DNA from: Candidatus Moranbacteria bacterium GW2011_GWA2_39_41
GTDB taxonomy: Bacteria; Patescibacteriota; Minisyncoccia; Moranbacterales; UBA2206
Length of the DNA: 53,034 bases
Direction of reading: 5' to 3'
Assembly: GCA_000995125.1 (NCBI GenBank)
Contig: LBXA01000002.1
Span: forward strand, 1-53,034
Shown here: positions 1 through 53,034 of the stretch, in pieces
Layout: every line of letters starts with the position of its first letter
How positions within the stretch are numbered: the stretch's first letter is position 1
Program-made: the position numbers and the translations under genes
The notes under the pieces: generated by a model
Seen by the model: only the letters and a program-made list of their open reading frames with translations
The model's database searches: none
What the model was told of the DNA's origin: nothing

Positions 1-118
1 ATGGAGATAGCCTTAATTGTTTAGCTATCTCCAAGATTAGATTTTAAATGATAAATCGACTAGGGCAATCATTAGATTTTGGATGAGTTACTGCGGGCAG
101 TTTTTCTATTTTTAAGTT

Positions 119-129
119 TGTGCTATAAT
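119..129 (+). promoter_or_regulatory. extended -10 promoter box TGTGCTATAAT upstream of the pilin gene
   Basis: TGnTATAAT lies 20 nt upstream of ATG 149. The same TG(T)GCTATAAT string recurs at 19761 and 33556. Confidence 0.45.
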
Positions 130-148
130 AATTGCAGAGAATAAAATT

Positions 149-637
149 ATGCAAAATAAAAAAAGAGCCTTAAATTTAGCCAGTAACCAGGGTTTCACTC
201 TGGTCGAGTTGCTTTTGGTAATTGGTATCATTGCCACTCTGGCGGTGGTGGTTTTTGTGGCGCTGGATCCGGCGAAGCGCTTTGCCGATGCGCGGAACGC
301 GCGGAGAACTTCCGATTTGGAAACGATTTTGAGCGCGGTGCATCAACATGTGATTGATAGCAAAGGTTCTTTTCCTGATGGACTTGATAATGTAGAGCGA
401 CAAATTGTGACATCATTGGACACTTGTGATATTGGCACTGGTGGGTGTGGAGCATCTGGCACAGTTGATTGTATTGATTTGCGAACACCATTGGAAAAAT
501 ATCTCAAGGCCATCCCATTTGATCCATCGGCTAGCATTGATCACTCACATTATACGATTATGAAAGATGTCAATGGAATTGTGACAGTGCGAGCTTGCGA
601 TGCGGAAGGAGAAACTGAAATTGTGGTTTCTCGCTAG
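149..637 (+). CDS. type IV pilin (prepilin N-terminal cleavage/methylation domain)
   Basis: The N-terminus has ...NQG|FTLVELLLVIGIIATLAVVVF, a class III signal peptide with a hydrophobic helix. Paired Cys residues occur in the C-terminal part. Confidence 0.85.
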   Translation: MQNKKRALNLASNQGFTLVELLLVIGIIATLAVVVFVALDPAKRFADARNARRTSDLETILSAVHQHVIDSKGSFPDGLDNVERQIVTSLDTCDIGTGGCGASGTVDCIDLRTPLEKYLKAIPFDPSASIDHSHYTIMKDVNGIVTVRACDAEGETEIVVSR

Positions 638-667
638 TCTTTGTCTTGAAAGCTCTATCTTCAATAT

Positions 668-707
668 AAAAAACACCAGCCAGCAGAAATGTTGCGCTGG
701 TTTTTTG
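668..707 (+). terminator. intrinsic terminator after the pilin gene
   Basis: An A-run is followed by stem ACCAGC...GCTGGT and then TTTTTT. Confidence 0.6.
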
Positions 708-798
708 TATATATTGAATTTGTGGTATAATGAAAATAATAAAATTTACTTTAAAATTCACCCAGCTAAATTATTTAACAGGGTAAAAAAATAAAAAA

Positions 799-1761
799 AT
801 GGAAAAAACAAAAAAAGAAGAAAAAGTAACAAAGACATCGATAGAGAAAATATTTAAAGATAAGAAAAAAATGGATTCCGGGGTTGTGAAAAAAAAAGCA
901 GTTAAAACTACTAGGGCTGTTGTGCGCAAGGAGGCAAAAGTGGAGCCGGAAGCTAAGAAAGTATATGTTGAACAGTCAGTCGCTACTGAAACTGCAAGTG
1001 AAGGGATTTTGGAAAAGGCAAAAATTTGGAAAAAGATCTTGCCGGCCGTGATTATCGTAGTGGTGATTGGCATATTGGGCGGAGCAGGATATTATTTTTA
1101 TCATAAATATAAGAAAGCTCCGGTAGCGGTCAATGAAAATGAAGATTTTACTATCAAGGTCGGAAAGATGATGGAATTGCCGAATGAAGCAGTGACGCTT
1201 GCTACCGTCACAGACAAGGAAAAGTTGAAAGATCAGCCATTTTTTGCCAACAGCGAGAACGGAGACAAGGCTTTGATCTATACGCAGGCGAAAAAGGCAA
1301 TCCTATATCGTCCAAGCACGAATAAAATTATTGAAGTAATGTATCTTTCGATTAGTCAGAATGCTACAACTTCTGAGGTTCCTGTGGCTGAAAATTCGGC
1401 GCAAAATGCAACTTCCGCTCCAGAGCAAACTCAAACAGCGCTTGTGGACAATTCAACCGCGCAGGAACAAGTTGCAACAGAGCCAGTCAAAGTGGTGGTG
1501 TATAATGGCACAAACACGAAAGGGATGGCGGCTAATATGGCGGACAAAATTTCAGTTATTGAAGGTGTGACTATCGCTGAGAAAACTAATGCGGTCGGAG
1601 CATATACAACGACAATTGTGGTCAATTTGAACGGCAAAGATGAGGCAGCACAAAAAATTGCTGAGGCTGTCGGTGGACAAGTGACGAAAGACTTGCCAGA
1701 CGGGGAGAAGTCTCCGGAAGCTGATATTCTGGTGATTGTGGGGAGTGATTTTGTGAAATAA
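799..1761 (+). CDS. membrane-anchored LytR_C domain protein
   Basis: Lys-rich N-terminus and one TM helix (ILPAVIIVVVIGILGGAGYYF). The C-terminal VVVYNGTNTKGMAANMADKI...AQKIAEAVGG resembles the LytR C-terminal domain. Confidence 0.65.
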   Translation: MEKTKKEEKVTKTSIEKIFKDKKKMDSGVVKKKAVKTTRAVVRKEAKVEPEAKKVYVEQSVATETASEGILEKAKIWKKILPAVIIVVVIGILGGAGYYFYHKYKKAPVAVNENEDFTIKVGKMMELPNEAVTLATVTDKEKLKDQPFFANSENGDKALIYTQAKKAILYRPSTNKIIEVMYLSISQNATTSEVPVAENSAQNATSAPEQTQTALVDNSTAQEQVATEPVKVVVYNGTNTKGMAANMADKISVIEGVTIAEKTNAVGAYTTTIVVNLNGKDEAAQKIAEAVGGQVTKDLPDGEKSPEADILVIVGSDFVK

Positions 1762-1805
1762 AATAGTAGCAAATAACTAGTCTATTTAATAGGATAAGTA
1801 AAAAA

Positions 1806-2651
1806 ATGGAAAAATCAAACAAAAGCATCATTGTGATTATCGTGGCGACAATTCTGATTACAACAGCTGGTCTGTGGTGGTATTCAAGCCGATCCACTAC
1901 CACTATCACTACTGTTGTTACTAAAGAAAAGGCAGTCTATAATATCGCTGGCTCTGGGTCAGCCGGTTTTGTGTTGAATTTTTGGACAAAAAAGTTTGAA
2001 GAACAAAATTCACAGATAAAAATGGAATTTTTGTCATCATCCGACGCTACCATCGCCTATGTTGGAGTGGCAGAAAGAACTGTTGATTTGGGTGTCGCAT
2101 CACGATTGCCCAAGCCAACAGAAGAAAATGCATCTCTGGAGATAACACCGTTTGCTAAAGACGCGATCGTTTTGGCTGTGAATAATTCCGTGCTTGGCGT
2201 TACGAATCTTTCTAAAGAAGAAATCGCTGGAATTTGGTCGGGAAAAATTGTAAATTGGAATCAAGTGGGAGGACCAAATGCTAAAATCGTTGTGATCGAT
2301 CGAGAAGAAGATGAATCAGCCAAGAAAAAATTACGCGAATTGTATATCGGAAATGATGCGGTAGCTTCAGACGCGATTGAAGTTCATTCAGAAAAAGATG
2401 TTTTTAGTGCGATTAATTCAACTAAAAATAGCATCGGGATGCTTTCTTATGCTCGAGTTAAGGGCAATTCAAATTTGTTGACTTTGAAATTGGATGGACT
2501 GGGGATCACCGATGTGGATTCAGGTGCCTATCCATATGTCAGAACACTGTATGTTGTGACAAGGAAGGATAGCCCAGAAGGAATCAAAAAATTTGTGGAT
2601 TTTGTGAAAAATTCAAATTTGCATGAAACATTTGGTTGCTTCAAGCCATAA
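1806..2651 (+). CDS. PstS-like periplasmic phosphate-binding (PBP-like 2) protein, N-terminal anchor
   Basis: TM anchor, then the GSGSAGF segment and the YPYVRTLYVVT motif typical of PstS-family binding proteins. No pstCAB genes are nearby. Confidence 0.65.
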   Translation: MEKSNKSIIVIIVATILITTAGLWWYSSRSTTTITTVVTKEKAVYNIAGSGSAGFVLNFWTKKFEEQNSQIKMEFLSSSDATIAYVGVAERTVDLGVASRLPKPTEENASLEITPFAKDAIVLAVNNSVLGVTNLSKEEIAGIWSGKIVNWNQVGGPNAKIVVIDREEDESAKKKLRELYIGNDAVASDAIEVHSEKDVFSAINSTKNSIGMLSYARVKGNSNLLTLKLDGLGITDVDSGAYPYVRTLYVVTRKDSPEGIKKFVDFVKNSNLHETFGCFKP

Positions 2652-2681
2652 TTAAAATAGCGCTTTAATCTTATCTATCAA

Positions 2682-5480
2682 ATGGATAATGAAGAAATTT
2701 TAACTGAAAATTCATCTGATTCGCAGAACATATTTAACAAAATATGGGTTAAGTTGACTGTCCGGAGTTTTATCTTCGTGGTTTTGAGTGTGTCTTTCCT
2801 GATGTCATTTAGTTATTTTGTTGTATCCAATTGGAATTTTGCTAGGTCAGTTGATCAAAATATGCAAAAAAACCTAGAGGATTTTATTGTGGATGGTCAG
2901 GGAGTTTTTTCTCGAACTATTGACGAGTTTGCGGTCGCAGCTGAACTGATTGCGCGCAATAAAATAATTCAAGCTTCAGTGAATGATGTAAATATTTCCG
3001 AGGATGCGATAACGCTTATTACGAAGCAAAAAATTGACTTTCTTTTTGAGGAGGCTTTTCTTCTGACAGGAGCTGGACAAGTGCTTTTCAGTGACACTCA
3101 AGACGAGACTTTCCTAGAAAATATTGATTTCCAACAAGCCATTGAAAGGAGTCATAACCTCAAAGTTAGACAAGCTGTAATCGTTGATTCGCCATTCTAT
3201 CAAAAACCAGTGTTGTTTATTTTATATCCCGTGGTTGGTTCTGACAAGCACGGTTTAGTTGCTTTTGGTAGGGTGATGGATGAAGAATTTCTAAAGAGAC
3301 TCTTCCCAGCTGAATATAGAGGAGTTTTTATAGTTACTAAAAAGGGAAAGGTTGGGGCTGCAAACATATTTGACATGTCTATGCGTCATTTGTTTGAAAA
3401 TGAAAGTCAGGATTTATTGTCTGCAGGAGATAATAAACAGCTTGGAAGCATAAAAACCATTGATGCGGATAATTTTAAGGGTATGATATCAATAGCGCCG
3501 ATACTCCAATCATCATTTTTGGTTGGAAACATTGGATTTTTCTTGGATGGAAGTGATTTTTTTGCAGTGCAGAAAAATTCGATTATGGTGAGTGTGATAG
3601 TTATTGTTTTTGTAGGCTTATTATTTTTTATTACATTGATATTTATGGATAGGCTTATAATAAAGCCGATTGTTAGCTTAGCAGAAGGCTTTTCTAGAGT
3701 TGAAGGTAGTGATTTGTCAGTGCAACTCGTGCCTTTTGGATTAGTTGATTTAAGAGGTATTCTAAATGGATTCAATAAGGCAATATATAAAGTTGCGAAG
3801 AGGGATAATGAATTGAGTGACGCCGTAGAGGTTCTAAATCAAAAAAATGAAGAGATGACCAAAAGCAAATCAGCCATGATGAATATTTTAGAAGATGTGG
3901 CACAATCAGAACATGAGCTTGCTCAAAAAACTACTGATTTGGAAAAATTTCAGCAAGCGGCGGATGCGAGTTTTGATCAAATTACAATTTCTGATACCAA
4001 TAGAATTATTTTGTATATCAATAGCGCCGGAGAAGGAATAACTGGTTATTCAAAAGAGGAGTCAATCGGAAAAAATCCTGAAAATCTCTGGGGTGGTCAA
4101 ATGTCAGCGGAATTTTATGCGGACATGTTTCGGATAACTGAGGTGGAAAAAGCACCTTTTGCTGGAGAAATCACGAATAAACGTAAAGATGGACAGAACT
4201 ACTTGGCGAGTATTCGTGTTTCTCCAATTTTAGATAAAAAGGGGGATGTAAAGTTTTTCGTTGGAGTTGAACGTGACATCACGGAAGAGCGAGAAGCGCA
4301 AGTGCAAGTTATTCGTCACGCGGCAGATTTGCAAAAAGCCAACATTGCCGTTGAAAAACAGAAAGAAAGCGCGGAAGGAATTTTGAGATTTTTGAAATCA
4401 ATCGGAGATGGCGTGGTGGCAACGGATATGGATGGAAAGATAATTTTTTTCAATGAAGCGGCGGAAAAACTCACTGGGGCTACAAATGAGAAAGCAGTTG
4501 GCAATTATGCCTGGGAAACACTTTGGTATTTTAAGGAAAATGATCCAGAAAATCAAATCAAGGTTATTAGAAAGTTTTTGGTTGGTGAAAGAAATATTAA
4601 TCAAGTTAGTGACAGAATGATGTTGAAGCGACAGGATGATTCTGTTGTTGATATCGCTTTTACGATTTCATTCATTTATGATAAAAACAAGGTGAAGCAG
4701 GGTTGTATCTTGGTTATGCGAGACGTGACGGAAGAGCGAGAAGTGGAGAAAGCTAAAGATAATTTTCTTTCGGTGGCAGCCCATCAATTGCGCACCCCGC
4801 TGTCTGGTATTCGTTGGAGCTTGGAGATGCTTTTGGGCGATGATGTCGGGAAATTGCCAGATGAGGCGCATGAGGTGGTGGAAAATATCAATGAAAACAC
4901 GATGCGCTTGATAAATTTGGTTAATGACCTTTTGAATGTTTCACGCATCAATATGGGCAAGGTTGTGGAGGAAGCTAGTCCAGTGACTGTGGTGGAAACA
5001 ATTTCGGCAGTTTTGAAGAGCGGTGATGGATTTGTGGCTAAAAACAAGGTTAAAATTATTTTTGATAAGAGTAAAAATGCTAAAATAAAAGTTCTTATCA
5101 GCCCACAACATCTCTTTGAATCAATAGAAAACATTGTTTCTAACGCGATAAAATATACTCCAGAACAGGGAACGGTTGAAATTTCTGTTGCTAGCAAGGC
5201 CAAGATGGTTAAAATTGCAATAGCTGATTCAGGTATTGGCATCCCGAAGAAAGAACAGGAAAAAATGTTTTCTAAGTTTTTCCGAGCGCAAAATGCCATT
5301 CAGAAGGATCCAGATGGTTCCGGCTTGGGGTTAAGTGTGGTAAAATCATTTATAGAAGAAGCTGGTGGAACAGTGTTCTTCGAAAGTGAGGAGGGCAAAG
5401 GAACAACATTTTTCATAGAGTTGCCAATTTACCCCCACACCAATTCTGAAGACAAAAAATCCCCTATGCTCACCAAGTAA
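2682..5480 (+). CDS. sensor histidine kinase (extracytoplasmic sensor, HAMP, two PAS, HisKA, HATPase_c)
   Basis: Two TM segments flank a sensor domain of about 250 aa. H-box is SVAAHQLRTPLSGI. N/G boxes are NAIKYTP and DSGIGIP...GSGLGLS. PAS-like segments contain ...ERDITEERE and ...MRDVTEERE. Confidence 0.9.
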   Translation: MDNEEILTENSSDSQNIFNKIWVKLTVRSFIFVVLSVSFLMSFSYFVVSNWNFARSVDQNMQKNLEDFIVDGQGVFSRTIDEFAVAAELIARNKIIQASVNDVNISEDAITLITKQKIDFLFEEAFLLTGAGQVLFSDTQDETFLENIDFQQAIERSHNLKVRQAVIVDSPFYQKPVLFILYPVVGSDKHGLVAFGRVMDEEFLKRLFPAEYRGVFIVTKKGKVGAANIFDMSMRHLFENESQDLLSAGDNKQLGSIKTIDADNFKGMISIAPILQSSFLVGNIGFFLDGSDFFAVQKNSIMVSVIVIVFVGLLFFITLIFMDRLIIKPIVSLAEGFSRVEGSDLSVQLVPFGLVDLRGILNGFNKAIYKVAKRDNELSDAVEVLNQKNEEMTKSKSAMMNILEDVAQSEHELAQKTTDLEKFQQAADASFDQITISDTNRIILYINSAGEGITGYSKEESIGKNPENLWGGQMSAEFYADMFRITEVEKAPFAGEITNKRKDGQNYLASIRVSPILDKKGDVKFFVGVERDITEEREAQVQVIRHAADLQKANIAVEKQKESAEGILRFLKSIGDGVVATDMDGKIIFFNEAAEKLTGATNEKAVGNYAWETLWYFKENDPENQIKVIRKFLVGERNINQVSDRMMLKRQDDSVVDIAFTISFIYDKNKVKQGCILVMRDVTEEREVEKAKDNFLSVAAHQLRTPLSGIRWSLEMLLGDDVGKLPDEAHEVVENINENTMRLINLVNDLLNVSRINMGKVVEEASPVTVVETISAVLKSGDGFVAKNKVKIIFDKSKNAKIKVLISPQHLFESIENIVSNAIKYTPEQGTVEISVASKAKMVKIAIADSGIGIPKKEQEKMFSKFFRAQNAIQKDPDGSGLGLSVVKSFIEEAGGTVFFESEEGKGTTFFIELPIYPHTNSEDKKSPMLTK

Positions 5481-5535
5481 ATTGATGTGGGGGTGTATAA
5501 GGAAAGCAAATAAATTTATATCTGAAAATAATAAT

Positions 5536-5910
5536 ATGAGCAAAGCACCAATTATTTTAATTGCCGAGGATGATAAATTTCTCATAAAGGTTTATCAGAC
5601 AAAACTGACAAAAGAGGGTTTTCAGGTTGAGATTGCAACTAATGGAGAAGAAGCCTTGAAACTGGCGCGGGAAAAAAATCCTGATCTGATTTTTTGCGAT
5701 TTGATGATGCCGATTAAGGATGGTTTTGAGACGCTCAAAGAGTTGAAGGCTGATCCAAAGTTGAAAAAAATAAAGGTGATTATTCTCTCCAATCTAAGTC
5801 AAGAGGAGGATAAAAAACGGGTATTGGATTTGGGCGCAGAAGAATATATTGTTAAGGCTGATGTGCCATTCTCGGAAGTCATTGCTTTGGCAAAAAAATA
5901 TTTAAGCTAA
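5536..5910 (+). CDS. single-domain response regulator (receiver only)
   Basis: ILIAEDD...DLIFCDLMMPIKDG...KVIILSN matches a CheY-like receiver. There is no output domain. I chose the ATG at 5536 rather than the ORF-track TTG at 5482. Confidence 0.85.
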   Translation: MSKAPIILIAEDDKFLIKVYQTKLTKEGFQVEIATNGEEALKLAREKNPDLIFCDLMMPIKDGFETLKELKADPKLKKIKVIILSNLSQEEDKKRVLDLGAEEYIVKADVPFSEVIALAKKYLS

Positions 5911-5922
5911 GAAAAAAACAGC

Positions 5923-7620
5923 ATGGCTGATTTTAAAGATTTTTCCATAACTAAAACGGCGCTACTTGATTCAGGAACTGTCTCTGAGTCAGATTTTGCG
6001 CGAGCTGAAACATTAGCTGCGCAAGATAATATTGCATTCACGGAAGCAGTAGTGCGTCTTGAAATTCTTTCTGAAGAAGAAGTGACGCGAGTCATTGCTG
6101 ACGCACTAGGATTTCCGTATGTTGATCTTTCCAAGGAGACTGTCGCGCCAGAATTTCTGGCAGAAATTCCAGAAGTTGTGGCTCGCAAGAACCAAATTGT
6201 TCCATTCAAGAAAGATGCCGAAGGATTGCATCTGGCTATGGCTGATCCAATCAATTTAGAAATAAGCGATTTTATCGCGCGCAAAGAAGGAATGCCTGTG
6301 AAAGTGTATATGGCTACAGAACGGGACATTGAAAACACATTGGAGCGTTATGGCGGAGGACTTTCGGATGCGCTCAAGAAAACATTGGAGTTGGCAGAGA
6401 AAGCTGTTTCGGATGGAGGCGAACCGCCAATTGTGAATATTGTGCGCGACATCCTTTCTTTTGCCTATCAAAATCGCGCATCTGATGTGCATATCGAACC
6501 GCGTGAAGACATTGATTCGGTAATTAGATTTCGTATTGATGGAGTTTTGCATGATGTGGCCTTGCTTCCACAGTCTTTGCATAATCAAGTCATTTCTCGT
6601 ATCAAGGTTTTGGCACGTTTGCAAACCGATGAACATCAAAAACCGCAAGATGGAAAAATTGAATTTCCAATTGAACGGGAAAAAGTGGATGTGCGTGTTT
6701 CGCTGGTGCCAATTATGGAGGGCGAGAAAGTGGTGATGCGTCTTTTGTCGGAAAGATCTCGCCGATTTTCTTTGGCTAATTTGGGAATGGATGAACAGGA
6801 TTTGAAAAAAATTCATGATGCCTATGAAAAACCCTACGGTATGGTTTTGGCAACTGGACCAACTGGTTGTGGCAAGACAACTTCGCTCTATACAATTCTG
6901 AAGATTTTGAATGAACGCAATGTTAATATTATGACCATCGAAGATCCGGTAGAATATGACCTCGAAGGAGTTAATCAAATTCAGGTGAATACGAAAGCTA
7001 ATTTAACTTTTGCGACAGGACTACGCAGTATTTTACGTCAAGATCCGAACATTATTTTGGTGGGAGAAATCCGAGACAAAGAAACGGCCAATATTGCAAT
7101 CAATCTGGCCATGACTGGACATCTTGTGCTTTCAACTTTGCATACCAATGATGCGGCGACGGCTATTCCGCGATTTGTTGATTTGGGAGTTGAGCCATTT
7201 TTGATCGCCTCAACGGTGAATAGTATTTTGGCGCAACGGTTGGTGCGTAAAATTCACAGTGGTTGTCGAGCTAGCGAAGAAATTTCGGCTGAGGATGTGG
7301 CAAATCGCGTAGGCTGGGAAGCAACACAAAAAGTTTTTGGTGTATCCAAAAAGGATGCGAAAAAGAAAAAAATTACATTGTATAGAGGGAAAGGTTGCGA
7401 GGCCTGTCGGGGAACTGGCTTTGAAGGACGTATCGGTATGTTTGAAGTTTTGGTGATGGATGATGAGATTAAAAAAGCAATTATGAAAAATCAAGAAGCC
7501 GGATCGATTGCTGAATTGGCTAAAAGCCGTGGGATGCGAACAATGTTGGAAGACGGACTGGAAAAGGTCAAGATTGGACTGACCACTCTGGACGAAGTTT
7601 TGGGAGCGACAAAAGCTTAG
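5923..7620 (+). CDS. pilB: type IV pilus assembly ATPase PilB (GspE family)
   Basis: T2SSE N-terminal domain, Walker A GPTGCGKTT, Asp/His boxes, and a tetracysteine motif CRAS...GKGCEACRGTG. Confidence 0.92.
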   Translation: MADFKDFSITKTALLDSGTVSESDFARAETLAAQDNIAFTEAVVRLEILSEEEVTRVIADALGFPYVDLSKETVAPEFLAEIPEVVARKNQIVPFKKDAEGLHLAMADPINLEISDFIARKEGMPVKVYMATERDIENTLERYGGGLSDALKKTLELAEKAVSDGGEPPIVNIVRDILSFAYQNRASDVHIEPREDIDSVIRFRIDGVLHDVALLPQSLHNQVISRIKVLARLQTDEHQKPQDGKIEFPIEREKVDVRVSLVPIMEGEKVVMRLLSERSRRFSLANLGMDEQDLKKIHDAYEKPYGMVLATGPTGCGKTTSLYTILKILNERNVNIMTIEDPVEYDLEGVNQIQVNTKANLTFATGLRSILRQDPNIILVGEIRDKETANIAINLAMTGHLVLSTLHTNDAATAIPRFVDLGVEPFLIASTVNSILAQRLVRKIHSGCRASEEISAEDVANRVGWEATQKVFGVSKKDAKKKKITLYRGKGCEACRGTGFEGRIGMFEVLVMDDEIKKAIMKNQEAGSIAELAKSRGMRTMLEDGLEKVKIGLTTLDEVLGATKA

Positions 7621-7651
7621 AAGTGAGTTAACTATTTTTTTAGAAAAATAT

Positions 7652-8002
7652 ATGTGTGATAAGATTTATGATGTAGATTTGACTGATGACGTTACGCCAC
7701 TAGAAGTGAGAGACGCGATGATAAGGTGTTTTGTGCAGGCTCACGCAGAAGTAATGCAGGAAATGAAGGAATATCATAAATTCGATTCAGAAGAAGAATT
7801 CAAAAAAATGGAGCAGATGAATGTGTCTGCGTTAATTAGATCCATTTTTGGAGACATTGGAGCTGATTTTGATAATCCTACCAAAGAAGATTTGGCTAAG
7901 GTGATGAATAAACTGGTCGATTACGCAGTTAACTTCAGGAATCCGGAGATAGTGAAGAAGCATTATGACGAAATGATGCTGTTATTCAATAAATTAAAAT
8001 AG
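7652..8002 (+). CDS. small acidic helical protein of unknown function inside the pilus operon
   Basis: 116-aa ORF with no motif I recognise. Its stop TAG (8000-8002) directly abuts the pilC ATG (8003). Confidence 0.55.
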   Translation: MCDKIYDVDLTDDVTPLEVRDAMIRCFVQAHAEVMQEMKEYHKFDSEEEFKKMEQMNVSALIRSIFGDIGADFDNPTKEDLAKVMNKLVDYAVNFRNPEIVKKHYDEMMLLFNKLK

Positions 8003-9058
8003 ATGCGCATATTTTCTTCATTTGGATTTGCAGAGAAACTTTTTTTTGCCAAACATTTGGCGACGCTTTTGAAGGGTGGAATTCCTTTGGCAGAAGCTTT
8101 GAAATTGCTTTCCGAGCAGGGCGGAAAAATTGGTCCAGTAGCTGGAGAAATTCTGAGTAGTGTGGAGAATGGCCAATCACTTTCAGCTTCTTTGGGTCGG
8201 CATCCAGATGAATTCGGAGCTTTTTATATCAGCCTAGTCGAAGTGGGCGAGGTTTCTGGAACATTGGAGAAGAGTTTGGAATTTCTAGCAGAAAAACTGG
8301 CACGCGAAGAGGCTTTACGGAAAAAAGTGCAAACGATGCTTTTTTATCCCTCAATTGTTTTGGCGGTTTCCGCGGTAGTGGGAGGTTTTGTGAGTTTTTT
8401 TGTCTTGCCAAAATTGGCTGGAATTTTCAGTTCATTTGATGTTGAATTGCCGATAGCCACGAGAATTTTGCTGACATTTGCTAATTTTGTCAAAGTGTAT
8501 GGTGTCGCAGTGATCGTTGCAATTGTGGCAGCTATGTCAATTTTAGGTGGAATAATCAAAATTTCCTATGCGGCAAAATTGTTTTGGCATCATTTGAAAT
8601 TTCACATCCCGTTTGTGGGCAAGGTAAATAAGAGCGCCGCATTGTCCTCGCTTTTTCGAGACTTGGGCGTGATGTTGCAAAGCGGATTGCCGTTGGAATA
8701 TGCGCTTCGAGTGGAAAGTGAAGTTGCAGAAAATTTAGTTATTCGAGAAAAAATCAAAGGTGTTCACGAAGCCGTTTCTGGTGGCAGTACCGTCGGAAAA
8801 GAATTGGCATCAGGCGAATATGAAATTTTTCCAACCCTAGTTTCTCGGATGATTTCGGTTGGGGAAAGTTCAGGCACTCTAGAGGGCACTTTCTTGTATC
8901 TGGCTGATTTTTTTGAGGATGAGACTGACGCAGAAGCCAAAAATGGCGCAGCCTTGCTTGAGCCATTGCTGTTGGTGTTTATTGCACTTGTGGCGGGTTT
9001 TGTGGCTCTGGCGGTTATTTTGCCAATCTATACACTGACTGGGTCAATCCATCGTTAA
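8003..9058 (+). CDS. pilC: type IV pilus platform protein PilC (GspF family)
   Basis: Two T2SSF-like repeats (LLKGGIPLAEAL and MLQSGLPLEYAL) and three TM segments. Confidence 0.9.
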   Translation: MRIFSSFGFAEKLFFAKHLATLLKGGIPLAEALKLLSEQGGKIGPVAGEILSSVENGQSLSASLGRHPDEFGAFYISLVEVGEVSGTLEKSLEFLAEKLAREEALRKKVQTMLFYPSIVLAVSAVVGGFVSFFVLPKLAGIFSSFDVELPIATRILLTFANFVKVYGVAVIVAIVAAMSILGGIIKISYAAKLFWHHLKFHIPFVGKVNKSAALSSLFRDLGVMLQSGLPLEYALRVESEVAENLVIREKIKGVHEAVSGGSTVGKELASGEYEIFPTLVSRMISVGESSGTLEGTFLYLADFFEDETDAEAKNGAALLEPLLLVFIALVAGFVALAVILPIYTLTGSIHR

Positions 9059-9075
9059 ACAACTTAGTATCTATT

Positions 9076-9501
9076 ATGAAAGGTTTCACGCTAATCGAAA
9101 TAATGCTAGTGATTGCTATTGTTTTGACAGTAGGCTTTTTATCATCAGCCTATCCATTGCGTTTGATTTCTCGAATGGCAATGCGTAATTCGTCAGATGA
9201 AGTCAGAGGCATGTTATGGAAAGCACAATCCTATGCTATGAGTGGTCGTCAACATTCGGCTTGGGGAGTGCATTATGAAAATTCGATAGTAGCTGTATTT
9301 AAGGGCAATGATTATAATAACCGAAATCAAAGTTTTGATGAAAAGATATCTATTGATGAGCGAGTTTCTATTGCAGGATTTCCAGATGCTATTTTTGTTG
9401 TTCCAGATGGCAGACCGCAAGCGCCAATTTCAAATATAACATTCACGTGTGATGATTTGACTGACACGCTCTCTTTGAACGCGGAAGGAGTAATCGAATA
9501 A
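9076..9501 (+). CDS. minor pilin / pseudopilin (prepilin N-terminal methylation motif)
   Basis: N-terminus is MKG|FTLIEIMLVIAIVLTV. Confidence 0.8.
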   Translation: MKGFTLIEIMLVIAIVLTVGFLSSAYPLRLISRMAMRNSSDEVRGMLWKAQSYAMSGRQHSAWGVHYENSIVAVFKGNDYNNRNQSFDEKISIDERVSIAGFPDAIFVVPDGRPQAPISNITFTCDDLTDTLSLNAEGVIE

Positions 9502-9503
9502 AA

Positions 9504-9628
9504 TTAGGACTTACGCGTTTGCCACTTTGCCTAGAGTGTTCCTAAAGCTAAGCTTTTCGAGAACGCCATTCCCATTCATAAAGCTTAGCTTTAGATAGGC
9601 TGCCAAGAAGCAAACGTGTAAGTCCTAA
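9504..9628. repeat. 125-nt nested inverted repeat (MITE-like or structured RNA) between two pseudopilin genes
   Basis: Outer 19-nt arms TTAGGACTTACGCGTTTGC and GCAAACGTGTAAGTCCTAA match 18/19. Inner 15-nt arms CTAAAGCTAAGCTTT (9542-9556) and AAAGCTTAGCTTTAG (9580-9594) are perfect. Confidence 0.7.
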
Positions 9629-9633
9629 AAATA

Positions 9634-10098
9634 ATGAAAAAAAAATTAAAAGCATTTTCGGTCATTGAACTTGTGCTGTCGGCAGCACTCTTTTCGATTT
9701 TTTCTGTTTCGATTACACTGGCAGTTTTGCAAGGTAGTAGTGCAATTCAAGCGGGAATTCGCAGTGAAATAGCTCGACAGTTTGCTATGGAAGGCATTGA
9801 GGCGACGCGAGCTGTGCGAGCGCAATCTTTTGACGCATTGCAAAACACTGCTAGCTCTGGCATCGAGTTTGTCGATGGAAAATGGGAATTGGCTGGAGAG
9901 CAAGATGAAAAGGACGGCTATGTACGAAGAATTTCTGTGCAATCAGCGGAGCGTGATTCGGAAGGAAATGTCGTCGCTTCTGGCGGAACTGAAGATCTGG
10001 ATTTGAAGCTAATTGTCGTAGCTGTCACTAAAGATAATTATTCTGTGGATTTCTCAACCTATGTATCTAGACGAGAAATTGTTTTAATTGAGCCATAA
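9634..10098 (+). CDS. pseudopilin-like protein
   Basis: N-terminus is MKKKLKA|FSVIELVLSAALFSIF, with Ala at -1 and a conserved Glu at +5. Confidence 0.7.
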   Translation: MKKKLKAFSVIELVLSAALFSIFSVSITLAVLQGSSAIQAGIRSEIARQFAMEGIEATRAVRAQSFDALQNTASSGIEFVDGKWELAGEQDEKDGYVRRISVQSAERDSEGNVVASGGTEDLDLKLIVVAVTKDNYSVDFSTYVSRREIVLIEP

Positions 10099-10104
10099 TT
10101 CAAA

Positions 10105-10620
10105 ATGAAAATAAAAAAGTTAGCCGGCATATCGCTTATAGAAACAATCCTGTATTTGGCAATTGCAGTTGTTATTTTGGGCGTGCTTTTTTCCTATGGT
10201 TGGAATGTAATTGGTATGAATATTAAGGCACAGGTCGCTCAGGAAATTGAACAGTCAGCTCAATTGATTGGAGAGCGTCTGACCTATGAAATTCGCAATG
10301 CAGATAGCGTGGATATTGCCAATTCAAATTTTGGAGATTCAGCTAAGTTAGTTTTATTAAAAATAAATGAGGATACGGTGACCATCGAAAAATCTGGAGA
10401 TCAAATTGCAATTAAGCGTGGCGCAGGCGATTCGCTTGCTTTGAACTCGCAAGACGTCAAGATTAAAAATTTTATTTTGACGCAACAGGTTTCTGATACG
10501 AATGAAATACAATTTGTGGGTTTTTCTTTTGAGACAGTGGCAAATTATCCCGGATCTTTGGAGCGGAGCGAATATCAATATGCATTAAATTATCGCTCTG
10601 GCGTAGCGTTACGCAAATGA
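10105..10620 (+). CDS. pseudopilin-like protein
   Basis: N-terminus is ...LAG|ISLIETILYLAIAVVILGV. Confidence 0.7.
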   Translation: MKIKKLAGISLIETILYLAIAVVILGVLFSYGWNVIGMNIKAQVAQEIEQSAQLIGERLTYEIRNADSVDIANSNFGDSAKLVLLKINEDTVTIEKSGDQIAIKRGAGDSLALNSQDVKIKNFILTQQVSDTNEIQFVGFSFETVANYPGSLERSEYQYALNYRSGVALRK

Positions 10621-10684
10621 TTTCAGTATAATTAGTAGGAAAATAATGCTTCAGGAGCTAATCTTCCAATAACTTTCACCGAAA

Positions 10685-11059
10685 ATGAAAACAAAAGGAT
10701 ATGTAACTATTTTAGCTGTGCTGGTGCTTTTGGCAGTGACTAGTGGAATTGCCACAACTTTGATATTTTCTTCGACTGATGCCGTGGAGTCGCGGGAATC
10801 TTTACGTCAAGGCAGTCAAGCCCTGCTTTTTTCAGAAGCTTGCTTGGAAGAAGGACTTTTACAGATTATAAAAGACCCGACTTATAGTAGTGAAACTTTC
10901 ACTATGCCACAAGGCGACTGTGAAATAGCAGTTGAAAACAATAGCGGAATTTACATCATCCATGCCACAGGCAAGAATGCTAAGTTTGAAAAAAGCGTAA
11001 TCGCGCAGGTAAATTTGGATGCGGAAAAATTAATAGTACTAAGTTGGAGAGAGGAGTAA
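10685..11059 (+). CDS. PilX-like minor pilus component
   Basis: Hydrophobic N-terminal helix GYVTILAVLVLLAVTSGIATT without the G|F..E motif, located in the pilin cluster. Confidence 0.55.
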   Translation: MKTKGYVTILAVLVLLAVTSGIATTLIFSSTDAVESRESLRQGSQALLFSEACLEEGLLQIIKDPTYSSETFTMPQGDCEIAVENNSGIYIIHATGKNAKFEKSVIAQVNLDAEKLIVLSWREE

Positions 11060-11102
11060 AAAATGTTAAAATGCTAATAGGTTAATATGTTAACGTGTAA
11101 AT

Positions 11103-12077
11103 ATGCTGTTCTCACATAAGCGGACAATTCTCTTTATTAATAAAGAAAAGATTCAATGGGTGGCGGGGCAAGTTCCCAAAGGAAAACTTCTGGGCGAAGT
11201 GCAATCTTTGCCGTGGTCAGAAGAAAATTTCATTGTTGCATTAGATGAAATTTTCAACAAATTTCCAAAAAAATTGCGAATTGTGATTGGCGAGGAATTT
11301 TCCTATGTAACTCACTTTCAAAAAAATGATAAAAAAACTTCAATAGTTAGCGAAGCGCAAGCTTTTATCCCAGAAAAATTGCAGGATGGTTGGGATAGTT
11401 GCGAAGAAAAAACTGGTGATATACAAATAATGGCAGTTCAGCAAAAAATCTTCACAATGCTAAAGAAGGAAATTTATCATAGGAGTTTGCAAGTAGAAGC
11501 ATTGGAAATTGAATCAGTCTCCATTGCTCGGATGCTGCATGAGGAAAAAAATAAATGCTATATTTTTGCTAGAAATAGCGGAAGAATTATTTTAGGCATA
11601 GTGCAAGATGGCGAGATATTGGCTTCGAGAATTTTTTCTAAACTTCCAGATCAGGAATATGTGAAAAAACTTGTGGATTATATCGCAAGGCCGAAGGATG
11701 TTCCTATTGAGCAAGTATTTATCCAAGATAAAACCGGCAAGTTGTCCGTAATGCTTAAGAGTCTCGGCTTTAAGGTGCTGGATGGAGAATTGGATCCTAT
11801 GATTGGAATTTGTCGTAAACTTGATTTGACCGGTCGCGACAAGGATGTATTAAATATTCCGCTGAATCAATCAAATGGGGCGGGAAACAACAATGGGGAA
11901 AATAATGGGAGTATGAATTTGAGAGAAAAAATTTTGCTGATTATTTTTCTGTTAAGCGTAGTTGGCGGCTCAGCATTCGTGTATTATACTAAGAAAATTA
12001 AACCAGGCGTTGTGAAAATCGCTCCATCATTCCAGAACATTGAAAGTGATCCAACAGGGTTAAGGTGGGGGAAATAG
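11103..12077 (+). CDS. putative pilus assembly protein (PilM/PilN-like, C-terminal TM helix)
   Basis: The call rests on its position at the end of the pilus cluster and on the C-terminal TM helix ILLIIFLLSVVGGSAFVYY. The family assignment is weak. Confidence 0.45.
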   Translation: MLFSHKRTILFINKEKIQWVAGQVPKGKLLGEVQSLPWSEENFIVALDEIFNKFPKKLRIVIGEEFSYVTHFQKNDKKTSIVSEAQAFIPEKLQDGWDSCEEKTGDIQIMAVQQKIFTMLKKEIYHRSLQVEALEIESVSIARMLHEEKNKCYIFARNSGRIILGIVQDGEILASRIFSKLPDQEYVKKLVDYIARPKDVPIEQVFIQDKTGKLSVMLKSLGFKVLDGELDPMIGICRKLDLTGRDKDVLNIPLNQSNGAGNNNGENNGSMNLREKILLIIFLLSVVGGSAFVYYTKKIKPGVVKIAPSFQNIESDPTGLRWGK

Positions 12078-12164
12078 CGATTGTATAAAGACGCGCAATG
12101 TGGTAATGTTGGTGTATAAATCAAGTTAAGTCAATCTTTAATTTTTTTTTAATTAAATATTTAT

Positions 12165-12836
12165 ATGGAAAATAAAATCGTAGAAGAAGGTTGTGGAATA
12201 ATTAAACTTGAAGCCGAAGTTGTTTTGGACTGTTTAGAATGGGATATCCTTATTCTTGATAGGAATTTTAAGGTTATTTTTGCCAACAAGGCTTTTTTGG
12301 ATAAGGCTGGGATGAACAAATGTGATGCAGTCAGTAGCTTTTGCTATAAAATAACTCATCATTTGAATCAGCCATGTCAACCACCACATGATACTTGTCC
12401 GTTGGAAGAAATGCTCCGAACTGGCAAGCCAGCTATTGAAACACACATACACTTTAGGAAAAATAATGATAAGTTTCTAGCTAACACAGTCGTGGCTCCA
12501 ATTGCTGGACTCAGTTCAGATAAATTTTTGGCCAACACAGTAGTGGCCCCGATGAAAGGATTTAGTTCGGATATTTTCTTGCATGTTTCAATGTTGGTGA
12601 AAGATTCTAATAAGGCGAAAGAAGAAATGGAGAATGCGTTGAATAAAACTATGTATATTTTGGATGTTATAAATACTTATCAACGACAAATGGATGAATT
12701 GAAAGCGGCTAGGATTGATTTGGAATCAAAGATTAATGAGTTGGAAGAATTCAATAAGTTGGCCGTAGGCAGAGAAATGAAAATGATGGAACTCAAAGAA
12801 AGAATAAAAGAACTGGAGAAAGAGAACAATGCCTAA
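12165..12836 (+). CDS. PAS-like sensor protein with a Cys/His motif and a C-terminal coiled coil
   Basis: ILDRNFKVIFANKAFLDKAG is a PAS-like start. Cys/His motif is CYKITHHLNQPCQPPHDTCP. It contains an internal 17-aa tandem duplication and a coiled coil LAVGREMKMMELKERIKELE. Confidence 0.7.
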   Translation: MENKIVEEGCGIIKLEAEVVLDCLEWDILILDRNFKVIFANKAFLDKAGMNKCDAVSSFCYKITHHLNQPCQPPHDTCPLEEMLRTGKPAIETHIHFRKNNDKFLANTVVAPIAGLSSDKFLANTVVAPMKGFSSDIFLHVSMLVKDSNKAKEEMENALNKTMYILDVINTYQRQMDELKAARIDLESKINELEEFNKLAVGREMKMMELKERIKELEKENNA

Positions 12837-12853
12837 ATAATTAACAAAACAAG

Positions 12854-13246
12854 ATGGTGAAAAAAACAATTTTAGTGGTGGAAGATGAGTTGGAAATTCA
12901 GAAATTCATCATAAAAAAACTTGAGGACGGATGTTTTTCAGTTGTGGCAGTTAAGACGGTAGATGAGGCACTGGATGTTTTGAGTGAAAATAAAATTGAT
13001 GCTTTGTGGCTGGATCATTATTTGTTTGGCGAAAAAAGTGGCTTTGATTTGGTGGTTGAATTGAAGTCCAACGAAAAATTATGGGGAAAGATTCCTGTAT
13101 TTGTAGTTTCCAATACTGCAGGGCCAGATGATATTCAGTCCTATCTTGAGCTTGGCATAACTAAATATTTTGTAAAATCGAATGCTACTCTAGGTCAAAT
13201 AGTGGATGAGTTGAAAATGTATTTTGAGGGTAATGCAGTAACTTAG
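12854..13246 (+). CDS. single-domain response regulator (receiver only)
   Basis: ILVVEDE...DALWLDHYL...PVFVVSN matches a receiver domain. There is no output domain. Confidence 0.8.
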   Translation: MVKKTILVVEDELEIQKFIIKKLEDGCFSVVAVKTVDEALDVLSENKIDALWLDHYLFGEKSGFDLVVELKSNEKLWGKIPVFVVSNTAGPDDIQSYLELGITKYFVKSNATLGQIVDELKMYFEGNAVT

Positions 13247-13260
13247 TGTAGAAAAAACAA

Positions 13261-13291
13261 AAAAGCTGCCAAAAATCGGCAGCTTTTTTTG
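13261..13291. terminator. bidirectional intrinsic terminator between convergent genes
   Basis: AAAAAGCTGCC-AAAAATC-GGCAGCTTTTTTT: the stem is flanked by an A-run and a T-run. Confidence 0.8.
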
Positions 13292-13306
13292 TATCTCAAT
13301 TTTAGC

Positions 13307-15370
13307 TTAGACTTCGATAACAACCGGAAGTACCATAGGTCTTCTTTGTGTTTTAGTATATAGATAAGATCCGACGGTTTCACGAATGTTGTTTTTGACA
13401 TAGTCCCAATTGATGGAAGTGTCAGGTGAAGTTTTCTTGGCTACAATTTCTTCCACTTTCTTTTTGGTGGCATTTACTAGATCAAAGTTTTCTTTGACAA
13501 AGATGAATCCGCGGGAAGTGATTTGTGGTTTGCCGATGAGTTTCTTGGTTTTGCTGTCGATGATGACAGTGATGACAAACATCCCGTCTTCAGCTAGCAT
13601 TTGGCGATCACGCAAGACCACTTGTCCAACGTCACCCACACCAAGCCCATCTACCATGATATAGCTGGTATCAACTTTGCCAGGTAGTAGCACAGCTTTG
13701 TTTTTTTCGATTTCTAGCACGTTGCCATTATCAAGGACAATAACTTGTTCATTTCTAAATCCAGTTCTAATTGCTAATTTCTCAGCCTCTTTCAACATGT
13801 AATGATTGCCATAAACTGGTAGAAAGAAATCAGGCTGAACTTGTTTCAACATATCTTGGATATCAAACGAACTGCAGTGACCACTGATATGTACATCTAA
13901 GATGTCAGAGTGAATCACATTATCGCACTTACGATAAAGATTATCCTTGAGGCGCTGTACAGTTCTCTCATTGCCCGGAACAACAGAAGAAGAGAAGACT
14001 ATGGTATCTTTCTTTTCAATTTGAATGCTACGATGTTCTCCGTTTACAATGCGTGAAAGAACAGCATTGCCCTCGCCTTGTGCTCCAGTGCAAATTACAA
14101 TAATTTTATTAGCTGGGTAGTTTTGAATATTAGTTACGGGAATCAAGGTATCTTTATGCATTTTGATGTAGCCTAGTTCCTTGGCAATTTCGACATTCAT
14201 TTTCATGCTATAGCCGTCCAGTGCCACTCGCTTACCAATCTTTTCAGCATATTCTAGGATATGGCCAATGCGATTGATTTGTGAGGAAAACATTCCAATA
14301 ATAATTTTTCCTGGAGCTTCACTGATCAATTTTTCCAAATTGGCATACATTTCTTCTTCAGTTGTGCGGCTTGGATTTGTATTTATTGCGCCTAAACTTT
14401 CCAGCATCAAAATACGTGGACTAGGAAGTTTCGCCAACTCAGTGTAGGTCACAAGTGATTTGCCAGTAGCATCTTTTTCCATCGTCCAGTCTCCTGGGTG
14501 AATGATTGTGCCATGCGGGGTTTTGATGACTACACCCACGGCATCCATAATGGAATGCTCTATTTCAAAAAATTCTATTTCTAATTTACCAAGGCGTACT
14601 TTGTCGCTGGCCGATTTAACACGAATCGTTTTCATATTTTCCGCTGATCCTTGTTCAAAATCTTCCATTTTTTTCTTTACCAATGCCAAGGTCATATCGC
14701 GAGCTACGACAACTGGATAACCCAATTCTTTCAAGAGGATTGGGGCGGCACCGATATGATCAAGATGTCCATGACTGAGGACTACTCCGCGTATTTGTTT
14801 TTCCTTGCCCTTGAGATAATCAATGTTTGGAACGATATAATCTATTCCAGGCATATCTTCTTCTGGAAACATCATGCCCATATCAAGAATCACAATGTCG
14901 CCATCATATTCAAAGACGGTCATGTTGCGTCCGACTTCTTCATTGCCTCCGAGGGGGATGATGCGCAAATTATTTTTGGGTTGTAATTTCAATGTGTCAA
15001 TTCTGGGAGCATAGGTTGGTTTTGAACTAGTGCTACGACGTGAGGCTTTAGCTTTGTTTTGTGTTGGTTTTTTGGCAACATTATCATATACAGCCAATTT
15101 CTTGGGTGCGGCGTGATAGGCTACAATCGGTGTAGCAACTTTTTCAGTCTCAATTTTCAAGTGAGTTGTTGTTTTTGGTTTGTTAGCCGCGTACACCGGA
15201 TGTATTTTGGCTGGTTGTGTCGGAGCAGAAGCAACAAAATTGTTGTTGCGCATCGACATTGATTTATTAACTGCGGGTCTAGCCTGAAAAGGCTTTGCTG
15301 GGGTTCTGACGAACCTTGGCGGAGTGCTGACGTTTTGCTTGCCACGAGACAAGTCCATACTTTTTAACAT
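13307..15370 (-). CDS. rnj: ribonuclease J (metallo-beta-lactamase / beta-CASP) with a basic N-terminal extension of about 130 aa
   Basis: LGGNEEVGRNMTVFEY, the HGHLDHIGA motif, and a beta-CASP region. The N-terminal extension is Lys/Pro/Ala-rich and low in complexity. Confidence 0.9.
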   Translation of the reverse strand: MLKSMDLSRGKQNVSTPPRFVRTPAKPFQARPAVNKSMSMRNNNFVASAPTQPAKIHPVYAANKPKTTTHLKIETEKVATPIVAYHAAPKKLAVYDNVAKKPTQNKAKASRRSTSSKPTYAPRIDTLKLQPKNNLRIIPLGGNEEVGRNMTVFEYDGDIVILDMGMMFPEEDMPGIDYIVPNIDYLKGKEKQIRGVVLSHGHLDHIGAAPILLKELGYPVVVARDMTLALVKKKMEDFEQGSAENMKTIRVKSASDKVRLGKLEIEFFEIEHSIMDAVGVVIKTPHGTIIHPGDWTMEKDATGKSLVTYTELAKLPSPRILMLESLGAINTNPSRTTEEEMYANLEKLISEAPGKIIIGMFSSQINRIGHILEYAEKIGKRVALDGYSMKMNVEIAKELGYIKMHKDTLIPVTNIQNYPANKIIVICTGAQGEGNAVLSRIVNGEHRSIQIEKKDTIVFSSSVVPGNERTVQRLKDNLYRKCDNVIHSDILDVHISGHCSSFDIQDMLKQVQPDFFLPVYGNHYMLKEAEKLAIRTGFRNEQVIVLDNGNVLEIEKNKAVLLPGKVDTSYIMVDGLGVGDVGQVVLRDRQMLAEDGMFVITVIIDSKTKKLIGKPQITSRGFIFVKENFDLVNATKKKVEEIVAKKTSPDTSINWDYVKNNIRETVGSYLYTKTQRRPMVLPVVIEV

Positions 15371-15693
15371 AGTTTTTTGTAGATCTGCTTGTAAAATTAT
15401 AAATACAAAGAAAACAGATCTTTTTTAAAGTTGTTAGGTTTTAATATAAAAAAGAGTGTGATATTAAGGCTCTGTAATAAAATAAGTTGTGCAAGTTATT
15501 TCATGACAGAGTCTAACAGCAAGAAGTGGGGTGCTGTATCAGTTTCCTATTGAAAGACAATGACGCCAAAATGGTATCACTGATTTCAAACAAGAAGACT
15601 TAAACTCTAAGAAGTATTATTATAAATTAATAATACACTAATTATTCTATAAAGTCAACCCCAAGTTTGGTGGAGTGGGTGTGGATAAGTTTT

Positions 15694-16179
15694 TTAGCTT
15701 AAATATCTTTTATAAATTTTTGTCTGCAAGATAGCTGGCAGCAAATATTTGCGTGCTAGCCATACAAAAATAATCGCAAATCCAACGCTACCAAAAATAT
15801 CCACCGCGTGATGAACACCAGCCAACACGCGAAAAAACCCCACTAAAAATGCCAGTGTCAAAAGCGCTATGCCAACTCTTCGCTTGAAGAAAAAAACAAT
15901 CATTGCCGCTGATGCGCTCAAAAGCGTGTGATCAGATGGAAAGCCGTTGTCTTCGGTGTGCGCGATGAGCGGAACGAAATTGTCCACCACAAATGGCTGC
16001 GGGTCAAAATATAGAAAACTGCCAATTTTAGCTGCGACATAGACTATCGGCAAAGCTAACATCGCCAAAACTAACATTTCTTTTTGCTGTTTTTTGGGTT
16101 GCCATGCAAAATAAATGCCTGCCAAAAAAACAATAACCCAAATTAAACTTTGAGCGCCAAAAATTATTAACTTATCCAT
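15694..16179 (-). CDS. PAP2-family phosphatase (undecaprenyl-diphosphatase-like)
   Basis: Polytopic membrane protein with the PSDHT and RVLAGVHHAVD acid-phosphatase motifs. Confidence 0.8.
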   Translation of the reverse strand: MDKLIIFGAQSLIWVIVFLAGIYFAWQPKKQQKEMLVLAMLALPIVYVAAKIGSFLYFDPQPFVVDNFVPLIAHTEDNGFPSDHTLLSASAAMIVFFFKRRVGIALLTLAFLVGFFRVLAGVHHAVDIFGSVGFAIIFVWLARKYLLPAILQTKIYKRYLS

Positions 16180-16240
16180 ATTGTTTTTTTAAAAATAATC
16201 TCCCTTATTTCCTATAGAACCTCTTATATTATAGCACAAC

Positions 16241-16272
16241 AAAAAACGCTAGCACTACGCCAGCGTTTTTTT
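16241..16272. terminator. bidirectional intrinsic terminator
   Basis: AAAAAACGCT...AGCGTTTTTTT lies downstream of the minus-strand gene 16305-17366. Confidence 0.65.
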
Positions 16273-16304
16273 GATTGTCTGCAAACTGCAACCTACAATT
16301 TATT

Positions 16305-17366
16305 CTAATTCTCACAACTAGCCGCACTCGCGCCAGCTGTTGCTGTGCCTTCGCCAAATCCGGCTGCCGGAGCAGTGACTGACAATTTAGCCTCACATTC
16401 TTTCGGCGCATTATTGAAAGCTCCGCAAATGGCTTTCAAAATACTAGCTGAATCTCGTCCAGATTGCGCAGTTACACCATTCACAACTAATGTTGGTGAA
16501 CCTTGCACGCCATATTTGACATTATCAGTCTTGTCCACGCCAAATGGAGGGAATTGTCCATTGCTCCATTTGCTTTTGTCGACTGCATCTTTCTTCACAT
16601 TAAATTGTGTATCAGTTTGTGCTACACAAGATTTGATAGCTCCAGTAGAAACTCTAGCAAAAGTCATGCAAGCGTCAGCTGTACCTTCGCCTTTTTTCAG
16701 AAAACAAGTTAAATAGGCTGACAATCGAGCGGGTTGATTCTTTTGGATGCAATATTGGCGTAAATTCTCATCAATTTCTTTGTCACCATGCATTGCATAA
16801 TCTACGAATTTCAATTTATAGTCAATCTTGCTACCTAATGTTGTAATCACCGGCAAAATTCCTTTTTCCATCTGAGTTCCATATGGGCAATAACTCATCA
16901 CAAAAAGCTCTACACTTGGCTTATCGGTTTTCGGGATTTCTTTGGCTTCAGCTACAGGTGCATCTGTGGCAAGTTTGTCAGCCGGATTTATCTCCATCGC
17001 TTGTGGGAAAAATTTTGCGCCATCAGTCGTGATGTAGGTTGGAATTTCTTGTTCACCAACTTTGATAGTCACGCGATACAAGCCATTTTCCAAAACTGAG
17101 TCCTTAAATTCTGCAGTCATGCCAGGTTGCAACAATGTTCCATTCACAAATTCCAAAACCTTAGTTTTCGCTCCTTCCAAACCAATGTCAGTTTTTTTGG
17201 TTTTATAATAGTATCCACCTGCTCCCAACAAAATTGCTAGCAAAACTACGCCAGCGACAATGTGCTTTTTCTTTTTGCCACATTCACAAACTTGTTTGAA
17301 GAATTTCTTTGAAGTAGATTCCGTCACCGGTGCCACCACAGTTTCTTCTGTTTTTATTTCGTCCAT
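16305..17366 (-). CDS. membrane-anchored thioredoxin-fold / DsbA-like thiol-disulfide oxidoreductase
   Basis: N-terminal TM helix, CPYG active-site motif in FVMSYCPYGTQ, a GSPTLVVNG motif, and several extra Cys residues. Confidence 0.7.
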   Translation of the reverse strand: MDEIKTEETVVAPVTESTSKKFFKQVCECGKKKKHIVAGVVLLAILLGAGGYYYKTKKTDIGLEGAKTKVLEFVNGTLLQPGMTAEFKDSVLENGLYRVTIKVGEQEIPTYITTDGAKFFPQAMEINPADKLATDAPVAEAKEIPKTDKPSVELFVMSYCPYGTQMEKGILPVITTLGSKIDYKLKFVDYAMHGDKEIDENLRQYCIQKNQPARLSAYLTCFLKKGEGTADACMTFARVSTGAIKSCVAQTDTQFNVKKDAVDKSKWSNGQFPPFGVDKTDNVKYGVQGSPTLVVNGVTAQSGRDSASILKAICGAFNNAPKECEAKLSVTAPAAGFGEGTATAGASAASCEN

Positions 17367-17395
17367 TTATATTATATGGCTATATTGTTAGAACA

Positions 17396-17416
17396 TTATA
17401 TTGTCAGACAATATAA
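17396..17416. repeat. 21-nt perfect palindrome in the promoter region of the DsbA-like gene
   Basis: TTATATTGTC-A-GACAATATAA is embedded in a longer imperfect inverted repeat (about 17381-17436). Confidence 0.7.
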
Positions 17417-17483
17417 CAATGTATCAATATAACAATTTTATTTGAATTACCTACCCAGTATACTTGATATTGACTTTTCCGTC

Positions 17484-17520
17484 AAAAAAATAGCGCCAAC
17501 CGCCGCGACGGTCTGGTGCT
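17484..17520 (-). terminator. intrinsic terminator of uvrB
   Basis: GC-rich stem GCACCAGACCG...CGGTTGGCGC is followed by a T-run on the minus strand, 24 nt after the uvrB stop. Confidence 0.75.
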
Positions 17521-17543
17521 TTTCTATTTTTCAAATACTTTTT

Positions 17544-19631
17544 TTATTTCAATTGTAACTTACGCAATTGCGAAATTTCATCCCGAATAACAGCCGCTTT
17601 TTCAAATTGCAAAGCCTTGGAAGCCACTTTCATTTCTTTTTCTTTTTGTCGAATGTAGCCCTGCACATCTTCCAATGATTCCAATTCCGAAAAGTCTCGT
17701 GTGAATTCTGGCTTGATTTCGTGATCCACAATTGATTCAATGTTTTTCTTGATAGTTTGTGGCGTGATATGATGTTTTTTATTATACGCTGTTTGCACCG
17801 CCCGCCGACGATTGGTTTCATCAATGGCACGCTTTATGGAGCCCGTGATTTTGTCGGCATACAAAATCACTCGCCCAGAAACATTGCGAGCCGCCCGCCC
17901 GATCGTTTGAATGAGAGATGTCTCACTGCGCAAAAAGCCTTCTTTGTCGGCATCCAAAATCGCCACTAGCGAAACTTCTGGCAAATCCAGTCCTTCGCGC
18001 AAAAGATTGACACCCACCAAGACATCAAATTCTCCACGCCGCAAATTTTCCAAAATCCGAATGCGATCCAAGGTGTCCACATCAGAATGCAGATAGTCCG
18101 TCTTGATACCATTTTCTTTCAAAAATTCTGACAAATCCTCCGCCATTTTTTTGGTCAGCGTTGTGATCAAAACTCGCTCCTGCTTGGCCACCACTTTTTC
18201 AATCTCTGGCAAAATATCTTTCACCTGTCCTTTAGCCGGCTTAATAATCACCTCTGGATCTATTAATCCGGTTGGTCTAATTATTTGTTCGATAACACCA
18301 TTCCCAAATTCTATATTTTGTTTGTAATTTGTGATTTGTGATTTGGAGTTTGTTTGTGATTTGTTTTTTGTGATTTGTGATTTTTCCAACTCATACACAC
18401 TCGGTGTTGCCGATGTAAATATAACTTGATTCAATTTTGATTCAAATTCACTAAACTTAAGTGGTCGATTGTCATAGGCACTTGGCAAACGGAAACCATT
18501 GTCCACCAAAGCTGTCTTACGCGAAAAATCTCCATTAAACATCCCGCCAATTTGCGGAATGGTCACATGCGATTCATCTACCACCATCAAAAAGTCTTTG
18601 GGGAAATAGTCAATCAAAGTGTCTGGCGCTTCCCCAGCATTTCTGCCCGTCAAATAGCGTGAATAATTTTCAATCCCGTTGCAATAACCAATTTCACGCA
18701 TCATTTCAATGTCTTGGCGTGTTCGGCGGAGAAGTCTTTCCGCTTCCAAAAGCTTGCCAGCCTTTTTCAACAGCGCCACTTGTTTTTCCAAATCTTTTTC
18801 AATCGAGCTTTGCGCTTCTTGCATAATTGGTTTCGGCACCACAAAATGCTTGGCCGGAAAAATCATCACTTGTTCCAATTTGCCCAGCTCCGCGCCCGTC
18901 AAAAAATCATATTCAAAAATCTTCTTTACCCCGTGAAATTGTGCCCTAGGCACACCGGCTTTGCCTGATTTCACTGGGGTTTCATCAATCATGCCAAGCT
19001 CAATACGTGTCACAACTTCTCTTGCGGGTGACATAATCTCCACCGTCTCACCCGTCATGCGAAATTTGGAACGACCCAACATGTCTGTGCGCAAATATTG
19101 CATCTCAATCAATTCTTTAGAAATTTCTTCCCGCGAAATATTTTGCCCCACTTTGATTTCCATCGCAATGTCACGATAATATTCCGGTGAACCCAAACCA
19201 TAGATACAAGAAACGGACGCCACAATAATCACATCCCTGCGTGACAGCAAAGCCGCGGTGGATGCATGACGCAGCCGATCAATCTCTTCATTGATTTGTG
19301 ATTCTTTTTCAATATAAGTGTCGCTGGATGCAATATAGGCTTCCGGCTGATAGTAGTCATAATAGGACACGAAATATTCCACCGCGTTCTTCGGGAAAAA
19401 AGTGCGAAACTCCTGCGCCAACTGCGCCGCCAAAGTCTTGTTAGGCGCAATGACCAAGGTTGGTTTTTGCACTTGCTCAATCACGTTGGCAATCGTAAAA
19501 GTTTTCCCCGACCCCGTCACGCCCAAAAGTGTCTGGAATTTCTGCCCAGCCTGAAGCCCCGCCACCAATTTTTCAATCGCTTGTGGTTGATCCCCCGCTG
19601 GCTTATATTTAGAATTAATTTTGAATCGCAT
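17544..19631 (-). CDS. uvrB: excinuclease ABC subunit B
   Basis: Walker [11 protein letters not shown], the [13 protein letters not shown] hairpin region, helicase motifs, and a C-terminal UVR domain. It carries an in-frame low-complexity insert. Confidence 0.95.
18317..18385 (-). repeat. degenerate CAAATCA heptamer array in frame within uvrB
   Basis: The sense strand carries repeated CAAATCA / CAAATTA units encoding [23 protein letters not shown]. Confidence 0.85.
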
Positions 19632-19760
19632 AATATGTTAGATATTAGAGCGTTGTTTACAGTTTTGTAGGATAAAAATATTTCACCTTATCCAATCATA
19701 TCACAATATCAAAACCACAACGATTTTTATGCTACAGCAATAAATTTGTCGAGTTTTAAT

Positions 19761-19771
19761 TGTGCTATAAT
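19761..19771 (+). promoter_or_regulatory. extended -10 box TGTGCTATAAT
   Basis: Identical 11-mer to 119-129. The TATAAT ends 7 nt before ATG 19779. Confidence 0.45.
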
Positions 19772-19778
19772 GAAAGCA

Positions 19779-19991
19779 ATGAAAAAGAAAATAAAAGCTG
19801 AAACACGACCTGCCAGCAATGCCACTCCAAACAAAAAGCATTTCAAATTATTGACTGATATGGATTCTGATGAATTACTAATCAACTACGGAAATAGCGT
19901 GGCAGGCGGGGAATCCAAAAAGAAGCTGAAAATGAAAGTTTCAGGCAAGAGTGTTTTCAAGTTGAAAGAAATTATTATCAAAAAAGCCTAG
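19779..19991 (+). CDS. small Lys-rich hypothetical protein
   Basis: Open frame MKKKIKAETRP.... The start is uncertain: in-frame alternatives are TTG 19746 and ATG 19770. No motif recognised. Confidence 0.4.
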   Translation: MKKKIKAETRPASNATPNKKHFKLLTDMDSDELLINYGNSVAGGESKKKLKMKVSGKSVFKLKEIIIKKA

Positions 19992-20054
19992 CTCAAATGA
20001 ATTGACCAAATCAAGTCAATGTGCTAAGCTACTATAAGTTTTAAATAAAGAAAT

Positions 20055-20417
20055 ATGAAGCTAATACTACGAATTTTAGCCAATTGTGCCGCTATTCTCA
20101 TAGCCGCCAAATACATCCCCGGATTCATTTTTTCCGGTTCTCCAACAGATCTTTTGATTGCTGGAGCGGTGATTGGATTGATTAACGGCCTAATCAGGCC
20201 AATTGTTGAGCTGATTGCTCTACCTGTCATACTTTTGACTCTTGGGCTATTTGACATCATTATTAATGTAGGCTTACTTCTATTGGCGGACAAATTTCTG
20301 ACTCAACTAACAATCAAGGGTTTCTGGCCAGCTTTTTGGGGTGTGGTCATCATCAGTCTAGTCAATCATCTGATCTCACATTTCAGCAAAAAAACTGGAG
20401 ATATAAATAAATATTAA
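20055..20417 (+). CDS. phage-holin-family (PF04020/YvlD-like) membrane protein
   Basis: Small protein with four hydrophobic segments, including LIAAKYIPGF and GLINGLIRPIV, which are typical of this family. Confidence 0.7.
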   Translation: MKLILRILANCAAILIAAKYIPGFIFSGSPTDLLIAGAVIGLINGLIRPIVELIALPVILLTLGLFDIIINVGLLLLADKFLTQLTIKGFWPAFWGVVIISLVNHLISHFSKKTGDINKY

Positions 20418-20424
20418 AAAACAT

Positions 20425-20655
20425 ATGTTAAAAATCATCAACATCGCTGAAATTATTGTTGCTGTCCTGCTCATCATTTCAATTCTTATGCAAAATCGCG
20501 GTGCCGGTCTATCTTCAACTTTTGGTGGAGATTTTGGCGGCTATTATAGCAAACGAGGATTCGAAAAATTTCTAACTTTATTCTCTTCCTCGCTAGCTGT
20601 AATTTTTGTTATTCTAGCCATCATCAACCTAGTGCTGGCTAACAAAATTTCATAA
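20425..20655 (+). CDS. secG: preprotein translocase subunit SecG
   Basis: 76 aa with two TM helices and the LLIISILMQNRGAGLSSTFGG signature. Confidence 0.85.
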   Translation: MLKIINIAEIIVAVLLIISILMQNRGAGLSSTFGGDFGGYYSKRGFEKFLTLFSSSLAVIFVILAIINLVLANKIS

Positions 20656-20789
20656 TCAGTAACACAAAACATATTAGTAACAACTTCAAAAATCGCTTCT
20701 CTTTCGGTCAGTTATCTAAAATAACTCAGGTTCTTAATCTAAAAGAAAAAGTCGCTTTTTATTCCCTGCTTATCATCCTAATCGGATCT

Positions 20790-22382
20790 TTGATTGGCTG
20801 GAGCTTGCTATCTTATTATTCCAAAACAACTGCCATTGCCGATTTTGGTGGAGAATACATCGAGGGTGCAGTTGGACAACCATCACATATCAATCCAATT
20901 CTTTCAGTTTCCAACAACACTGATGATGACCTAACTCAAATGATTTTTAGTGGTCTTTTTAAATACGACAACCAAGGCAAACTTATCAATGACCTTGTTT
21001 CCCACTATGAAGTTTCTGAGGACAAGACGCTATATACTGTTCATTTGAAAACCAATGCTGTTTGGCATGATGGACAACCCTTGACCGCCGCTGATGTCTT
21101 GTTCACCATCAATCTCATCGCTGACCCAGCCTACAAAAGCCCCTTGCGCTCGAATTGGCAAGGTATCGAGACTGACAGCGCTGATGATTATACCTTGAAT
21201 TTTCAGATCAAAACTCCCTACGTTGGATTTCTCAACAATCTAACTTTTGGAATTTTGCCAAAACATATCTGGGAATCAGTTGGGCCAGAAAAATTTGCCC
21301 TAACAAGTTTGAATCTAGAGCCAATTGGAAGTGGTCCCTACAAATACAACCCGTCATATATGAAAGATTCTTCTGGCAACATTCTTTCCTACAAATTAGT
21401 AGCCAATCCAAACTACTTTGGCAGCAAGCCCTATATTTCAAAAATAACCTTCAATTTCTATCCGGATGATGATGCGGTTATTTCAGCCTACAATCAAAAA
21501 GAAATCATGGGTATCAGCAATGTTTCTCCCAAAAAACTCACTGAACTCAAACTTCAGCAAAGCACTTCGGCTCACAAATTCAACATCCCTAGATATTTTG
21601 CTGTTTTCTTCAATCAAACCAAGAGTATATCTTTGGCTGATGACGAAGTGCGTGAGGCTTTGAGTCTGGCCACTAACCGCCAAGAAATCATTCAAAATGT
21701 TTTGGACGGCAATGGCAATCCAGTCTATTCGCCTATTCTAGCTGGCATGATTGGTTATGATGTTGATGCCAGCAAAACTGATTTTGACTTAGACAAGGCT
21801 AACAAAATCCTTGACGATGCCAAATGGAAGCGCGGTGATGATGGCTGGAGAAGCAAAGATAAAACACCCCTGCAAATCAATCTCGTGACCACTGATTGGC
21901 CGGAGCTGTCTCAAACTGCTGAAGTCATCAAGGCACAATGGGAAAAAGTTGGCGTGAAAGTTGAAGTCAACAATCTATCTATTTCTGATATTCAACAAAA
22001 TTACATTCGTCCACGAGAATATGATGCCATTCTATTTGGACAAGTTATGGGCGCTGACCCAGACCCATATTCCTTCTGGCACTCAACTCAAAAGAGAGAT
22101 CCGGGTCTAAACCTTGCTCTCTTTGGTGACTCTGACACAGACAAACTCATTGAGGATGGTCGCACAGAATTTGACATCAACAAACGCGCTGAAATCTATC
22201 ACGAATTTCAAGAAAAACTTTCTGTTGAAATTCCAGCCGTGTTTCTCTACAGTCCCGACTATGTCTATCCAGTCAACAAAAAAGTTCAAGGCATCGACAT
22301 CACAAACTTGATTCTACCATCCGAACGCTTCGCCAACATCGACAAGTGGTACATCAATACCAAAAGAATTTGGAATAAATAA
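20790..22382 (+). CDS. ABC transporter substrate-binding protein, family 5 (peptide/nickel type)
   Basis: SBP_bac_5-like sequence throughout. The true start is probably upstream: the in-frame TM-like sequence KVAFYSLLIILIGS precedes the TTG at 20790 (see findings). Confidence 0.85.
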   Translation: MIGWSLLSYYSKTTAIADFGGEYIEGAVGQPSHINPILSVSNNTDDDLTQMIFSGLFKYDNQGKLINDLVSHYEVSEDKTLYTVHLKTNAVWHDGQPLTAADVLFTINLIADPAYKSPLRSNWQGIETDSADDYTLNFQIKTPYVGFLNNLTFGILPKHIWESVGPEKFALTSLNLEPIGSGPYKYNPSYMKDSSGNILSYKLVANPNYFGSKPYISKITFNFYPDDDAVISAYNQKEIMGISNVSPKKLTELKLQQSTSAHKFNIPRYFAVFFNQTKSISLADDEVREALSLATNRQEIIQNVLDGNGNPVYSPILAGMIGYDVDASKTDFDLDKANKILDDAKWKRGDDGWRSKDKTPLQINLVTTDWPELSQTAEVIKAQWEKVGVKVEVNNLSISDIQQNYIRPREYDAILFGQVMGADPDPYSFWHSTQKRDPGLNLALFGDSDTDKLIEDGRTEFDINKRAEIYHEFQEKLSVEIPAVFLYSPDYVYPVNKKVQGIDITNLILPSERFANIDKWYINTKRIWNK

Positions 22383-22386
22383 TATC

Positions 22387-22496
22387 CTACGAATTACGAA
22401 ATTATACGAATGTACTAATGTGAGGTATAATTAGCTTTAGCGTAGTATAAAATTGTATTTATATTTCGTACATTCGTACAAATTCGTAATTCGTAG
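22387..22496. repeat. 110-nt inverted repeat built from TACGAAT words
   Basis: Left arm CTACGAATTACGAAATTATACGAATGTAC pairs with right arm GTACATTCGTACAAATTCGTAATTCGTAG at 27/29. The 52-nt loop contains GGTATAAT. Confidence 0.85.
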
Positions 22497-22511
22497 AATA
22501 AAATAAAAACT

Positions 22512-23120
22512 ATGCAAGTCGATTTTACTAATGTTCCCAAACACTATGCTTCACGCACTCACGAGAAAATGTCGGAAGTTCTGATGGATCCTAATGGTGC
22601 TGGTCCAGCCATTCATTATTACATGATTCGCGGTGGCGTTGACCAAAAAAACACGACCGTTTGGGAACCAGGCACAATCTCTGGCGAATACATCAAAACT
22701 TATGGTCACTACCACGTTGGTGAGTTGAGCGAAACATATTTCATCGCCTATGGTCAAGGCGTGGCACTTTTACAAAAATTAGCTGAGGATGAAAATGGCG
22801 AAATGATTCCAGATACCGTAGCCGAGTTCAAAGCCATTTCAGTCAAAACCGGTGATGAATTGTTTATGCCAGCTAAGTTCGGCCATTTGGTCGCCAATAC
22901 TGGCTCAACTTATTTCGTGACAATTGACGACAGTCCTGTAGATTTTGAAGATCGTGACCCATCCAGCTTTCCAGGACATGCTGATTATTCGCTAGTTAAG
23001 CAAATGCGAGGTTTCGCCTATTATGTTATTGAACATGCAGGAAAACCCGCACTTAAAAGAAACATGCTCTACAAAACTATCCTGAAAGAAGACCTGGGTG
23101 GTTTGCCAGTAATTGACTAA
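22512..23120 (+). CDS. cupin-type (archaeal-type) glucose-6-phosphate isomerase
   Basis: The GHYH...SETYF and FGHLVANTG metal-ligand motifs resemble cupin PGI (PF06560). Confidence 0.75.
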   Translation: MQVDFTNVPKHYASRTHEKMSEVLMDPNGAGPAIHYYMIRGGVDQKNTTVWEPGTISGEYIKTYGHYHVGELSETYFIAYGQGVALLQKLAEDENGEMIPDTVAEFKAISVKTGDELFMPAKFGHLVANTGSTYFVTIDDSPVDFEDRDPSSFPGHADYSLVKQMRGFAYYVIEHAGKPALKRNMLYKTILKEDLGGLPVID

Positions 23121-23137
23121 CTATTATTCAAAAAAAT

Positions 23138-24523
23138 ATGTACAGCGTAATTCTTTGCGGTGGATCTGGCACTCGACTTTGGCCACTATCTCGCAAAAGT
23201 TTTCCCAAACAATTTTTGAGTTTGTATTTAGACAAATCTCTCTTGCAAGAAACTTTTTTACGAATGCAAAAAATTATGCCCGCGGAGCAAATATATTTCG
23301 TCACTAATCGGGATAACTATTTCAATGTTCTCGACCAGATGAAAGAAGTTTTTCCGCAGTTGCGCCCAGAGCAAATCATCACTGAACCAGAAGCCAAAAA
23401 TACCGCCCCAGCTATTGCTCTGACTTTGAAATATTTAGTGGAAAAAGAAGGAATTTCCAATACTGCTCCGGTTATTTTTCTGCCATCTGATCATAGTATC
23501 GCTAATATCGATGCCTTTGTGAAAGTTACGCAATCAGCCATGCATAAAGTGGCTGACAATATTGGCACCATCGGCATCACCCCCACTTCTCCGGAAACCG
23601 GTTATGGTTATATTAAGAAAGGCAAAATGAACAATGGTCGTTTTCAAGTTATACAATTCAAAGAAAAACCAGACAGAAAAACCGCGGAAGGATACATTGC
23701 TACAGGACAATACGTTTGGAACAGTGGAATGTACATCTTCAGCGAAGCCACTTTTTCTTCAGAATTAGCCAAACATGCGCCAGAAATTTTCACTGAATAC
23801 GAAAAAGGTTTTGAATCTTTGGAGCAAAATTTCAAAAATTTACCATCCGATTCTATTGACTATGTCCTAAGCGAAAAATCTGATAAAGTCATCACCTTTG
23901 AAGGTGACTTTGGTTGGAGTGATATTGGTTCTTTTGATGCTCTAGCGGAAATTATGCAAGCTAAAGATATTCACCAAAAAAATCATGTTTTCATTGATTC
24001 GAAGAATATTTTTGCTCATTCTGCCACCAACAAGCTGATTGCCACTTCTGATGTAGAAGATCTCATTATCATTGAAAATGATGATTGCATCTTGGTGCAA
24101 AAGAAAGGCAAAAGTGAAAGCGTAAAAAAGATCGTTGAATATTTGAAAGCCAACAACTACAAAGAAGTTGATCACAAAATTATGGGCTATCGTCCATGGG
24201 GCAAATATCGCGTTTTGGTGGATGATGCCAATCACAAAGTCAAAAAACTAACCGTCTATCCGGGAGCCACTCTCTCTTTGCAATCTCACAAAAGGCGCAG
24301 TGAGCATTGGGTAGTAGTGAAAGGCACTGCTCTGGTTATCAATGGTGAGCAAGAACTGACTCTACAAGAGAATGAAAGCACCTACATTCCAGCTACTCGC
24401 AAACATCGCTTGTCTAACCTAGGTAAAACCAATTTGGAAATCATTGAGGTGCAAACTGGTGATTATTTTGAAGAAGATGATATCATTCGTTATGATGATA
24501 TTTATAATCGACTTGAAAAATAA
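23138..24523 (+). CDS. manC: mannose-1-phosphate guanylyltransferase / mannose-6-phosphate isomerase
   Basis: N-terminal ILCGGSGTRLWPLSR and a C-terminal cupin PWGKYRVL...HKRRSEHWVVVKGTA. Confidence 0.9.
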   Translation: MYSVILCGGSGTRLWPLSRKSFPKQFLSLYLDKSLLQETFLRMQKIMPAEQIYFVTNRDNYFNVLDQMKEVFPQLRPEQIITEPEAKNTAPAIALTLKYLVEKEGISNTAPVIFLPSDHSIANIDAFVKVTQSAMHKVADNIGTIGITPTSPETGYGYIKKGKMNNGRFQVIQFKEKPDRKTAEGYIATGQYVWNSGMYIFSEATFSSELAKHAPEIFTEYEKGFESLEQNFKNLPSDSIDYVLSEKSDKVITFEGDFGWSDIGSFDALAEIMQAKDIHQKNHVFIDSKNIFAHSATNKLIATSDVEDLIIIENDDCILVQKKGKSESVKKIVEYLKANNYKEVDHKIMGYRPWGKYRVLVDDANHKVKKLTVYPGATLSLQSHKRRSEHWVVVKGTALVINGEQELTLQENESTYIPATRKHRLSNLGKTNLEIIEVQTGDYFEEDDIIRYDDIYNRLEK

Positions 24524-24777
24524 ATTCTTTTCCTATCCCAATAGCTACTTTAGTAGCCGCGTGTGTTTGAGCGAGTTGTTGCTCTTCAAAAATTCCTCCA
24601 TTTGGCATATACTGCCAGTAGGCAAGTTATTCATATTGATCTTCATATATCTATTATGAATGACACTTGACCTTCCTGCAAAATGGGCTTTCGGGCTCAT
24701 TTTGTATTGGAATTGGTACCTCGTTCAGTCTTATCTTGTATTGGACAAGACTCTCACTATGCCAAAAGTCAAAAAAA

Positions 24778-24786
24778 TGGTATAAT
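24778..24786 (+). promoter_or_regulatory. extended -10 box TGGTATAAT
   Basis: TGnTATAAT lies 39 nt upstream of ATG 24826. Confidence 0.4.
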
Positions 24787-24825
24787 TAAAATATATAAAA
24801 TAATTTTTTTAAATAATTTCTTTTA

Positions 24826-25899
24826 ATGAGTGTTAAAAAGAAAATTTTTTTAGACGGACTACATAAAGAAGAAAGTGAGATAAGTTTTTTTGATCTTTCG
24901 ATGGCTCGCTTTGTAGGTAAATATAAAAATTCATCAACTTTTCTGTCTAAAAAAGGACGAACGGAGTTTTTTTATACGGAAGATTCTAATCGCTACATCA
25001 CTCCAGCTGAATTCCGCAAAATTGAAAAAGGCGAGCGCATTGCGCGAGTTTTTAATCGCTTGGATAGCGCTCTCTCTAGGGATTTCAAGAAGACTAGAAT
25101 TTATTCGATAGGTCAACGAGACATTGTTTATGTTAATATCAAGAGAAGATATGAAAGCCTCGGAAATTATATTAAAGATTTGCTGAATGGCGCAGTTCAG
25201 GGTGTGACTGTGGCTCGCATGTGGAATTTGTCAATTGTGGGAGCGGTTATTTTTGGAATGTTGACGATGACGATGATTTATAAATATTTAGGTCAAAATG
25301 TATCAGCCGCTATTGAGGATGCAACTGCGGTAACTCAGGCTGAACAGGCTTCAGCGTTGATCGGCTATGCCGGGGACAATGTGGTAGATGCCAAGAGCGC
25401 TCAAGACAGCTCAGTTGATGACATCGATACTTCTTTTGTGACAAAGCTCTTGGAACAAGCAGAGGAAAAGGAGGATGGCGAATTTGAACAAGAATTGCGT
25501 GAAATGGTGAGGGGTTATCCAATTGAAGTAATGATTCCAGAAATTGTCAAGCAAAATCGAATCGTAGCTGCTTTTATTGTAGCGATTGCCAAAAAGGAAA
25601 GCGCCTGGGGCAAGCGTGTTCCAGTTTTGGATGGTCAGGATTGTTATAATTATTGGGGGTATCGTGGTATTCGTGACAAAATGGGCACTGGCGGACATAC
25701 TTGCTTTGATAGTCCGGAAGATGCTGTGGCGACTGTAGCCAAGCGGATTGGCTTTTTGGTTTCAAATAAGAAACTCACTACCCCAGACGAGATGGTTATT
25801 TGGAAATGTGGTTCAAATTGCGCTGTGACAGGTGGACAAGCGGCAGCTAACAAATGGATTTCTGATGTTTCAATGTATTTCGATAAGTTAAATAAATAA
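24826..25899 (+). CDS. membrane-anchored protein with a C-terminal GH73-like (glucosaminidase/FlgJ-like) domain, paralog 1
   Basis: Central TM helix. In the C-terminal 128 aa, AIAKKESAWGK resembles the catalytic (L)ESGWG motif. NYWGYRG, four conserved Cys, and GGQAAANKWISDV are shared with 26099-26821. Confidence 0.6.
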   Translation: MSVKKKIFLDGLHKEESEISFFDLSMARFVGKYKNSSTFLSKKGRTEFFYTEDSNRYITPAEFRKIEKGERIARVFNRLDSALSRDFKKTRIYSIGQRDIVYVNIKRRYESLGNYIKDLLNGAVQGVTVARMWNLSIVGAVIFGMLTMTMIYKYLGQNVSAAIEDATAVTQAEQASALIGYAGDNVVDAKSAQDSSVDDIDTSFVTKLLEQAEEKEDGEFEQELREMVRGYPIEVMIPEIVKQNRIVAAFIVAIAKKESAWGKRVPVLDGQDCYNYWGYRGIRDKMGTGGHTCFDSPEDAVATVAKRIGFLVSNKKLTTPDEMVIWKCGSNCAVTGGQAAANKWISDVSMYFDKLNK

Positions 25900-25920
25900 A
25901 AAATAACTTTATATAATGGG

Positions 25921-25947
25921 AAAACCGGATTTTAGTCCGGTTTTTTC
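25921..25947 (+). terminator. intrinsic terminator
   Basis: AAAACCGGA-TTTTAG-TCCGGTTTTTT. Confidence 0.75.
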
Positions 25948-26057
25948 TTTGGCTTATTTGAGCCATTTTACCAATTGACAGGGTTTGGGGATTTTGCTAT
26001 GATAGATAGCGTCGTTCAAAAAACCGTGTGTCTAAATTTACTTTCGAGTAAATGGGG

Positions 26058-26077
26058 CCTGCCTGCCGGTAGGCAGG
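26058..26077. repeat. 20-nt GC-rich palindrome CCTGCCTGCCGGTAGGCAGG (copy A)
   Basis: It differs by one base from the perfect palindrome at 26981-27000. A TATAAT box lies at 26081-26086, and ATG 26099 is 22 nt downstream of the palindrome. Confidence 0.85.
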
Positions 26078-26098
26078 GATTATAATTCTAAATTTGTA

Positions 26099-26821
26099 AT
26101 GGCAATAACTATTATGATTGATCCACTGCCGAGTCTCAGAAAATTGAGAGACATCTATGAAAAGATAGATAAGGCTAAAAAGAATCACATCAAATTATCA
26201 ATAACTATTCTCATGCTGAGCATGGGGCTATTTTTTTACTTTGTATCTGACAATCAGGCTTTGGCTCGCAAGAATGAAGAGCTTTTGAAAGTTGCACCAG
26301 AAACCATTGATCCGCTATATAAAATTGGCAAAGGCCTGCAAATGGTTGAGTGTGCTAAGAACAGTTCTTGTGCTAAAGAAATTTTGGCACCAACGCATAT
26401 TGTTGAGGTTGATAATTCAATTTTAGCTGAAACAGTGGGCGACTCTCCAATGGCTGAGATGGTGCCGGCCTTGAAACAGAGAAGTAAGGAGGTGTCAGCC
26501 TATTTGGTTGCGATTGCTAAGAAAGAGAGTGACTGGGGCAAGCATTCGCCGAAGAAAGGTGGCAAAGAATGTTTCAATTATTGGGGTTATCGTGGCAAGG
26601 AAGACACCACAGATTCTGGTTATAGCTGTTTTGATTCTCCAGATCATGCCGTTTCAGTAGTTGGCGACAGAATTGAAAAGCTTTTAGATCAAAACATCAA
26701 GACACCAGCACAAATGGTAGTTTGGAAGTGTGGCAGAGATTGTGAAGCCGCTGGCGGACAAGCCGCAGCTAACAAATGGATCTCGGATGTTAAGCGATAT
26801 TATGATAAACTAAACTCATAA
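26099..26821 (+). CDS. membrane-anchored protein with a C-terminal GH73-like domain, paralog 2
   Basis: TM helix LSITILMLSMGLFFYFV. The C-terminal domain AIAKKESDWGK...NYWGYRG...GGQAAANKWISDV is clearly homologous to 25513-25896. Confidence 0.6.
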   Translation: MAITIMIDPLPSLRKLRDIYEKIDKAKKNHIKLSITILMLSMGLFFYFVSDNQALARKNEELLKVAPETIDPLYKIGKGLQMVECAKNSSCAKEILAPTHIVEVDNSILAETVGDSPMAEMVPALKQRSKEVSAYLVAIAKKESDWGKHSPKKGGKECFNYWGYRGKEDTTDSGYSCFDSPDHAVSVVGDRIEKLLDQNIKTPAQMVVWKCGRDCEAAGGQAAANKWISDVKRYYDKLNS

Positions 26822-26980
26822 CAGGGCTAATTTTCTTTTGGCAGCAAAAGAAAGTTACAAAGAAAACTGCTGGCGTCGGCTCGTGCTGTCTAAATTTCTA
26901 GCTTACTCGCTAAAATTCCAATAAGAACGCTAAAAAGAAATCTAGTATGTAATTTCTTAACGCTCATGCGCTGAAATTTA

Positions 26981-27000
26981 CCTGCCTGCCGGCAGGCAGG
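26981..27000. repeat. 20-nt perfect palindrome CCTGCCTGCCGGCAGGCAGG (copy B)
   Basis: Exactly self-complementary (10+10). Confidence 0.9.
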
Positions 27001-27060
27001 GAAACGCACTTCGCAAGGCGCGGAATTATTTTTTTAAAACTAACTAAAAACAAAATCTAT

Positions 27061-27408
27061 ATGGCTATACAAAATATTAATGGCAAGGAGTTAAAAAAGA
27101 TGCTGGATACAAATTCAGCTGAATTGGAAATTATTGATGTTCGGGAACAGGATGAATATGATTTGATCAAAATTAAGGGCTCAAAGCTGATTCCTTTGTC
27201 TGAGATTGGACCCAGAATAAACGAAATTGATTGGAGCAAGAAAGTCATCTTGGTTTGTCGCAGTGGTTCTCGCAGTGGTTACATCGCTCAAATGCTGGCC
27301 GCACATGGAAAGGACACAATCAACTTGGCTGGTGGCATCTATGAACTGAACTTGGATAAGTGTGATTGTCTGGAAAAAGACCCAGGTTGTTGCGGAGGGT
27401 ATTTTTAA
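27061..27408 (+). CDS. rhodanese-like domain protein with a Cys-rich C-terminal tail
   Basis: Active-site loop is VLVCRSGSRSG. The tail is DKCDCLEKDPGCCGGYF. Confidence 0.8.
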   Translation: MAIQNINGKELKKMLDTNSAELEIIDVREQDEYDLIKIKGSKLIPLSEIGPRINEIDWSKKVILVCRSGSRSGYIAQMLAAHGKDTINLAGGIYELNLDKCDCLEKDPGCCGGYF

Positions 27409-27440
27409 AGTTAAAAGTCTGTAAAGTTCGTAAAGTCCAT

Positions 27441-27466
27441 AAAGAGCGGGGAACCGCTTTTTTTTG
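27441..27466 (+). terminator. intrinsic terminator
   Basis: AAAGAGCGG-GGAA-CCGCTTTTTTTT. Confidence 0.75.
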
Positions 27467-27511
27467 TGATAAAAATAGTGTAAAATTGGGATATAAAGAG
27501 TAATACATATA

Positions 27512-28789
27512 ATGATGAATAAATTTCCAGCAGGGTTTTTGTGGGGTGCAGCGACTTCCGGGCATCAAGTTGAAGGCAATACTAATAACGATTGGGTTCA
27601 GTGGGAGAAGGACAATGCTGAGAGAATTGCTGGGGAGGCTAATAAGAAGTGGGAAAAGTGGCAACAGGAAAAATTTCCCGAAATGTTCACGGTGGAAAAT
27701 TATATTTCTGGCCAAGCTTGCGACCAATATAATCGATATGCAGAAGATTTTGATTTGGCAAAAGCTGGTGGACACAATGCCCATCGATTGTCTTTGGAAT
27801 GGGCAAGAATTGAACCGAAAGAAGGAGAATTTAGTGCAGAGGGAATTGAACATTATCGAAAAGTTTTGACAGCTTTACGTGAGAGGGGATTGGAACCATT
27901 TGTAACCTTGTGGCATTGGACTGATCCAATTTGGGTCGGAGAGATGGGCGCTTGGGGCAACAAAGAAACAGTTAAATATTTCCATAGATATGCTGAGCGG
28001 GTTTTCAATGAATATAAAGATTTAGTAACATTTTGGATGCCACTCAATGAACCAAATACTGAAGTGTCGTTGGGCTATATGTTTGGCAATCAACCGCCAG
28101 GAATCAAAAGTAAACTTGCGGCCAACACCGCTTTCAAAAATTTGATGCAAGTTCAGAAAGATATCTATCAGGTTGCCAAAGCAGTTTCACCGGATTTTCA
28201 AATTGGCTGTTCGCATTTTATGTTCGATATAAAATCCCATAATCGCCTGCCATGGAATGTTTTGGCGACTAAGATTATGGATTATTTTGCCAACTATCGT
28301 TTTTTCAAAGCTTTCAATGATTCTTGTGATTTTTTTGGTATCCAATATTATCAATCATTTCATGTCAATTTCAGAATAGGTGGAAAATTCTTCGGACTTT
28401 TTGAAAATAAAGAAGTTTCAGAAAAAAGAAGTGATTTGGGTTGGCAGATTTATCCAGAAGGAATTTATAATGTGCTGACAAAGGCCGCCAAGAATGGAAA
28501 ACCTATTTATATAACTGAAAATGGACTAGCCGATGCGACTGATACCTATCGTTCCGAATTCATTCAAGAGCATCTGAAATATGTTCAAAAGGCGATTGCT
28601 GATGGCGTGGACATTCGCGGTTATTTCCATTGGTCACTAATAGACAACTTTGAATTTGTAGAAATGCGCGGGTTCTGGCCACGCTTTGGTCTGATAGAAA
28701 TCGATTACAAAACATTAGAGAGAAAGCCAAGAAAAAGTTTTTATGTTTATAAAGAGATAATTGAGAATAATGGGATAAAAGGGGAATAA
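27512..28789 (+). CDS. glycoside hydrolase family 1 (beta-glucosidase-like)
   Basis: FLWGAATSGHQVEG, the acid/base motif LNEP, and the nucleophile motif ITENG. Confidence 0.9.
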   Translation: MMNKFPAGFLWGAATSGHQVEGNTNNDWVQWEKDNAERIAGEANKKWEKWQQEKFPEMFTVENYISGQACDQYNRYAEDFDLAKAGGHNAHRLSLEWARIEPKEGEFSAEGIEHYRKVLTALRERGLEPFVTLWHWTDPIWVGEMGAWGNKETVKYFHRYAERVFNEYKDLVTFWMPLNEPNTEVSLGYMFGNQPPGIKSKLAANTAFKNLMQVQKDIYQVAKAVSPDFQIGCSHFMFDIKSHNRLPWNVLATKIMDYFANYRFFKAFNDSCDFFGIQYYQSFHVNFRIGGKFFGLFENKEVSEKRSDLGWQIYPEGIYNVLTKAAKNGKPIYITENGLADATDTYRSEFIQEHLKYVQKAIADGVDIRGYFHWSLIDNFEFVEMRGFWPRFGLIEIDYKTLERKPRKSFYVYKEIIENNGIKGE

Positions 28790-29022
28790 GGGGTGAAAGG
28801 GGCTGAAGGGGTGAGAAAAAGGGAGGGAAGGGGAATAAAGGGTGAAAAGGGAGAAAGGGATTGAAAGGGTGAGGAAAGGGGAGGAAGGGTAAGGAAGGGT
28901 GAGAGAAAATAAGATGAGATTTCCCATTCTAACATTCCCTTTAAACCCTTTTGCAACCCATTTAAATTCCCATTATATCCCATTACAATTCACTTTAAAT
29001 TTATAATCCCAGTAGTCCCTTT
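28770..29022. repeat. purine-rich GGGNAAA word array followed by its C-rich complement
   Basis: 28770-28905 carries repeated GGGGAATAA, GGGTGAAA and GGGAGAAA words. 28921-29022 carries TTCCCATT, TTCCCTTT, AACCCTTTT and AACCCATTT words. The left arm overlaps the last codons of the GH1 gene. Confidence 0.8.
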
Positions 29023-29069
29023 ATTTAAGTTTTATTAGCTACACATCTCAATTTAATTTGCAAAATATT

Positions 29070-29783
29070 ATGCTCAAACCACCGCGCCAACCATATGGAT
29101 TCAAAAAACTACTTGCTTATAGAAAAGCTGAAGAGTTGCAAATGGAATGTTCGCGGGTCACGGCGCAGTTTCCGAAATATAAAACTTTGATAGCGTTGGC
29201 TGATCAGATGGATAGGTTAGCGCGTTCGGCTAAGCAGAATATAGTTGAAGGTTGGAAAAGAAATTCGACGAAAGAATATTATGACTTCTTGGGTTTTTCA
29301 ATCGGCGCCAACACGGAATTGGAGGAAGATTGCAACGACATTTGGCGCGGAGCTTATCTGGATTTAATGGGAATAACGGGGGTAATGGGAGAAAAGGGAA
29401 TAAAGAGTGAAATGGGAGATGTGGAAAAAGGAAAAATGGAAATAATGGGAGAAAATGGAAATAGGGCACCCCATTTAATCCCTTTCAACCCTTTAGTCCC
29501 TTTGGATATTGAGAAAATTCCATTTTATCCCCTTAATAAAAATCTACCTCCAGTTATCCAATTGAAACTGCGTTGCAAGGAGCTCAATTATTTGCTGAGT
29601 CAGTTGCAAAAATCATTGGAAGTCAAAATGCTACAAGAAAAAACCTTGTCAGGTGGTGATATTGCCAGGAATTATTTGCGGGAGATAGATAAGAACAAAA
29701 AACAGGATGATATTTTCTTAGAACAAAACGGCTTTGTGCGTCTTGAGAACGGACAAGTTATTGCAAAAAATCAAGATGGATAA
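29070..29783 (+). CDS. four-helix-bundle protein (23S rRNA IVS protein family) with a repeat-encoded insert
   Basis: YRKAEELQMECSRVTAQFPK...LADQMDRLARSAKQNIVEGWKR...FLGFSIGANTELEED matches the family pattern. The central GITGVMGEKGIKSEMGDVEKGKMEIMGENGNRAPHLIPFNPLVPL is encoded by the repeat at 29365-29535. Confidence 0.75.
   Translation: MLKPPRQPYGFKKLLAYRKAEELQMECSRVTAQFPKYKTLIALADQMDRLARSAKQNIVEGWKRNSTKEYYDFLGFSIGANTELEEDCNDIWRGAYLDLMGITGVMGEKGIKSEMGDVEKGKMEIMGENGNRAPHLIPFNPLVPLDIEKIPFYPLNKNLPPVIQLKLRCKELNYLLSQLQKSLEVKMLQEKTLSGGDIARNYLREIDKNKKQDDIFLEQNGFVRLENGQVIAKNQDG
29365..29535. repeat. second copy of the GGGNAAA/complement inverted word array, in frame within a CDS
   Basis: G-rich arm is ATGGGAATAACGGGGGTAATGGGAGAAAAGGGAATAAAG...GGAAATAGGG. 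C-rich arm is CCCCATTTAATCCCTTTCAACCCTTTAGTCCCTTT. Confidence 0.8.
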
Positions 29784-30336
29784 AAGAAAAATCAACATCA
29801 ACGGCAAAGACATTGAATATGTCTTCAAGCGAACCAAGGGTTCCAAGAGCGTGAAGTTGGCAGTTTATGCCGATGGGCGCTTTGTCGTTTCGGCGCCAAA
29901 ATGGTATCCTATGTATGTAGTCAAGAAATTTATTGAGGAAAAGTCCCAATGGATTTTTGAACGGGTGAAGGATGTTGATTTTGATCTAATTGATCAGAAA
30001 CAAAAAGCAGAAAGTGTAGATTATAAAAAATCAGTGAAGCATGCACGAGCCATCATTCACGAGCGATTGGAATTTTTCAATTGCCACTACAATTTTCAGT
30101 ATAATCGCGTGGCTATCAAGAATCAGAAAACCTGCTGGGGGAGTTGCAGTCAGAAAGCTAATTTGAATTTCAATTATAAAATTATTAAATTGTCAGAAGA
30201 AATGCGCGACTATGTAATTGTGCATGAATTGTGCCATCTGCAGGAATTGAATCACAGCAAAAGATTTTGGAATCTAGTTTCGCAGACGGTGCCAAACTAT
30301 CGAACCCTGCGGAGAAAACTAACAGAAATAAAATAA
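29774..30336 (+). CDS. YgjP-like M48/DUF45 metallopeptidase-fold protein
   Basis: HExxH motif in YVIVHELCHLQELNHSKRFW. The ATG overlaps the last 10 nt of the upstream gene. Confidence 0.8.
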
Positions 30337-30343
30337 AACAAAT

Positions 30344-31273
30344 ATGAATTATATTGTTCTCGCCACGATTGCCTATTTTATGGTAGCTTTGGAAGTTATT
30401 TTAGATAAATTTTTATTAAGCTCTAAACGAATTTCTCATCCAGCTATCTACGCTTTCTATTCAGGACTTTTGACGGCTTTCGTTTTCTTTATGGTGCCCT
30501 TTGGTTTTCACGCCATGACACCCTATTTTGCCATGGTGAGCATTGTGACGGGAATCATTTTTACCTATGGATTTTTGACGTTGTTTTTTGCCATCAACAA
30601 AAGTGAAGCTAGTCGGGTGATGCCAGTGGTTGGAGCGGTTGTGCCGTTGGTGACATTTATTCTTTCGGGCAGTTTGTTGTCTGAATATTTAAGCAAAGCT
30701 CAATCGATTGGAATATTTGCGCTAATCGTTGGTGGTCTTTTGATTTCCTTTGATTTTCCTTTGAAAAACAAAAAGAAATTTTTTCATGGATTTTATTATT
30801 CAATTTTGGCCGGTATCCTTTTTGCTATCGAAGTCACTTCTTTCAAATACCTAAGTGACGATTACACCTTTGCCAATGTTTTCATCTGGACGCGCTGGGG
30901 CGTGACCTTGGGGGCTTTGAGTTTGCTACTCGTGCCTCAGTGGAGAAAGGTTATTTTGAATTCTTTTGGCAGTTTCAAAAATACCAAAAAAGAACATCAT
31001 CAAACTGGTGGATTGTTTATTCTAAATAAAATTTTAGGTGGCGCTGGTTCAATTTTGACCAAAAAGGCCATCACTTTGGGTAGCGCAACTGTGGTGAGTG
31101 CACTAGTTTCAACCGAGTATGTTTTCATTCTCATTATCGGTTTGATGCTGTCATTTCAGTTTCCCAAAATATTTCAAGAAAAGGAGGATGCGCTGGGGAT
31201 AACTCAAAAAATTGTTTCCATTTTGATAATTTCATTGGGCGTGGCTTTGATTTCGCTAAAACATAAAATTTAA
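30344..31273 (+). CDS. EamA/DMT-superfamily membrane transporter
   Basis: About 10 predicted TM helices arranged as two halves. No soluble domain. Confidence 0.65.
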   Translation: MNYIVLATIAYFMVALEVILDKFLLSSKRISHPAIYAFYSGLLTAFVFFMVPFGFHAMTPYFAMVSIVTGIIFTYGFLTLFFAINKSEASRVMPVVGAVVPLVTFILSGSLLSEYLSKAQSIGIFALIVGGLLISFDFPLKNKKKFFHGFYYSILAGILFAIEVTSFKYLSDDYTFANVFIWTRWGVTLGALSLLLVPQWRKVILNSFGSFKNTKKEHHQTGGLFILNKILGGAGSILTKKAITLGSATVVSALVSTEYVFILIIGLMLSFQFPKIFQEKEDALGITQKIVSILIISLGVALISLKHKI

Positions 31274-31326
31274 AAATACCCCAATTAAGTAGTCTGCCTG
31301 CGGCAGAATTTAACGGGGCAAGAAAA

Positions 31327-32343
31327 ATGAACATCTTAAAAAAAATCTTGAAAGTTGTTGGAATCATAATTGCTATTATTCTCGGATTTGTAGTGATTAT
31401 GTTTGGTTATTTCAATTTGCCGATTGAAAATAACAACGACAGCGCTAAGTTGGGTATGACTTTTTCCAATAAATATGCCTATAGCATTGGCCTAGATTGG
31501 AAAGCGAATTATATCGCCATGCTGGATGATTTGCATATCAAAAAAATTAGAATTCCAGTCTATTGGGATTTGGTGGAATCAAAGCAAGGTGAATATGATT
31601 TTTCTGATGTGGATTGGCAATTGAATGAAGCACGTAAAAGAAATGCTGAAATCATCTTGGCAATTGGACAAAAGACCCCGCGTTGGCCGGAATGCAACAT
31701 TCCTGCGTGGGCAATGAAAGATGATCAAACGAGAAAAGAGAATTTGTTGAAGTATGTAGATGTGACAGTGAGAAGATATAAAGATGATCCGGTGGTGAAA
31801 TTTTGGCAAATAGAAAATGAACCATTTTTGCCATTTGGTATTTGCCCAGCTATCGATCCAAGTCTGCTAGATAGTGAGTTGGCAGTGGCGCGCTCAATTG
31901 ATAACACCCGCAAGATTATCGTGACTGATAGTGGTGAATTGAGTTTGTGGATTCAAGCAGCCAAGCGCGCTGATATTTTTGGCACGACAATGTATCGCAC
32001 AATCTATAAAAAAGAAATTGGCTATTTTGAATATCCGATTGGCCCAAGGTTTTTTCAAGTTAAGCATAATCTAATTCAACTTTTTGCGCGTCAAAACAAC
32101 GCGATTGTTATCGAGTTGCAGGCTGAGCCTTGGATTAGCGGATCGACTACTGACAACACCTTGGAAGAACAATTCAAGTCTATGAATCCAGCTCAATTGG
32201 TGGGCAATGTTGATTATGCTGAGAAGGTTGGTTTTCCACAAATATATCTCTGGGGAGTTGAATGGTGGTATTGGTTGAAAGAAAAGCAAAATCATCCAGA
32301 GCTTTGGAATACGGCTAAAGTTCTGTATAATAATAGGCAATAA
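31327..32343 (+). CDS. membrane-anchored clan GH-A-like glycoside hydrolase (TIM barrel)
   Basis: N-terminal TM helix. IRIPVYWDLVESKQGEYDF and WQIENEPF (an NEP acid/base-like motif) support the fold. The GH family is not resolved. Confidence 0.55.
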   Translation: MNILKKILKVVGIIIAIILGFVVIMFGYFNLPIENNNDSAKLGMTFSNKYAYSIGLDWKANYIAMLDDLHIKKIRIPVYWDLVESKQGEYDFSDVDWQLNEARKRNAEIILAIGQKTPRWPECNIPAWAMKDDQTRKENLLKYVDVTVRRYKDDPVVKFWQIENEPFLPFGICPAIDPSLLDSELAVARSIDNTRKIIVTDSGELSLWIQAAKRADIFGTTMYRTIYKKEIGYFEYPIGPRFFQVKHNLIQLFARQNNAIVIELQAEPWISGSTTDNTLEEQFKSMNPAQLVGNVDYAEKVGFPQIYLWGVEWWYWLKEKQNHPELWNTAKVLYNNRQ

Positions 32344-32399
32344 TTGGCTGGATTTGTTGCGTGAGTATGTTACGTAATGAGTCTATTATACATCTTATT

Positions 32400-33068
32400 A
32401 TGTCTAGAGTTATTGTAGATATTGAAACAATTGGCAAAGATTTTGCGAGCTATGACCAAAAAAGTCAGGAGTATCTTTTGAAATACGCACAGACTGAGGA
32501 AGAACAGGAAATGGTCAAGAAAAGTTTGGCTCTGCATGCTTTGACCGGTGAAGTGGTGACTATTGGTATGTTTAACCCTGACACTGGCAAGGGCGTGATG
32601 CTTTTCCAGAGCAAGGGTGAGGTGATTGAGAATTTTTCTGAGGGTGGACTTTTCTATGAAGCTGGCACCGAGAAAGAATTGTTGGAAAAATTTTGGGACA
32701 TGGTGAAAACGTATAAACAAATCATCACTTTCAATGGTCGCAATTTCGACATTCCCTTTTTGATGACGCGCAGTGCCATCAACGGCGTGCGGGTGTCGCG
32801 CAACTTTATGGGCTATCGTTACAATCCCAAAGAGCATTGTGATTTGATGGAGCAATTGACGTTCTATGGGGCGACGCGCAAATTCAATCTAGATTTTTAT
32901 GCCAAATCTTTTGGCATCAAGAGTTCGAAAGACGAAGGTATTGATGGTTCGATGGTGGGTGAGTTGTATAAACAAAAAAGATATTTAGACGTGGCGCGCT
33001 ATTGCCATCGCGATCTTTTGACCACCAAGGGTTTGCATGAATATTGGGATAAATATCTAAGTTTCTAG
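32400..33068 (+). CDS. RNase H-like 3'-5' exonuclease (PolB-exonuclease-like domain)
   Basis: VIVDIETIG, ITFNGRNFDIPFL and YCHRDLLTT resemble Exo I/II/III-type motifs. I chose the ATG at 32400. Confidence 0.65.
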   Translation: MSRVIVDIETIGKDFASYDQKSQEYLLKYAQTEEEQEMVKKSLALHALTGEVVTIGMFNPDTGKGVMLFQSKGEVIENFSEGGLFYEAGTEKELLEKFWDMVKTYKQIITFNGRNFDIPFLMTRSAINGVRVSRNFMGYRYNPKEHCDLMEQLTFYGATRKFNLDFYAKSFGIKSSKDEGIDGSMVGELYKQKRYLDVARYCHRDLLTTKGLHEYWDKYLSF

Positions 33069-33069
33069 G

Positions 33070-33555
33070 ATGAAAAGCAAAGAGCTATATATCATCGCGC
33101 ATAATATTCGCAGCGCTCACAATGTGGGGGCGATTTTTCGCTCAAGTGATGGTGCAGGCGTGGACAAGATTTATCTAAGCGGTTATTCGCAACGACCAGC
33201 ACCAGCTGACAAGAAAGAATTGGTGAAGCCAGAAAAGATGTTGGCAAAAACGGCCCTAGGCGCAGAACTAAGTGTGGCTTGGGAAAGTGCTGATGATTTG
33301 ATAAAATTTATTAACAAATTGAAAAAAGAAGGTGTGCAAGTTGTGGCTTTAGAAAAAACTGAAGGTAGCGTGGATATTCGAAAATTCAAACCAACTTTTC
33401 CAATGGCGTTGATTTTGGGTCATGAAGTGGATGGTGTGGAAGATGAAGTTTTGCAATTGTGTGACGCGGTGATTGAAATTCCAATGCGCGGGCAGAAAAA
33501 GTCACTGAATGTTTCCGTGGCCACTGGCATTGCGATTTATGAATTGCTCGGTTGA
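33070..33555 (+). CDS. SpoU/TrmH-family RNA 2'-O-methyltransferase
   Basis: Motifs NVGAIFRSSDGAGV, LILGHEVDGV and IPMRGQKKSLNVSVATGIAIYEL. Confidence 0.85.
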   Translation: MKSKELYIIAHNIRSAHNVGAIFRSSDGAGVDKIYLSGYSQRPAPADKKELVKPEKMLAKTALGAELSVAWESADDLIKFINKLKKEGVQVVALEKTEGSVDIRKFKPTFPMALILGHEVDGVEDEVLQLCDAVIEIPMRGQKKSLNVSVATGIAIYELLG

Positions 33556-33564
33556 TGCTATAAT
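33556..33564 (+). promoter_or_regulatory. extended -10 box TGCTATAAT
   Basis: Third occurrence of TGCTATAAT, 41 nt upstream of ATG 33606. Confidence 0.4.
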
Positions 33565-33605
33565 ATGATTGATGCGACTAATAAGACCAATATGACAAAT
33601 AAAAT

Positions 33606-34310
33606 ATGAAAAAAACAAAATTAGCAGTGTTTGATATCGATGGTACAATTTTTCGCAAAAATCTGGCTTTTGAATTGATTAATGAATTGGCTTGGCGTGG
33701 GATTTTCAAAAAAGAAGTGCGGACGGAACTGGTGCGTCACTATAGTAATTGGCTGGATCATAAAGGCACCTATGAAGACTATCGCAAAGCTTTAGTGGTT
33801 TTGTACTCTGACAATCTCAAAGGTTGCCGAAAAGAAGATGTTTTGAAAGCAGCTAAGGGTGTGATGCCATTCTATCAAGATCGAACTTATGTTTTTGCCG
33901 AGAATTTGATTAAGCAATTGAAGGCTGACAATTATAATATTATTGCGGTGTCAGGATCGCCGAGTGAGATTGTGGAAGAATATAATAAGCATTTGAAATT
34001 TGATGCAGTTTTTGGTTCAGTTTATGAAATTGATGAAAACAATATGTATACCGGCGATGCAGTTTTTGAGCCAACCAAAGATAAAAGTCAGGTGGTGCGT
34101 CAATATCTAACTGAAAATAATTTAACACTAGCGGGCTCATATGGAATTGGCGATACTGAATCAGATGCTTCAGTTTTGAAAATTGTGGAAAACCCAATCG
34201 CCTTCAATCCGAATTCTAATTTGAAGGAAATTGCAGAAAAAAATGGTTGGAAAATTATTGTGGAAAAAAAGGATGTTATTTATGAAATAGATAATAATAA
34301 TTTAAAATAA
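33606..34310 (+). CDS. HAD-IB family hydrolase (phosphoserine-phosphatase-like)
   Basis: The nucleophile motif FDIDGTI, the SGSP motif, and GDTESD. Confidence 0.8.
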   Translation: MKKTKLAVFDIDGTIFRKNLAFELINELAWRGIFKKEVRTELVRHYSNWLDHKGTYEDYRKALVVLYSDNLKGCRKEDVLKAAKGVMPFYQDRTYVFAENLIKQLKADNYNIIAVSGSPSEIVEEYNKHLKFDAVFGSVYEIDENNMYTGDAVFEPTKDKSQVVRQYLTENNLTLAGSYGIGDTESDASVLKIVENPIAFNPNSNLKEIAEKNGWKIIVEKKDVIYEIDNNNLK

Positions 34311-34314
34311 AAAT

Positions 34315-34506
34315 ATGGCAATCCTTTTATTGGTTATTGGTTTTATATTATTTAGCATCATTTGGTTGTTTATTGAACTTGTAACAGCAAGTAGCTTCAA
34401 TGCCTTCTTGGATGAGAAGATTATGCGAAGAACTAAATGGTTATGGGTGCCAATTTATGCGCTGTGGCGGATGTTTAAAGAGGTTATTTTTAACAATAAG
34501 AAATAG
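34315..34506 (+). CDS. small membrane protein, unknown function
   Basis: 63 aa with one TM helix ILLLVIGFILFSIIWLFIELV. It is followed by a terminator. Confidence 0.45.
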   Translation: MAILLLVIGFILFSIIWLFIELVTASSFNAFLDEKIMRRTKWLWVPIYALWRMFKEVIFNNKK

Positions 34507-34520
34507 GATGTTGAACGATA

Positions 34521-34551
34521 AAAAACTCTCGGATTTCTCTGAGAGTTTTTT
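34521..34551. terminator. bidirectional intrinsic terminator
   Basis: AAAAAACTCTC...GAGAGTTTTTT lies between convergent genes. Confidence 0.75.
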
Positions 34552-34569
34552 ATTATCGAAAAGTTTGTT

Positions 34570-34914
34570 TTACTTAACTTTTTCGATGAATTTAGCAAAT
34601 ACGGCTGGATTCTCCATAGCCATTTGTGACAAAACTTTTCGGTCTACTTCAATTTTCTTGTCAGCCATAGTTTTGATCAAGACACTGTATTTCATACCCA
34701 GTTCGCGCACAGCAGTGTTGAGTCGAGTGATCCAAAGTCTGCGCATGGATCTTTTCTTGGCTCGTCGGTCACGATAAGCATAAGCGCCAGCTTTGATTAA
34801 CGCTTGTTTAGCTGAGCGATAGAGGGAGCTTCTTTTCCATCGATATCCACTCGCATCTTCCAAAACATTTTTTCTGCGTTTAGAAGCGGCTACTCCGCGT
34901 TTTACTCTTGTCAT
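34570..34914 (-). CDS. rplT: 50S ribosomal protein L20
   Basis: MTRVKRGVAASKRRKNVL...YRDRRAKKRSMRRLWITRLN. Confidence 0.97.
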   Translation of the reverse strand: MTRVKRGVAASKRRKNVLEDASGYRWKRSSLYRSAKQALIKAGAYAYRDRRAKKRSMRRLWITRLNTAVRELGMKYSVLIKTMADKKIEVDRKVLSQMAMENPAVFAKFIEKVK

Positions 34915-34933
34915 ATAATTTTATACTGTCATA

Positions 34934-34988
34934 GTGTTAAATTGTTAAATTGTTTGAATGAATTACAAACATATTAACAATATAGCAA
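34934..34988. repeat. word-array hairpin in the rpmI-rplT spacer
   Basis: GTTAAATT x2 plus GTTTG pairs with CAAACATATTAACAATATAGCAA. About 18 of 23 positions are complementary, with a 9-nt loop. Confidence 0.7.
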
Positions 34989-35009
34989 TATAATCATTTA
35001 GCAATTAAT

Positions 35010-35219
35010 TTATCTTTGGGCGCTTTTGCTGGGTAGGCCTCGCAACATATTTGCTTCATCAGCCTTGAAAAGTCGCACATCACCTTGTTTGGCCATTCCC
35101 TCTCGCCCAGTCTCCTTGCGATTGTAATGGTTGTGTCCGGTGATTCGACGCGTAACTTTTCCACTGCCAGTCACTTTGACTCTTTTTTTAACCGCTTTTC
35201 TTGTTTTTAATTTTGGCAT
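35010..35219 (-). CDS. rpmI: 50S ribosomal protein L35
   Basis: MPKLKTRKAVKKRVKVTGSGKV. Confidence 0.95.
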   Translation of the reverse strand: MPKLKTRKAVKKRVKVTGSGKVTRRITGHNHYNRKETGREGMAKQGDVRLFKADEANMLRGLPSKSAQR

Positions 35220-35228
35220 ATATTTTTA

Positions 35229-35330
35229 TAACTCGTAACTAGTAACTCGTAACTAGTAATTGGAGCGTCAGCTTATTAATTGGTTTATTTGTAATTTGTG
35301 CTAGTTACTGATTACCAGTTACTAGTTACT
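35229..35330. repeat. heptamer word-array hairpin in the infC-rpmI spacer
   Basis: The left array is (AACTCGTAACTAGT) x2, perfect. The right array is five heptamers CTAGTTA / CTGATTA / CCAGTTA / CTAGTTA / CTTAGTT, the approximate complement. Confidence 0.85.
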
Positions 35331-35334
35331 TAGT

Positions 35335-35889
35335 TTATACTTCTGGAGTTAGCACAGCATTAAAGCCACTCGGATATCTTTTCACTTCCTGATCAAGCTT
35401 GAAGGGGACAGTGATTGTTTTCAGAAAATCTTCCAGGTTCTTGCGAGCTAAATCTTGATGAGCTTTTTCTCGGCCACGCAAGAAAATTTCAACTTTCACT
35501 TTCTGACCTTTAGTAAGGAATTTTTCAGCCATGTCTTTCTTAACTTCCAAATCATGCGTGTCAGTTCGGAAACCAATACGAATCCCTTTGATATCAATCT
35601 TTTTTTGTTTGGCTTTGTTAACTCGATCAAGCCTAGATTGTTGATATTGATATTTGCCATAATCCATGATTTTGCAAACCGGTGGCTTGGCCATCGGCGC
35701 AATTTCCACTAGATCCAAATCTTGCTCGCGGGCAATTTGCAAAGCATCAAGCGGAGCCATAACCCCAAGTTGATTTCCCGCATCGTCAATTACGCGAATT
35801 TGTGGAACTCTAATGTGTTCATTTATTCTGGTGAGCGGACCCCTTTTTACGAACGGCCGCCTGATTGGTACTCTTCTAATATTTTTGAT
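35335..35889 (-). CDS. infC: translation initiation factor IF-3, non-AUG start
   Basis: Conserved IF-3 sequence (RINEHIRVPQIRVIDDAGNQLGV) continues upstream of the first ATG. That frame opens after TAA with no ATG/GTG/TTG. Candidate starts are ATC (35889) and ATT (35880). Confidence 0.9.
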   Translation of the reverse strand: MKNIRRVPIRRPFVKRGPLTRINEHIRVPQIRVIDDAGNQLGVMAPLDALQIAREQDLDLVEIAPMAKPPVCKIMDYGKYQYQQSRLDRVNKAKQKKIDIKGIRIGFRTDTHDLEVKKDMAEKFLTKGQKVKVEIFLRGREKAHQDLARKNLEDFLKTITVPFKLDQEVKRYPSGFNAVLTPEV

Positions 35890-35905
35890 ATTAAATAATT
35901 ATTTG

Positions 35906-36317
35906 TGGAGTTGATGGGAATCGCACCCATGTCCAAAATCATTCATCTAAAACAATCTACAAGCGTAGTTTACTTATTTGTTTCGATTGAAAAGTGATAA
36001 GCAAACAAAACCTTTTCAATCTATGACTAATGAAGTTTTATCGAATTGACTTAGAAAATATCAGATCGACTATCCTGATGTTTTGACACCGAATCCCATC
36101 TATCAGGAGTTGATGGTTCGATGACTACTGCGATAGCGCTGATTAGGCGATATTTAGGCAATAGCAACCGCAAAATTTGAAGTAAATGCTTGCGCAAATA
36201 CTGATTTCGCTTTTGTTATGAAGTTTGCACTTATAACTTTGATACAAATTTAACGAGGAATTATCATACTCGGCTTGCATATTTTAAATGTACGACCTGT
36301 CGAAACTAAGCAACCCC
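35906..36317 (-). ncRNA. ssrA: tmRNA (SsrA)
   Basis: 5' GGGGTTGCTTAGTTTCGACAGG. 3' T-arm ATGGG-TGCGATT-CCCAT, then CAACTCC-A. The acceptor stem has a G3-U pair. The putative tag frame GCA AAC TTC ... GCC TAA runs from 36228 down to 36154. smpB is adjacent. Confidence 0.9.
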
Positions 36318-36763
36318 TAGTGATTTTTTAGCTCGCGCTTGATATTTCTTTCGACTTCTCGCTTGCTGATTGTTTCGCGCTTGTCGTATTTCTTTTTTCC
36401 TTTACCTACGCCAAATTCCAGCTTCAATAGTCGTTTCTTAGTATACACGGAAATGGGTACCAATGTCAAGCCAGCAATACGTACTTTGCCCGTCAAATGC
36501 TTGATTTCCGATTTGCGTAGCAGAAGTTTCCGGGGTTGGGTCGGATCATAGTTTTTGATCTCGCCGGCTTGCTTGTAGGGGGTGATGTGGGCATTGGTCA
36601 AATAAAGCTCGCCGCCCTTGGTTGTTACAAAGCTTTCTTTGAGGCTAATGTGACCCATTTTGACTGATTTGACCTCAGCTCCAGTCAACACCAAACCCGC
36701 CTCATATTTGTCTGAGATTTCATAATCGAAATTGGCGCGTTTGTTGTAGGCGAGTGGCGTCAT
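36317..36763 (-). CDS. smpB: SsrA-binding protein SmpB
   Basis: NKRANFDYEI...GLVLTGAEVKS...ELYLTNAHITPY. Confidence 0.95.
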   Translation of the reverse strand: MTPLAYNKRANFDYEISDKYEAGLVLTGAEVKSVKMGHISLKESFVTTKGGELYLTNAHITPYKQAGEIKNYDPTQPRKLLLRKSEIKHLTGKVRIAGLTLVPISVYTKKRLLKLEFGVGKGKKKYDKRETISKREVERNIKRELKNH

Positions 36764-36767
36764 GCGA

Positions 36768-36903
36768 GCATATTAACATTTAAGCATATTAGCATATTAG
36801 CACAGCGAGGGGATAATATGCCAGTAGATTACTAATGTTAAAATGTTCATATGTTAATATGCTAACGTGCTAATATGCTAACGTGCTAATATGTTAACGT
36901 GTT
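36768..36903. repeat. octamer word-array inverted repeat in the divergent smpB/argS spacer
   Basis: The left array is GCATATTA-ACATTTAA-GCATATTA-GCATATTA-GCAC. The right array is GTTAATAT plus (GCTAACGTGCTAATAT) x2 plus GTTAACGT. TAGCATATTAGCAC and GTGCTAATATGCTA are perfectly complementary. Confidence 0.85.
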
Positions 36904-36944
36904 GTAGCTTTATTTTTTCAGCGGGATAGGTTAGAATTAAAAAT

Positions 36945-38636
36945 ATGAAAAAGAAACTGGCGGAAATCATCAAAAAGGCTGTTTTGGAGCTGTTTGACCT
37001 TGAGCAAGCTGATTTTGCCGTGGAATATCCAAAAGATGAAAAATTTGGAGATTATGCGACTAATGTTGCGATGGTTTTGGCGAAAAAGTTGGGGAAGAGC
37101 CCGATGGAGATTGCTGAGGCAATCAAATTACAAATTACAAATTACAAATTACAAACTTTTGAAAAGATTGAGGTGGTGGCGCCAGGGTATATCAATTTTT
37201 ATTTGTCAGAAAAATATTTTCAAAATAAGGTTGTTGAAATAAATTTAGAGAAAGAAAAGTTTGGAGAAGGAGAAGCTGAGAAAAAGGAAAAAATAATGGT
37301 TGAATATTCTCAACCAAATACACTTAAGGAATTTCATATCGGTCATTTGCGGAATGTTTTGATTGGTTCGACCATCGTTGAGGTTTTACGCAAGGCTAAA
37401 TATAACGTAGTGGCAGCTAATTACATTGGCGATACTGGCTCTCACATCGCGAAGTGTTTGTGGGGGATTGAGAAATTTCATGCCAATGAAAATTTAGATG
37501 CAATTGAAAATAAAGCTGAATTTCTAGGTAAGACATATACTCAGGCAGTGCAGGCAATTGGAGAAAATCCTAATTATGAACAAGAGTTTAAATCTTTGCA
37601 AAATAAACTAGAAGATGGGGACATCAAATTGCAGGCATTATGGCAAAAAACTAGACAATGGTCATTGGATGAATTTCACTCAATCTATGAATTGTTAGGT
37701 GCCAACTTCGATGTCTATTTTTATGAAAGTGAGGAGGAGATTGAAGGCAAGAAGATAGTGCCAGAGTTGTTAGAAAGAAAAATCATTGAAAAGAGTGAAG
37801 GGGCAATTATTGCAAATCTTGAAGAGTATGGATTGGGCGTATTAGTGCTTGTTAGAAAAGACGGTAGTGCTTTGTATGGACTCAAAGACATTCCCTTGGC
37901 AATTAAAAAATTTGATAAATTTGAAATTGATACTAGTATATATCTAATCGATGTTCGTCAGGATTTATATTTCAAACAGTTGTTCAAGATTTTGGAATTG
38001 TATGGATTTAATAAAAAATTTGTTCATATTGGATACGATTTTGTTACCTTGAAAGGTGGAGAGGGAATGTCATCAAGAAAAGGGAATGTTATTTTGGCGC
38101 GTGATCTTATATCTGAAATTATCAGTAAGGTTGAGGTTAAGTTTCCAAATTCTCCAGATCCACTATCAATTGCGTTGGGTGCTTTGAAATTCACAATGCT
38201 CAAATATTCTACTGGCACAAAAATAGAGTTTGATATTGAAGAATCGGTTAAATTGGAGGGAGCAACTAGTCCCTATGTTCAATATGCACATGCTAGAATC
38301 TGTAGTATTTTGAAAAAAGCAGAGGAGGCAGGAGTTGATTTTGCTAAGGCAGATTTGTCGTTACTTATCCACGAAAAAGAGCTTAGTTTAGCTAAGGAGC
38401 TGGATAAATTCCCAGAACTTATTGAAGAAATATCGAAAACTTATGAAGTTCAAAAAATTCCATATTATGCTATTAGGTTGGCTGACAAATTCCATTCATT
38501 CTACAGTGCTTGCAAAGTGATTGACGAGGAGAATTTGGAATTGACCAAAGCGCGTTTGAATTTGATAACGGCGGTGAAGATTGTGTTGGCAGAAACTTTG
38601 AATTTGATTGGCGTGAGCGCGCCAGAAAAAATGTAA
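36945..38636 (+). CDS. argS: arginyl-tRNA synthetase
   Basis: HIGH-type motif FHIGHLRN and a class I core with a DALR anticodon-binding C-terminus. Confidence 0.95.
   Translation: MKKKLAEIIKKAVLELFDLEQADFAVEYPKDEKFGDYATNVAMVLAKKLGKSPMEIAEAIKLQITNYKLQTFEKIEVVAPGYINFYLSEKYFQNKVVEINLEKEKFGEGEAEKKEKIMVEYSQPNTLKEFHIGHLRNVLIGSTIVEVLRKAKYNVVAANYIGDTGSHIAKCLWGIEKFHANENLDAIENKAEFLGKTYTQAVQAIGENPNYEQEFKSLQNKLEDGDIKLQALWQKTRQWSLDEFHSIYELLGANFDVYFYESEEEIEGKKIVPELLERKIIEKSEGAIIANLEEYGLGVLVLVRKDGSALYGLKDIPLAIKKFDKFEIDTSIYLIDVRQDLYFKQLFKILELYGFNKKFVHIGYDFVTLKGGEGMSSRKGNVILARDLISEIISKVEVKFPNSPDPLSIALGALKFTMLKYSTGTKIEFDIEESVKLEGATSPYVQYAHARICSILKKAEEAGVDFAKADLSLLIHEKELSLAKELDKFPELIEEISKTYEVQKIPYYAIRLADKFHSFYSACKVIDEENLELTKARLNLITAVKIVLAETLNLIGVSAPEKM
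37124..37156 (+). repeat. (CAAATTA)4 + CAAAC heptamer microsatellite in frame within argS
   Basis: Four perfect tandem heptamers at 37124-37151 encode KLQITNYKLQ. Confidence 0.9.
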
Positions 38637-38660
38637 TAATTTGTAATTTTGTAGAATTTT

Positions 38661-41546
38661 ATGTTTAAAAAAGTAGACCTAAGGCAAAAGTATTCAGAAA
38701 TGGAACAAGAAGTCATTAAATTTTGGCGAGAAGATTGCACTTTCAAAAAATCTGTAGAGCAACGAGACAAAAAAGATGCTTATGTTTTTTATGATGGACC
38801 TCCATTTATAACTGGCGTTCCGCATTATGGGACACTGCTTTCTTCGATTGTGAAAGATGTGGTGCCGAGATATTGGACGATGAAGGGCAAGCGAGTTGAG
38901 AGACGCTGGGGATGGGATTGTCATGGACTTCCTGCGGAAAATCTAGTAGAGAAAAAATTAGGTATCAAGGATAAGCGTGATATCCCTAAAATTGGTTTGG
39001 AAAAATATATCCAAACTTGTCACGCGGAAATGGTGCAGGGTGGTAGTGTCTGGGAAGATACAATTGAAAGGATTGGGCGTTGGGTAGAATTTAAGAATGC
39101 CTACAAAACCATGGATAAGGAATACATGGAAAGTGTTTGGTGGGCATTTAAAACTTTGTATGAAAAAGGTAAGATTTATGAAGGGGAAAAAGTTCTAATG
39201 TATTGCACGAGGTGTGCTACTCCAATTTCCAAAGCCGAAGTGGCAATGGACAATAGTTATAAAGTTGTGACGGAGCCATCAGTCTATGTAAAATTTAAAT
39301 TGGAGAATGAAAACGACATATATCTATTAGCTTGGACAACTACGCCATGGACACTCTCTGCAAATGTGGCACTTGCAATCAATCCCGAGCTGACATATGT
39401 AAAAGTTACGCTGAATGAAGAAATTTTGATTGTCGCAAAAGATTTGGTGGAGAAAGTTTTTATTGATGAGAAAAAACAGCCACTAAATTATTCTGTCGGT
39501 GAGTTGATTGATGGTAAAGATTTGGTTGGCAAAAAGTATGTGCCACCTTTTGATGATCAGGGTGATAGGGCGCATCGGATTGTTGGAGCTGATTTTGTAA
39601 CAACAAACGACGGAACAGGCGTGGTGCATATCGCGCCAGCTTTTGGTGAGGATGATTATGCGATAGCGAGAAAAGAAAAATTGCCAGTGGTGCATACAGT
39701 GGATGAAAATGGAAACTATATAGATGGGCGATGGAAGGAGCAAAATGTTTGGGAAGTGAATAAAGAGATTGCCAAGACGTTGCTTGCGGAAGGAGTAGTT
39801 TTGAAAATTGATTATATTCAACATGATTATCCGCATTGCCATAGATGTGCCACTAAGTTAATGTATCGAGCGCATCCAAGTTGGTTTATGGATATTGATG
39901 GACAGAGAAGGGAGATGTTGGCAGAAAATGAGAATATCAATTGGTTCCCGGCACATTTCAAAGAGAAAAGATTTAAAAATACTGTCGAAACTGCTCCAGA
40001 TTGGAATCTTAGTCGTGATCGTTTTTGGGCAACTCCGATTCCTGTTTGGCGCGGAACGAAAGACGATGGCACAGTGGTGACAAAAGTAGTGGGAAGCTAT
40101 ACTGAACTCAAGGAGCTTTCAGGTAAGGAATTGGAAGATTATCATTTGCCGTATGTGGATGGCATAACTTTTGAGTTAGATGGGGTGAAAATGAAAAGAA
40201 TTGAGAAGGTTATGGATTGTTGGTTTGAATCTGGGTCAATGCCTTTCGCGCAGTTTCATTATCCATTTGAAAATAAAGAAAAATTTGAAGAAAATTTTCC
40301 CGGAGATTTTATTACGGAATATGTTGGGCAGGTACGCGCGTGGTTTTATTATCTGCATGCAATTTCTGTAGGTATTTTTGGGAAAGAAGCTTTTGAGAAT
40401 GTCATTGTTACAGGAACAATTGCTGGTTCTGATGGCAAAAAAATGTCAAAGTCACTAGGCAATTATACTGATTCAAACATATTGCTCAATCAATATAGTG
40501 CTGACGCACTTCGATATTTGCTAGTAAGTTCGCCATTGCTAAATGGTGATGATTTCACTTTGATTGATAAGGATGTTTCAGACATTCAAAGAAAATTGAG
40601 CACCCTTTGGAATAGCTACGGTTTTTTTGTGATGTATGCCAATGTGGATAAGTGGTCCCCAAAAGATGTAGCTGAAAAAATGCGAAGTGTAAATTTGTTA
40701 GATAGATGGATCATATCGAAACTGCATAAGCTCATTAAAACCGTTGATGAAAATATGTTGACCTATGATCTGCCAAATGCGACAAAGCCAATAGTTGATT
40801 TTATCGATGAATTGTCCAATTGGTATATTCGTCGATCGAGAAAAAGATTTTGGAAGAGTGAAGATGATGGCGACAAGGAAAGCGCCTATCAAACTTTGTG
40901 GACTGTGCTTGTCGAGCTTTCAAAATTGATGGCGCCTGTTACGCCATTTATTTCCGAAGAAATTTACAAAAATTTGACTGGCAATGAAGAGACGAGGCAT
41001 ACCTCGTCTGTACATCTTGCTGATTTTCCAGTAGCAAATGAAGAATTGATTGATGAAAAGCTGAATGAACAGATGTATCATACGAGAAATATTATTACTG
41101 AAGCCTTGCAATTACGGGCTAAGAATGGAATCAAGGTTCGTCAACCACTTTCCGAATTAATAATTACAAATTATGAAACACAAACAGAGTTCATGGAAAT
41201 TATGAAAGAGGAAGTCAATGTTAAAAATGTTATTATTAAAACTGGACCAGAAAAGAAAGTAGAGTTAAACACTGAAATAACACAAGATTTGAAGCTCGAA
41301 GGTCAAGCTCGGGAAATTATTCGAGGTATCCAAGAGATGAGAAAAGAGGCTGGCTTTGAAGTGGATGATCGCATCCAAGTAAATTATGTCGGAATGGATG
41401 AGGTTTTCGCCCAAACTGAATTAAAAAATTTGATTCAAAAAGAAGTGCTAGCTACAGAAATTGCGACAGGCACAATTTCCAATTGTGATTTGCAAAAAGA
41501 TTTCACAGTAGATGATTCAAAAATCATTATTGCTATAAAAAAATAA
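38661..41546 (+). CDS. ileS: isoleucyl-tRNA synthetase
   Basis: PHYGTLL (HIGH-type motif), KMSKS, and CP1 editing-domain sequence. Confidence 0.95.
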   Translation: MFKKVDLRQKYSEMEQEVIKFWREDCTFKKSVEQRDKKDAYVFYDGPPFITGVPHYGTLLSSIVKDVVPRYWTMKGKRVERRWGWDCHGLPAENLVEKKLGIKDKRDIPKIGLEKYIQTCHAEMVQGGSVWEDTIERIGRWVEFKNAYKTMDKEYMESVWWAFKTLYEKGKIYEGEKVLMYCTRCATPISKAEVAMDNSYKVVTEPSVYVKFKLENENDIYLLAWTTTPWTLSANVALAINPELTYVKVTLNEEILIVAKDLVEKVFIDEKKQPLNYSVGELIDGKDLVGKKYVPPFDDQGDRAHRIVGADFVTTNDGTGVVHIAPAFGEDDYAIARKEKLPVVHTVDENGNYIDGRWKEQNVWEVNKEIAKTLLAEGVVLKIDYIQHDYPHCHRCATKLMYRAHPSWFMDIDGQRREMLAENENINWFPAHFKEKRFKNTVETAPDWNLSRDRFWATPIPVWRGTKDDGTVVTKVVGSYTELKELSGKELEDYHLPYVDGITFELDGVKMKRIEKVMDCWFESGSMPFAQFHYPFENKEKFEENFPGDFITEYVGQVRAWFYYLHAISVGIFGKEAFENVIVTGTIAGSDGKKMSKSLGNYTDSNILLNQYSADALRYLLVSSPLLNGDDFTLIDKDVSDIQRKLSTLWNSYGFFVMYANVDKWSPKDVAEKMRSVNLLDRWIISKLHKLIKTVDENMLTYDLPNATKPIVDFIDELSNWYIRRSRKRFWKSEDDGDKESAYQTLWTVLVELSKLMAPVTPFISEEIYKNLTGNEETRHTSSVHLADFPVANEELIDEKLNEQMYHTRNIITEALQLRAKNGIKVRQPLSELIITNYETQTEFMEIMKEEVNVKNVIIKTGPEKKVELNTEITQDLKLEGQAREIIRGIQEMRKEAGFEVDDRIQVNYVGMDEVFAQTELKNLIQKEVLATEIATGTISNCDLQKDFTVDDSKIIIAIKK

Positions 41547-41585
41547 TCCGCAGATCTATCTGAAAGTTGAACTTTCTTGAAACTC

Positions 41586-42314
41586 ATGGATTATAAATAT
41601 CAAGGCATAATCTTGAATAAGCGCGATGTGGGCGAGGTCGATCGGATTTATACGATTTACACTCTTGAAGCTGGCAAGATTCGTGTGTTGGGCAAGGGGG
41701 TGCGCAAGCCCAATGCCAAATTGGCCGGCAATTTGGAATCAGTTACGCAAGCGGAAATTTTCATGTCCAAGAACAAGGGCATGGGAAAAATCACCGGTTC
41801 GATTGCAACCAACAATTTTTCCAACATCAAATCCAATCTGGATTTAGTCAATCGAGTTTTTTATGTTTTCAAAATTATCATTCGAATTATTTCGGAAGAA
41901 GAAAAGGATGAGAATATTTTTTTACTTTTGGAAAAATATTTGGTGGCTATGGATGCAAATGAAGTCGGGGAAGATAAGGTAGATGTTTTGACGCTCGGAT
42001 TTTTATTTCAAGTACTGGCTGAAATGGGCTATCGCTTGGAGATGGAAAAATGTGTGCATTGTGAAAAAAAGTTATTGTTGGAGAGCAACTATTTTAGCAT
42101 TTCTCGTGGCGGAATTTTGTGCACTAATTGTCAGGGGCGAGAAAGCAAAAAGATGCTAATTAGCAATGAAGCAATCAAGTTGATTCGAATTTTCCTGCAA
42201 AATAAATTGGAGAATTTGGTTAAATTGAAAGTTTCACAGAGTGATATTAATCGTTTGAAAGTAATTTTAAACGAATCAATCAATTGGTTTTCTGGTGAGA
42301 ACTTTCGCGTTTGA
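41586..42314 (+). CDS. recO: DNA repair protein RecO
   Basis: YQGIILNKRDVGEVDRIYTIYT OB-fold N-terminus and a Zn motif CVHCEKK...CTNC. I chose the ATG at 41586. Confidence 0.85.
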   Translation: MDYKYQGIILNKRDVGEVDRIYTIYTLEAGKIRVLGKGVRKPNAKLAGNLESVTQAEIFMSKNKGMGKITGSIATNNFSNIKSNLDLVNRVFYVFKIIIRIISEEEKDENIFLLLEKYLVAMDANEVGEDKVDVLTLGFLFQVLAEMGYRLEMEKCVHCEKKLLLESNYFSISRGGILCTNCQGRESKKMLISNEAIKLIRIFLQNKLENLVKLKVSQSDINRLKVILNESINWFSGENFRV

Positions 42315-42374
42315 TAAAACACCCAATTTATGGTAGTATTTGGTTAATAAATAAAAAATAAAAAGTTAAAATCT

Positions 42375-44285
42375 ATGTCCTTGTCCGAAATAAAAAATAG
42401 CTTATATGAAAAAGAAGCTAAGCAAAATTTGAGCGCGCACGCCGAAAGTGAATTTGACGCAAAGGTTGATTCTGTGGCTGCTGGAAAGGTTAAGGTTGTT
42501 GAAACGGAGGATGTGTGGGTAAAAAATAAGTCCGGCTTAAATGAAAAAAATAGAAAAATATTGAAGACAGGCAGTCTAATCGCCGGCGTCATAATAGGCA
42601 TTACGCTTATTTTGGTTGCGGTTTATCAAATTCGCAAATCTTCTTTCAATGAAAGTAGGGTGGTGGTTTCAATTGACGGACAAAGTGAAGCAAAAAGTGG
42701 AAAACTTTTAACCTACGAGATATCCTATAACAATAATAATTGGGGATCTCTGAAAGGAGCAGTTTTGCGAATAACACATCCGGAAAGTTTTAAACCAGAG
42801 GAGAGTTTACAATATCGAGAAGAAAGTCCAACGGTCAGCGTAGTTAATTTGGATGACCTGGCTGGGCACGCTACCGGTAAAATTATCTTTGGCGGACGAG
42901 CTTTTGCGCCGAGTGGCACACTAATGTTTATCAAAGCTGATTTAGTATATACGCCAGCTAATTTCAACAGTCAGTTTAGTGCCAATGCGCAAATGGGTAT
43001 CAATGTGATTTCAACTCCAATGTCTTTGGAAATCATGGCTCCACAAAATCTAGCGAGTGGTGATTCCTTGGATTATCAGATTGATTATAAAAACATTGGA
43101 GCGGAAGATTTTGAAAATATTCGCCTCAAAGTAGATTTTCAGGATGGATTTATTTTTTCTAAAGCTAACCCGAGTCCTTCAGAGGGAAATAATATTTGGT
43201 ACATTGGTCATCTTTCGGCTGGAGAAGAGGGTAAGATTATTGTGAATGGAAAGTTGCAGGGTACAGAAGGTAATATTAAAAAAACAGTTGTTCAAATTGG
43301 AACTATAAATCAAGGGCAATTTGTAAATTATAATGAAAATGATGTATCTACTGAAATTGTAGCTTCGCCATTAGTTATAACACAAACGGTCAATGGCACG
43401 CTTGAATATAACGCAGATGCTGGAGAGAGTCTGAACTTTGAAATACAATATAAAAATAAGAGTGATATTGGTTTGAAAAATGTTATTGTGAAAGAAGTAT
43501 TGGATAGTCAGATATTAGATTACTCCACATTGGATATGGCAGGTGGGTCATTTGATACGCAAACTAAAGTTATAGAATGGAAGTCGATTGACTATCCTGA
43601 ACTGGCTAACTTGGCTCCCGGAAAAGGTGGTTCCATTAAATTTTCTGTTAAAGTCAAAAATGTTATCCCAGTGCAAACTGTAAACGATAAAAATTTTGTT
43701 ATTTCTGGAATAGCCAGAATAGACAGTCCTGATATCGCTACATCTCTGGATATGAATAAAATAATTGCCGGCAATCGAATTGATATCAAATTAAAATCCA
43801 AATTAATACTAGATGTTAAGGGTTACTATAGTGATCTATTAATATCTAATTTTGGTCCAATCCCCCCAATTGTTGGACAAAGCACTAGTTACACGATTCA
43901 TCTTAAGGTCGGTAGTGTTTTTAATGATATAACTGATGGCAGGGTTGAAGTTATTTTGCCCAATGGAGTTGTTATGACTGGTAAGATGTACCCAGAAGAT
44001 TCTAATCTGGATTATAATGAAAGGTCAAATATTTTAGTCTGGAATGTTGGCAACGTGCAAGCAGGGAATGGCGCGCTAAATTCATTGAGGGAAGTATCTT
44101 TTCAAGTGAAAATAAAGCCATCACCAAATCAAGCTGATTATGCGGTTGAATTAATCAAAGATGTTAGTTTTTCAGCTAAGGATACTTTTATCAAAAAAGA
44201 TTTGAAAATACAATCCGGAAATAAAACAACTATGTTATTGGAAGACAAATCTATAAACATGTTAGGTTGGAAAGTTAGCAAATAA
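42375..44285 (+). CDS. membrane-anchored surface protein with DUF11/CARDB-like repeats
   Basis: N-terminal TM helix LIAGVIIGITLILVAVY. Recurrent beta-rich modules follow: LLTYEISYNNNN, LDYQIDYKNIG and LNFEIQYKNKS. Confidence 0.6.
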   Translation: MSLSEIKNSLYEKEAKQNLSAHAESEFDAKVDSVAAGKVKVVETEDVWVKNKSGLNEKNRKILKTGSLIAGVIIGITLILVAVYQIRKSSFNESRVVVSIDGQSEAKSGKLLTYEISYNNNNWGSLKGAVLRITHPESFKPEESLQYREESPTVSVVNLDDLAGHATGKIIFGGRAFAPSGTLMFIKADLVYTPANFNSQFSANAQMGINVISTPMSLEIMAPQNLASGDSLDYQIDYKNIGAEDFENIRLKVDFQDGFIFSKANPSPSEGNNIWYIGHLSAGEEGKIIVNGKLQGTEGNIKKTVVQIGTINQGQFVNYNENDVSTEIVASPLVITQTVNGTLEYNADAGESLNFEIQYKNKSDIGLKNVIVKEVLDSQILDYSTLDMAGGSFDTQTKVIEWKSIDYPELANLAPGKGGSIKFSVKVKNVIPVQTVNDKNFVISGIARIDSPDIATSLDMNKIIAGNRIDIKLKSKLILDVKGYYSDLLISNFGPIPPIVGQSTSYTIHLKVGSVFNDITDGRVEVILPNGVVMTGKMYPEDSNLDYNERSNILVWNVGNVQAGNGALNSLREVSFQVKIKPSPNQADYAVELIKDVSFSAKDTFIKKDLKIQSGNKTTMLLEDKSINMLGWKVSK

Positions 44286-45485
44286 ATGCAGTTAATGAAA
44301 TCAGGCTCTACTATGAAGAAAACTTTCGAAATATTTAGTAAAAATAAGCTGGCTCGAGTTGGAAAACTCAGAACGAAAAACGGAGAAATAAACACTCCGT
44401 TTTTTATGCCAGATGCTACGCGTGGATTTATAAAATTATTATCCAAGCATGATTTAGAAGGCATAGGCGCTAGACCGATGGTGGTTAATACCTATCATTT
44501 ATATCTTCAGCCGGGTATGGAGCTCATAAAGAAAGGTGGAGGCATTCATAAATTTATGAATTGGGATGGCCCCTTGCTTTCTGATTCCGGTGGATATCAA
44601 ATTTTTTCTTTGATTCATAAAAATTCAAAATTGGGTAAAATAACAGATGAGCAAGCAGTTTTCAAATCCCCAATAGATGGTAGAAAGCATGAATTGACCC
44701 CAGAAAAATCTATTCAGATTCAGTTTGATTTGGGCGTGGATATGATGGTTGTTCTGGACGATGTGCCACCAGTTACGTATTCTGATAGAAAGATGAAAGT
44801 GGCAATAGACAGAACTATATCATGGGCAAAGCGCTGCAAAATTGAATATGAAAAACAGATTCAGGAGCGAGGAATTGCAAAAGATCAACGCCCATTGCTT
44901 TTTGGCGTAATTCAAGGTGGGAAAGATGCGGAGCTCCGAAAATATTGCGCGCAAGAGTTGGTTAAATTGGATTTTGATGGCTATGGTTTTGGCGCGCGGC
45001 ATGTGGATGAGAACGGAGTTTTTATGCAGGAGATGGTGGCGGAAACTGCCAAGATGATTCCGGAAGACAAATTGCGCTTTGCGCTAGGTGTCGGCACACC
45101 AGAAGATATTGTGCGATTTGTCGCTTGTGGCTGGGATATGTTTGATTGTGTGATTCCGACGCGTGAAGGTCGGCACGGCCGATTGTTCATTTGGGATGAA
45201 CAATCGGAATTTACAAATCTCAAATCTCAAATTACAAATAAAATTCAAAATTCAAAATCCAAATTACAAAAATCTTTCTACAAGACAATTAACATCAATA
45301 ACCATAAGTTCAATGACGATTTTTCTCCAGTGGATACATTTTGTGATTGCGAACTTTGTCGCAATCATTCACGCGCCTACTTGCGGCATCTTTTTGTCAG
45401 CAAAGACCCATTAGGCATGCGGTTGGCCGCAATGCATAATTTGAAGTTTTATTTAGATTTGATGGAAAAATTGAGAGCTACATGA
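44286..45485 (+). CDS. tgt: queuine tRNA-ribosyltransferase
   Basis: TPFFMPDATRG, DSGGYQ, VIQGG, DMFDCVIPTREGRHG, and the Zn motif CDCELCRNHSRAYLRHL. An alternative start is ATG 44313. Confidence 0.93.
   Translation: MQLMKSGSTMKKTFEIFSKNKLARVGKLRTKNGEINTPFFMPDATRGFIKLLSKHDLEGIGARPMVVNTYHLYLQPGMELIKKGGGIHKFMNWDGPLLSDSGGYQIFSLIHKNSKLGKITDEQAVFKSPIDGRKHELTPEKSIQIQFDLGVDMMVVLDDVPPVTYSDRKMKVAIDRTISWAKRCKIEYEKQIQERGIAKDQRPLLFGVIQGGKDAELRKYCAQELVKLDFDGYGFGARHVDENGVFMQEMVAETAKMIPEDKLRFALGVGTPEDIVRFVACGWDMFDCVIPTREGRHGRLFIWDEQSEFTNLKSQITNKIQNSKSKLQKSFYKTININNHKFNDDFSPVDTFCDCELCRNHSRAYLRHLFVSKDPLGMRLAAMHNLKFYLDLMEKLRAT
45214..45274 (+). repeat. degenerate CAAATNN heptamer array in frame within tgt
   Basis: CAAATCT x2, CAAATTA, ..., CAAAATT, CAAAATC, CAAATTA encode [20 protein letters not shown]. 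Confidence 0.85.
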
Positions 45486-45527
45486 TAATTGTACACTATG
45501 AATTCAAGAATTGAGAGTCACCTTTAA

Positions 45528-45566
45528 ATTATACACTTTACTGCGGTCGCAGTATAATGTATAATG
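45528..45566 (+). promoter_or_regulatory. promoter-operator 39-mer, copy 1 (near-palindrome CTGCGGTCGCAG between -35-like and -10 boxes)
   Basis: ATTATACACTTTACTGCGGTCGCAGTATAATGTATAATG matches 46146-46184 at 36/39. TATACA-N17-TATAAT forms the promoter, with the near-palindrome in the spacer. Confidence 0.65.
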
Positions 45567-45571
45567 GAAAT

Positions 45572-46141
45572 ATGAAAGATAATTTAAAATATACTGAGAA
45601 AATAAAGAGGAATATTCTTAATAATACTCTTGATTCAGCAGCGCTGGCGTTTAGTTTTTTGATGGATTTTGGAGAAATGACGGTCGAGGCATTTTTAAGG
45701 CCATCCATGTATGCTGATTTGCCCACAAAAAACCTTCGATTTTCTTTGCAGGATAAAAAGCCAAAGGAAGTTACAATTCGACAAACTTTGAGCCGGATGG
45801 AGAAGCATGGGTTTATTAAAAAAGAAAATGGTAAATATAGCTTAACTTTGGTGGGGGATAATATCGCCAAACATATCTTAAAAAGAAAAAAATTGTTTGC
45901 GAAAAAGTGGGATAAAAAATACAGAGTCGTGGTTTTTGATATTCCGGAAAAGAAAAAACAATTTCGAAACTGGCTACGAAATGAATTATATATATTGAAA
46001 TATAGAAAACTGCAGGAAAGTGTTTTCGTTGGAAAATTTCCTTTACCGGAAGATTTTATAAAAGAAATTAATCATAAAAAATTGAGTAAAAATATTGATT
46101 ATTTGTTGGTTGATAAAATTTATAGTAAATTAGATAAATAA
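45572..46141 (+). CDS. PaaX-like regulator: winged-helix domain plus Cas2-fold-like domain
   Basis: TIRQTLSRMEKHGFIKKENGKYSLT resembles a wHTH. WDKKYRVVVFDIPEKKKQFRNWLRNELYILKYRKLQESVFVG resembles the PaaX/Cas2 ferredoxin-fold core. I chose the ATG at 45572 because ATG 45557 lies inside the -10 box. Confidence 0.6.
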   Translation: MKDNLKYTEKIKRNILNNTLDSAALAFSFLMDFGEMTVEAFLRPSMYADLPTKNLRFSLQDKKPKEVTIRQTLSRMEKHGFIKKENGKYSLTLVGDNIAKHILKRKKLFAKKWDKKYRVVVFDIPEKKKQFRNWLRNELYILKYRKLQESVFVGKFPLPEDFIKEINHKKLSKNIDYLLVDKIYSKLDK

Positions 46142-46145
46142 TTTT

Positions 46146-46184
46146 ATTATACAGTTCACTGCGGTCGCAGTATAATGTATGATG
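46146..46184 (+). promoter_or_regulatory. promoter-operator 39-mer, copy 2, upstream of the U32 gene
   Basis: ATTATACAGTTCACTGCGGTCGCAGTATAATGTATGATG. Confidence 0.65.
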
Positions 46185-46208
46185 AAAAAAGTTAAAGTAT
46201 TTTGAGAT

Positions 46209-47546
46209 ATGAGGAATAAAAGTAAAAAAATTGAGCTTTTGGCGCCGGCGGGGAATTTGGAAAAATTGAAGTATGCCATTGCTTATGGCGCGGACGCGGT
46301 TTATGCCGGAGTGCCGGATTTTTCATTGCGGGTGCGAATCAACAATTTTACACAGGAAACTTTGCAAGAAGCAGTGGAGTATACACATAAGCATAAAAAG
46401 AAAATTTTTGTGACTTTGAATATTTATGCGCATAATGTGCATTTAGACGAAATCAAGAAACACTTGAAGTTTTTGAAAACTTTGGATATTGATGGCGTGA
46501 TTGTAGCTGATCCGGGAATTATAATGCTCGTGAAAAAATATTTGCCGAAAGTTGAAATTCATTTGTCCACCCAAGCTAATGCCACAAACATTGAGGCGGT
46601 CAAATTTTGGGCTAAAGTTGGCGTGAAAAGAATTGTGTTGGCTCGAGAAGTGTCACTTTCTGAAATTCGTGAAATCAAAAAAGCCGTGCCGAAAATGGAA
46701 TTGGAATATTTTATTCATGGCGCGATGTGCATGAGCTATTCTGGTCGTTGTATTTTGAGTAAGTGGATGAGCAATCGCAGTGCTAATCTGGGTGATTGTA
46801 CACAACCATGTCGCTGGCTGTATGGCCAGAAATCCGAAATCTTAATTTCTAAATCCAAAATAAATCCAAAATTACAAATCCAAAATTTAAAAAATTGTGA
46901 AGGAGCTGATGATTGTGAGGTGTTGACTACTAGTGTTATGGATAATCAAAATAAATTTGAGGTTGATTTGGAAGAAGATCGGCATGGCACCTATTTTTTC
47001 AATAGTCGCGATATGAACTTGTCCGCCCACATCCAAGACCTAATTGATGCTGGCGTTGATTCATTGAAGATCGAAGGGCGAGCCAAGAGCGTCTATTATG
47101 TGGCAGTTGTTGTTAGGTCATATAGAAAAATTATTGATGCTAGCAATAAGAAAAATTTCAAACAAGTTGTTCGCGAGCAACAGAAGGAATTGAATATGTT
47201 GTCTAACCGTGGATATTCTAAGGGGTTTTTGTTGGGTTCGGAACCGGAACATAATTTTGCAGGCGCATTGAGTGAGACGCCATATAAATTCGCAGCGCAG
47301 GTTGAAGGCAAGAAAAAAATTGCTGGAAAAGTTTTAAATATTATTTTTATGCATAATGAAATATTTTTGCAAGATAATTTGGAAGCGATTAGTCCCAAGG
47401 GTAATGAAAAAATTAAAATTAAGAAAATTCTGAATCCCAAATTGGAAGAAGTACTAGAAGCCCATGGCGGTCATGAGAAGAGATTTTCAATGCAATTTAA
47501 TAAGATTTTAGCAGAAAAAACTTTGCTACGACGAAAATTGACTTGA
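46209..47546 (+). CDS. peptidase U32 family protein (RlhA/TrhP-type RNA hydroxylase family)
   Basis: ELLAPAGNLEKLKYAIAYGADAVY, a TIM-barrel-like core, and the Cys cluster GAMCMSYSGRCILS...CTQPCRW. It carries a low-complexity insert. Confidence 0.85.
   Translation: MRNKSKKIELLAPAGNLEKLKYAIAYGADAVYAGVPDFSLRVRINNFTQETLQEAVEYTHKHKKKIFVTLNIYAHNVHLDEIKKHLKFLKTLDIDGVIVADPGIIMLVKKYLPKVEIHLSTQANATNIEAVKFWAKVGVKRIVLAREVSLSEIREIKKAVPKMELEYFIHGAMCMSYSGRCILSKWMSNRSANLGDCTQPCRWLYGQKSEILISKSKINPKLQIQNLKNCEGADDCEVLTTSVMDNQNKFEVDLEEDRHGTYFFNSRDMNLSAHIQDLIDAGVDSLKIEGRAKSVYYVAVVVRSYRKIIDASNKKNFKQVVREQQKELNMLSNRGYSKGFLLGSEPEHNFAGALSETPYKFAAQVEGKKKIAGKVLNIIFMHNEIFLQDNLEAISPKGNEKIKIKKILNPKLEEVLEAHGGHEKRFSMQFNKILAEKTLLRRKLT
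46840..46906 (+). repeat. AAATCCAAAAT 11-mer array in frame within the U32 gene
   Basis: Perfect copies lie at 46861-46871, 46872-46882 and 46886-46896. A one-mismatch copy lies at 46840-46850. The array encodes ISKSKINPKLQIQNLK. Confidence 0.85.
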
Positions 47547-47634
47547 TTTGTTCTGGTTATCTGGGCAATAAAGCTCGCTTATGAATGATGATGAATTTTG
47601 ATTGGGTGGAAAATCAAAATTTTTACATAGAAAT

Positions 47635-47659
47635 TGGAGCTATAACACTCCATTTTTTT
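47635..47659 (+). terminator. weak intrinsic terminator after the U32 gene
   Basis: TGGAG-N8-CTCCA is followed by TTTTTTT. Confidence 0.4.
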
Positions 47660-47668
47660 GTTTTGTAG

Positions 47669-49957
<2,289 letters not shown>

Positions 49958-49981
49958 TGCCGATACGAATCGGATAAATAT

Positions 49982-50263
49982 ATGATCACAAAAGAAGAAG
50001 TTCAACACATTGCTGGCTTAGCCCGCATTGGTGTGGACGAAAAAGATTTAGATAAATTTGCCACTGACTTGTCAGCTGTTTTGGATTGGATTTCCGAATT
50101 GAAAGAGGTGGATGTTGCGGGTGTGGAGCCGACAGCGCACATTACGGGTATGGAGAATCGAATGCGAGAAGATGTTCAAAATGATTTTGAAAATAAAGCT
50201 GAAATAATAAATTTATTTCCAGATAGAAAAGATAATTTTGGGAAGGTCAAGTCAGTTCTGTAA
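49982..50263 (+). CDS. gatC: Asp/Glu-tRNA amidotransferase subunit C
   Basis: ITKEEVQHIAGLARIGVDEKD...VEPTAHI. Confidence 0.92.
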   Translation: MITKEEVQHIAGLARIGVDEKDLDKFATDLSAVLDWISELKEVDVAGVEPTAHITGMENRMREDVQNDFENKAEIINLFPDRKDNFGKVKSVL

Positions 50264-50264
50264 C

Positions 50265-50343
50265 TGTCATTCCAGTGAAAACGGGAATCCAGTCGCACAT
50301 CATTAAGTTTCTACACTAGATTCCCGTTTTCACTGGAATGACA
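50265..50343. repeat. perfect 25-bp inverted repeat filling the gatC-gatA spacer
   Basis: TGTCATTCCAGTGAAAACGGGAATC (50265-50289) pairs with GATTCCCGTTTTCACTGGAATGACA (50319-50343), leaving a 29-nt loop. Each arm is also partly self-complementary (ATTCC...GGAAT). Confidence 0.95.
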
Positions 50344-50348
50344 AAAAT

Positions 50349-51809
50349 ATGATTCGAGAATTACATGAAAAATTAATAAACCACGAAATAACCGCTGTGC
50401 AATTGACGGAAGAGTATTTTGCGCGCATTGAAAAGCAAGACAAAGATATCTTTGCTTATTTAACTTTGACCAAAGATTTGGCGATGGAGCAGGCGAGAAA
50501 AGTGGATGCGAAAATTGCGCGTGGAGAGGAAATCGGAATGTTGGAGGGAATTCCGGGAGCTATCAAGGATAATTTGTGTGTGGCTGGTGTGCGAGCAACA
50601 GCTTGTTCAAAGATTTTGGATAACTATATTGCGCCTTATGATGCCACAGTGGTTGAAAGACTGAAAGAAGCTGGCGCAGTATTTTTGGGAAAGGTGAATA
50701 TGGATGAATTTGCGATGGGCTCTTCAACGGAAAAAAGTGCCTATGGACCAACCAAAAATCCAGTGGATTTGGAGCGTGTGCCTGGTGGCTCTTCTGGCGG
50801 TTCAGCGGCTGCCGTGGCCTCAGGCGAAGCTGTCTGGGCATTGGGAACTGACACTGGAGGCTCAATTCGTCAACCAGCTTCGTTTTGTGGCGTAGTGGGG
50901 TTCAAGCCCACTTATGGGCGAGTTTCTCGTTATGGGGCTATTGCGATGGCTTCAAGTTTAGATCAGATTGGGCCAATCACAAAAACAGTGGAAGATGCGG
51001 CCATTGTTTTGAGCGTGATTGCTGGTGAAGATAAAATGGACGCCACTAGCGCGCAAAGTCCGGCGAAAGACTATACTCGATATCTGACTGGTGAAGTGGC
51101 GGGGCTGAAGATTGGTGTTGTGAAAGGATATGTAGAAAAATTGAATCCAGATGTGAAGGCATCTTTTGAAAAAGTAGTAGCGCAGTATAAGGAAATGGGC
51201 GCGGAAATCAAAGAAATTGAATTGCCAAATGTAAAATATTCTTTGCCAGTGTATTATATTATTATGCCGTGCGAAGTGAGTTCAAATCTAGCGCGCTTTG
51301 ATGGTGTGAAATATGGCATGCGGGCGGAAGACCATAAAGATTCAATACTTGATTTTGTGCCAGAGAATCGAAATTTAATTGAGACGTATTTGGATTCACG
51401 TCGTTATGGAATTGGCGCTGAACCGAAAAGACGAATTATGTTGGGAACCTATGCTTTGTCTTCTGGCTATTATGACGCCTATTATTTGCGCGCGCAAAAA
51501 GTGCGAACATTGATTAAACAAGATTTTGAAAAAGCATATGAGGCAGTGGATTTGATTTTGACCCCAACCACGCCGAGTCCGGCTTTTAAGTTTGATGAAA
51601 AAACGAATGATCCAATTCAAATGTATCTGGAAGATATTTTCACAATCACGGCCAACATTGTAGGTGTGCCAGCTATCTCCGTGCCAGGACCAGCCATTGA
51701 GGTTGATGACAAACAATTGCCACAAGGCTTTCAGTTGATGGGCAAGTGGTTTGATGAGGAAAATTTGCTGCGCGCAGCGCACGCATATGAGGTTCACCCC
51801 GTCAAATAG
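50349..51809 (+). CDS. gatA: Asp/Glu-tRNA amidotransferase subunit A
   Basis: Amidase signature GGSSGGSAAAVA...GTDTGGSIRQPA. Confidence 0.95.
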   Translation: MIRELHEKLINHEITAVQLTEEYFARIEKQDKDIFAYLTLTKDLAMEQARKVDAKIARGEEIGMLEGIPGAIKDNLCVAGVRATACSKILDNYIAPYDATVVERLKEAGAVFLGKVNMDEFAMGSSTEKSAYGPTKNPVDLERVPGGSSGGSAAAVASGEAVWALGTDTGGSIRQPASFCGVVGFKPTYGRVSRYGAIAMASSLDQIGPITKTVEDAAIVLSVIAGEDKMDATSAQSPAKDYTRYLTGEVAGLKIGVVKGYVEKLNPDVKASFEKVVAQYKEMGAEIKEIELPNVKYSLPVYYIIMPCEVSSNLARFDGVKYGMRAEDHKDSILDFVPENRNLIETYLDSRRYGIGAEPKRRIMLGTYALSSGYYDAYYLRAQKVRTLIKQDFEKAYEAVDLILTPTTPSPAFKFDEKTNDPIQMYLEDIFTITANIVGVPAISVPGPAIEVDDKQLPQGFQLMGKWFDEENLLRAAHAYEVHPVK

Positions 51810-51922
51810 AGATAATTTGTTTGGTCTGATTATAAAGAGATAATAGAGTTAAAAACTGGCGAAGCTTGTATAAGAATTTATTTGACAGGGTAAATAAAAA
51901 ATAAAATCAAAATATAAATCGA

Positions 51923-52456
51923 ATGGACTTGGAACTATTAGCCTCAACTATTTATGTGGATGCAATCAAATTTTATCACTCTGGTGTTTTTTCGGTAATA
52001 AAATTTTTGGCGGGTGTTTATGCTATTGTGCTTTTTGTGGATATTGTTTTGCTCTTGATACATCGGGGCTTGGGTGGGAATTTGACGGAAACAATGACTG
52101 GAATGAATATTCCGCGCGAGTTGACGACTAATAAAAAGAAAACTAGAAAAACTTGGCAGAAGATTAGACAAAAATTGGAGACCAGTAATGAAAATGATTA
52201 CAAAGTTGCGATTATCGAAGCAGATGCTTTTATTGAAGACATAATAACTAGGTTGGGATATGATGGTGACAACTTTGCGGAGCGACTGAGGGGAATTCCA
52301 GATGGCCAAATTGAAAATATTGAGGGTATAAAAGAGGCACATGAGTTGCGCAATCGGATTATTCATGATGATAAGTTTGAGCTGAGCAAAGAAGAGGCTG
52401 AACATGCCGTCGGTCATTTTGAGGAGTTTTTGAATAGCTATCAGATATTTGATTGA
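51923..52456 (+). CDS. membrane-anchored protein with a C-terminal HEPN-like (RNxxxH) helical domain
   Basis: TM helix FLAGVYAIVLFVDIVLLLI is followed by basic KKKTRKTWQKIRQK. AHELRNRIIHD (52349-52366 encodes RNRIIH) fits the Rx4H HEPN signature. Confidence 0.5.
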   Translation: MDLELLASTIYVDAIKFYHSGVFSVIKFLAGVYAIVLFVDIVLLLIHRGLGGNLTETMTGMNIPRELTTNKKKTRKTWQKIRQKLETSNENDYKVAIIEADAFIEDIITRLGYDGDNFAERLRGIPDGQIENIEGIKEAHELRNRIIHDDKFELSKEEAEHAVGHFEEFLNSYQIFD

Positions 52457-52499
52457 CATTTTCGATTTGTTTGATTATAATAACAAATAGTTTTTAAAT

Positions 52500-52571
52500 A
52501 GCGGGGTGGAGCAATGGCAGCTCGCGTGGCTCATAACCATGAGGTTGTAGGTTCGAATCCTACCCCCGCAA
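52500..52571 (+). tRNA. tRNA-Met (CAT), initiator-like
   Basis: Cloverleaf closely parallel to bacterial tRNA-fMet (GCGGGGTGGAGC...CTCATAACC...CCCCGCAA). The 1:72 pair is mismatched (A/A). CCA is not encoded. Confidence 0.85.
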
Positions 52572-52593
52572 CATAAATTGAGATAAAAAGCAT

Positions 52594-52667
52594 GGCAGGG
52601 TAGCTCAGTTGGTTAGAGCACAACATTCATAACGTTGAGGTCATGAGTTCGAGTCTCATCTCTGCTA
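52594..52667 (+). tRNA. tRNA-Met (CAT), elongator-type (tRNA-Ile2/lysidine not excluded)
   Basis: GGCAGGG-TA-GCTCAGTTGGTTAGAGC...TTCATAA...GAGTTCGAGTCTC...CTCTGCT-A folds as a cloverleaf with two G-U pairs in the acceptor stem. Confidence 0.8.
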
Positions 52668-52676
52668 CAAGAAGCG

Positions 52677-52796
52677 AATTTTCAATTTTCAATTCACAAT
52701 TTTCAAACAATTTTCAAGGATTAAATTTTCAATAAGTTTGGAAATTTGGACATTATGAATTGTTTAGAAATTAGAAATTGGTAATTAAAAATTACC
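52677..52796. repeat. AATTTTC heptamer array and partially complementary TAGAAAT array in the tRNA spacer
   Basis: Five AATTTTC copies and one variant lie at 52677-52730. TAGAAAT x2 lies at 52765-52778. A GGTAATT-AAA-AATTACC hairpin lies at 52780-52796. Confidence 0.75.
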
Positions 52797-52800
52797 GTTT

Positions 52801-52874
52801 GGGGCTGTAGCTCAGTTGGTTAGAGCGACTGCCTGTCACGCAGTAGGTCACCGGTTCGAGTCCGGCCAGCCCCG
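52801..52874 (+). tRNA. tRNA-Asp (GTC)
   Basis: GGGGCTG acceptor stem, anticodon loop CTGTCAC, TTCGAGT T-loop, and CAGCCCC-G at the 3' end. Confidence 0.9.
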
Positions 52875-52893
52875 CTTTGAACAAAAGCCATAA

Positions 52894-52922
52894 AAACAGT
52901 CCGTCACGGCGGACTGTTTTTG
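52894..52922 (+). terminator. intrinsic terminator after the tRNA cluster
   Basis: AAAAACAGTCCG-TCACGG-CGGACTGTTTTT. Confidence 0.8.
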
Positions 52923-53034
52923 CTTTATACAAGCCTCGTGATACCTCATTTAAAAATCTAATGATGAGCCCTTTCGATTTTTCAAATAAAAAACCTAGGA
53001 TTCTAACAATTAATCTATCAAATATTAAAAAATT

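Follow-up and report, generated by a model that had tools for sequence, protein, structure and literature searches.

Between the gene of a solute-binding protein (SBP) and that of a glucose-6-phosphate isomerase (GPI), the DNA shown above carries an inverted repeat of about 115 nt, and the question raised by this locus is what such a structure is: an RNA signal, a binding site of some regulator, an accident of replication, or a copy of something that moves. The window, i.e. the whole stretch of 53,034 nucleotides that was analysed, is a groundwater contig of Moranbacteria (CPR/Patescibacteria) with 39% GC and densely packed genes. A search of the whole window with Rfam recognised the tmRNA and three tRNAs only, and gave no match at the hairpins. 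A gene for RNase J is also present in the window.

The inverted repeat and other hairpins of the window

The stop codon of the SBP gene abuts the element (the ORF ends at 22382), and an A-rich GPI leader (22501-22511) lies directly 3' of it and is followed by the ATG at 22512; the repeat starts 0-4 nt past the stop codon and ends 11-15 nt short of the next start. Its arms have 30% GC and consist of TACGAA(T/A) and (A/T)TTCGTA words spaced by 7-10 nt (Table 1). The sequence-only reading had described here a 110-nt inverted repeat between stop and start, with 29-nt core arms (22387-22415 and 22468-22496) complementary at 27 of 29 positions, iterated TACGAAT-type words in the arms and GGTATAAT in a 52-nt loop (46 nt if the arms are taken as 36 nt), and had concluded from the missing T-tract that it is no canonical terminator. 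All of this is borne out by our analysis: the words are seen in both arms, the tail 3' of the hairpin reads GAATAAAATAAAAAC without a T-run, and the terminator scan of positions 22200-22700 called 0 intrinsic terminators. The terminators with a GC stem and a T-run, which the same reading had placed elsewhere in the stretch, were found at 13259-13289, 25918-25947 and 27441-27462.

Table 1. Coordinates of the features discussed, counted from the first nucleotide of the window
Feature	Position	Strand	Details
Solute-binding protein gene, family 5 (SBP_bac_5), upstream	20790..22382	+	Pfam PF00496, E 1.9e-76
Inverted repeat of the SBP-GPI spacer	22383-22500	+	arms 36 nt, 89% complementary, 46 nt apart (repeat search)
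Left arm / terminal inverted repeat	22383..22418	+	TATCCTACGAATTACGAAATTATACGAATGTACTAA; TACGAA(T/A) words
Loop	22419..22464	+	46 nt; AT-rich, partly self-pairing
-10-like box GGTATAAT inside the loop	22424..22431	+	TATAAT at 22426-22431
Right arm	22465..22500	+	TTCGTACATTCGTACAAATTCGTAATTCGTAGAATA; ATTCGTA words, spacings 8, 10, 7 nt
Glucose-6-phosphate isomerase gene (GPI), cupin-type, downstream	22512..23120	+	Pfam PF06560
Hairpin	9502-9630		z -8.9
Hairpin	35225-35335		z -6.6; word-built (35229)
Hairpin	36764-36905		z -4.5; word-built (36767)
Hairpin	50264-50345		z -12.1
Hairpin	52669-52800		z -4.0; word-built (52677)
Hairpin, marginal or not significant	34915-35000		z -2.0
Hairpin, marginal or not significant	17360-17450		z -1.6
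Gene of PF05635/TIGR02436 protein (23S rRNA IVS / four-helix-bundle)	29058..29783	+	within GGGAAT/ATTCCC word arrays
GGGAAT/ATTCCC word arrays near the PF05635 gene	28775-29035 and 29365-29535		

The hairpin exists, and its scores are well beyond those of chance. Its ungapped inverted-repeat score is 24, against 7.7 +/- 1.3 (maximum 13) in 100 dinucleotide shuffles. The spacer folds with -42.8 kcal/mol as RNA of the plus strand (z -7.9), with -44.0 kcal/mol as RNA of the minus strand (z -9.3) and with -25.4 kcal/mol as DNA (z -7.1), and in the comparison of fold energy with shuffled controls 0/200 shuffles match its stability. As for the loop, no recognisable remnant of an ORF was found in it in any frame.

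A census of hairpins covered 363 spacers of 40-400 nt in 680 kb of Moranbacteria-type sequence, i.e. the window together with 38 orthologous loci fetched via the GPI gene (collected loci and contigs carry L numbers below). Inverted repeats scoring at least 14 are present in 41 of the 363 spacers and in 0 of 363 length-matched coding controls. Short-loop, T-tailed hairpins concentrate between convergent genes, as expected for terminators, and the long-loop ones lie mostly between same-strand genes, typically occupying the entire spacer. The claim that at least six spacers of the stretch share one architecture could be upheld in substance: six long hairpins are non-random, but not all of them are word-built. 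The hairpin at 9504 is a member of the dispersed 'TTAGGACTTACG' family, and that at 50265 consists of two copies of a small hairpin unit (TGTCATTCC...GGAATC) which is present at many loci; the arms of neither are word arrays. Among the tandem arrays of spacers, periods 7 (56 arrays) and 8 (26 arrays) dominate, and period-7 arrays are about ten times denser in spacers than in coding DNA, which agrees with the known, unexplained excess of intergenic heptamers (PMC4692102).

As to the level at which the pairing is kept, 53 long-loop hairpins located between same-strand genes were tested for strand bias. Their stem mismatches, read on the sense strand, comprise 18 G·U vs 27 A·C, and neither the sense nor the antisense RNA has the better fold overall (26:27, Wilcoxon p = 0.69). 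Since there is neither a G·U bias nor a sense-strand advantage, the stem complementarity looks like a property maintained at the level of DNA and not by selection on the transcript, so that selection for structure, proposed in the sequence-only reading, is not supported at the level of RNA. The words themselves are remodelled with time, and within an arm the arrays become homogeneous. In L029 the two arms of the lexA leader are (ATGCGAAT)x4 and (ATTAGC)x5, with one systematic mismatch per word, i.e. the words of one arm have changed in concert, the pairing has been lost and the arrays persist; L023, whose LexA is 98.6% identical to that of L029, has different words at the same promoter and position.

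A dispersed family of word-built elements and its cargo genes

The element at 22383 belongs to a dispersed family. Across the Moranbacteria loci, no fewer than seven different spacers hold TACGAA/TTCGTA arrays, at a copy density that appears low (about 20 clusters in 680 kb across 39 genomes). The low-GC copies have common termini, CTACGAATTACGAAT...ATTCGTAATTCGTAG, and space their words in one and the same irregular way (8/10/7) at unrelated sites, an agreement that independent slippage cannot produce. Three copies are located on one contig (L130), all of them in spacers of a ribosomal-protein operon (rpsC-rplP, rplN-rplX and rpsH-rplF); another lies upstream of infA in L049, and yet another, in L118, is flanked by two tRNAs and precedes a 23S gene. 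In L099 a copy is located in the terminal loop of helix 45 of 23S rRNA (LSU model positions 1206-1226), where it replaces the loop of the hairpin directly before GGUAGGGGAGCGUUC. A 32-nt core of the right arm of the window element is identical to an arm of this helix-45 copy, and the right arm at the SBP-GPI spacer of L036 is identical to it over 34/34 nt. The 32-nt right-arm sequence also forms a solo array in the lexA-uvrA spacer of L029, L023 and L025. The conservation of the TACGAAT words, of the termini and of the irregular spacing across unrelated loci and genomes contradicts the earlier suggestion that selection acts on structure 'rather than for sequence'.

The loops differ completely between the copies of the family, so that GGTATAAT, formerly singled out as a feature of the loop, is not a family trait; in full-size relatives the loop is filled by an ORF. 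A T-run is absent in all but one or two of the 28 family members (L042 has one). The arms cluster by genome and not by locus: the copies of L130 group together, and the SBP-GPI arms of L029 are closest to the solo uvrA-leader array of L029/L023. Solo arms are found at the SBP-GPI spacer of L032 and L027, in addition to the uvrA leaders. Beyond these genomes, a metagenome scan for three TTCGTA words gave at least 120 loci, on contigs with GC from 0.26 to 0.70 among the matches listed; likewise among the matches listed, 95 of 128 arrays are intergenic and 31 have a complementary array nearby.

At the orthologous SBP-GPI spacer, a two-armed TACGAAT element is present in L036, L029 and L022, and two-armed arrays of related words in L014 (CACGAAT/ATTCGTG) and L016 (CGCATA/TGCGAT). 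L032 (TACTAAT x4) and L027 (TGCGAAT x3) have one-sided arrays with the word altered in every copy, and in some relatives the spacer holds unrelated hairpins. The sites of L002, L009, L023 and L025 are clean and empty, with the element missing in the alignment exactly from terminus to terminus, and no duplicated flank that would represent a target-site duplication was seen when filled and empty SBP-GPI sites were aligned. Between the filled L029 and the empty L024 the DNA identity of the GPI gene is 94.8%, and hence the difference between their spacers is recent and precise. The window, L036 and L029 have a private variant of the left arm in common, GTACTAAT, from which it follows that the SBP-GPI copy of the window is old and vertically inherited; it is also dispensable.

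The arms of the window and L036 are 91-92% identical, vs 74-80% in the coding flanks and 61% at third codon positions, and the identity of the loops, about 61%, is near chance for AT-rich sequence. As judged from this alignment, the fact that the arms outconserve the neighbouring genes could mean a host-level function instead of homogenisation among copies. In three of four orthologous copies there is a TAnAAT-like box 3' of the left arm. Compensatory change between orthologous spacers, which the sequence-only reading had made a touchstone of its proposal, does occur: the arms co-vary (CCTTACG/CGTAAGG in L029 vs TCTACG/CGTAGA in the window and L036), the TACGAAC/TACGAAA differences are present on both arms in L022 and L084, and, in general, what distinguishes one family element from another is present in both its arms.

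In three contigs (L147, L155 and L119) opposite TACGAA arrays stand far apart and bracket a small gene. In L147 and L155 this gene encodes a GxxExxY protein (TIGR04256, PF13366 PD-(D/E)XK; E 1e-29 to 1e-31), and in L119 a four-helix-bundle '23S rRNA IVS protein' (TIGR02436/PF05635); PF05635 cargo between TACGAAT/TATGAAT arms was found in L119, L131 and L144. In the loci already collected, complementary word arrays above shuffles surround 7 of the 9 homologs of both families that had usable flanks. The homolog of L014, at a CPR locus not chosen by word, is surrounded by AATTTCT words with a score of 22 vs a maximum of 12.

For a test of this association unbiased as to word, homologs were retrieved by protein similarity alone, and their flanks were then examined. 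In cyanobacteria, five of six independent genomes have complementary heptamer arrays around the PF05635 gene, made of five different words and scoring 23-32 vs shuffle maxima of 9-12; in Nostoc/Anabaena, for instance, (AATTCAA)x4-ORF-(TTTTGAA)x4 is located between cysS and pmbA. As for the GxxExxY genes of the Patescibacteria type, all five (5/5) are bracketed by TACGAA-type arms. The termini GCTACGAAATACGAAT...ATTCGTATTTCGTAGC are present in four of these five cassettes and in L147 and L155, L174 being a variant with TACAAA words. By ungapped score the arms are above every shuffle in L172 (34/34, perfect), L173 (39/39, perfect) and L170 (15 vs 11), and not above shuffles in L171 (10 vs 12) and L174 (9 vs 9), where the word arrays are plain in the sequence. 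In four of these five genes the ATG comes immediately after the final word of the left arm, the exception being L171, with the ATG some 22 nt further on; at the other end, most of the cassettes have the stop codon of the GxxExxY gene directly in front of the first word of the right arm. The cassettes are inserted in pilB-pilC, secD-secF and rpsG-fusA.

The arms of the window element are 74-88% identical to those of the GxxExxY cassettes (79-88% when left arms are compared), the shuffle maximum being 66%, and the left arm at 22383 retains TACGAATG, the same stretch that gives the ATG in cargo-bearing cassettes. There is no GxxExxY gene in the 53-kb window, and no transposase was seen there, Y1 transposase/RAYT included. 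The window does have a PF05635 gene, one of the seven bracketed homologs mentioned above, around which the inverted-repeat score of the flanks is 12 vs a shuffle maximum of 10. The GGG/CCC-word regions at this gene were considered as strong folds and rejected, since they fold no better than composition-matched shuffles (z -2.3 and +0.15).

Origin of the element

Considering these data, we suppose that the 22383 element is probably an ORF-less miniature of a family of IVS-like, palindrome-ended cassettes, related to them as a MITE is to its transposon. Since the loop has no recognisable remnant of an ORF, the tie to the cassettes rests on the shared termini and not on internal deletion. A full-size cassette is about 470 bp long and consists of a left arm of heptamers or octamers, a small ORF filling the loop and a complementary right arm. 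The TACGAAT-armed cassettes of Patescibacteria carry a GxxExxY protein with the PD-(D/E)XK nuclease fold (TIGR04256), stems of the same type elsewhere carry the PF05635/TIGR02436 protein, and ORF-less stems appear as IVS in the loop of 23S helix 45. The copies may spread or homogenise by some DNA-level process without target duplication, possibly via the cargo nuclease, and the number and identity of the words could then drift by replication slippage favouring 7-8-nt units. Upon transcription of the SBP-GPI region the stem of about 30 bp would form and might be cut by RNase III as in rRNA IVS; such a cleavage is predicted by analogy with the 28-bp stem of the Coxiella IVS (PMC4990558) and from the existence of the helix-45 copy. 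A search for the RNase III signature in all collected sequence gave one match, in an unrelated contig, and none in the sequences of these genomes. The element is presumably tolerated between the cistrons and would at most modulate the processing or stability of the flanking mRNAs. The common generating mechanism, which the sequence-only reading had offered as an option, thus finds its counterpart in a dispersed, cassette-derived repeat family, but it is more than slippage alone. As to GGTATAAT in the loop, it is probably incidental and its function as a promoter is not supported, though it could conceivably act as a weak local one.

The strong fold of the hairpin, its invariable location in the gap from a stop codon to the following start, the covariation of the arms between orthologs and their conservation above that of the coding flanks could also be understood if the element were a locally evolved RNA selected for its structure, with no mobile cassette involved, i.e. 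an intercistronic processing site, a block to 3'-exonucleases or RNase J (whose gene is within the window), or a translational insulator. We regard this as unlikely, because the G·U bias and the sense-strand advantage expected of such an RNA are absent, the sequence itself is common to unrelated loci and to cargo-bearing cassettes, solo arms persist, as do the arrays of the L029 lexA leader despite the lost pairing, and the element is precisely missing from close relatives. Quite improbable, in our opinion, is its origin as a local by-product of replication slippage and template switching in AT-rich spacers under weak repair, without dispersal and function. Slippage would be in line with the excess of period-7/8 arrays in spacers, with the direct-only arrays at the SBP-GPI spacer of L018, L021, L027 and L032, with the concerted change of words (TACTAAT x4 in L032, TGCGAAT x3 in L027, ATTAGC x5 in L029) and with the literature, where the heptamer excess is ascribed to polymerase slippage (PMC4692102). 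However, the same termini and irregular 8/10/7 spacing recur at unrelated loci of different genomes, and TACGAA-type arms are tied to GxxExxY genes in 5/5 cases. Slippage as the sole explanation is thereby largely refuted; we keep it as the process remodelling the arms after insertion.

That the arms are operators of a DNA-binding regulator (e.g. an SOS repressor similar to LexA) on either side of a promoter within the loop was suggested by relatives having the same array near uvrB, upstream of lexA and in the lexA-uvrA spacer, by GTAC-N4-GTAC, which occurs only in these arrays, by the -10-like box after the left arm in several orthologs, and by the 'global regulator sites' that annotators of Geobacter guessed for similar paired arrays (PMC2700814). 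Inside a ribosomal-protein operon, in the helix-45 loop or between tRNAs, all of them places where copies are found, there is no sensible role for an operator, and in full-size copies the arms bracket an ORF; it was the copies of the operon, of 23S helix 45 and of the ORF-bracketing type that led us to drop the LexA/SOS operator. Besides, the words of the lexA leader differ between genomes with 98.6% identical LexA, the region upstream of uvrB in the window is devoid of the words, and no sigma-70 promoter was called in positions 22200-22700, where TATAAT lacks an acceptable -35 box by the 16-18 nt rule, which may not be that of CPR. Operators are therefore very unlikely here. An unusual intrinsic terminator, or an invertible (phase-variable) promoter between inverted repeats, seems to us hardly credible at all. 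The hairpin does lie directly 3' of a stop codon, L042 has a family member with a T-run, and TATAAT stands between inverted repeats; but there is no T-run here or in most of the 28 family members, the scan was negative and copies lie inside operons, which speaks against a terminator. As for inversion, the 46-nt spacer is very short for a recombinase, no recombinase gene was found in the window, and the window, L039 and L040 (three independent assemblies only) share the orientation of the loop. Apart from these readings, the arrays upstream of 23S and downstream of 5S in L099 had been considered as an rRNA processing stem, and this idea was rejected, as they are not a complementary pair.

Relation to known elements and possible significance

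Helix 45 of 23S rRNA is a classical site of intervening sequences (IVS) excised by RNase III; in Coxiella the site holds a selfish element of 428 nt that contains a PF05635 ORF, ends in a stem of 28 bp which RNase III cuts in the middle, and has at its 5' end tandem heptamers that vary from strain to strain (PMC4990558). Short insertions without an ORF are numerous at the classical IVS sites of CPR rRNA genes (PMC11270868). Like the 23S IVS of Coxiella, Leptospira and Salmonella, the 22383 family consists of small insertions with terminal inverted repeats; the stem is about 28 bp long in the IVS and 29-36 bp at 22383, and the IVS loop is either empty or holds a PF05635 (S23p) ORF. Insertion at one of the 23S IVS sites (the loops of helices 9, 25 and 45) is seen in the L099 family member, in helix 45, and not in the 22383 element. 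The differences are that the latter is located in an mRNA spacer between protein-coding genes, that its whole stem is word-built, and that the cargo in Patescibacteria is the GxxExxY PD-(D/E)XK protein and not S23p.

Another likeness is to the paired arrays. In Xanthomonas, paired convergent arrays of the GGGAATC heptamer, 70-75 pairs per genome and of unknown function, lie near the end of the upstream ORF and vary between species (PMC4692102); Geobacter metallireducens has paired tandem 7-9-mers (GTTGCTYN, TCTCCGTS, MTYCTGA), guessed to be regulator sites (PMC2700814); and TAACTGA repeats were reported in Beggiatoaceae and cyanobacteria (PMC4679880). With the arrays of Xanthomonas and Geobacter and the cyanobacterial STRR heptamers the 22383 type shares words of 7-9 nt, a complementary array at variable distance, the intergenic location near the end of the upstream ORF and the variability between close relatives. 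The papers on Xanthomonas and Geobacter mention no cargo genes, rRNA copies or defined termini, G-quadruplexes or regulator sites being proposed there (PMC4692102, PMC2700814), whereas the 22383-type arrays are the stems of a cassette family.

Within the literature searched, i.e. that outside subscription journals, we found no prior description of TACGAAT arrays or of CPR intergenic hairpins, no work linking IVS, the orphan families, paired heptamer arrays and CPR rRNA insertions, and, as far as papers and not database family descriptions are concerned, no report of PF05635 or GxxExxY genes that lie outside rRNA and are flanked by stems made of word arrays. Tentatively, and with more doubt than belief, we put forward that heptamer-word hairpins might be the ends of unrecognised tiny mobile cassettes found across phyla ('IVS elements at large'), which would carry GxxExxY or PF05635 cargo, insert without target duplication into transcribed spacers (of operons, tRNAs and rRNAs, and also loops of rRNA helices), be rendered harmless through excision of the stem by RNase III and leave behind ORF-less miniatures and solo arrays. 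If this were true, such elements would explain much of the bacterial intergenic heptamer excess, and two large orphan protein families would receive their first functional context. A word-stemmed cassette, with or without cargo, in any transcribed spacer is the single frame that we propose for four things hitherto treated apart and without explanation: rRNA IVS and their S23p ORFs, the abundant orphan GxxExxY and four-helix-bundle families, the paired heptamer arrays of Xanthomonas, Geobacter and cyanobacteria, and the CPR rRNA insertions. It raises the questions whether the GxxExxY nuclease acts on the TACGAAT hairpin or on cruciform DNA, whether excision of the stems from mRNAs by RNase III reshapes operon expression in streamlined genomes, and whether ORF-less copies track cargo-bearing ones as REPINs track RAYTs. 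As to annotation, labels such as promoter, operator or terminator would be misplaced on such spacers.

Among mobile elements, MITEs such as the Correia elements of Neisseria and the enterobacterial ERIC resemble the 22383 family in that they are non-coding, about 100-150 bp long and scattered over intergenic and intercistronic DNA, have terminal inverted repeats, give long hairpins on transcription and are related to longer elements with the same ends. The family consists of small elements (<300 bp) with terminal inverted repeats in multiple dispersed copies (three on the L130 contig and others in other genomes) and has longer coding relatives with the same termini. It differs from MITEs in that the 22383 element has no target-site duplication, its word-array arms are remodelled by slippage, and its longer relatives encode the PD-(D/E)XK or four-helix-bundle protein and no recognised transposase.

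The REPINs, which are built of REP sequences and mobilised by RAYT, resemble the 22383 family as inverted doublets whose arms are conserved while the spacer varies, and which decay to solo arms; further common traits are long vertical persistence, homogeneity within a genome and the lack of target duplication. A REP unit, however, is palindromic in itself and short, and no internal palindromes exist in the TACGAAT arms, which are direct arrays of words; furthermore, no RAYT was seen in the window, and the copy density of the 22383 family appears low. Of the hairpins in the window, that between gatC and gatA (50265-50343) is nearer to a true REPIN than the 22383 element.

Word-built hairpins in other spacers

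The spacer between the tRNA-Met and tRNA-Asp genes carries (AATTTTC)n followed by (GAAATT/TTAGAAA)n, the two arrays folding together into a long hairpin; it is a further word-built hairpin, located in a spacer that is transcribed and processed. Between smpB and argS, the arms consist of 4.5 copies of AGCATATT and 2.9 copies of TAATATGCTAACGTGC, and, since this spacer is divergent, such elements also occur outside gene-downstream positions. The tmRNA gene (35903-36317, minus strand) lies directly after smpB, and a perfect heptamer array (CAAATTA, 4.6 copies, TRF) was detected within the argS coding region at 37124-37155. As to the GTAACTN words of the hairpin next to infC, a run of at least 10 TTGTAAC repeats is present in an unrelated contig (L149, 12694-12760).

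Repeat features of the window and of the lexA loci of two relatives (L029, L023)
Feature	Position	Context	Fold and arms
Rod-like nested hairpin, 125 nt	9504-9628	between two pilin-like genes	z -8.9
GTAACTN-word hairpin	35229-35335	spacer from infC to the following minus-strand gene	z -6.6
Word-built hairpin	36767-36903	divergent spacer, smpB (-) / argS (+)	z -4.5
Near-perfect hairpin	50265-50343	fills the 85-nt gatC-gatA spacer	z -12.1; 29-nt arms, 97% complementary
Word-built hairpin	52669-52800	tRNA-Met/tRNA-Asp spacer	z -4.0; 0/200 shuffles
PF05635 "23S IVS protein" gene	29058-29783	word arrays at 28775-29035 and 29365-29535	
Two-armed word arrays	L029 3214-3300	lexA leader	
Two-armed word arrays	L023 3481-3560	lexA leader	

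Other dispersed inverted repeats

The rod-like hairpin between the pilin-like genes represents a second dispersed inverted-repeat family, whose arms contain no word arrays. Its termini, TTAGGACTTACGCGTTTG, were also found at five positions in four other contigs (L003 20049, L030 6096, L032 113 and 10223, L017 9790). The genes gatC and gatA usually adjoin without a gap; here they are separated by a hairpin, both arms of which form a small hairpin of their own, the unit TGTCATTCC-N-GGAATCYAG. More than 12 further loci (in L004, L005, L008, L009, L013, L014, L032, L063, L065, and L150) contain the same unit, either alone or as an inverted doublet, and the family looks REP/REPIN-like.

Word arrays beside and within genes

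Upstream of the PF05635 gene, CCC-words come after a run of GGG-containing 8-9-mers, to which they are complementary. The gene itself contains another GGG-word/CCC-word pair, past position 74 of the 106-position Pfam model, and the 241-aa frame is open across it. The folds of the two regions showed no gain over composition-matched shuffles (z -2.3 and +0.15).

The lexA leaders of L029 and L023 share an identical TTGCAG-N17-TAGAAT promoter, after which come two-armed word arrays that stop some 10 nt short of the lexA ATG. The two genomes, with LexA proteins of 98.6% identity, have different words in these arrays. All words of one arm in L029 carry the same mismatch to the opposite arm.

In L099, the locus with a TACGAAT copy in its 23S rRNA gene, this gene (2183-5990) is 3.8 kb long, as compared with the 2.9-kb model, which indicates that more insertions are present beyond the 100-nt TACGAAT element. 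Outside the 23S gene, TACGAA arrays occur solo at 6325-6362, some 335 nt upstream of it, and at 704-790, downstream of the 5S gene.

TACGAAT hairpins at high GC, and gene starts

Short-loop TACGAAT...ATTCGTA hairpins occur in metagenome contigs of 57-69% GC (L042, L044, L046, L060, L108), a composition at which so AT-rich a word is not expected. The junction TACGAATGAAGAG is common to several of these hairpins, for which we suspect horizontal spread.

Across the window, inspection by eye showed A-rich stretches and no obvious Shine-Dalgarno sequence ahead of the start codons (e.g., 9634, 22512, 36945, 50349).

Follow-up and report, generated by a model that had tools for sequence, protein, structure and literature searches.

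We found that the essential arginine--tRNA ligase gene of a tiny-genome, groundwater-type bacterium of the Moranbacteria (CPR/Patescibacteria) carries a perfect, translated heptanucleotide microsatellite, which is probably best read as the outcome of slippage-type turnover of simple sequence repeats (SSRs) across the genome, filtered by selection. Microsatellites with units that are not a multiple of three are textbook gene breakers, which bacteria usually remove from coding sequence or employ as ON/OFF switches; here, a lineage with minimal genomes translates such repeats stably as part of its housekeeping enzymes. The array belongs to a group of A-rich repeats with the word CAAAT that occur in four genes of the 53,034-nucleotide stretch of DNA analysed (hereafter the window). 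These CAAAT arrays do not make up one element: they are one case of a wider tendency of this genome, and of many further CPR genomes, to carry heptanucleotide microsatellites. The literature on CPR/Patescibacteria in our searchable library contained no account of heptamer, tandem-repeat or microsatellite arrays.

The argS gene (36945-38636, plus strand) encodes a 563-aa protein with the Pfam domains Arg_tRNA_synt_N, tRNA-synt_1d and DALR_1, and homologs of this product are annotated as Candidatus Moranbacteria arginine--tRNA ligase. Its (CAAATTA)x4.6 array (37124-37155, plus strand; TRF: period 7, 100% matches) is perfect and reads in frame as KLQITNYKLQ, just as the first-pass annotation of this sequence had it; together with the following AAAC it forms a slot of 11 codons (KLQITNYKLQT, ArgS residues 61-71). 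In an AF2 model this block has a pLDDT of about 90: residues 61-66 end a helix that spans 53-66, residues 67-71 form a turn, and a strand begins at 72. The segment is just about 2 aa longer than in E. coli ArgRS. As modelled, the ArgS array is a helix end plus turn and not a loop insert, so the earlier idea of tolerated surface-loop inserts fails for ArgS; it holds for Tgt, whose array-bearing insert lies at a hairpin tip with a pLDDT below 50.

The other three CAAAT-type arrays lie in uvrB, tgt and a Peptidase U32 family gene, as previously described and now located by TRF, sequence and translation. In uvrB (17544-19631, minus strand; 695 aa; Pfam UvrB, Helicase_C, UvrB_inter, ResIII and UVR), a degenerate array with the sense units CAAATCA, CAAAAAA, CAAACAA and CAAATTA (18317-18385, minus strand; TRF: period 7, 9.4 copies) is translated in frame into a 23-residue peptide. 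It encodes most of a clean 24-aa insert at residues ~420-443, across which query positions 419 and 444 flank a single position, 405, of the PDB UvrB chain; the length distribution of 120 orthologs gives a Moranbacteria UvrB baseline of 652 aa, and about half of these orthologs are without the insert. The queuine tRNA-ribosyltransferase gene tgt (44286-45485, plus strand; 399-aa ORF; Pfam TGT, E=4e-120; called at 396 aa with start 44295 in locus L001) harbors two adjoining arrays, CAAATCT x2.7 plus CAAATTA, and AAAATTC x2.7 plus AAATCCA and AATTACA (45211-45274, plus strand; TRF), with exact period-7 runs at 45214-45232 and 45240-45258 and an in-frame translation of 19 residues. Both are contained in an insert of about 28 aa relative to Z. 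mobilis TGT, and modelled residues 311-324, at a beta-hairpin tip between strands 296-300 and 329-333, lie in this insert, which is the sole internal region of the protein with a pLDDT below 50.

The U32 gene (46209-47546, plus strand; 445 aa; Pfam Peptidase_U32 and Peptidase_U32_C) contains a composite A-rich array of 7- and 11-nt periods with AAATCCA and AAATCCAAAAT units (46840-46906, plus strand; TRF periods 7, 11 and 14), which is translated in frame as SKSKINPKLQIQNLKN. A sequence search of this protein against solved structures gave no match at E<=1e-10, and the insert was therefore mapped by homolog alignment: it adds about 30 aa right after the conserved CxQPCRW motif, and the alignments of most of 150 U32 homologs break at query residue ~206. 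Judged from these alignments, the UvrB, Tgt and U32 segments are true lineage-specific inserts without counterpart in unrelated bacteria, as had been suspected, and all three sites are hypervariable among Moranbacteria orthologs. The description of all four hosts as essential genes applies to argS alone, which is essential in the usual sense; uvrB, tgt and U32 are normally dispensable.

Beyond the CAAAT family of these four genes, other heptamer units occur in ligA and in intergenic DNA. An in-frame (AAAAACC)x4.1 array in ligA (48426-48454, plus strand; TRF; exact run of 3.4 copies) is translated as a 10-residue peptide. Between infC and rpmI lies an inverted pair of arrays, (TAACTMG)x4.4 and (CTAGTTA)x4.9 (35229-35335; TRF), whose units have stop codons on both strands and which folds as a hairpin of -33.1 kcal/mol (z=-6.1). 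Two further intergenic arrays, (AATTTTC)x4.3 and (TTAGAAA)x4.4, are located between tRNA-Met and tRNA-Asp (52677-52794, plus strand; TRF). The units of the intergenic arrays are stop-containing and unrelated to those of the CAAAT arrays, and TRF and exact-run counts together give at least eight distinct heptamer units in 53 kb. Five of the six exact period-7 arrays of the window lie mid-gene. An Rfam scan of the window detected the tmRNA and three tRNAs only, and no family at the arrays.

The arrays exceed chance by far: the window holds six exact period-7 arrays of at least 2.5 copies, whereas 100 dinucleotide shuffles gave 0.04 on average and never more than 1; exact arrays at periods 4-6 are near expectation in the same comparison. 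A search for regions with at least 18 self-matches in 21 positions likewise returned six at period 7, none at the other periods from 5 to 11 and none in shuffles. Only period 7 shows an excess, in genes as well as in spacers. Exact period-7 arrays amount to 11.3 per 100 kb in the window, 7.3 in Moran-like loci and 3.7 in other CPR; loci of Bdellovibrionota and Chloroflexi, a small control set of 235 kb, contained none, and shuffles close to none. About three quarters of the period-7 arrays in CPR loci are found inside conserved housekeeping genes, in frame, translated and at recurrent sites. Heptamer units are highly diverse within and between CPR genomes, and heptamer-rich genomes are distributed patchily within CPR.

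The sequence and strand of the in-gene arrays are largely a matter of reading frame. Because 7 and 3 share no common factor, translation passes through all seven phases of a 7-nt array, and the resulting peptide repeats every 7 aa, in argS as (QITNYKL)n. An in-gene unit therefore survives only if TAA, TAG and TGA are absent from each of its rotations; in AT-rich units, this stop avoidance places a C between T-run and A-run and thereby creates the CAAAT look, and the complement is usually closed by stops, so that the A-rich strand must be the sense strand. It is indeed sense in all in-gene arrays of the window, as reported before, and for CAAATTA, CAAATCA and CAAATCT alike, a stop interrupts each frame of the complement. 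Only 8 of 46 stop-free units with at most one G or C are open on both strands, and the letter preceding an AA-run is C in 46 of 58 stop-free units versus 62 of 267 units overall. The sense-strand bias follows from reading-frame arithmetic and is not a biological orientation signal; the earlier statement that only net changes by multiples of three bases are tolerated is arithmetically correct. Tested as the full cause of the CAAAT word, stop avoidance proved to be only part of it: 9 of 71 allowed A-rich units contain CAAAT, and part of the genome-specific unit preference remains after stop avoidance.

Comparison with relatives revealed arrays with rapid turnover, which are gained, lost and replaced between close relatives and are internally homogeneous. 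The closest syntenic relative, the MAG GCA_030645735.1 (86-94% aa identity in UvrB, Tgt and U32), has no array at the UvrB and Tgt sites, and the U32 array that it carries is a different and shorter one. The uvrB array is absent from the 94%-identical ortholog L086, and the tgt array is absent from the 91%-identical ortholog L088 and common to L089; at the U32 site, L088 carries a different array, (AAGTCCA)x4.4. At the empty uvrB site of the MAG, the ancestral K-S-Q codons AAA TCA CAA equal 1.3 copies of the uvrB unit AAATCAC.

In the argS slot, about four units are present in many Moranbacteria lineages and perfect arrays in three. L088 has a perfect (CAAGTTA)x4.4, L002 a perfect (CAACTTA)x4.4 and L008 the CAAATTA array of the window with one synonymous change; further lineages hold degenerate arrays of other units. 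Between L088 and the window, AAGTTAC x4 faces AAATTAC x4 within flanks that are ~85-90% identical: all four array differences fall at homologous unit positions, compared to 28 differences over 180 flanking positions, a pattern with P~1e-6 under independent mutation. Allele changes in the slot are conservative (I/L/V, N/T/S, K/N). Within a single protein cluster of at least 90% identity, we also observed an array swap, that is, two different arrays in one slot. In these alignments, the argS slot shows concerted evolution and allele swapping.

Array sites are few, length-variable and recurrent across orthologs. Hot spots are found in ArgS at residues ~60-70 and ~457-486, at the UvrB junction and at the U32 insert site. 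For Tgt, heptamer-encodable peptides occur in 41 of 120 orthologs versus 2 in shuffled controls, with 138 of 148 matches at residues 280-319. Units, lengths and insert type, including palindromic mini-elements, vary freely at the shared ArgS, Tgt and UvrB sites, and the reading frame is intact in every allele, across 360 orthologs and an independent assembly. This independent assembly of the same population, the source of the only other contigs with identical ArgS, is 100% identical to the window over 21.7 kb.

We propose that heptanucleotide microsatellites would come and go throughout the DNA, and that selection would decide which of them survive inside genes. Slipped-strand mispairing or template switching on 7-nt units may generate the arrays, and in-frame contraction and re-expansion in three-unit steps, short-patch recombination between alleles, or both, could homogenise them. 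The encoded peptides would be mostly neutral passengers, probably disordered surface excursions in Tgt and UvrB and a replaceable helix end and turn in ArgS. Against this slippage reading stands that no slippage event was seen, the assembly copies being identical over 21.7 kb. The proposed check for length polymorphism in 21-nt steps showed none directly: neither the independent assembly nor the clusters of at least 90% identity contained same-unit copy-number variants or 21-nt steps, the length variants inside these clusters were terminal, a presence or absence of palindromic elements or whole-array swaps, none of them a 7-aa step, and scanning a metagenome for the argS flanks separated by a variable gap returned no match. 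Simple slippage, moreover, gives no account of the strong preference for period 7 over 8 and 9, of which 9 is in frame, nor of the first growth of an array in an essential gene, where single-unit steps are lethal.

A rival reading, which we consider unlikely, is a dedicated heptamer-writing process in place of ordinary slippage: a primase or polymerase that stutters, a reverse transcriptase on a short template, or a repair pathway would add 7-nt units in bursts. Bursts of about four units would explain both the arrival of arrays in essential genes in one step and their usual size of about 33 nt: the length mode of in-ORF arrays is 33-34 nt, and their edges are sharp. The extreme specificity for period 7 over 8 and 9 and the patchiness of heptamer-rich genomes within CPR also point in this direction, as do one exact unit that recurs in many unrelated proteins on more than 120 metagenome contigs and the four-unit preference reported for Xanthomonas and Nostoc heptamers (PMC4692102). 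However, we found no candidate enzyme or template, the units are very diverse within and between genomes, the match of the uvrB unit to the local ancestral codons suggests local seeding, and the copy-number distribution of intergenic arrays falls smoothly from 4 to 18 copies, as slippage predicts. In its extended and equally doubtful form, a heptamer-specific activity of CPR would write ~4-unit bursts into the DNA, essential genes included, and, together with short-patch recombination, give rise to interchangeable array alleles that move between lineages, for example CAA[A/C/G]TTA at the ArgS site.

Alternatively, the arrays might be selected for a function, either as evolvable loops and disordered regions, a role that has been proposed for Borg tandem repeats, or at the nucleic-acid level, for instance as binding sites for cold-shock-type proteins or through mRNA structure or pausing. 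The argS slot, with its ~4 units in most Moranbacteria lineages, its three perfect alleles and unit changes that yield only conservative residue changes, could be under some form of selection; a hairpin of very high stability is formed by the intergenic inverted arrays, and CspB binds heptamer repeats at one protein per heptamer (PMC4679880). We nevertheless regard a selected function as improbable, because the closest relative dispenses with the uvrB and tgt arrays and carries another one in U32, about half of the UvrB orthologs do without the insert, units, lengths and insert type vary freely at shared sites, the Tgt insert is predicted to be disordered, and the arrays share no conserved motif.

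The idea that the CAAAT array travels on a mobile element, inserted into genes in frame and in one orientation in the manner of Rickettsia palindromic elements or MITEs, is largely refuted and very unlikely. Similar units in four genes of one genome had suggested a shared inserted element, and the array sites of relatives, as well as ligA of the window, also host genuine dispersed palindromic mini-elements. Yet the flanks of 113 independent CAAATTA arrays contain no more than 0.4 bit at any position, each of the seven rotations occurs as an array start and as an array end, no palindrome, inverted repeats or target duplication is found at them, stop codons account for the orientation bias, and the intergenic arrays of the window consist of unrelated units; based on the unconserved flanks and random boundaries, we rejected this reading. 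The CCTGCCTGCCGGYAGGCAGG mini-element of the window is of a different kind, with dispersed copies, conserved ends and the capacity to form a hairpin. Phase variation, finally, in which the 7-nt unit would switch genes ON and OFF by frameshifting, is hardly credible, since the in-ORF unit that is not a multiple of three does match phase-variable gene architecture (PMC4692102, PMC4679880) but argS is indispensable, the hosts ArgS, UvrB, Tgt, U32 and LigA are cytoplasmic housekeeping enzymes and not surface or host-interaction genes, the arrays lie mid-gene, and the independent assemblies are identical and in frame, as is each ortholog allele.

Microsatellites that rewrite protein loops in this way are little described. 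The rule that no stop may occur in seven phases predicts both the sequence family and the orientation of such arrays, and offers a mechanistic account for part of the lineage-specific insertions in these CPR proteins. The 7-aa periodic peptides (QITNYKL, SNFQFPI, KSKIQNS) provide a footprint for protein-database searches. Nature offers a clean case of concerted evolution of a coding microsatellite in the ArgS slot, whose three perfect alleles are distinguished by a single position of the unit. Alignments, phylogenies and structural models that include CPR proteins will be disturbed by the array segments, and masking these is advisable. If true, a heptamer-writing activity would drive the innovation of protein loops in ultra-small genomes in a way not recognised before.

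Several known repeat systems resemble the window arrays in part. Rickettsia palindromic elements likewise add peptides in frame to essential proteins of a reduced genome, at surface positions that tolerate them, and structures, orthologs and the Tgt pLDDT place the window arrays at permissive sites of conserved proteins as well; unlike these elements and MITEs, heptamer arrays are direct repeats, their ends are not conserved, and no single dispersed sequence underlies them. The contingency loci by which host-adapted pathogens vary phase also have an in-ORF SSR whose unit length is not divisible by 3, but the arrays described here differ by their housekeeping hosts, one of them an essential gene, their mid-gene position and the lack of frameshifted alleles, which sets them apart from this class. 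The low-complexity, Asn/Lys-rich inserts of Plasmodium proteins and the perfect amino-acid tandem repeats of Borg elements (PMC9879509) are similar in their AT-rich genomic setting and in being hydrophilic, K/N/Q/S/T-rich and probably disordered loop inserts with rapid turnover and repeats that are perfect at the nucleotide level. Their units are codon multiples, virtually all in-ORF units of Borgs being divisible by three (PMC9879509), whereas the 7-nt unit is read in three reading phases under an all-phase stop filter and has a 7-aa peptide period, because three units make up one cycle.

Closest in form are the long SSRs of prokaryotes, among which heptanucleotides are described as the most abundant class in many species, with polymerase slippage as the proposed origin (Mrazek et al. 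2007, cited via PMC4679880; PMC4692102). As in those accounts, the window contains head-to-tail 7-nt units of high identity in few copies, with period 7 over-represented relative to its neighbours and commoner than composition predicts. The cases described there are mostly intergenic, and non-multiple-of-three units are reported as disfavoured in coding regions (PMC4679880, PMC4692102). The TAACTGA heptamers of Beggiatoaceae, cyanobacteria and Bacteroidetes (PMC4679880), the cyanobacterial STRR and the GGGNATC repeats of Xanthomonas and Nostoc (PMC4692102) share period 7 and typically 2-6 copies, with four preferred in Xanthomonas and Nostoc. In these systems a single unit dominates each lineage and lies mostly close to the start or end of genes, and regulatory roles have been suggested; the Moranbacteria arrays, from a different phylum, comprise many units per genome, show no link to gene ends and occupy enzyme cores and loops, and in the window no single, mainly intergenic unit dominates near gene ends. 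TAACTGA repeats resemble the arrays described here also in having stops in one orientation and being translatable in the other, as the 7-aa periodic LSVISYQ. Peptides of the SSVISHQ type are also present in Moranbacteria ArgS.

We found a perfect (CAAATTA)4.6 array (37124-37155, plus strand) translated as KLQITNYKLQ within argS (36945-38636, plus strand); sequence and TRF agree on the array, and three Pfam domains of arginyl-tRNA synthetase identify the ORF. The related arrays of the first-pass annotation were recovered at its positions in the sequence of uvrB (18317-18385, minus strand), tgt (45211-45274, plus strand) and a U32 peptidase-family gene (46840-46906, plus strand). The heptamer class in the window is wider than CAAAT words: ligA holds (AAAAACC)4.1, and intergenic DNA holds (AATTTTC)4.3, (TTAGAAA)4.4 and, at 35229-35335 between the minus-strand genes infC (35335-35760) and rpmI, (TAACTMG)4.4 facing (CTAGTTA)4.9. 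Judged by how its closest ArgS homologs are named, the organism belongs to Candidatus Moranbacteria (Patescibacteria/CPR); apart from the self match, the top match is 77% identical. In the minus-strand transcript the inverted infC-rpmI arrays fold as a long hairpin (-33.1 kcal/mol, z=-6.1), which from its location inside the infC-rpmI-rplT operon may have a regulatory or terminator-like role.

The arrays exceed the expectation from base composition, and the enrichment is specific to period 7. Against 100 dinucleotide-preserving shuffles, with an array taken as at least 2.5 exact copies, the window holds six exact period-7 arrays where 0.04 are expected, and counts at periods 4-6 equal expectation. 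A looser criterion (at least 18 of 21 period-p self-matches) returned six period-7 regions in the window, none there at any other period from 5 to 11, and none in shuffles. Across 80 genome loci retrieved through ArgS alignment, exact period-7 arrays are common yet patchy in CPR, with 11.3 per 100 kb in the window, 7.3 in Moran-like loci, 3.7 in other CPR or unclassified loci and about 0 in shuffles; the Bdellovibrionota and Chloroflexi loci contain none in 235 kb. Some individual loci exceed these densities, among them L008 with 7 arrays over 8.4 kb, L063 with 6 over 12.7 kb and L002 with 4 over 21.7 kb. About three quarters of 50 arrays examined lie in long ORFs, with sense units AAATTAC, AAAATTC, AAATTCC, AATTTCC, AACTTAC, AAATTCG, AACTTAG and AAAAGTC among others. 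Exact arrays of period 8 are enriched in the window too (2 observed, 0.02 expected): the divergent smpB/argS spacer (36767-36901) carries 8-nt repeats AGCATATT and, 40 nt on, their near-complement TAATATGCTAACGTGC in 2.9 copies, an inverted set. Directly downstream of smpB lies the tmRNA gene (35903-36317, minus strand; Rfam 143.6 bits; tag peptide ANFITKAKSVFAQAFTSNFAVAIA).

As 7 is coprime to 3, codons in a translated heptamer array start in turn at every one of the seven unit positions, whichever frame is used; one and the same cyclic 7-residue peptide results, and the array is open only if TAA, TAG and TGA are absent from the cyclic unit. CAAATTA, CAAATCA and CAAATCT are free of stops, and their complements contain one in every frame. 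An enumeration of all 2340 heptamer necklaces found 46 of the 146 units with at most one G/C to be stop-free, just 8 of them open on both strands. Since T-A-A and T-G-A are stops, C is favoured before the AA-run (46 of 58 cases in stop-free A-rich units, against 62 of 267 in all A-rich units). The family resemblance and orientation of the arrays are therefore largely forced and no evidence of common descent; the A-rich strand is indeed the sense strand in every in-gene case, as the first-pass annotation stressed, but as an arithmetical consequence of stops this is not a signal. Some unit preference is left over beyond stop avoidance, the exact word CAAAT being present in only 9 of 71 allowed A-rich units. 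Intergenic arrays in the window have units with stops on both strands, as a general array-forming process combined with a coding filter predicts.

The in-gene arrays occupy recurrent permissive sites. Alignment to orthologs and solved structures revealed true inserts in three proteins: a clean 24-residue insertion in UvrB (query 419 to 444, chain 405 to 405), about 28 extra residues in Tgt between the positions that align with Z. mobilis residues 297 and 300, and about 30 in U32 after the CxQPCRW motif, most of 150 homologs breaking near residue ~206. In the AlphaFold model of Tgt (mean pLDDT 88), insert residues 311-324 sit on the tip of a beta-hairpin and form the sole internal segment with pLDDT below 50. 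ArgS, unlike these, gains a net ~2 residues over E. coli ArgRS, and its model (mean pLDDT 93) sets it apart in the same way: array residues 61-66 end helix 53-66 and residues 67-71 make the turn ahead of strand 72-78, at confidence ~90, so that, as modelled, the argS microsatellite encodes a folded part of the N-terminal domain. The proposed placement in surface loops thus failed for ArgS. UvrB carries a second, non-repetitive insert of 18 residues (213-230; ~18942-18995, minus strand) in its interaction domain, which is missing in the relatives' orthologs L086 (94% identical) and L087 (85% identical) and in solved structures.

Among 120 ArgS homologs the array site (residues 61-71, here the ArgS slot) is hypervariable, both in its length and in its sequence. 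Footprints, that is, peptides encodable by a pure heptamer array, fall at two ArgS hot spots, residues ~60-70 and ~457-486. They occur in 41 of 120 Tgt homologs against 2 in shuffled controls, with 138 of 148 matches at residues 280-319 (SNFQFPISNFQ, KSQIPNKIQNPKSK, GEFKIQNSKFKVK and GELKVKSEKLKVK are examples). About half of 120 UvrB homologs have no insert (baseline 652 residues), and the remainder carry, at that very junction, either peptides of heptamer type or translated small palindromic elements. In many lineages the DNA of the ArgS slot comprises four units and a further five bases, with differing units: AAATTAC x4 in the window, AAATTAC with one synonymous change in L008, perfect AACTTAC x4 in L002, and AAGTCCA-type (L003), AGCTTYC-type (L004), AAMTCGC-type (L005), GTCATCA-type (L009) and ATAAAGW-type (L015) units in other relatives.

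Arrays are rapidly gained, lost and replaced. The closest syntenic relative, MAG GCA_030645735.1 (loci L086 and L088; amino-acid identity 91% for Tgt, 86% for U32, 94% for UvrB), has no tgt or uvrB array, holds a different one, (AAGTCCA)4.4, at the U32 site, and carries (CCAAATC)4.9 in ileS and (ACGCAAA)10 in uvrC, which the window does not have. The uvrC array (L086, 15413-15520), in frame and followed by (GATCCAC)4.4, is the largest in-gene heptamer array observed. The more distant L087 and L089 have arrays homologous to those of the window, with a unit-level homogenisation difference (AAAATTC AAAATTC AAAATCC against AAAATCC x3). At the empty uvrB site the ancestral K-S-Q codons AAA TCA CAA amount to 1.3 units of AAATCAC, which suggests that the array may have been seeded locally.

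The most telling comparison for concerted evolution is that of argS in L088 and the window. The N-terminal ~300 nt are ~90% identical, and L088 has a perfect (CAAGTTA)4.4 in the slot; all four array differences fall at homologous unit positions, with 28 of 180 flanking sites differing, a pattern of P~1e-6 under independent mutation. L088, L002 and the window thus provide three perfect alleles, CAA[A/C/G]TTA, encoding KLQITNYKLQ (A), NLQLTTYNLQ (C) and KLQVTSYKLQ (G), one nucleotide change per unit altering three residues, all conservatively. Within one ArgS cluster of at least 90% identity the slot holds (AAGTTAC)4, whose lead-in GAGGCAATC is the same in the window and L088, or (GTCATCR)4; close relatives therefore exchange or replace array alleles in their entirety. 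Length polymorphism in 21-nt steps was not observed directly in an independent assembly, the metagenome flank scan or the protein clusters of at least 90% identity. The L088 argS (1514-3103) is itself a mosaic relative to the window gene: identity is 86-93% over the first ~300 nt and the last ~200 nt, only ~40% over the central catalytic region and 51% for the whole 529-residue protein, with neighbouring genes at ~85-94%, which indicates that recombination replaced the core of this aminoacyl-tRNA synthetase gene.

Slipped-strand mispairing or template switching on units of 7 nt is the probable source of the arrays; inside genes, an event would survive only where its net change in length is divisible by three, and homogeneity may be kept by 3-unit contraction and re-expansion and/or short-patch recombination. 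Slippage has also been put forward as the origin of heptanucleotide SSRs elsewhere among prokaryotes (Mrazek et al. 2007, as cited in PMC4679880 and PMC4692102). Such a process would leave unaccounted the strong preference for 7 over 8 or 9, the first expansion inside an essential gene and the modal size of about four units. Of the two explanations offered earlier, tolerated mutational debris holds in so far as the arrays are repeat debris at permissive sites; the other, a shared inserted element, is rejected, as the flanks of 113 unique metagenome arrays carry at most 0.4 bit per position, boundaries fall at all seven rotations, with no element-like ends, and comparison of these flanks found no larger element travelling with the repeat. 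The underlying scan, which required CAAATTA in four exact units, yielded at least 120 contigs with at least 126 arrays; among the matches listed, 41 of 126 lie in open frames of at least 150 codons on the CAAATTA strand, in-ORF arrays mostly have 4-5 copies (modal length 33-34 nt), intergenic ones reach 18, and among the host proteins are IleS, ArgS (second hot spot), and TsaD-like proteins and glycosyltransferases, each with three arrays at one site.

Over-representation of heptanucleotide SSRs in prokaryotes is already known, as is a unit, TAACTGA (LSVISYQ), translatable in one orientation and with stops in the other (PMC4679880). The examples described lie chiefly between genes, with under-representation in coding sequence (PMC4692102), whereas in the CPR lineage studied here translated arrays in conserved housekeeping enzymes predominate, with recurrent hot spots common to small palindromic elements and a concerted-evolution series in the ArgS slot. 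Tandem repeats within Borg ORFs have, virtually without exception, unit lengths divisible by three (PMC9879509), in contrast to the 7-nt in-gene unit of the window. In the literature searched we found no account of translated heptamer arrays for CPR.

Palindromic elements occur beside the arrays. The 21-nt mini-element CCTGCCTGCCGGYAGGCAGG has three copies in the window (26058-26078, 26981-27001, 48459-48479; 0 expected), two flanking ORF 26099-26821 and the third in frame in ligA (LPTGRQ) immediately after the AAAAACC array. In other Moranbacteria its translations (LPTGRQ/LAYRQAG/LPTGQAG) turn up within the hot-spot inserts of Tgt and UvrB, and it therefore behaves like a REP/RPE-type mobile hairpin. 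A perfect 15-nt palindrome in ligA (48019-48052), translated and present in two tandem copies 4 nt apart (GGGGACTAAGTCCCC / GGGGACTTAGTCCCC), probably represents a further hairpin inserted in frame. ArgS, Tgt and UvrB hot spots of homologous proteins (e.g. P0043, P0065, P0140, P0159, P0246, P0318) contain translated widespread palindromic repeat families (CHSERSEESL, HPELVSGSQEMLKRVQHD, VETHCNASL/GVETRHASSL, ETQFIASKK...DAIKRVST, PLPEGEGG, VIASEAKQSRN...LPRNDK), some nested within heptamer arrays (P0296, P0294, P0272, P0135). Finally, the 3' end of a glycosyl hydrolase gene carries a ~140-nt G-tract array (28765-28908; GGG/GGGG every 8-10 nt, TRF periods 9/10/30/58), which has a 23S_rRNA_IVP-family ORF downstream and is directly followed by ~100 nt of regularly spaced CCC tracts (28920-29020); a G-quadruplex or long imperfect hairpin could arise from this stretch.
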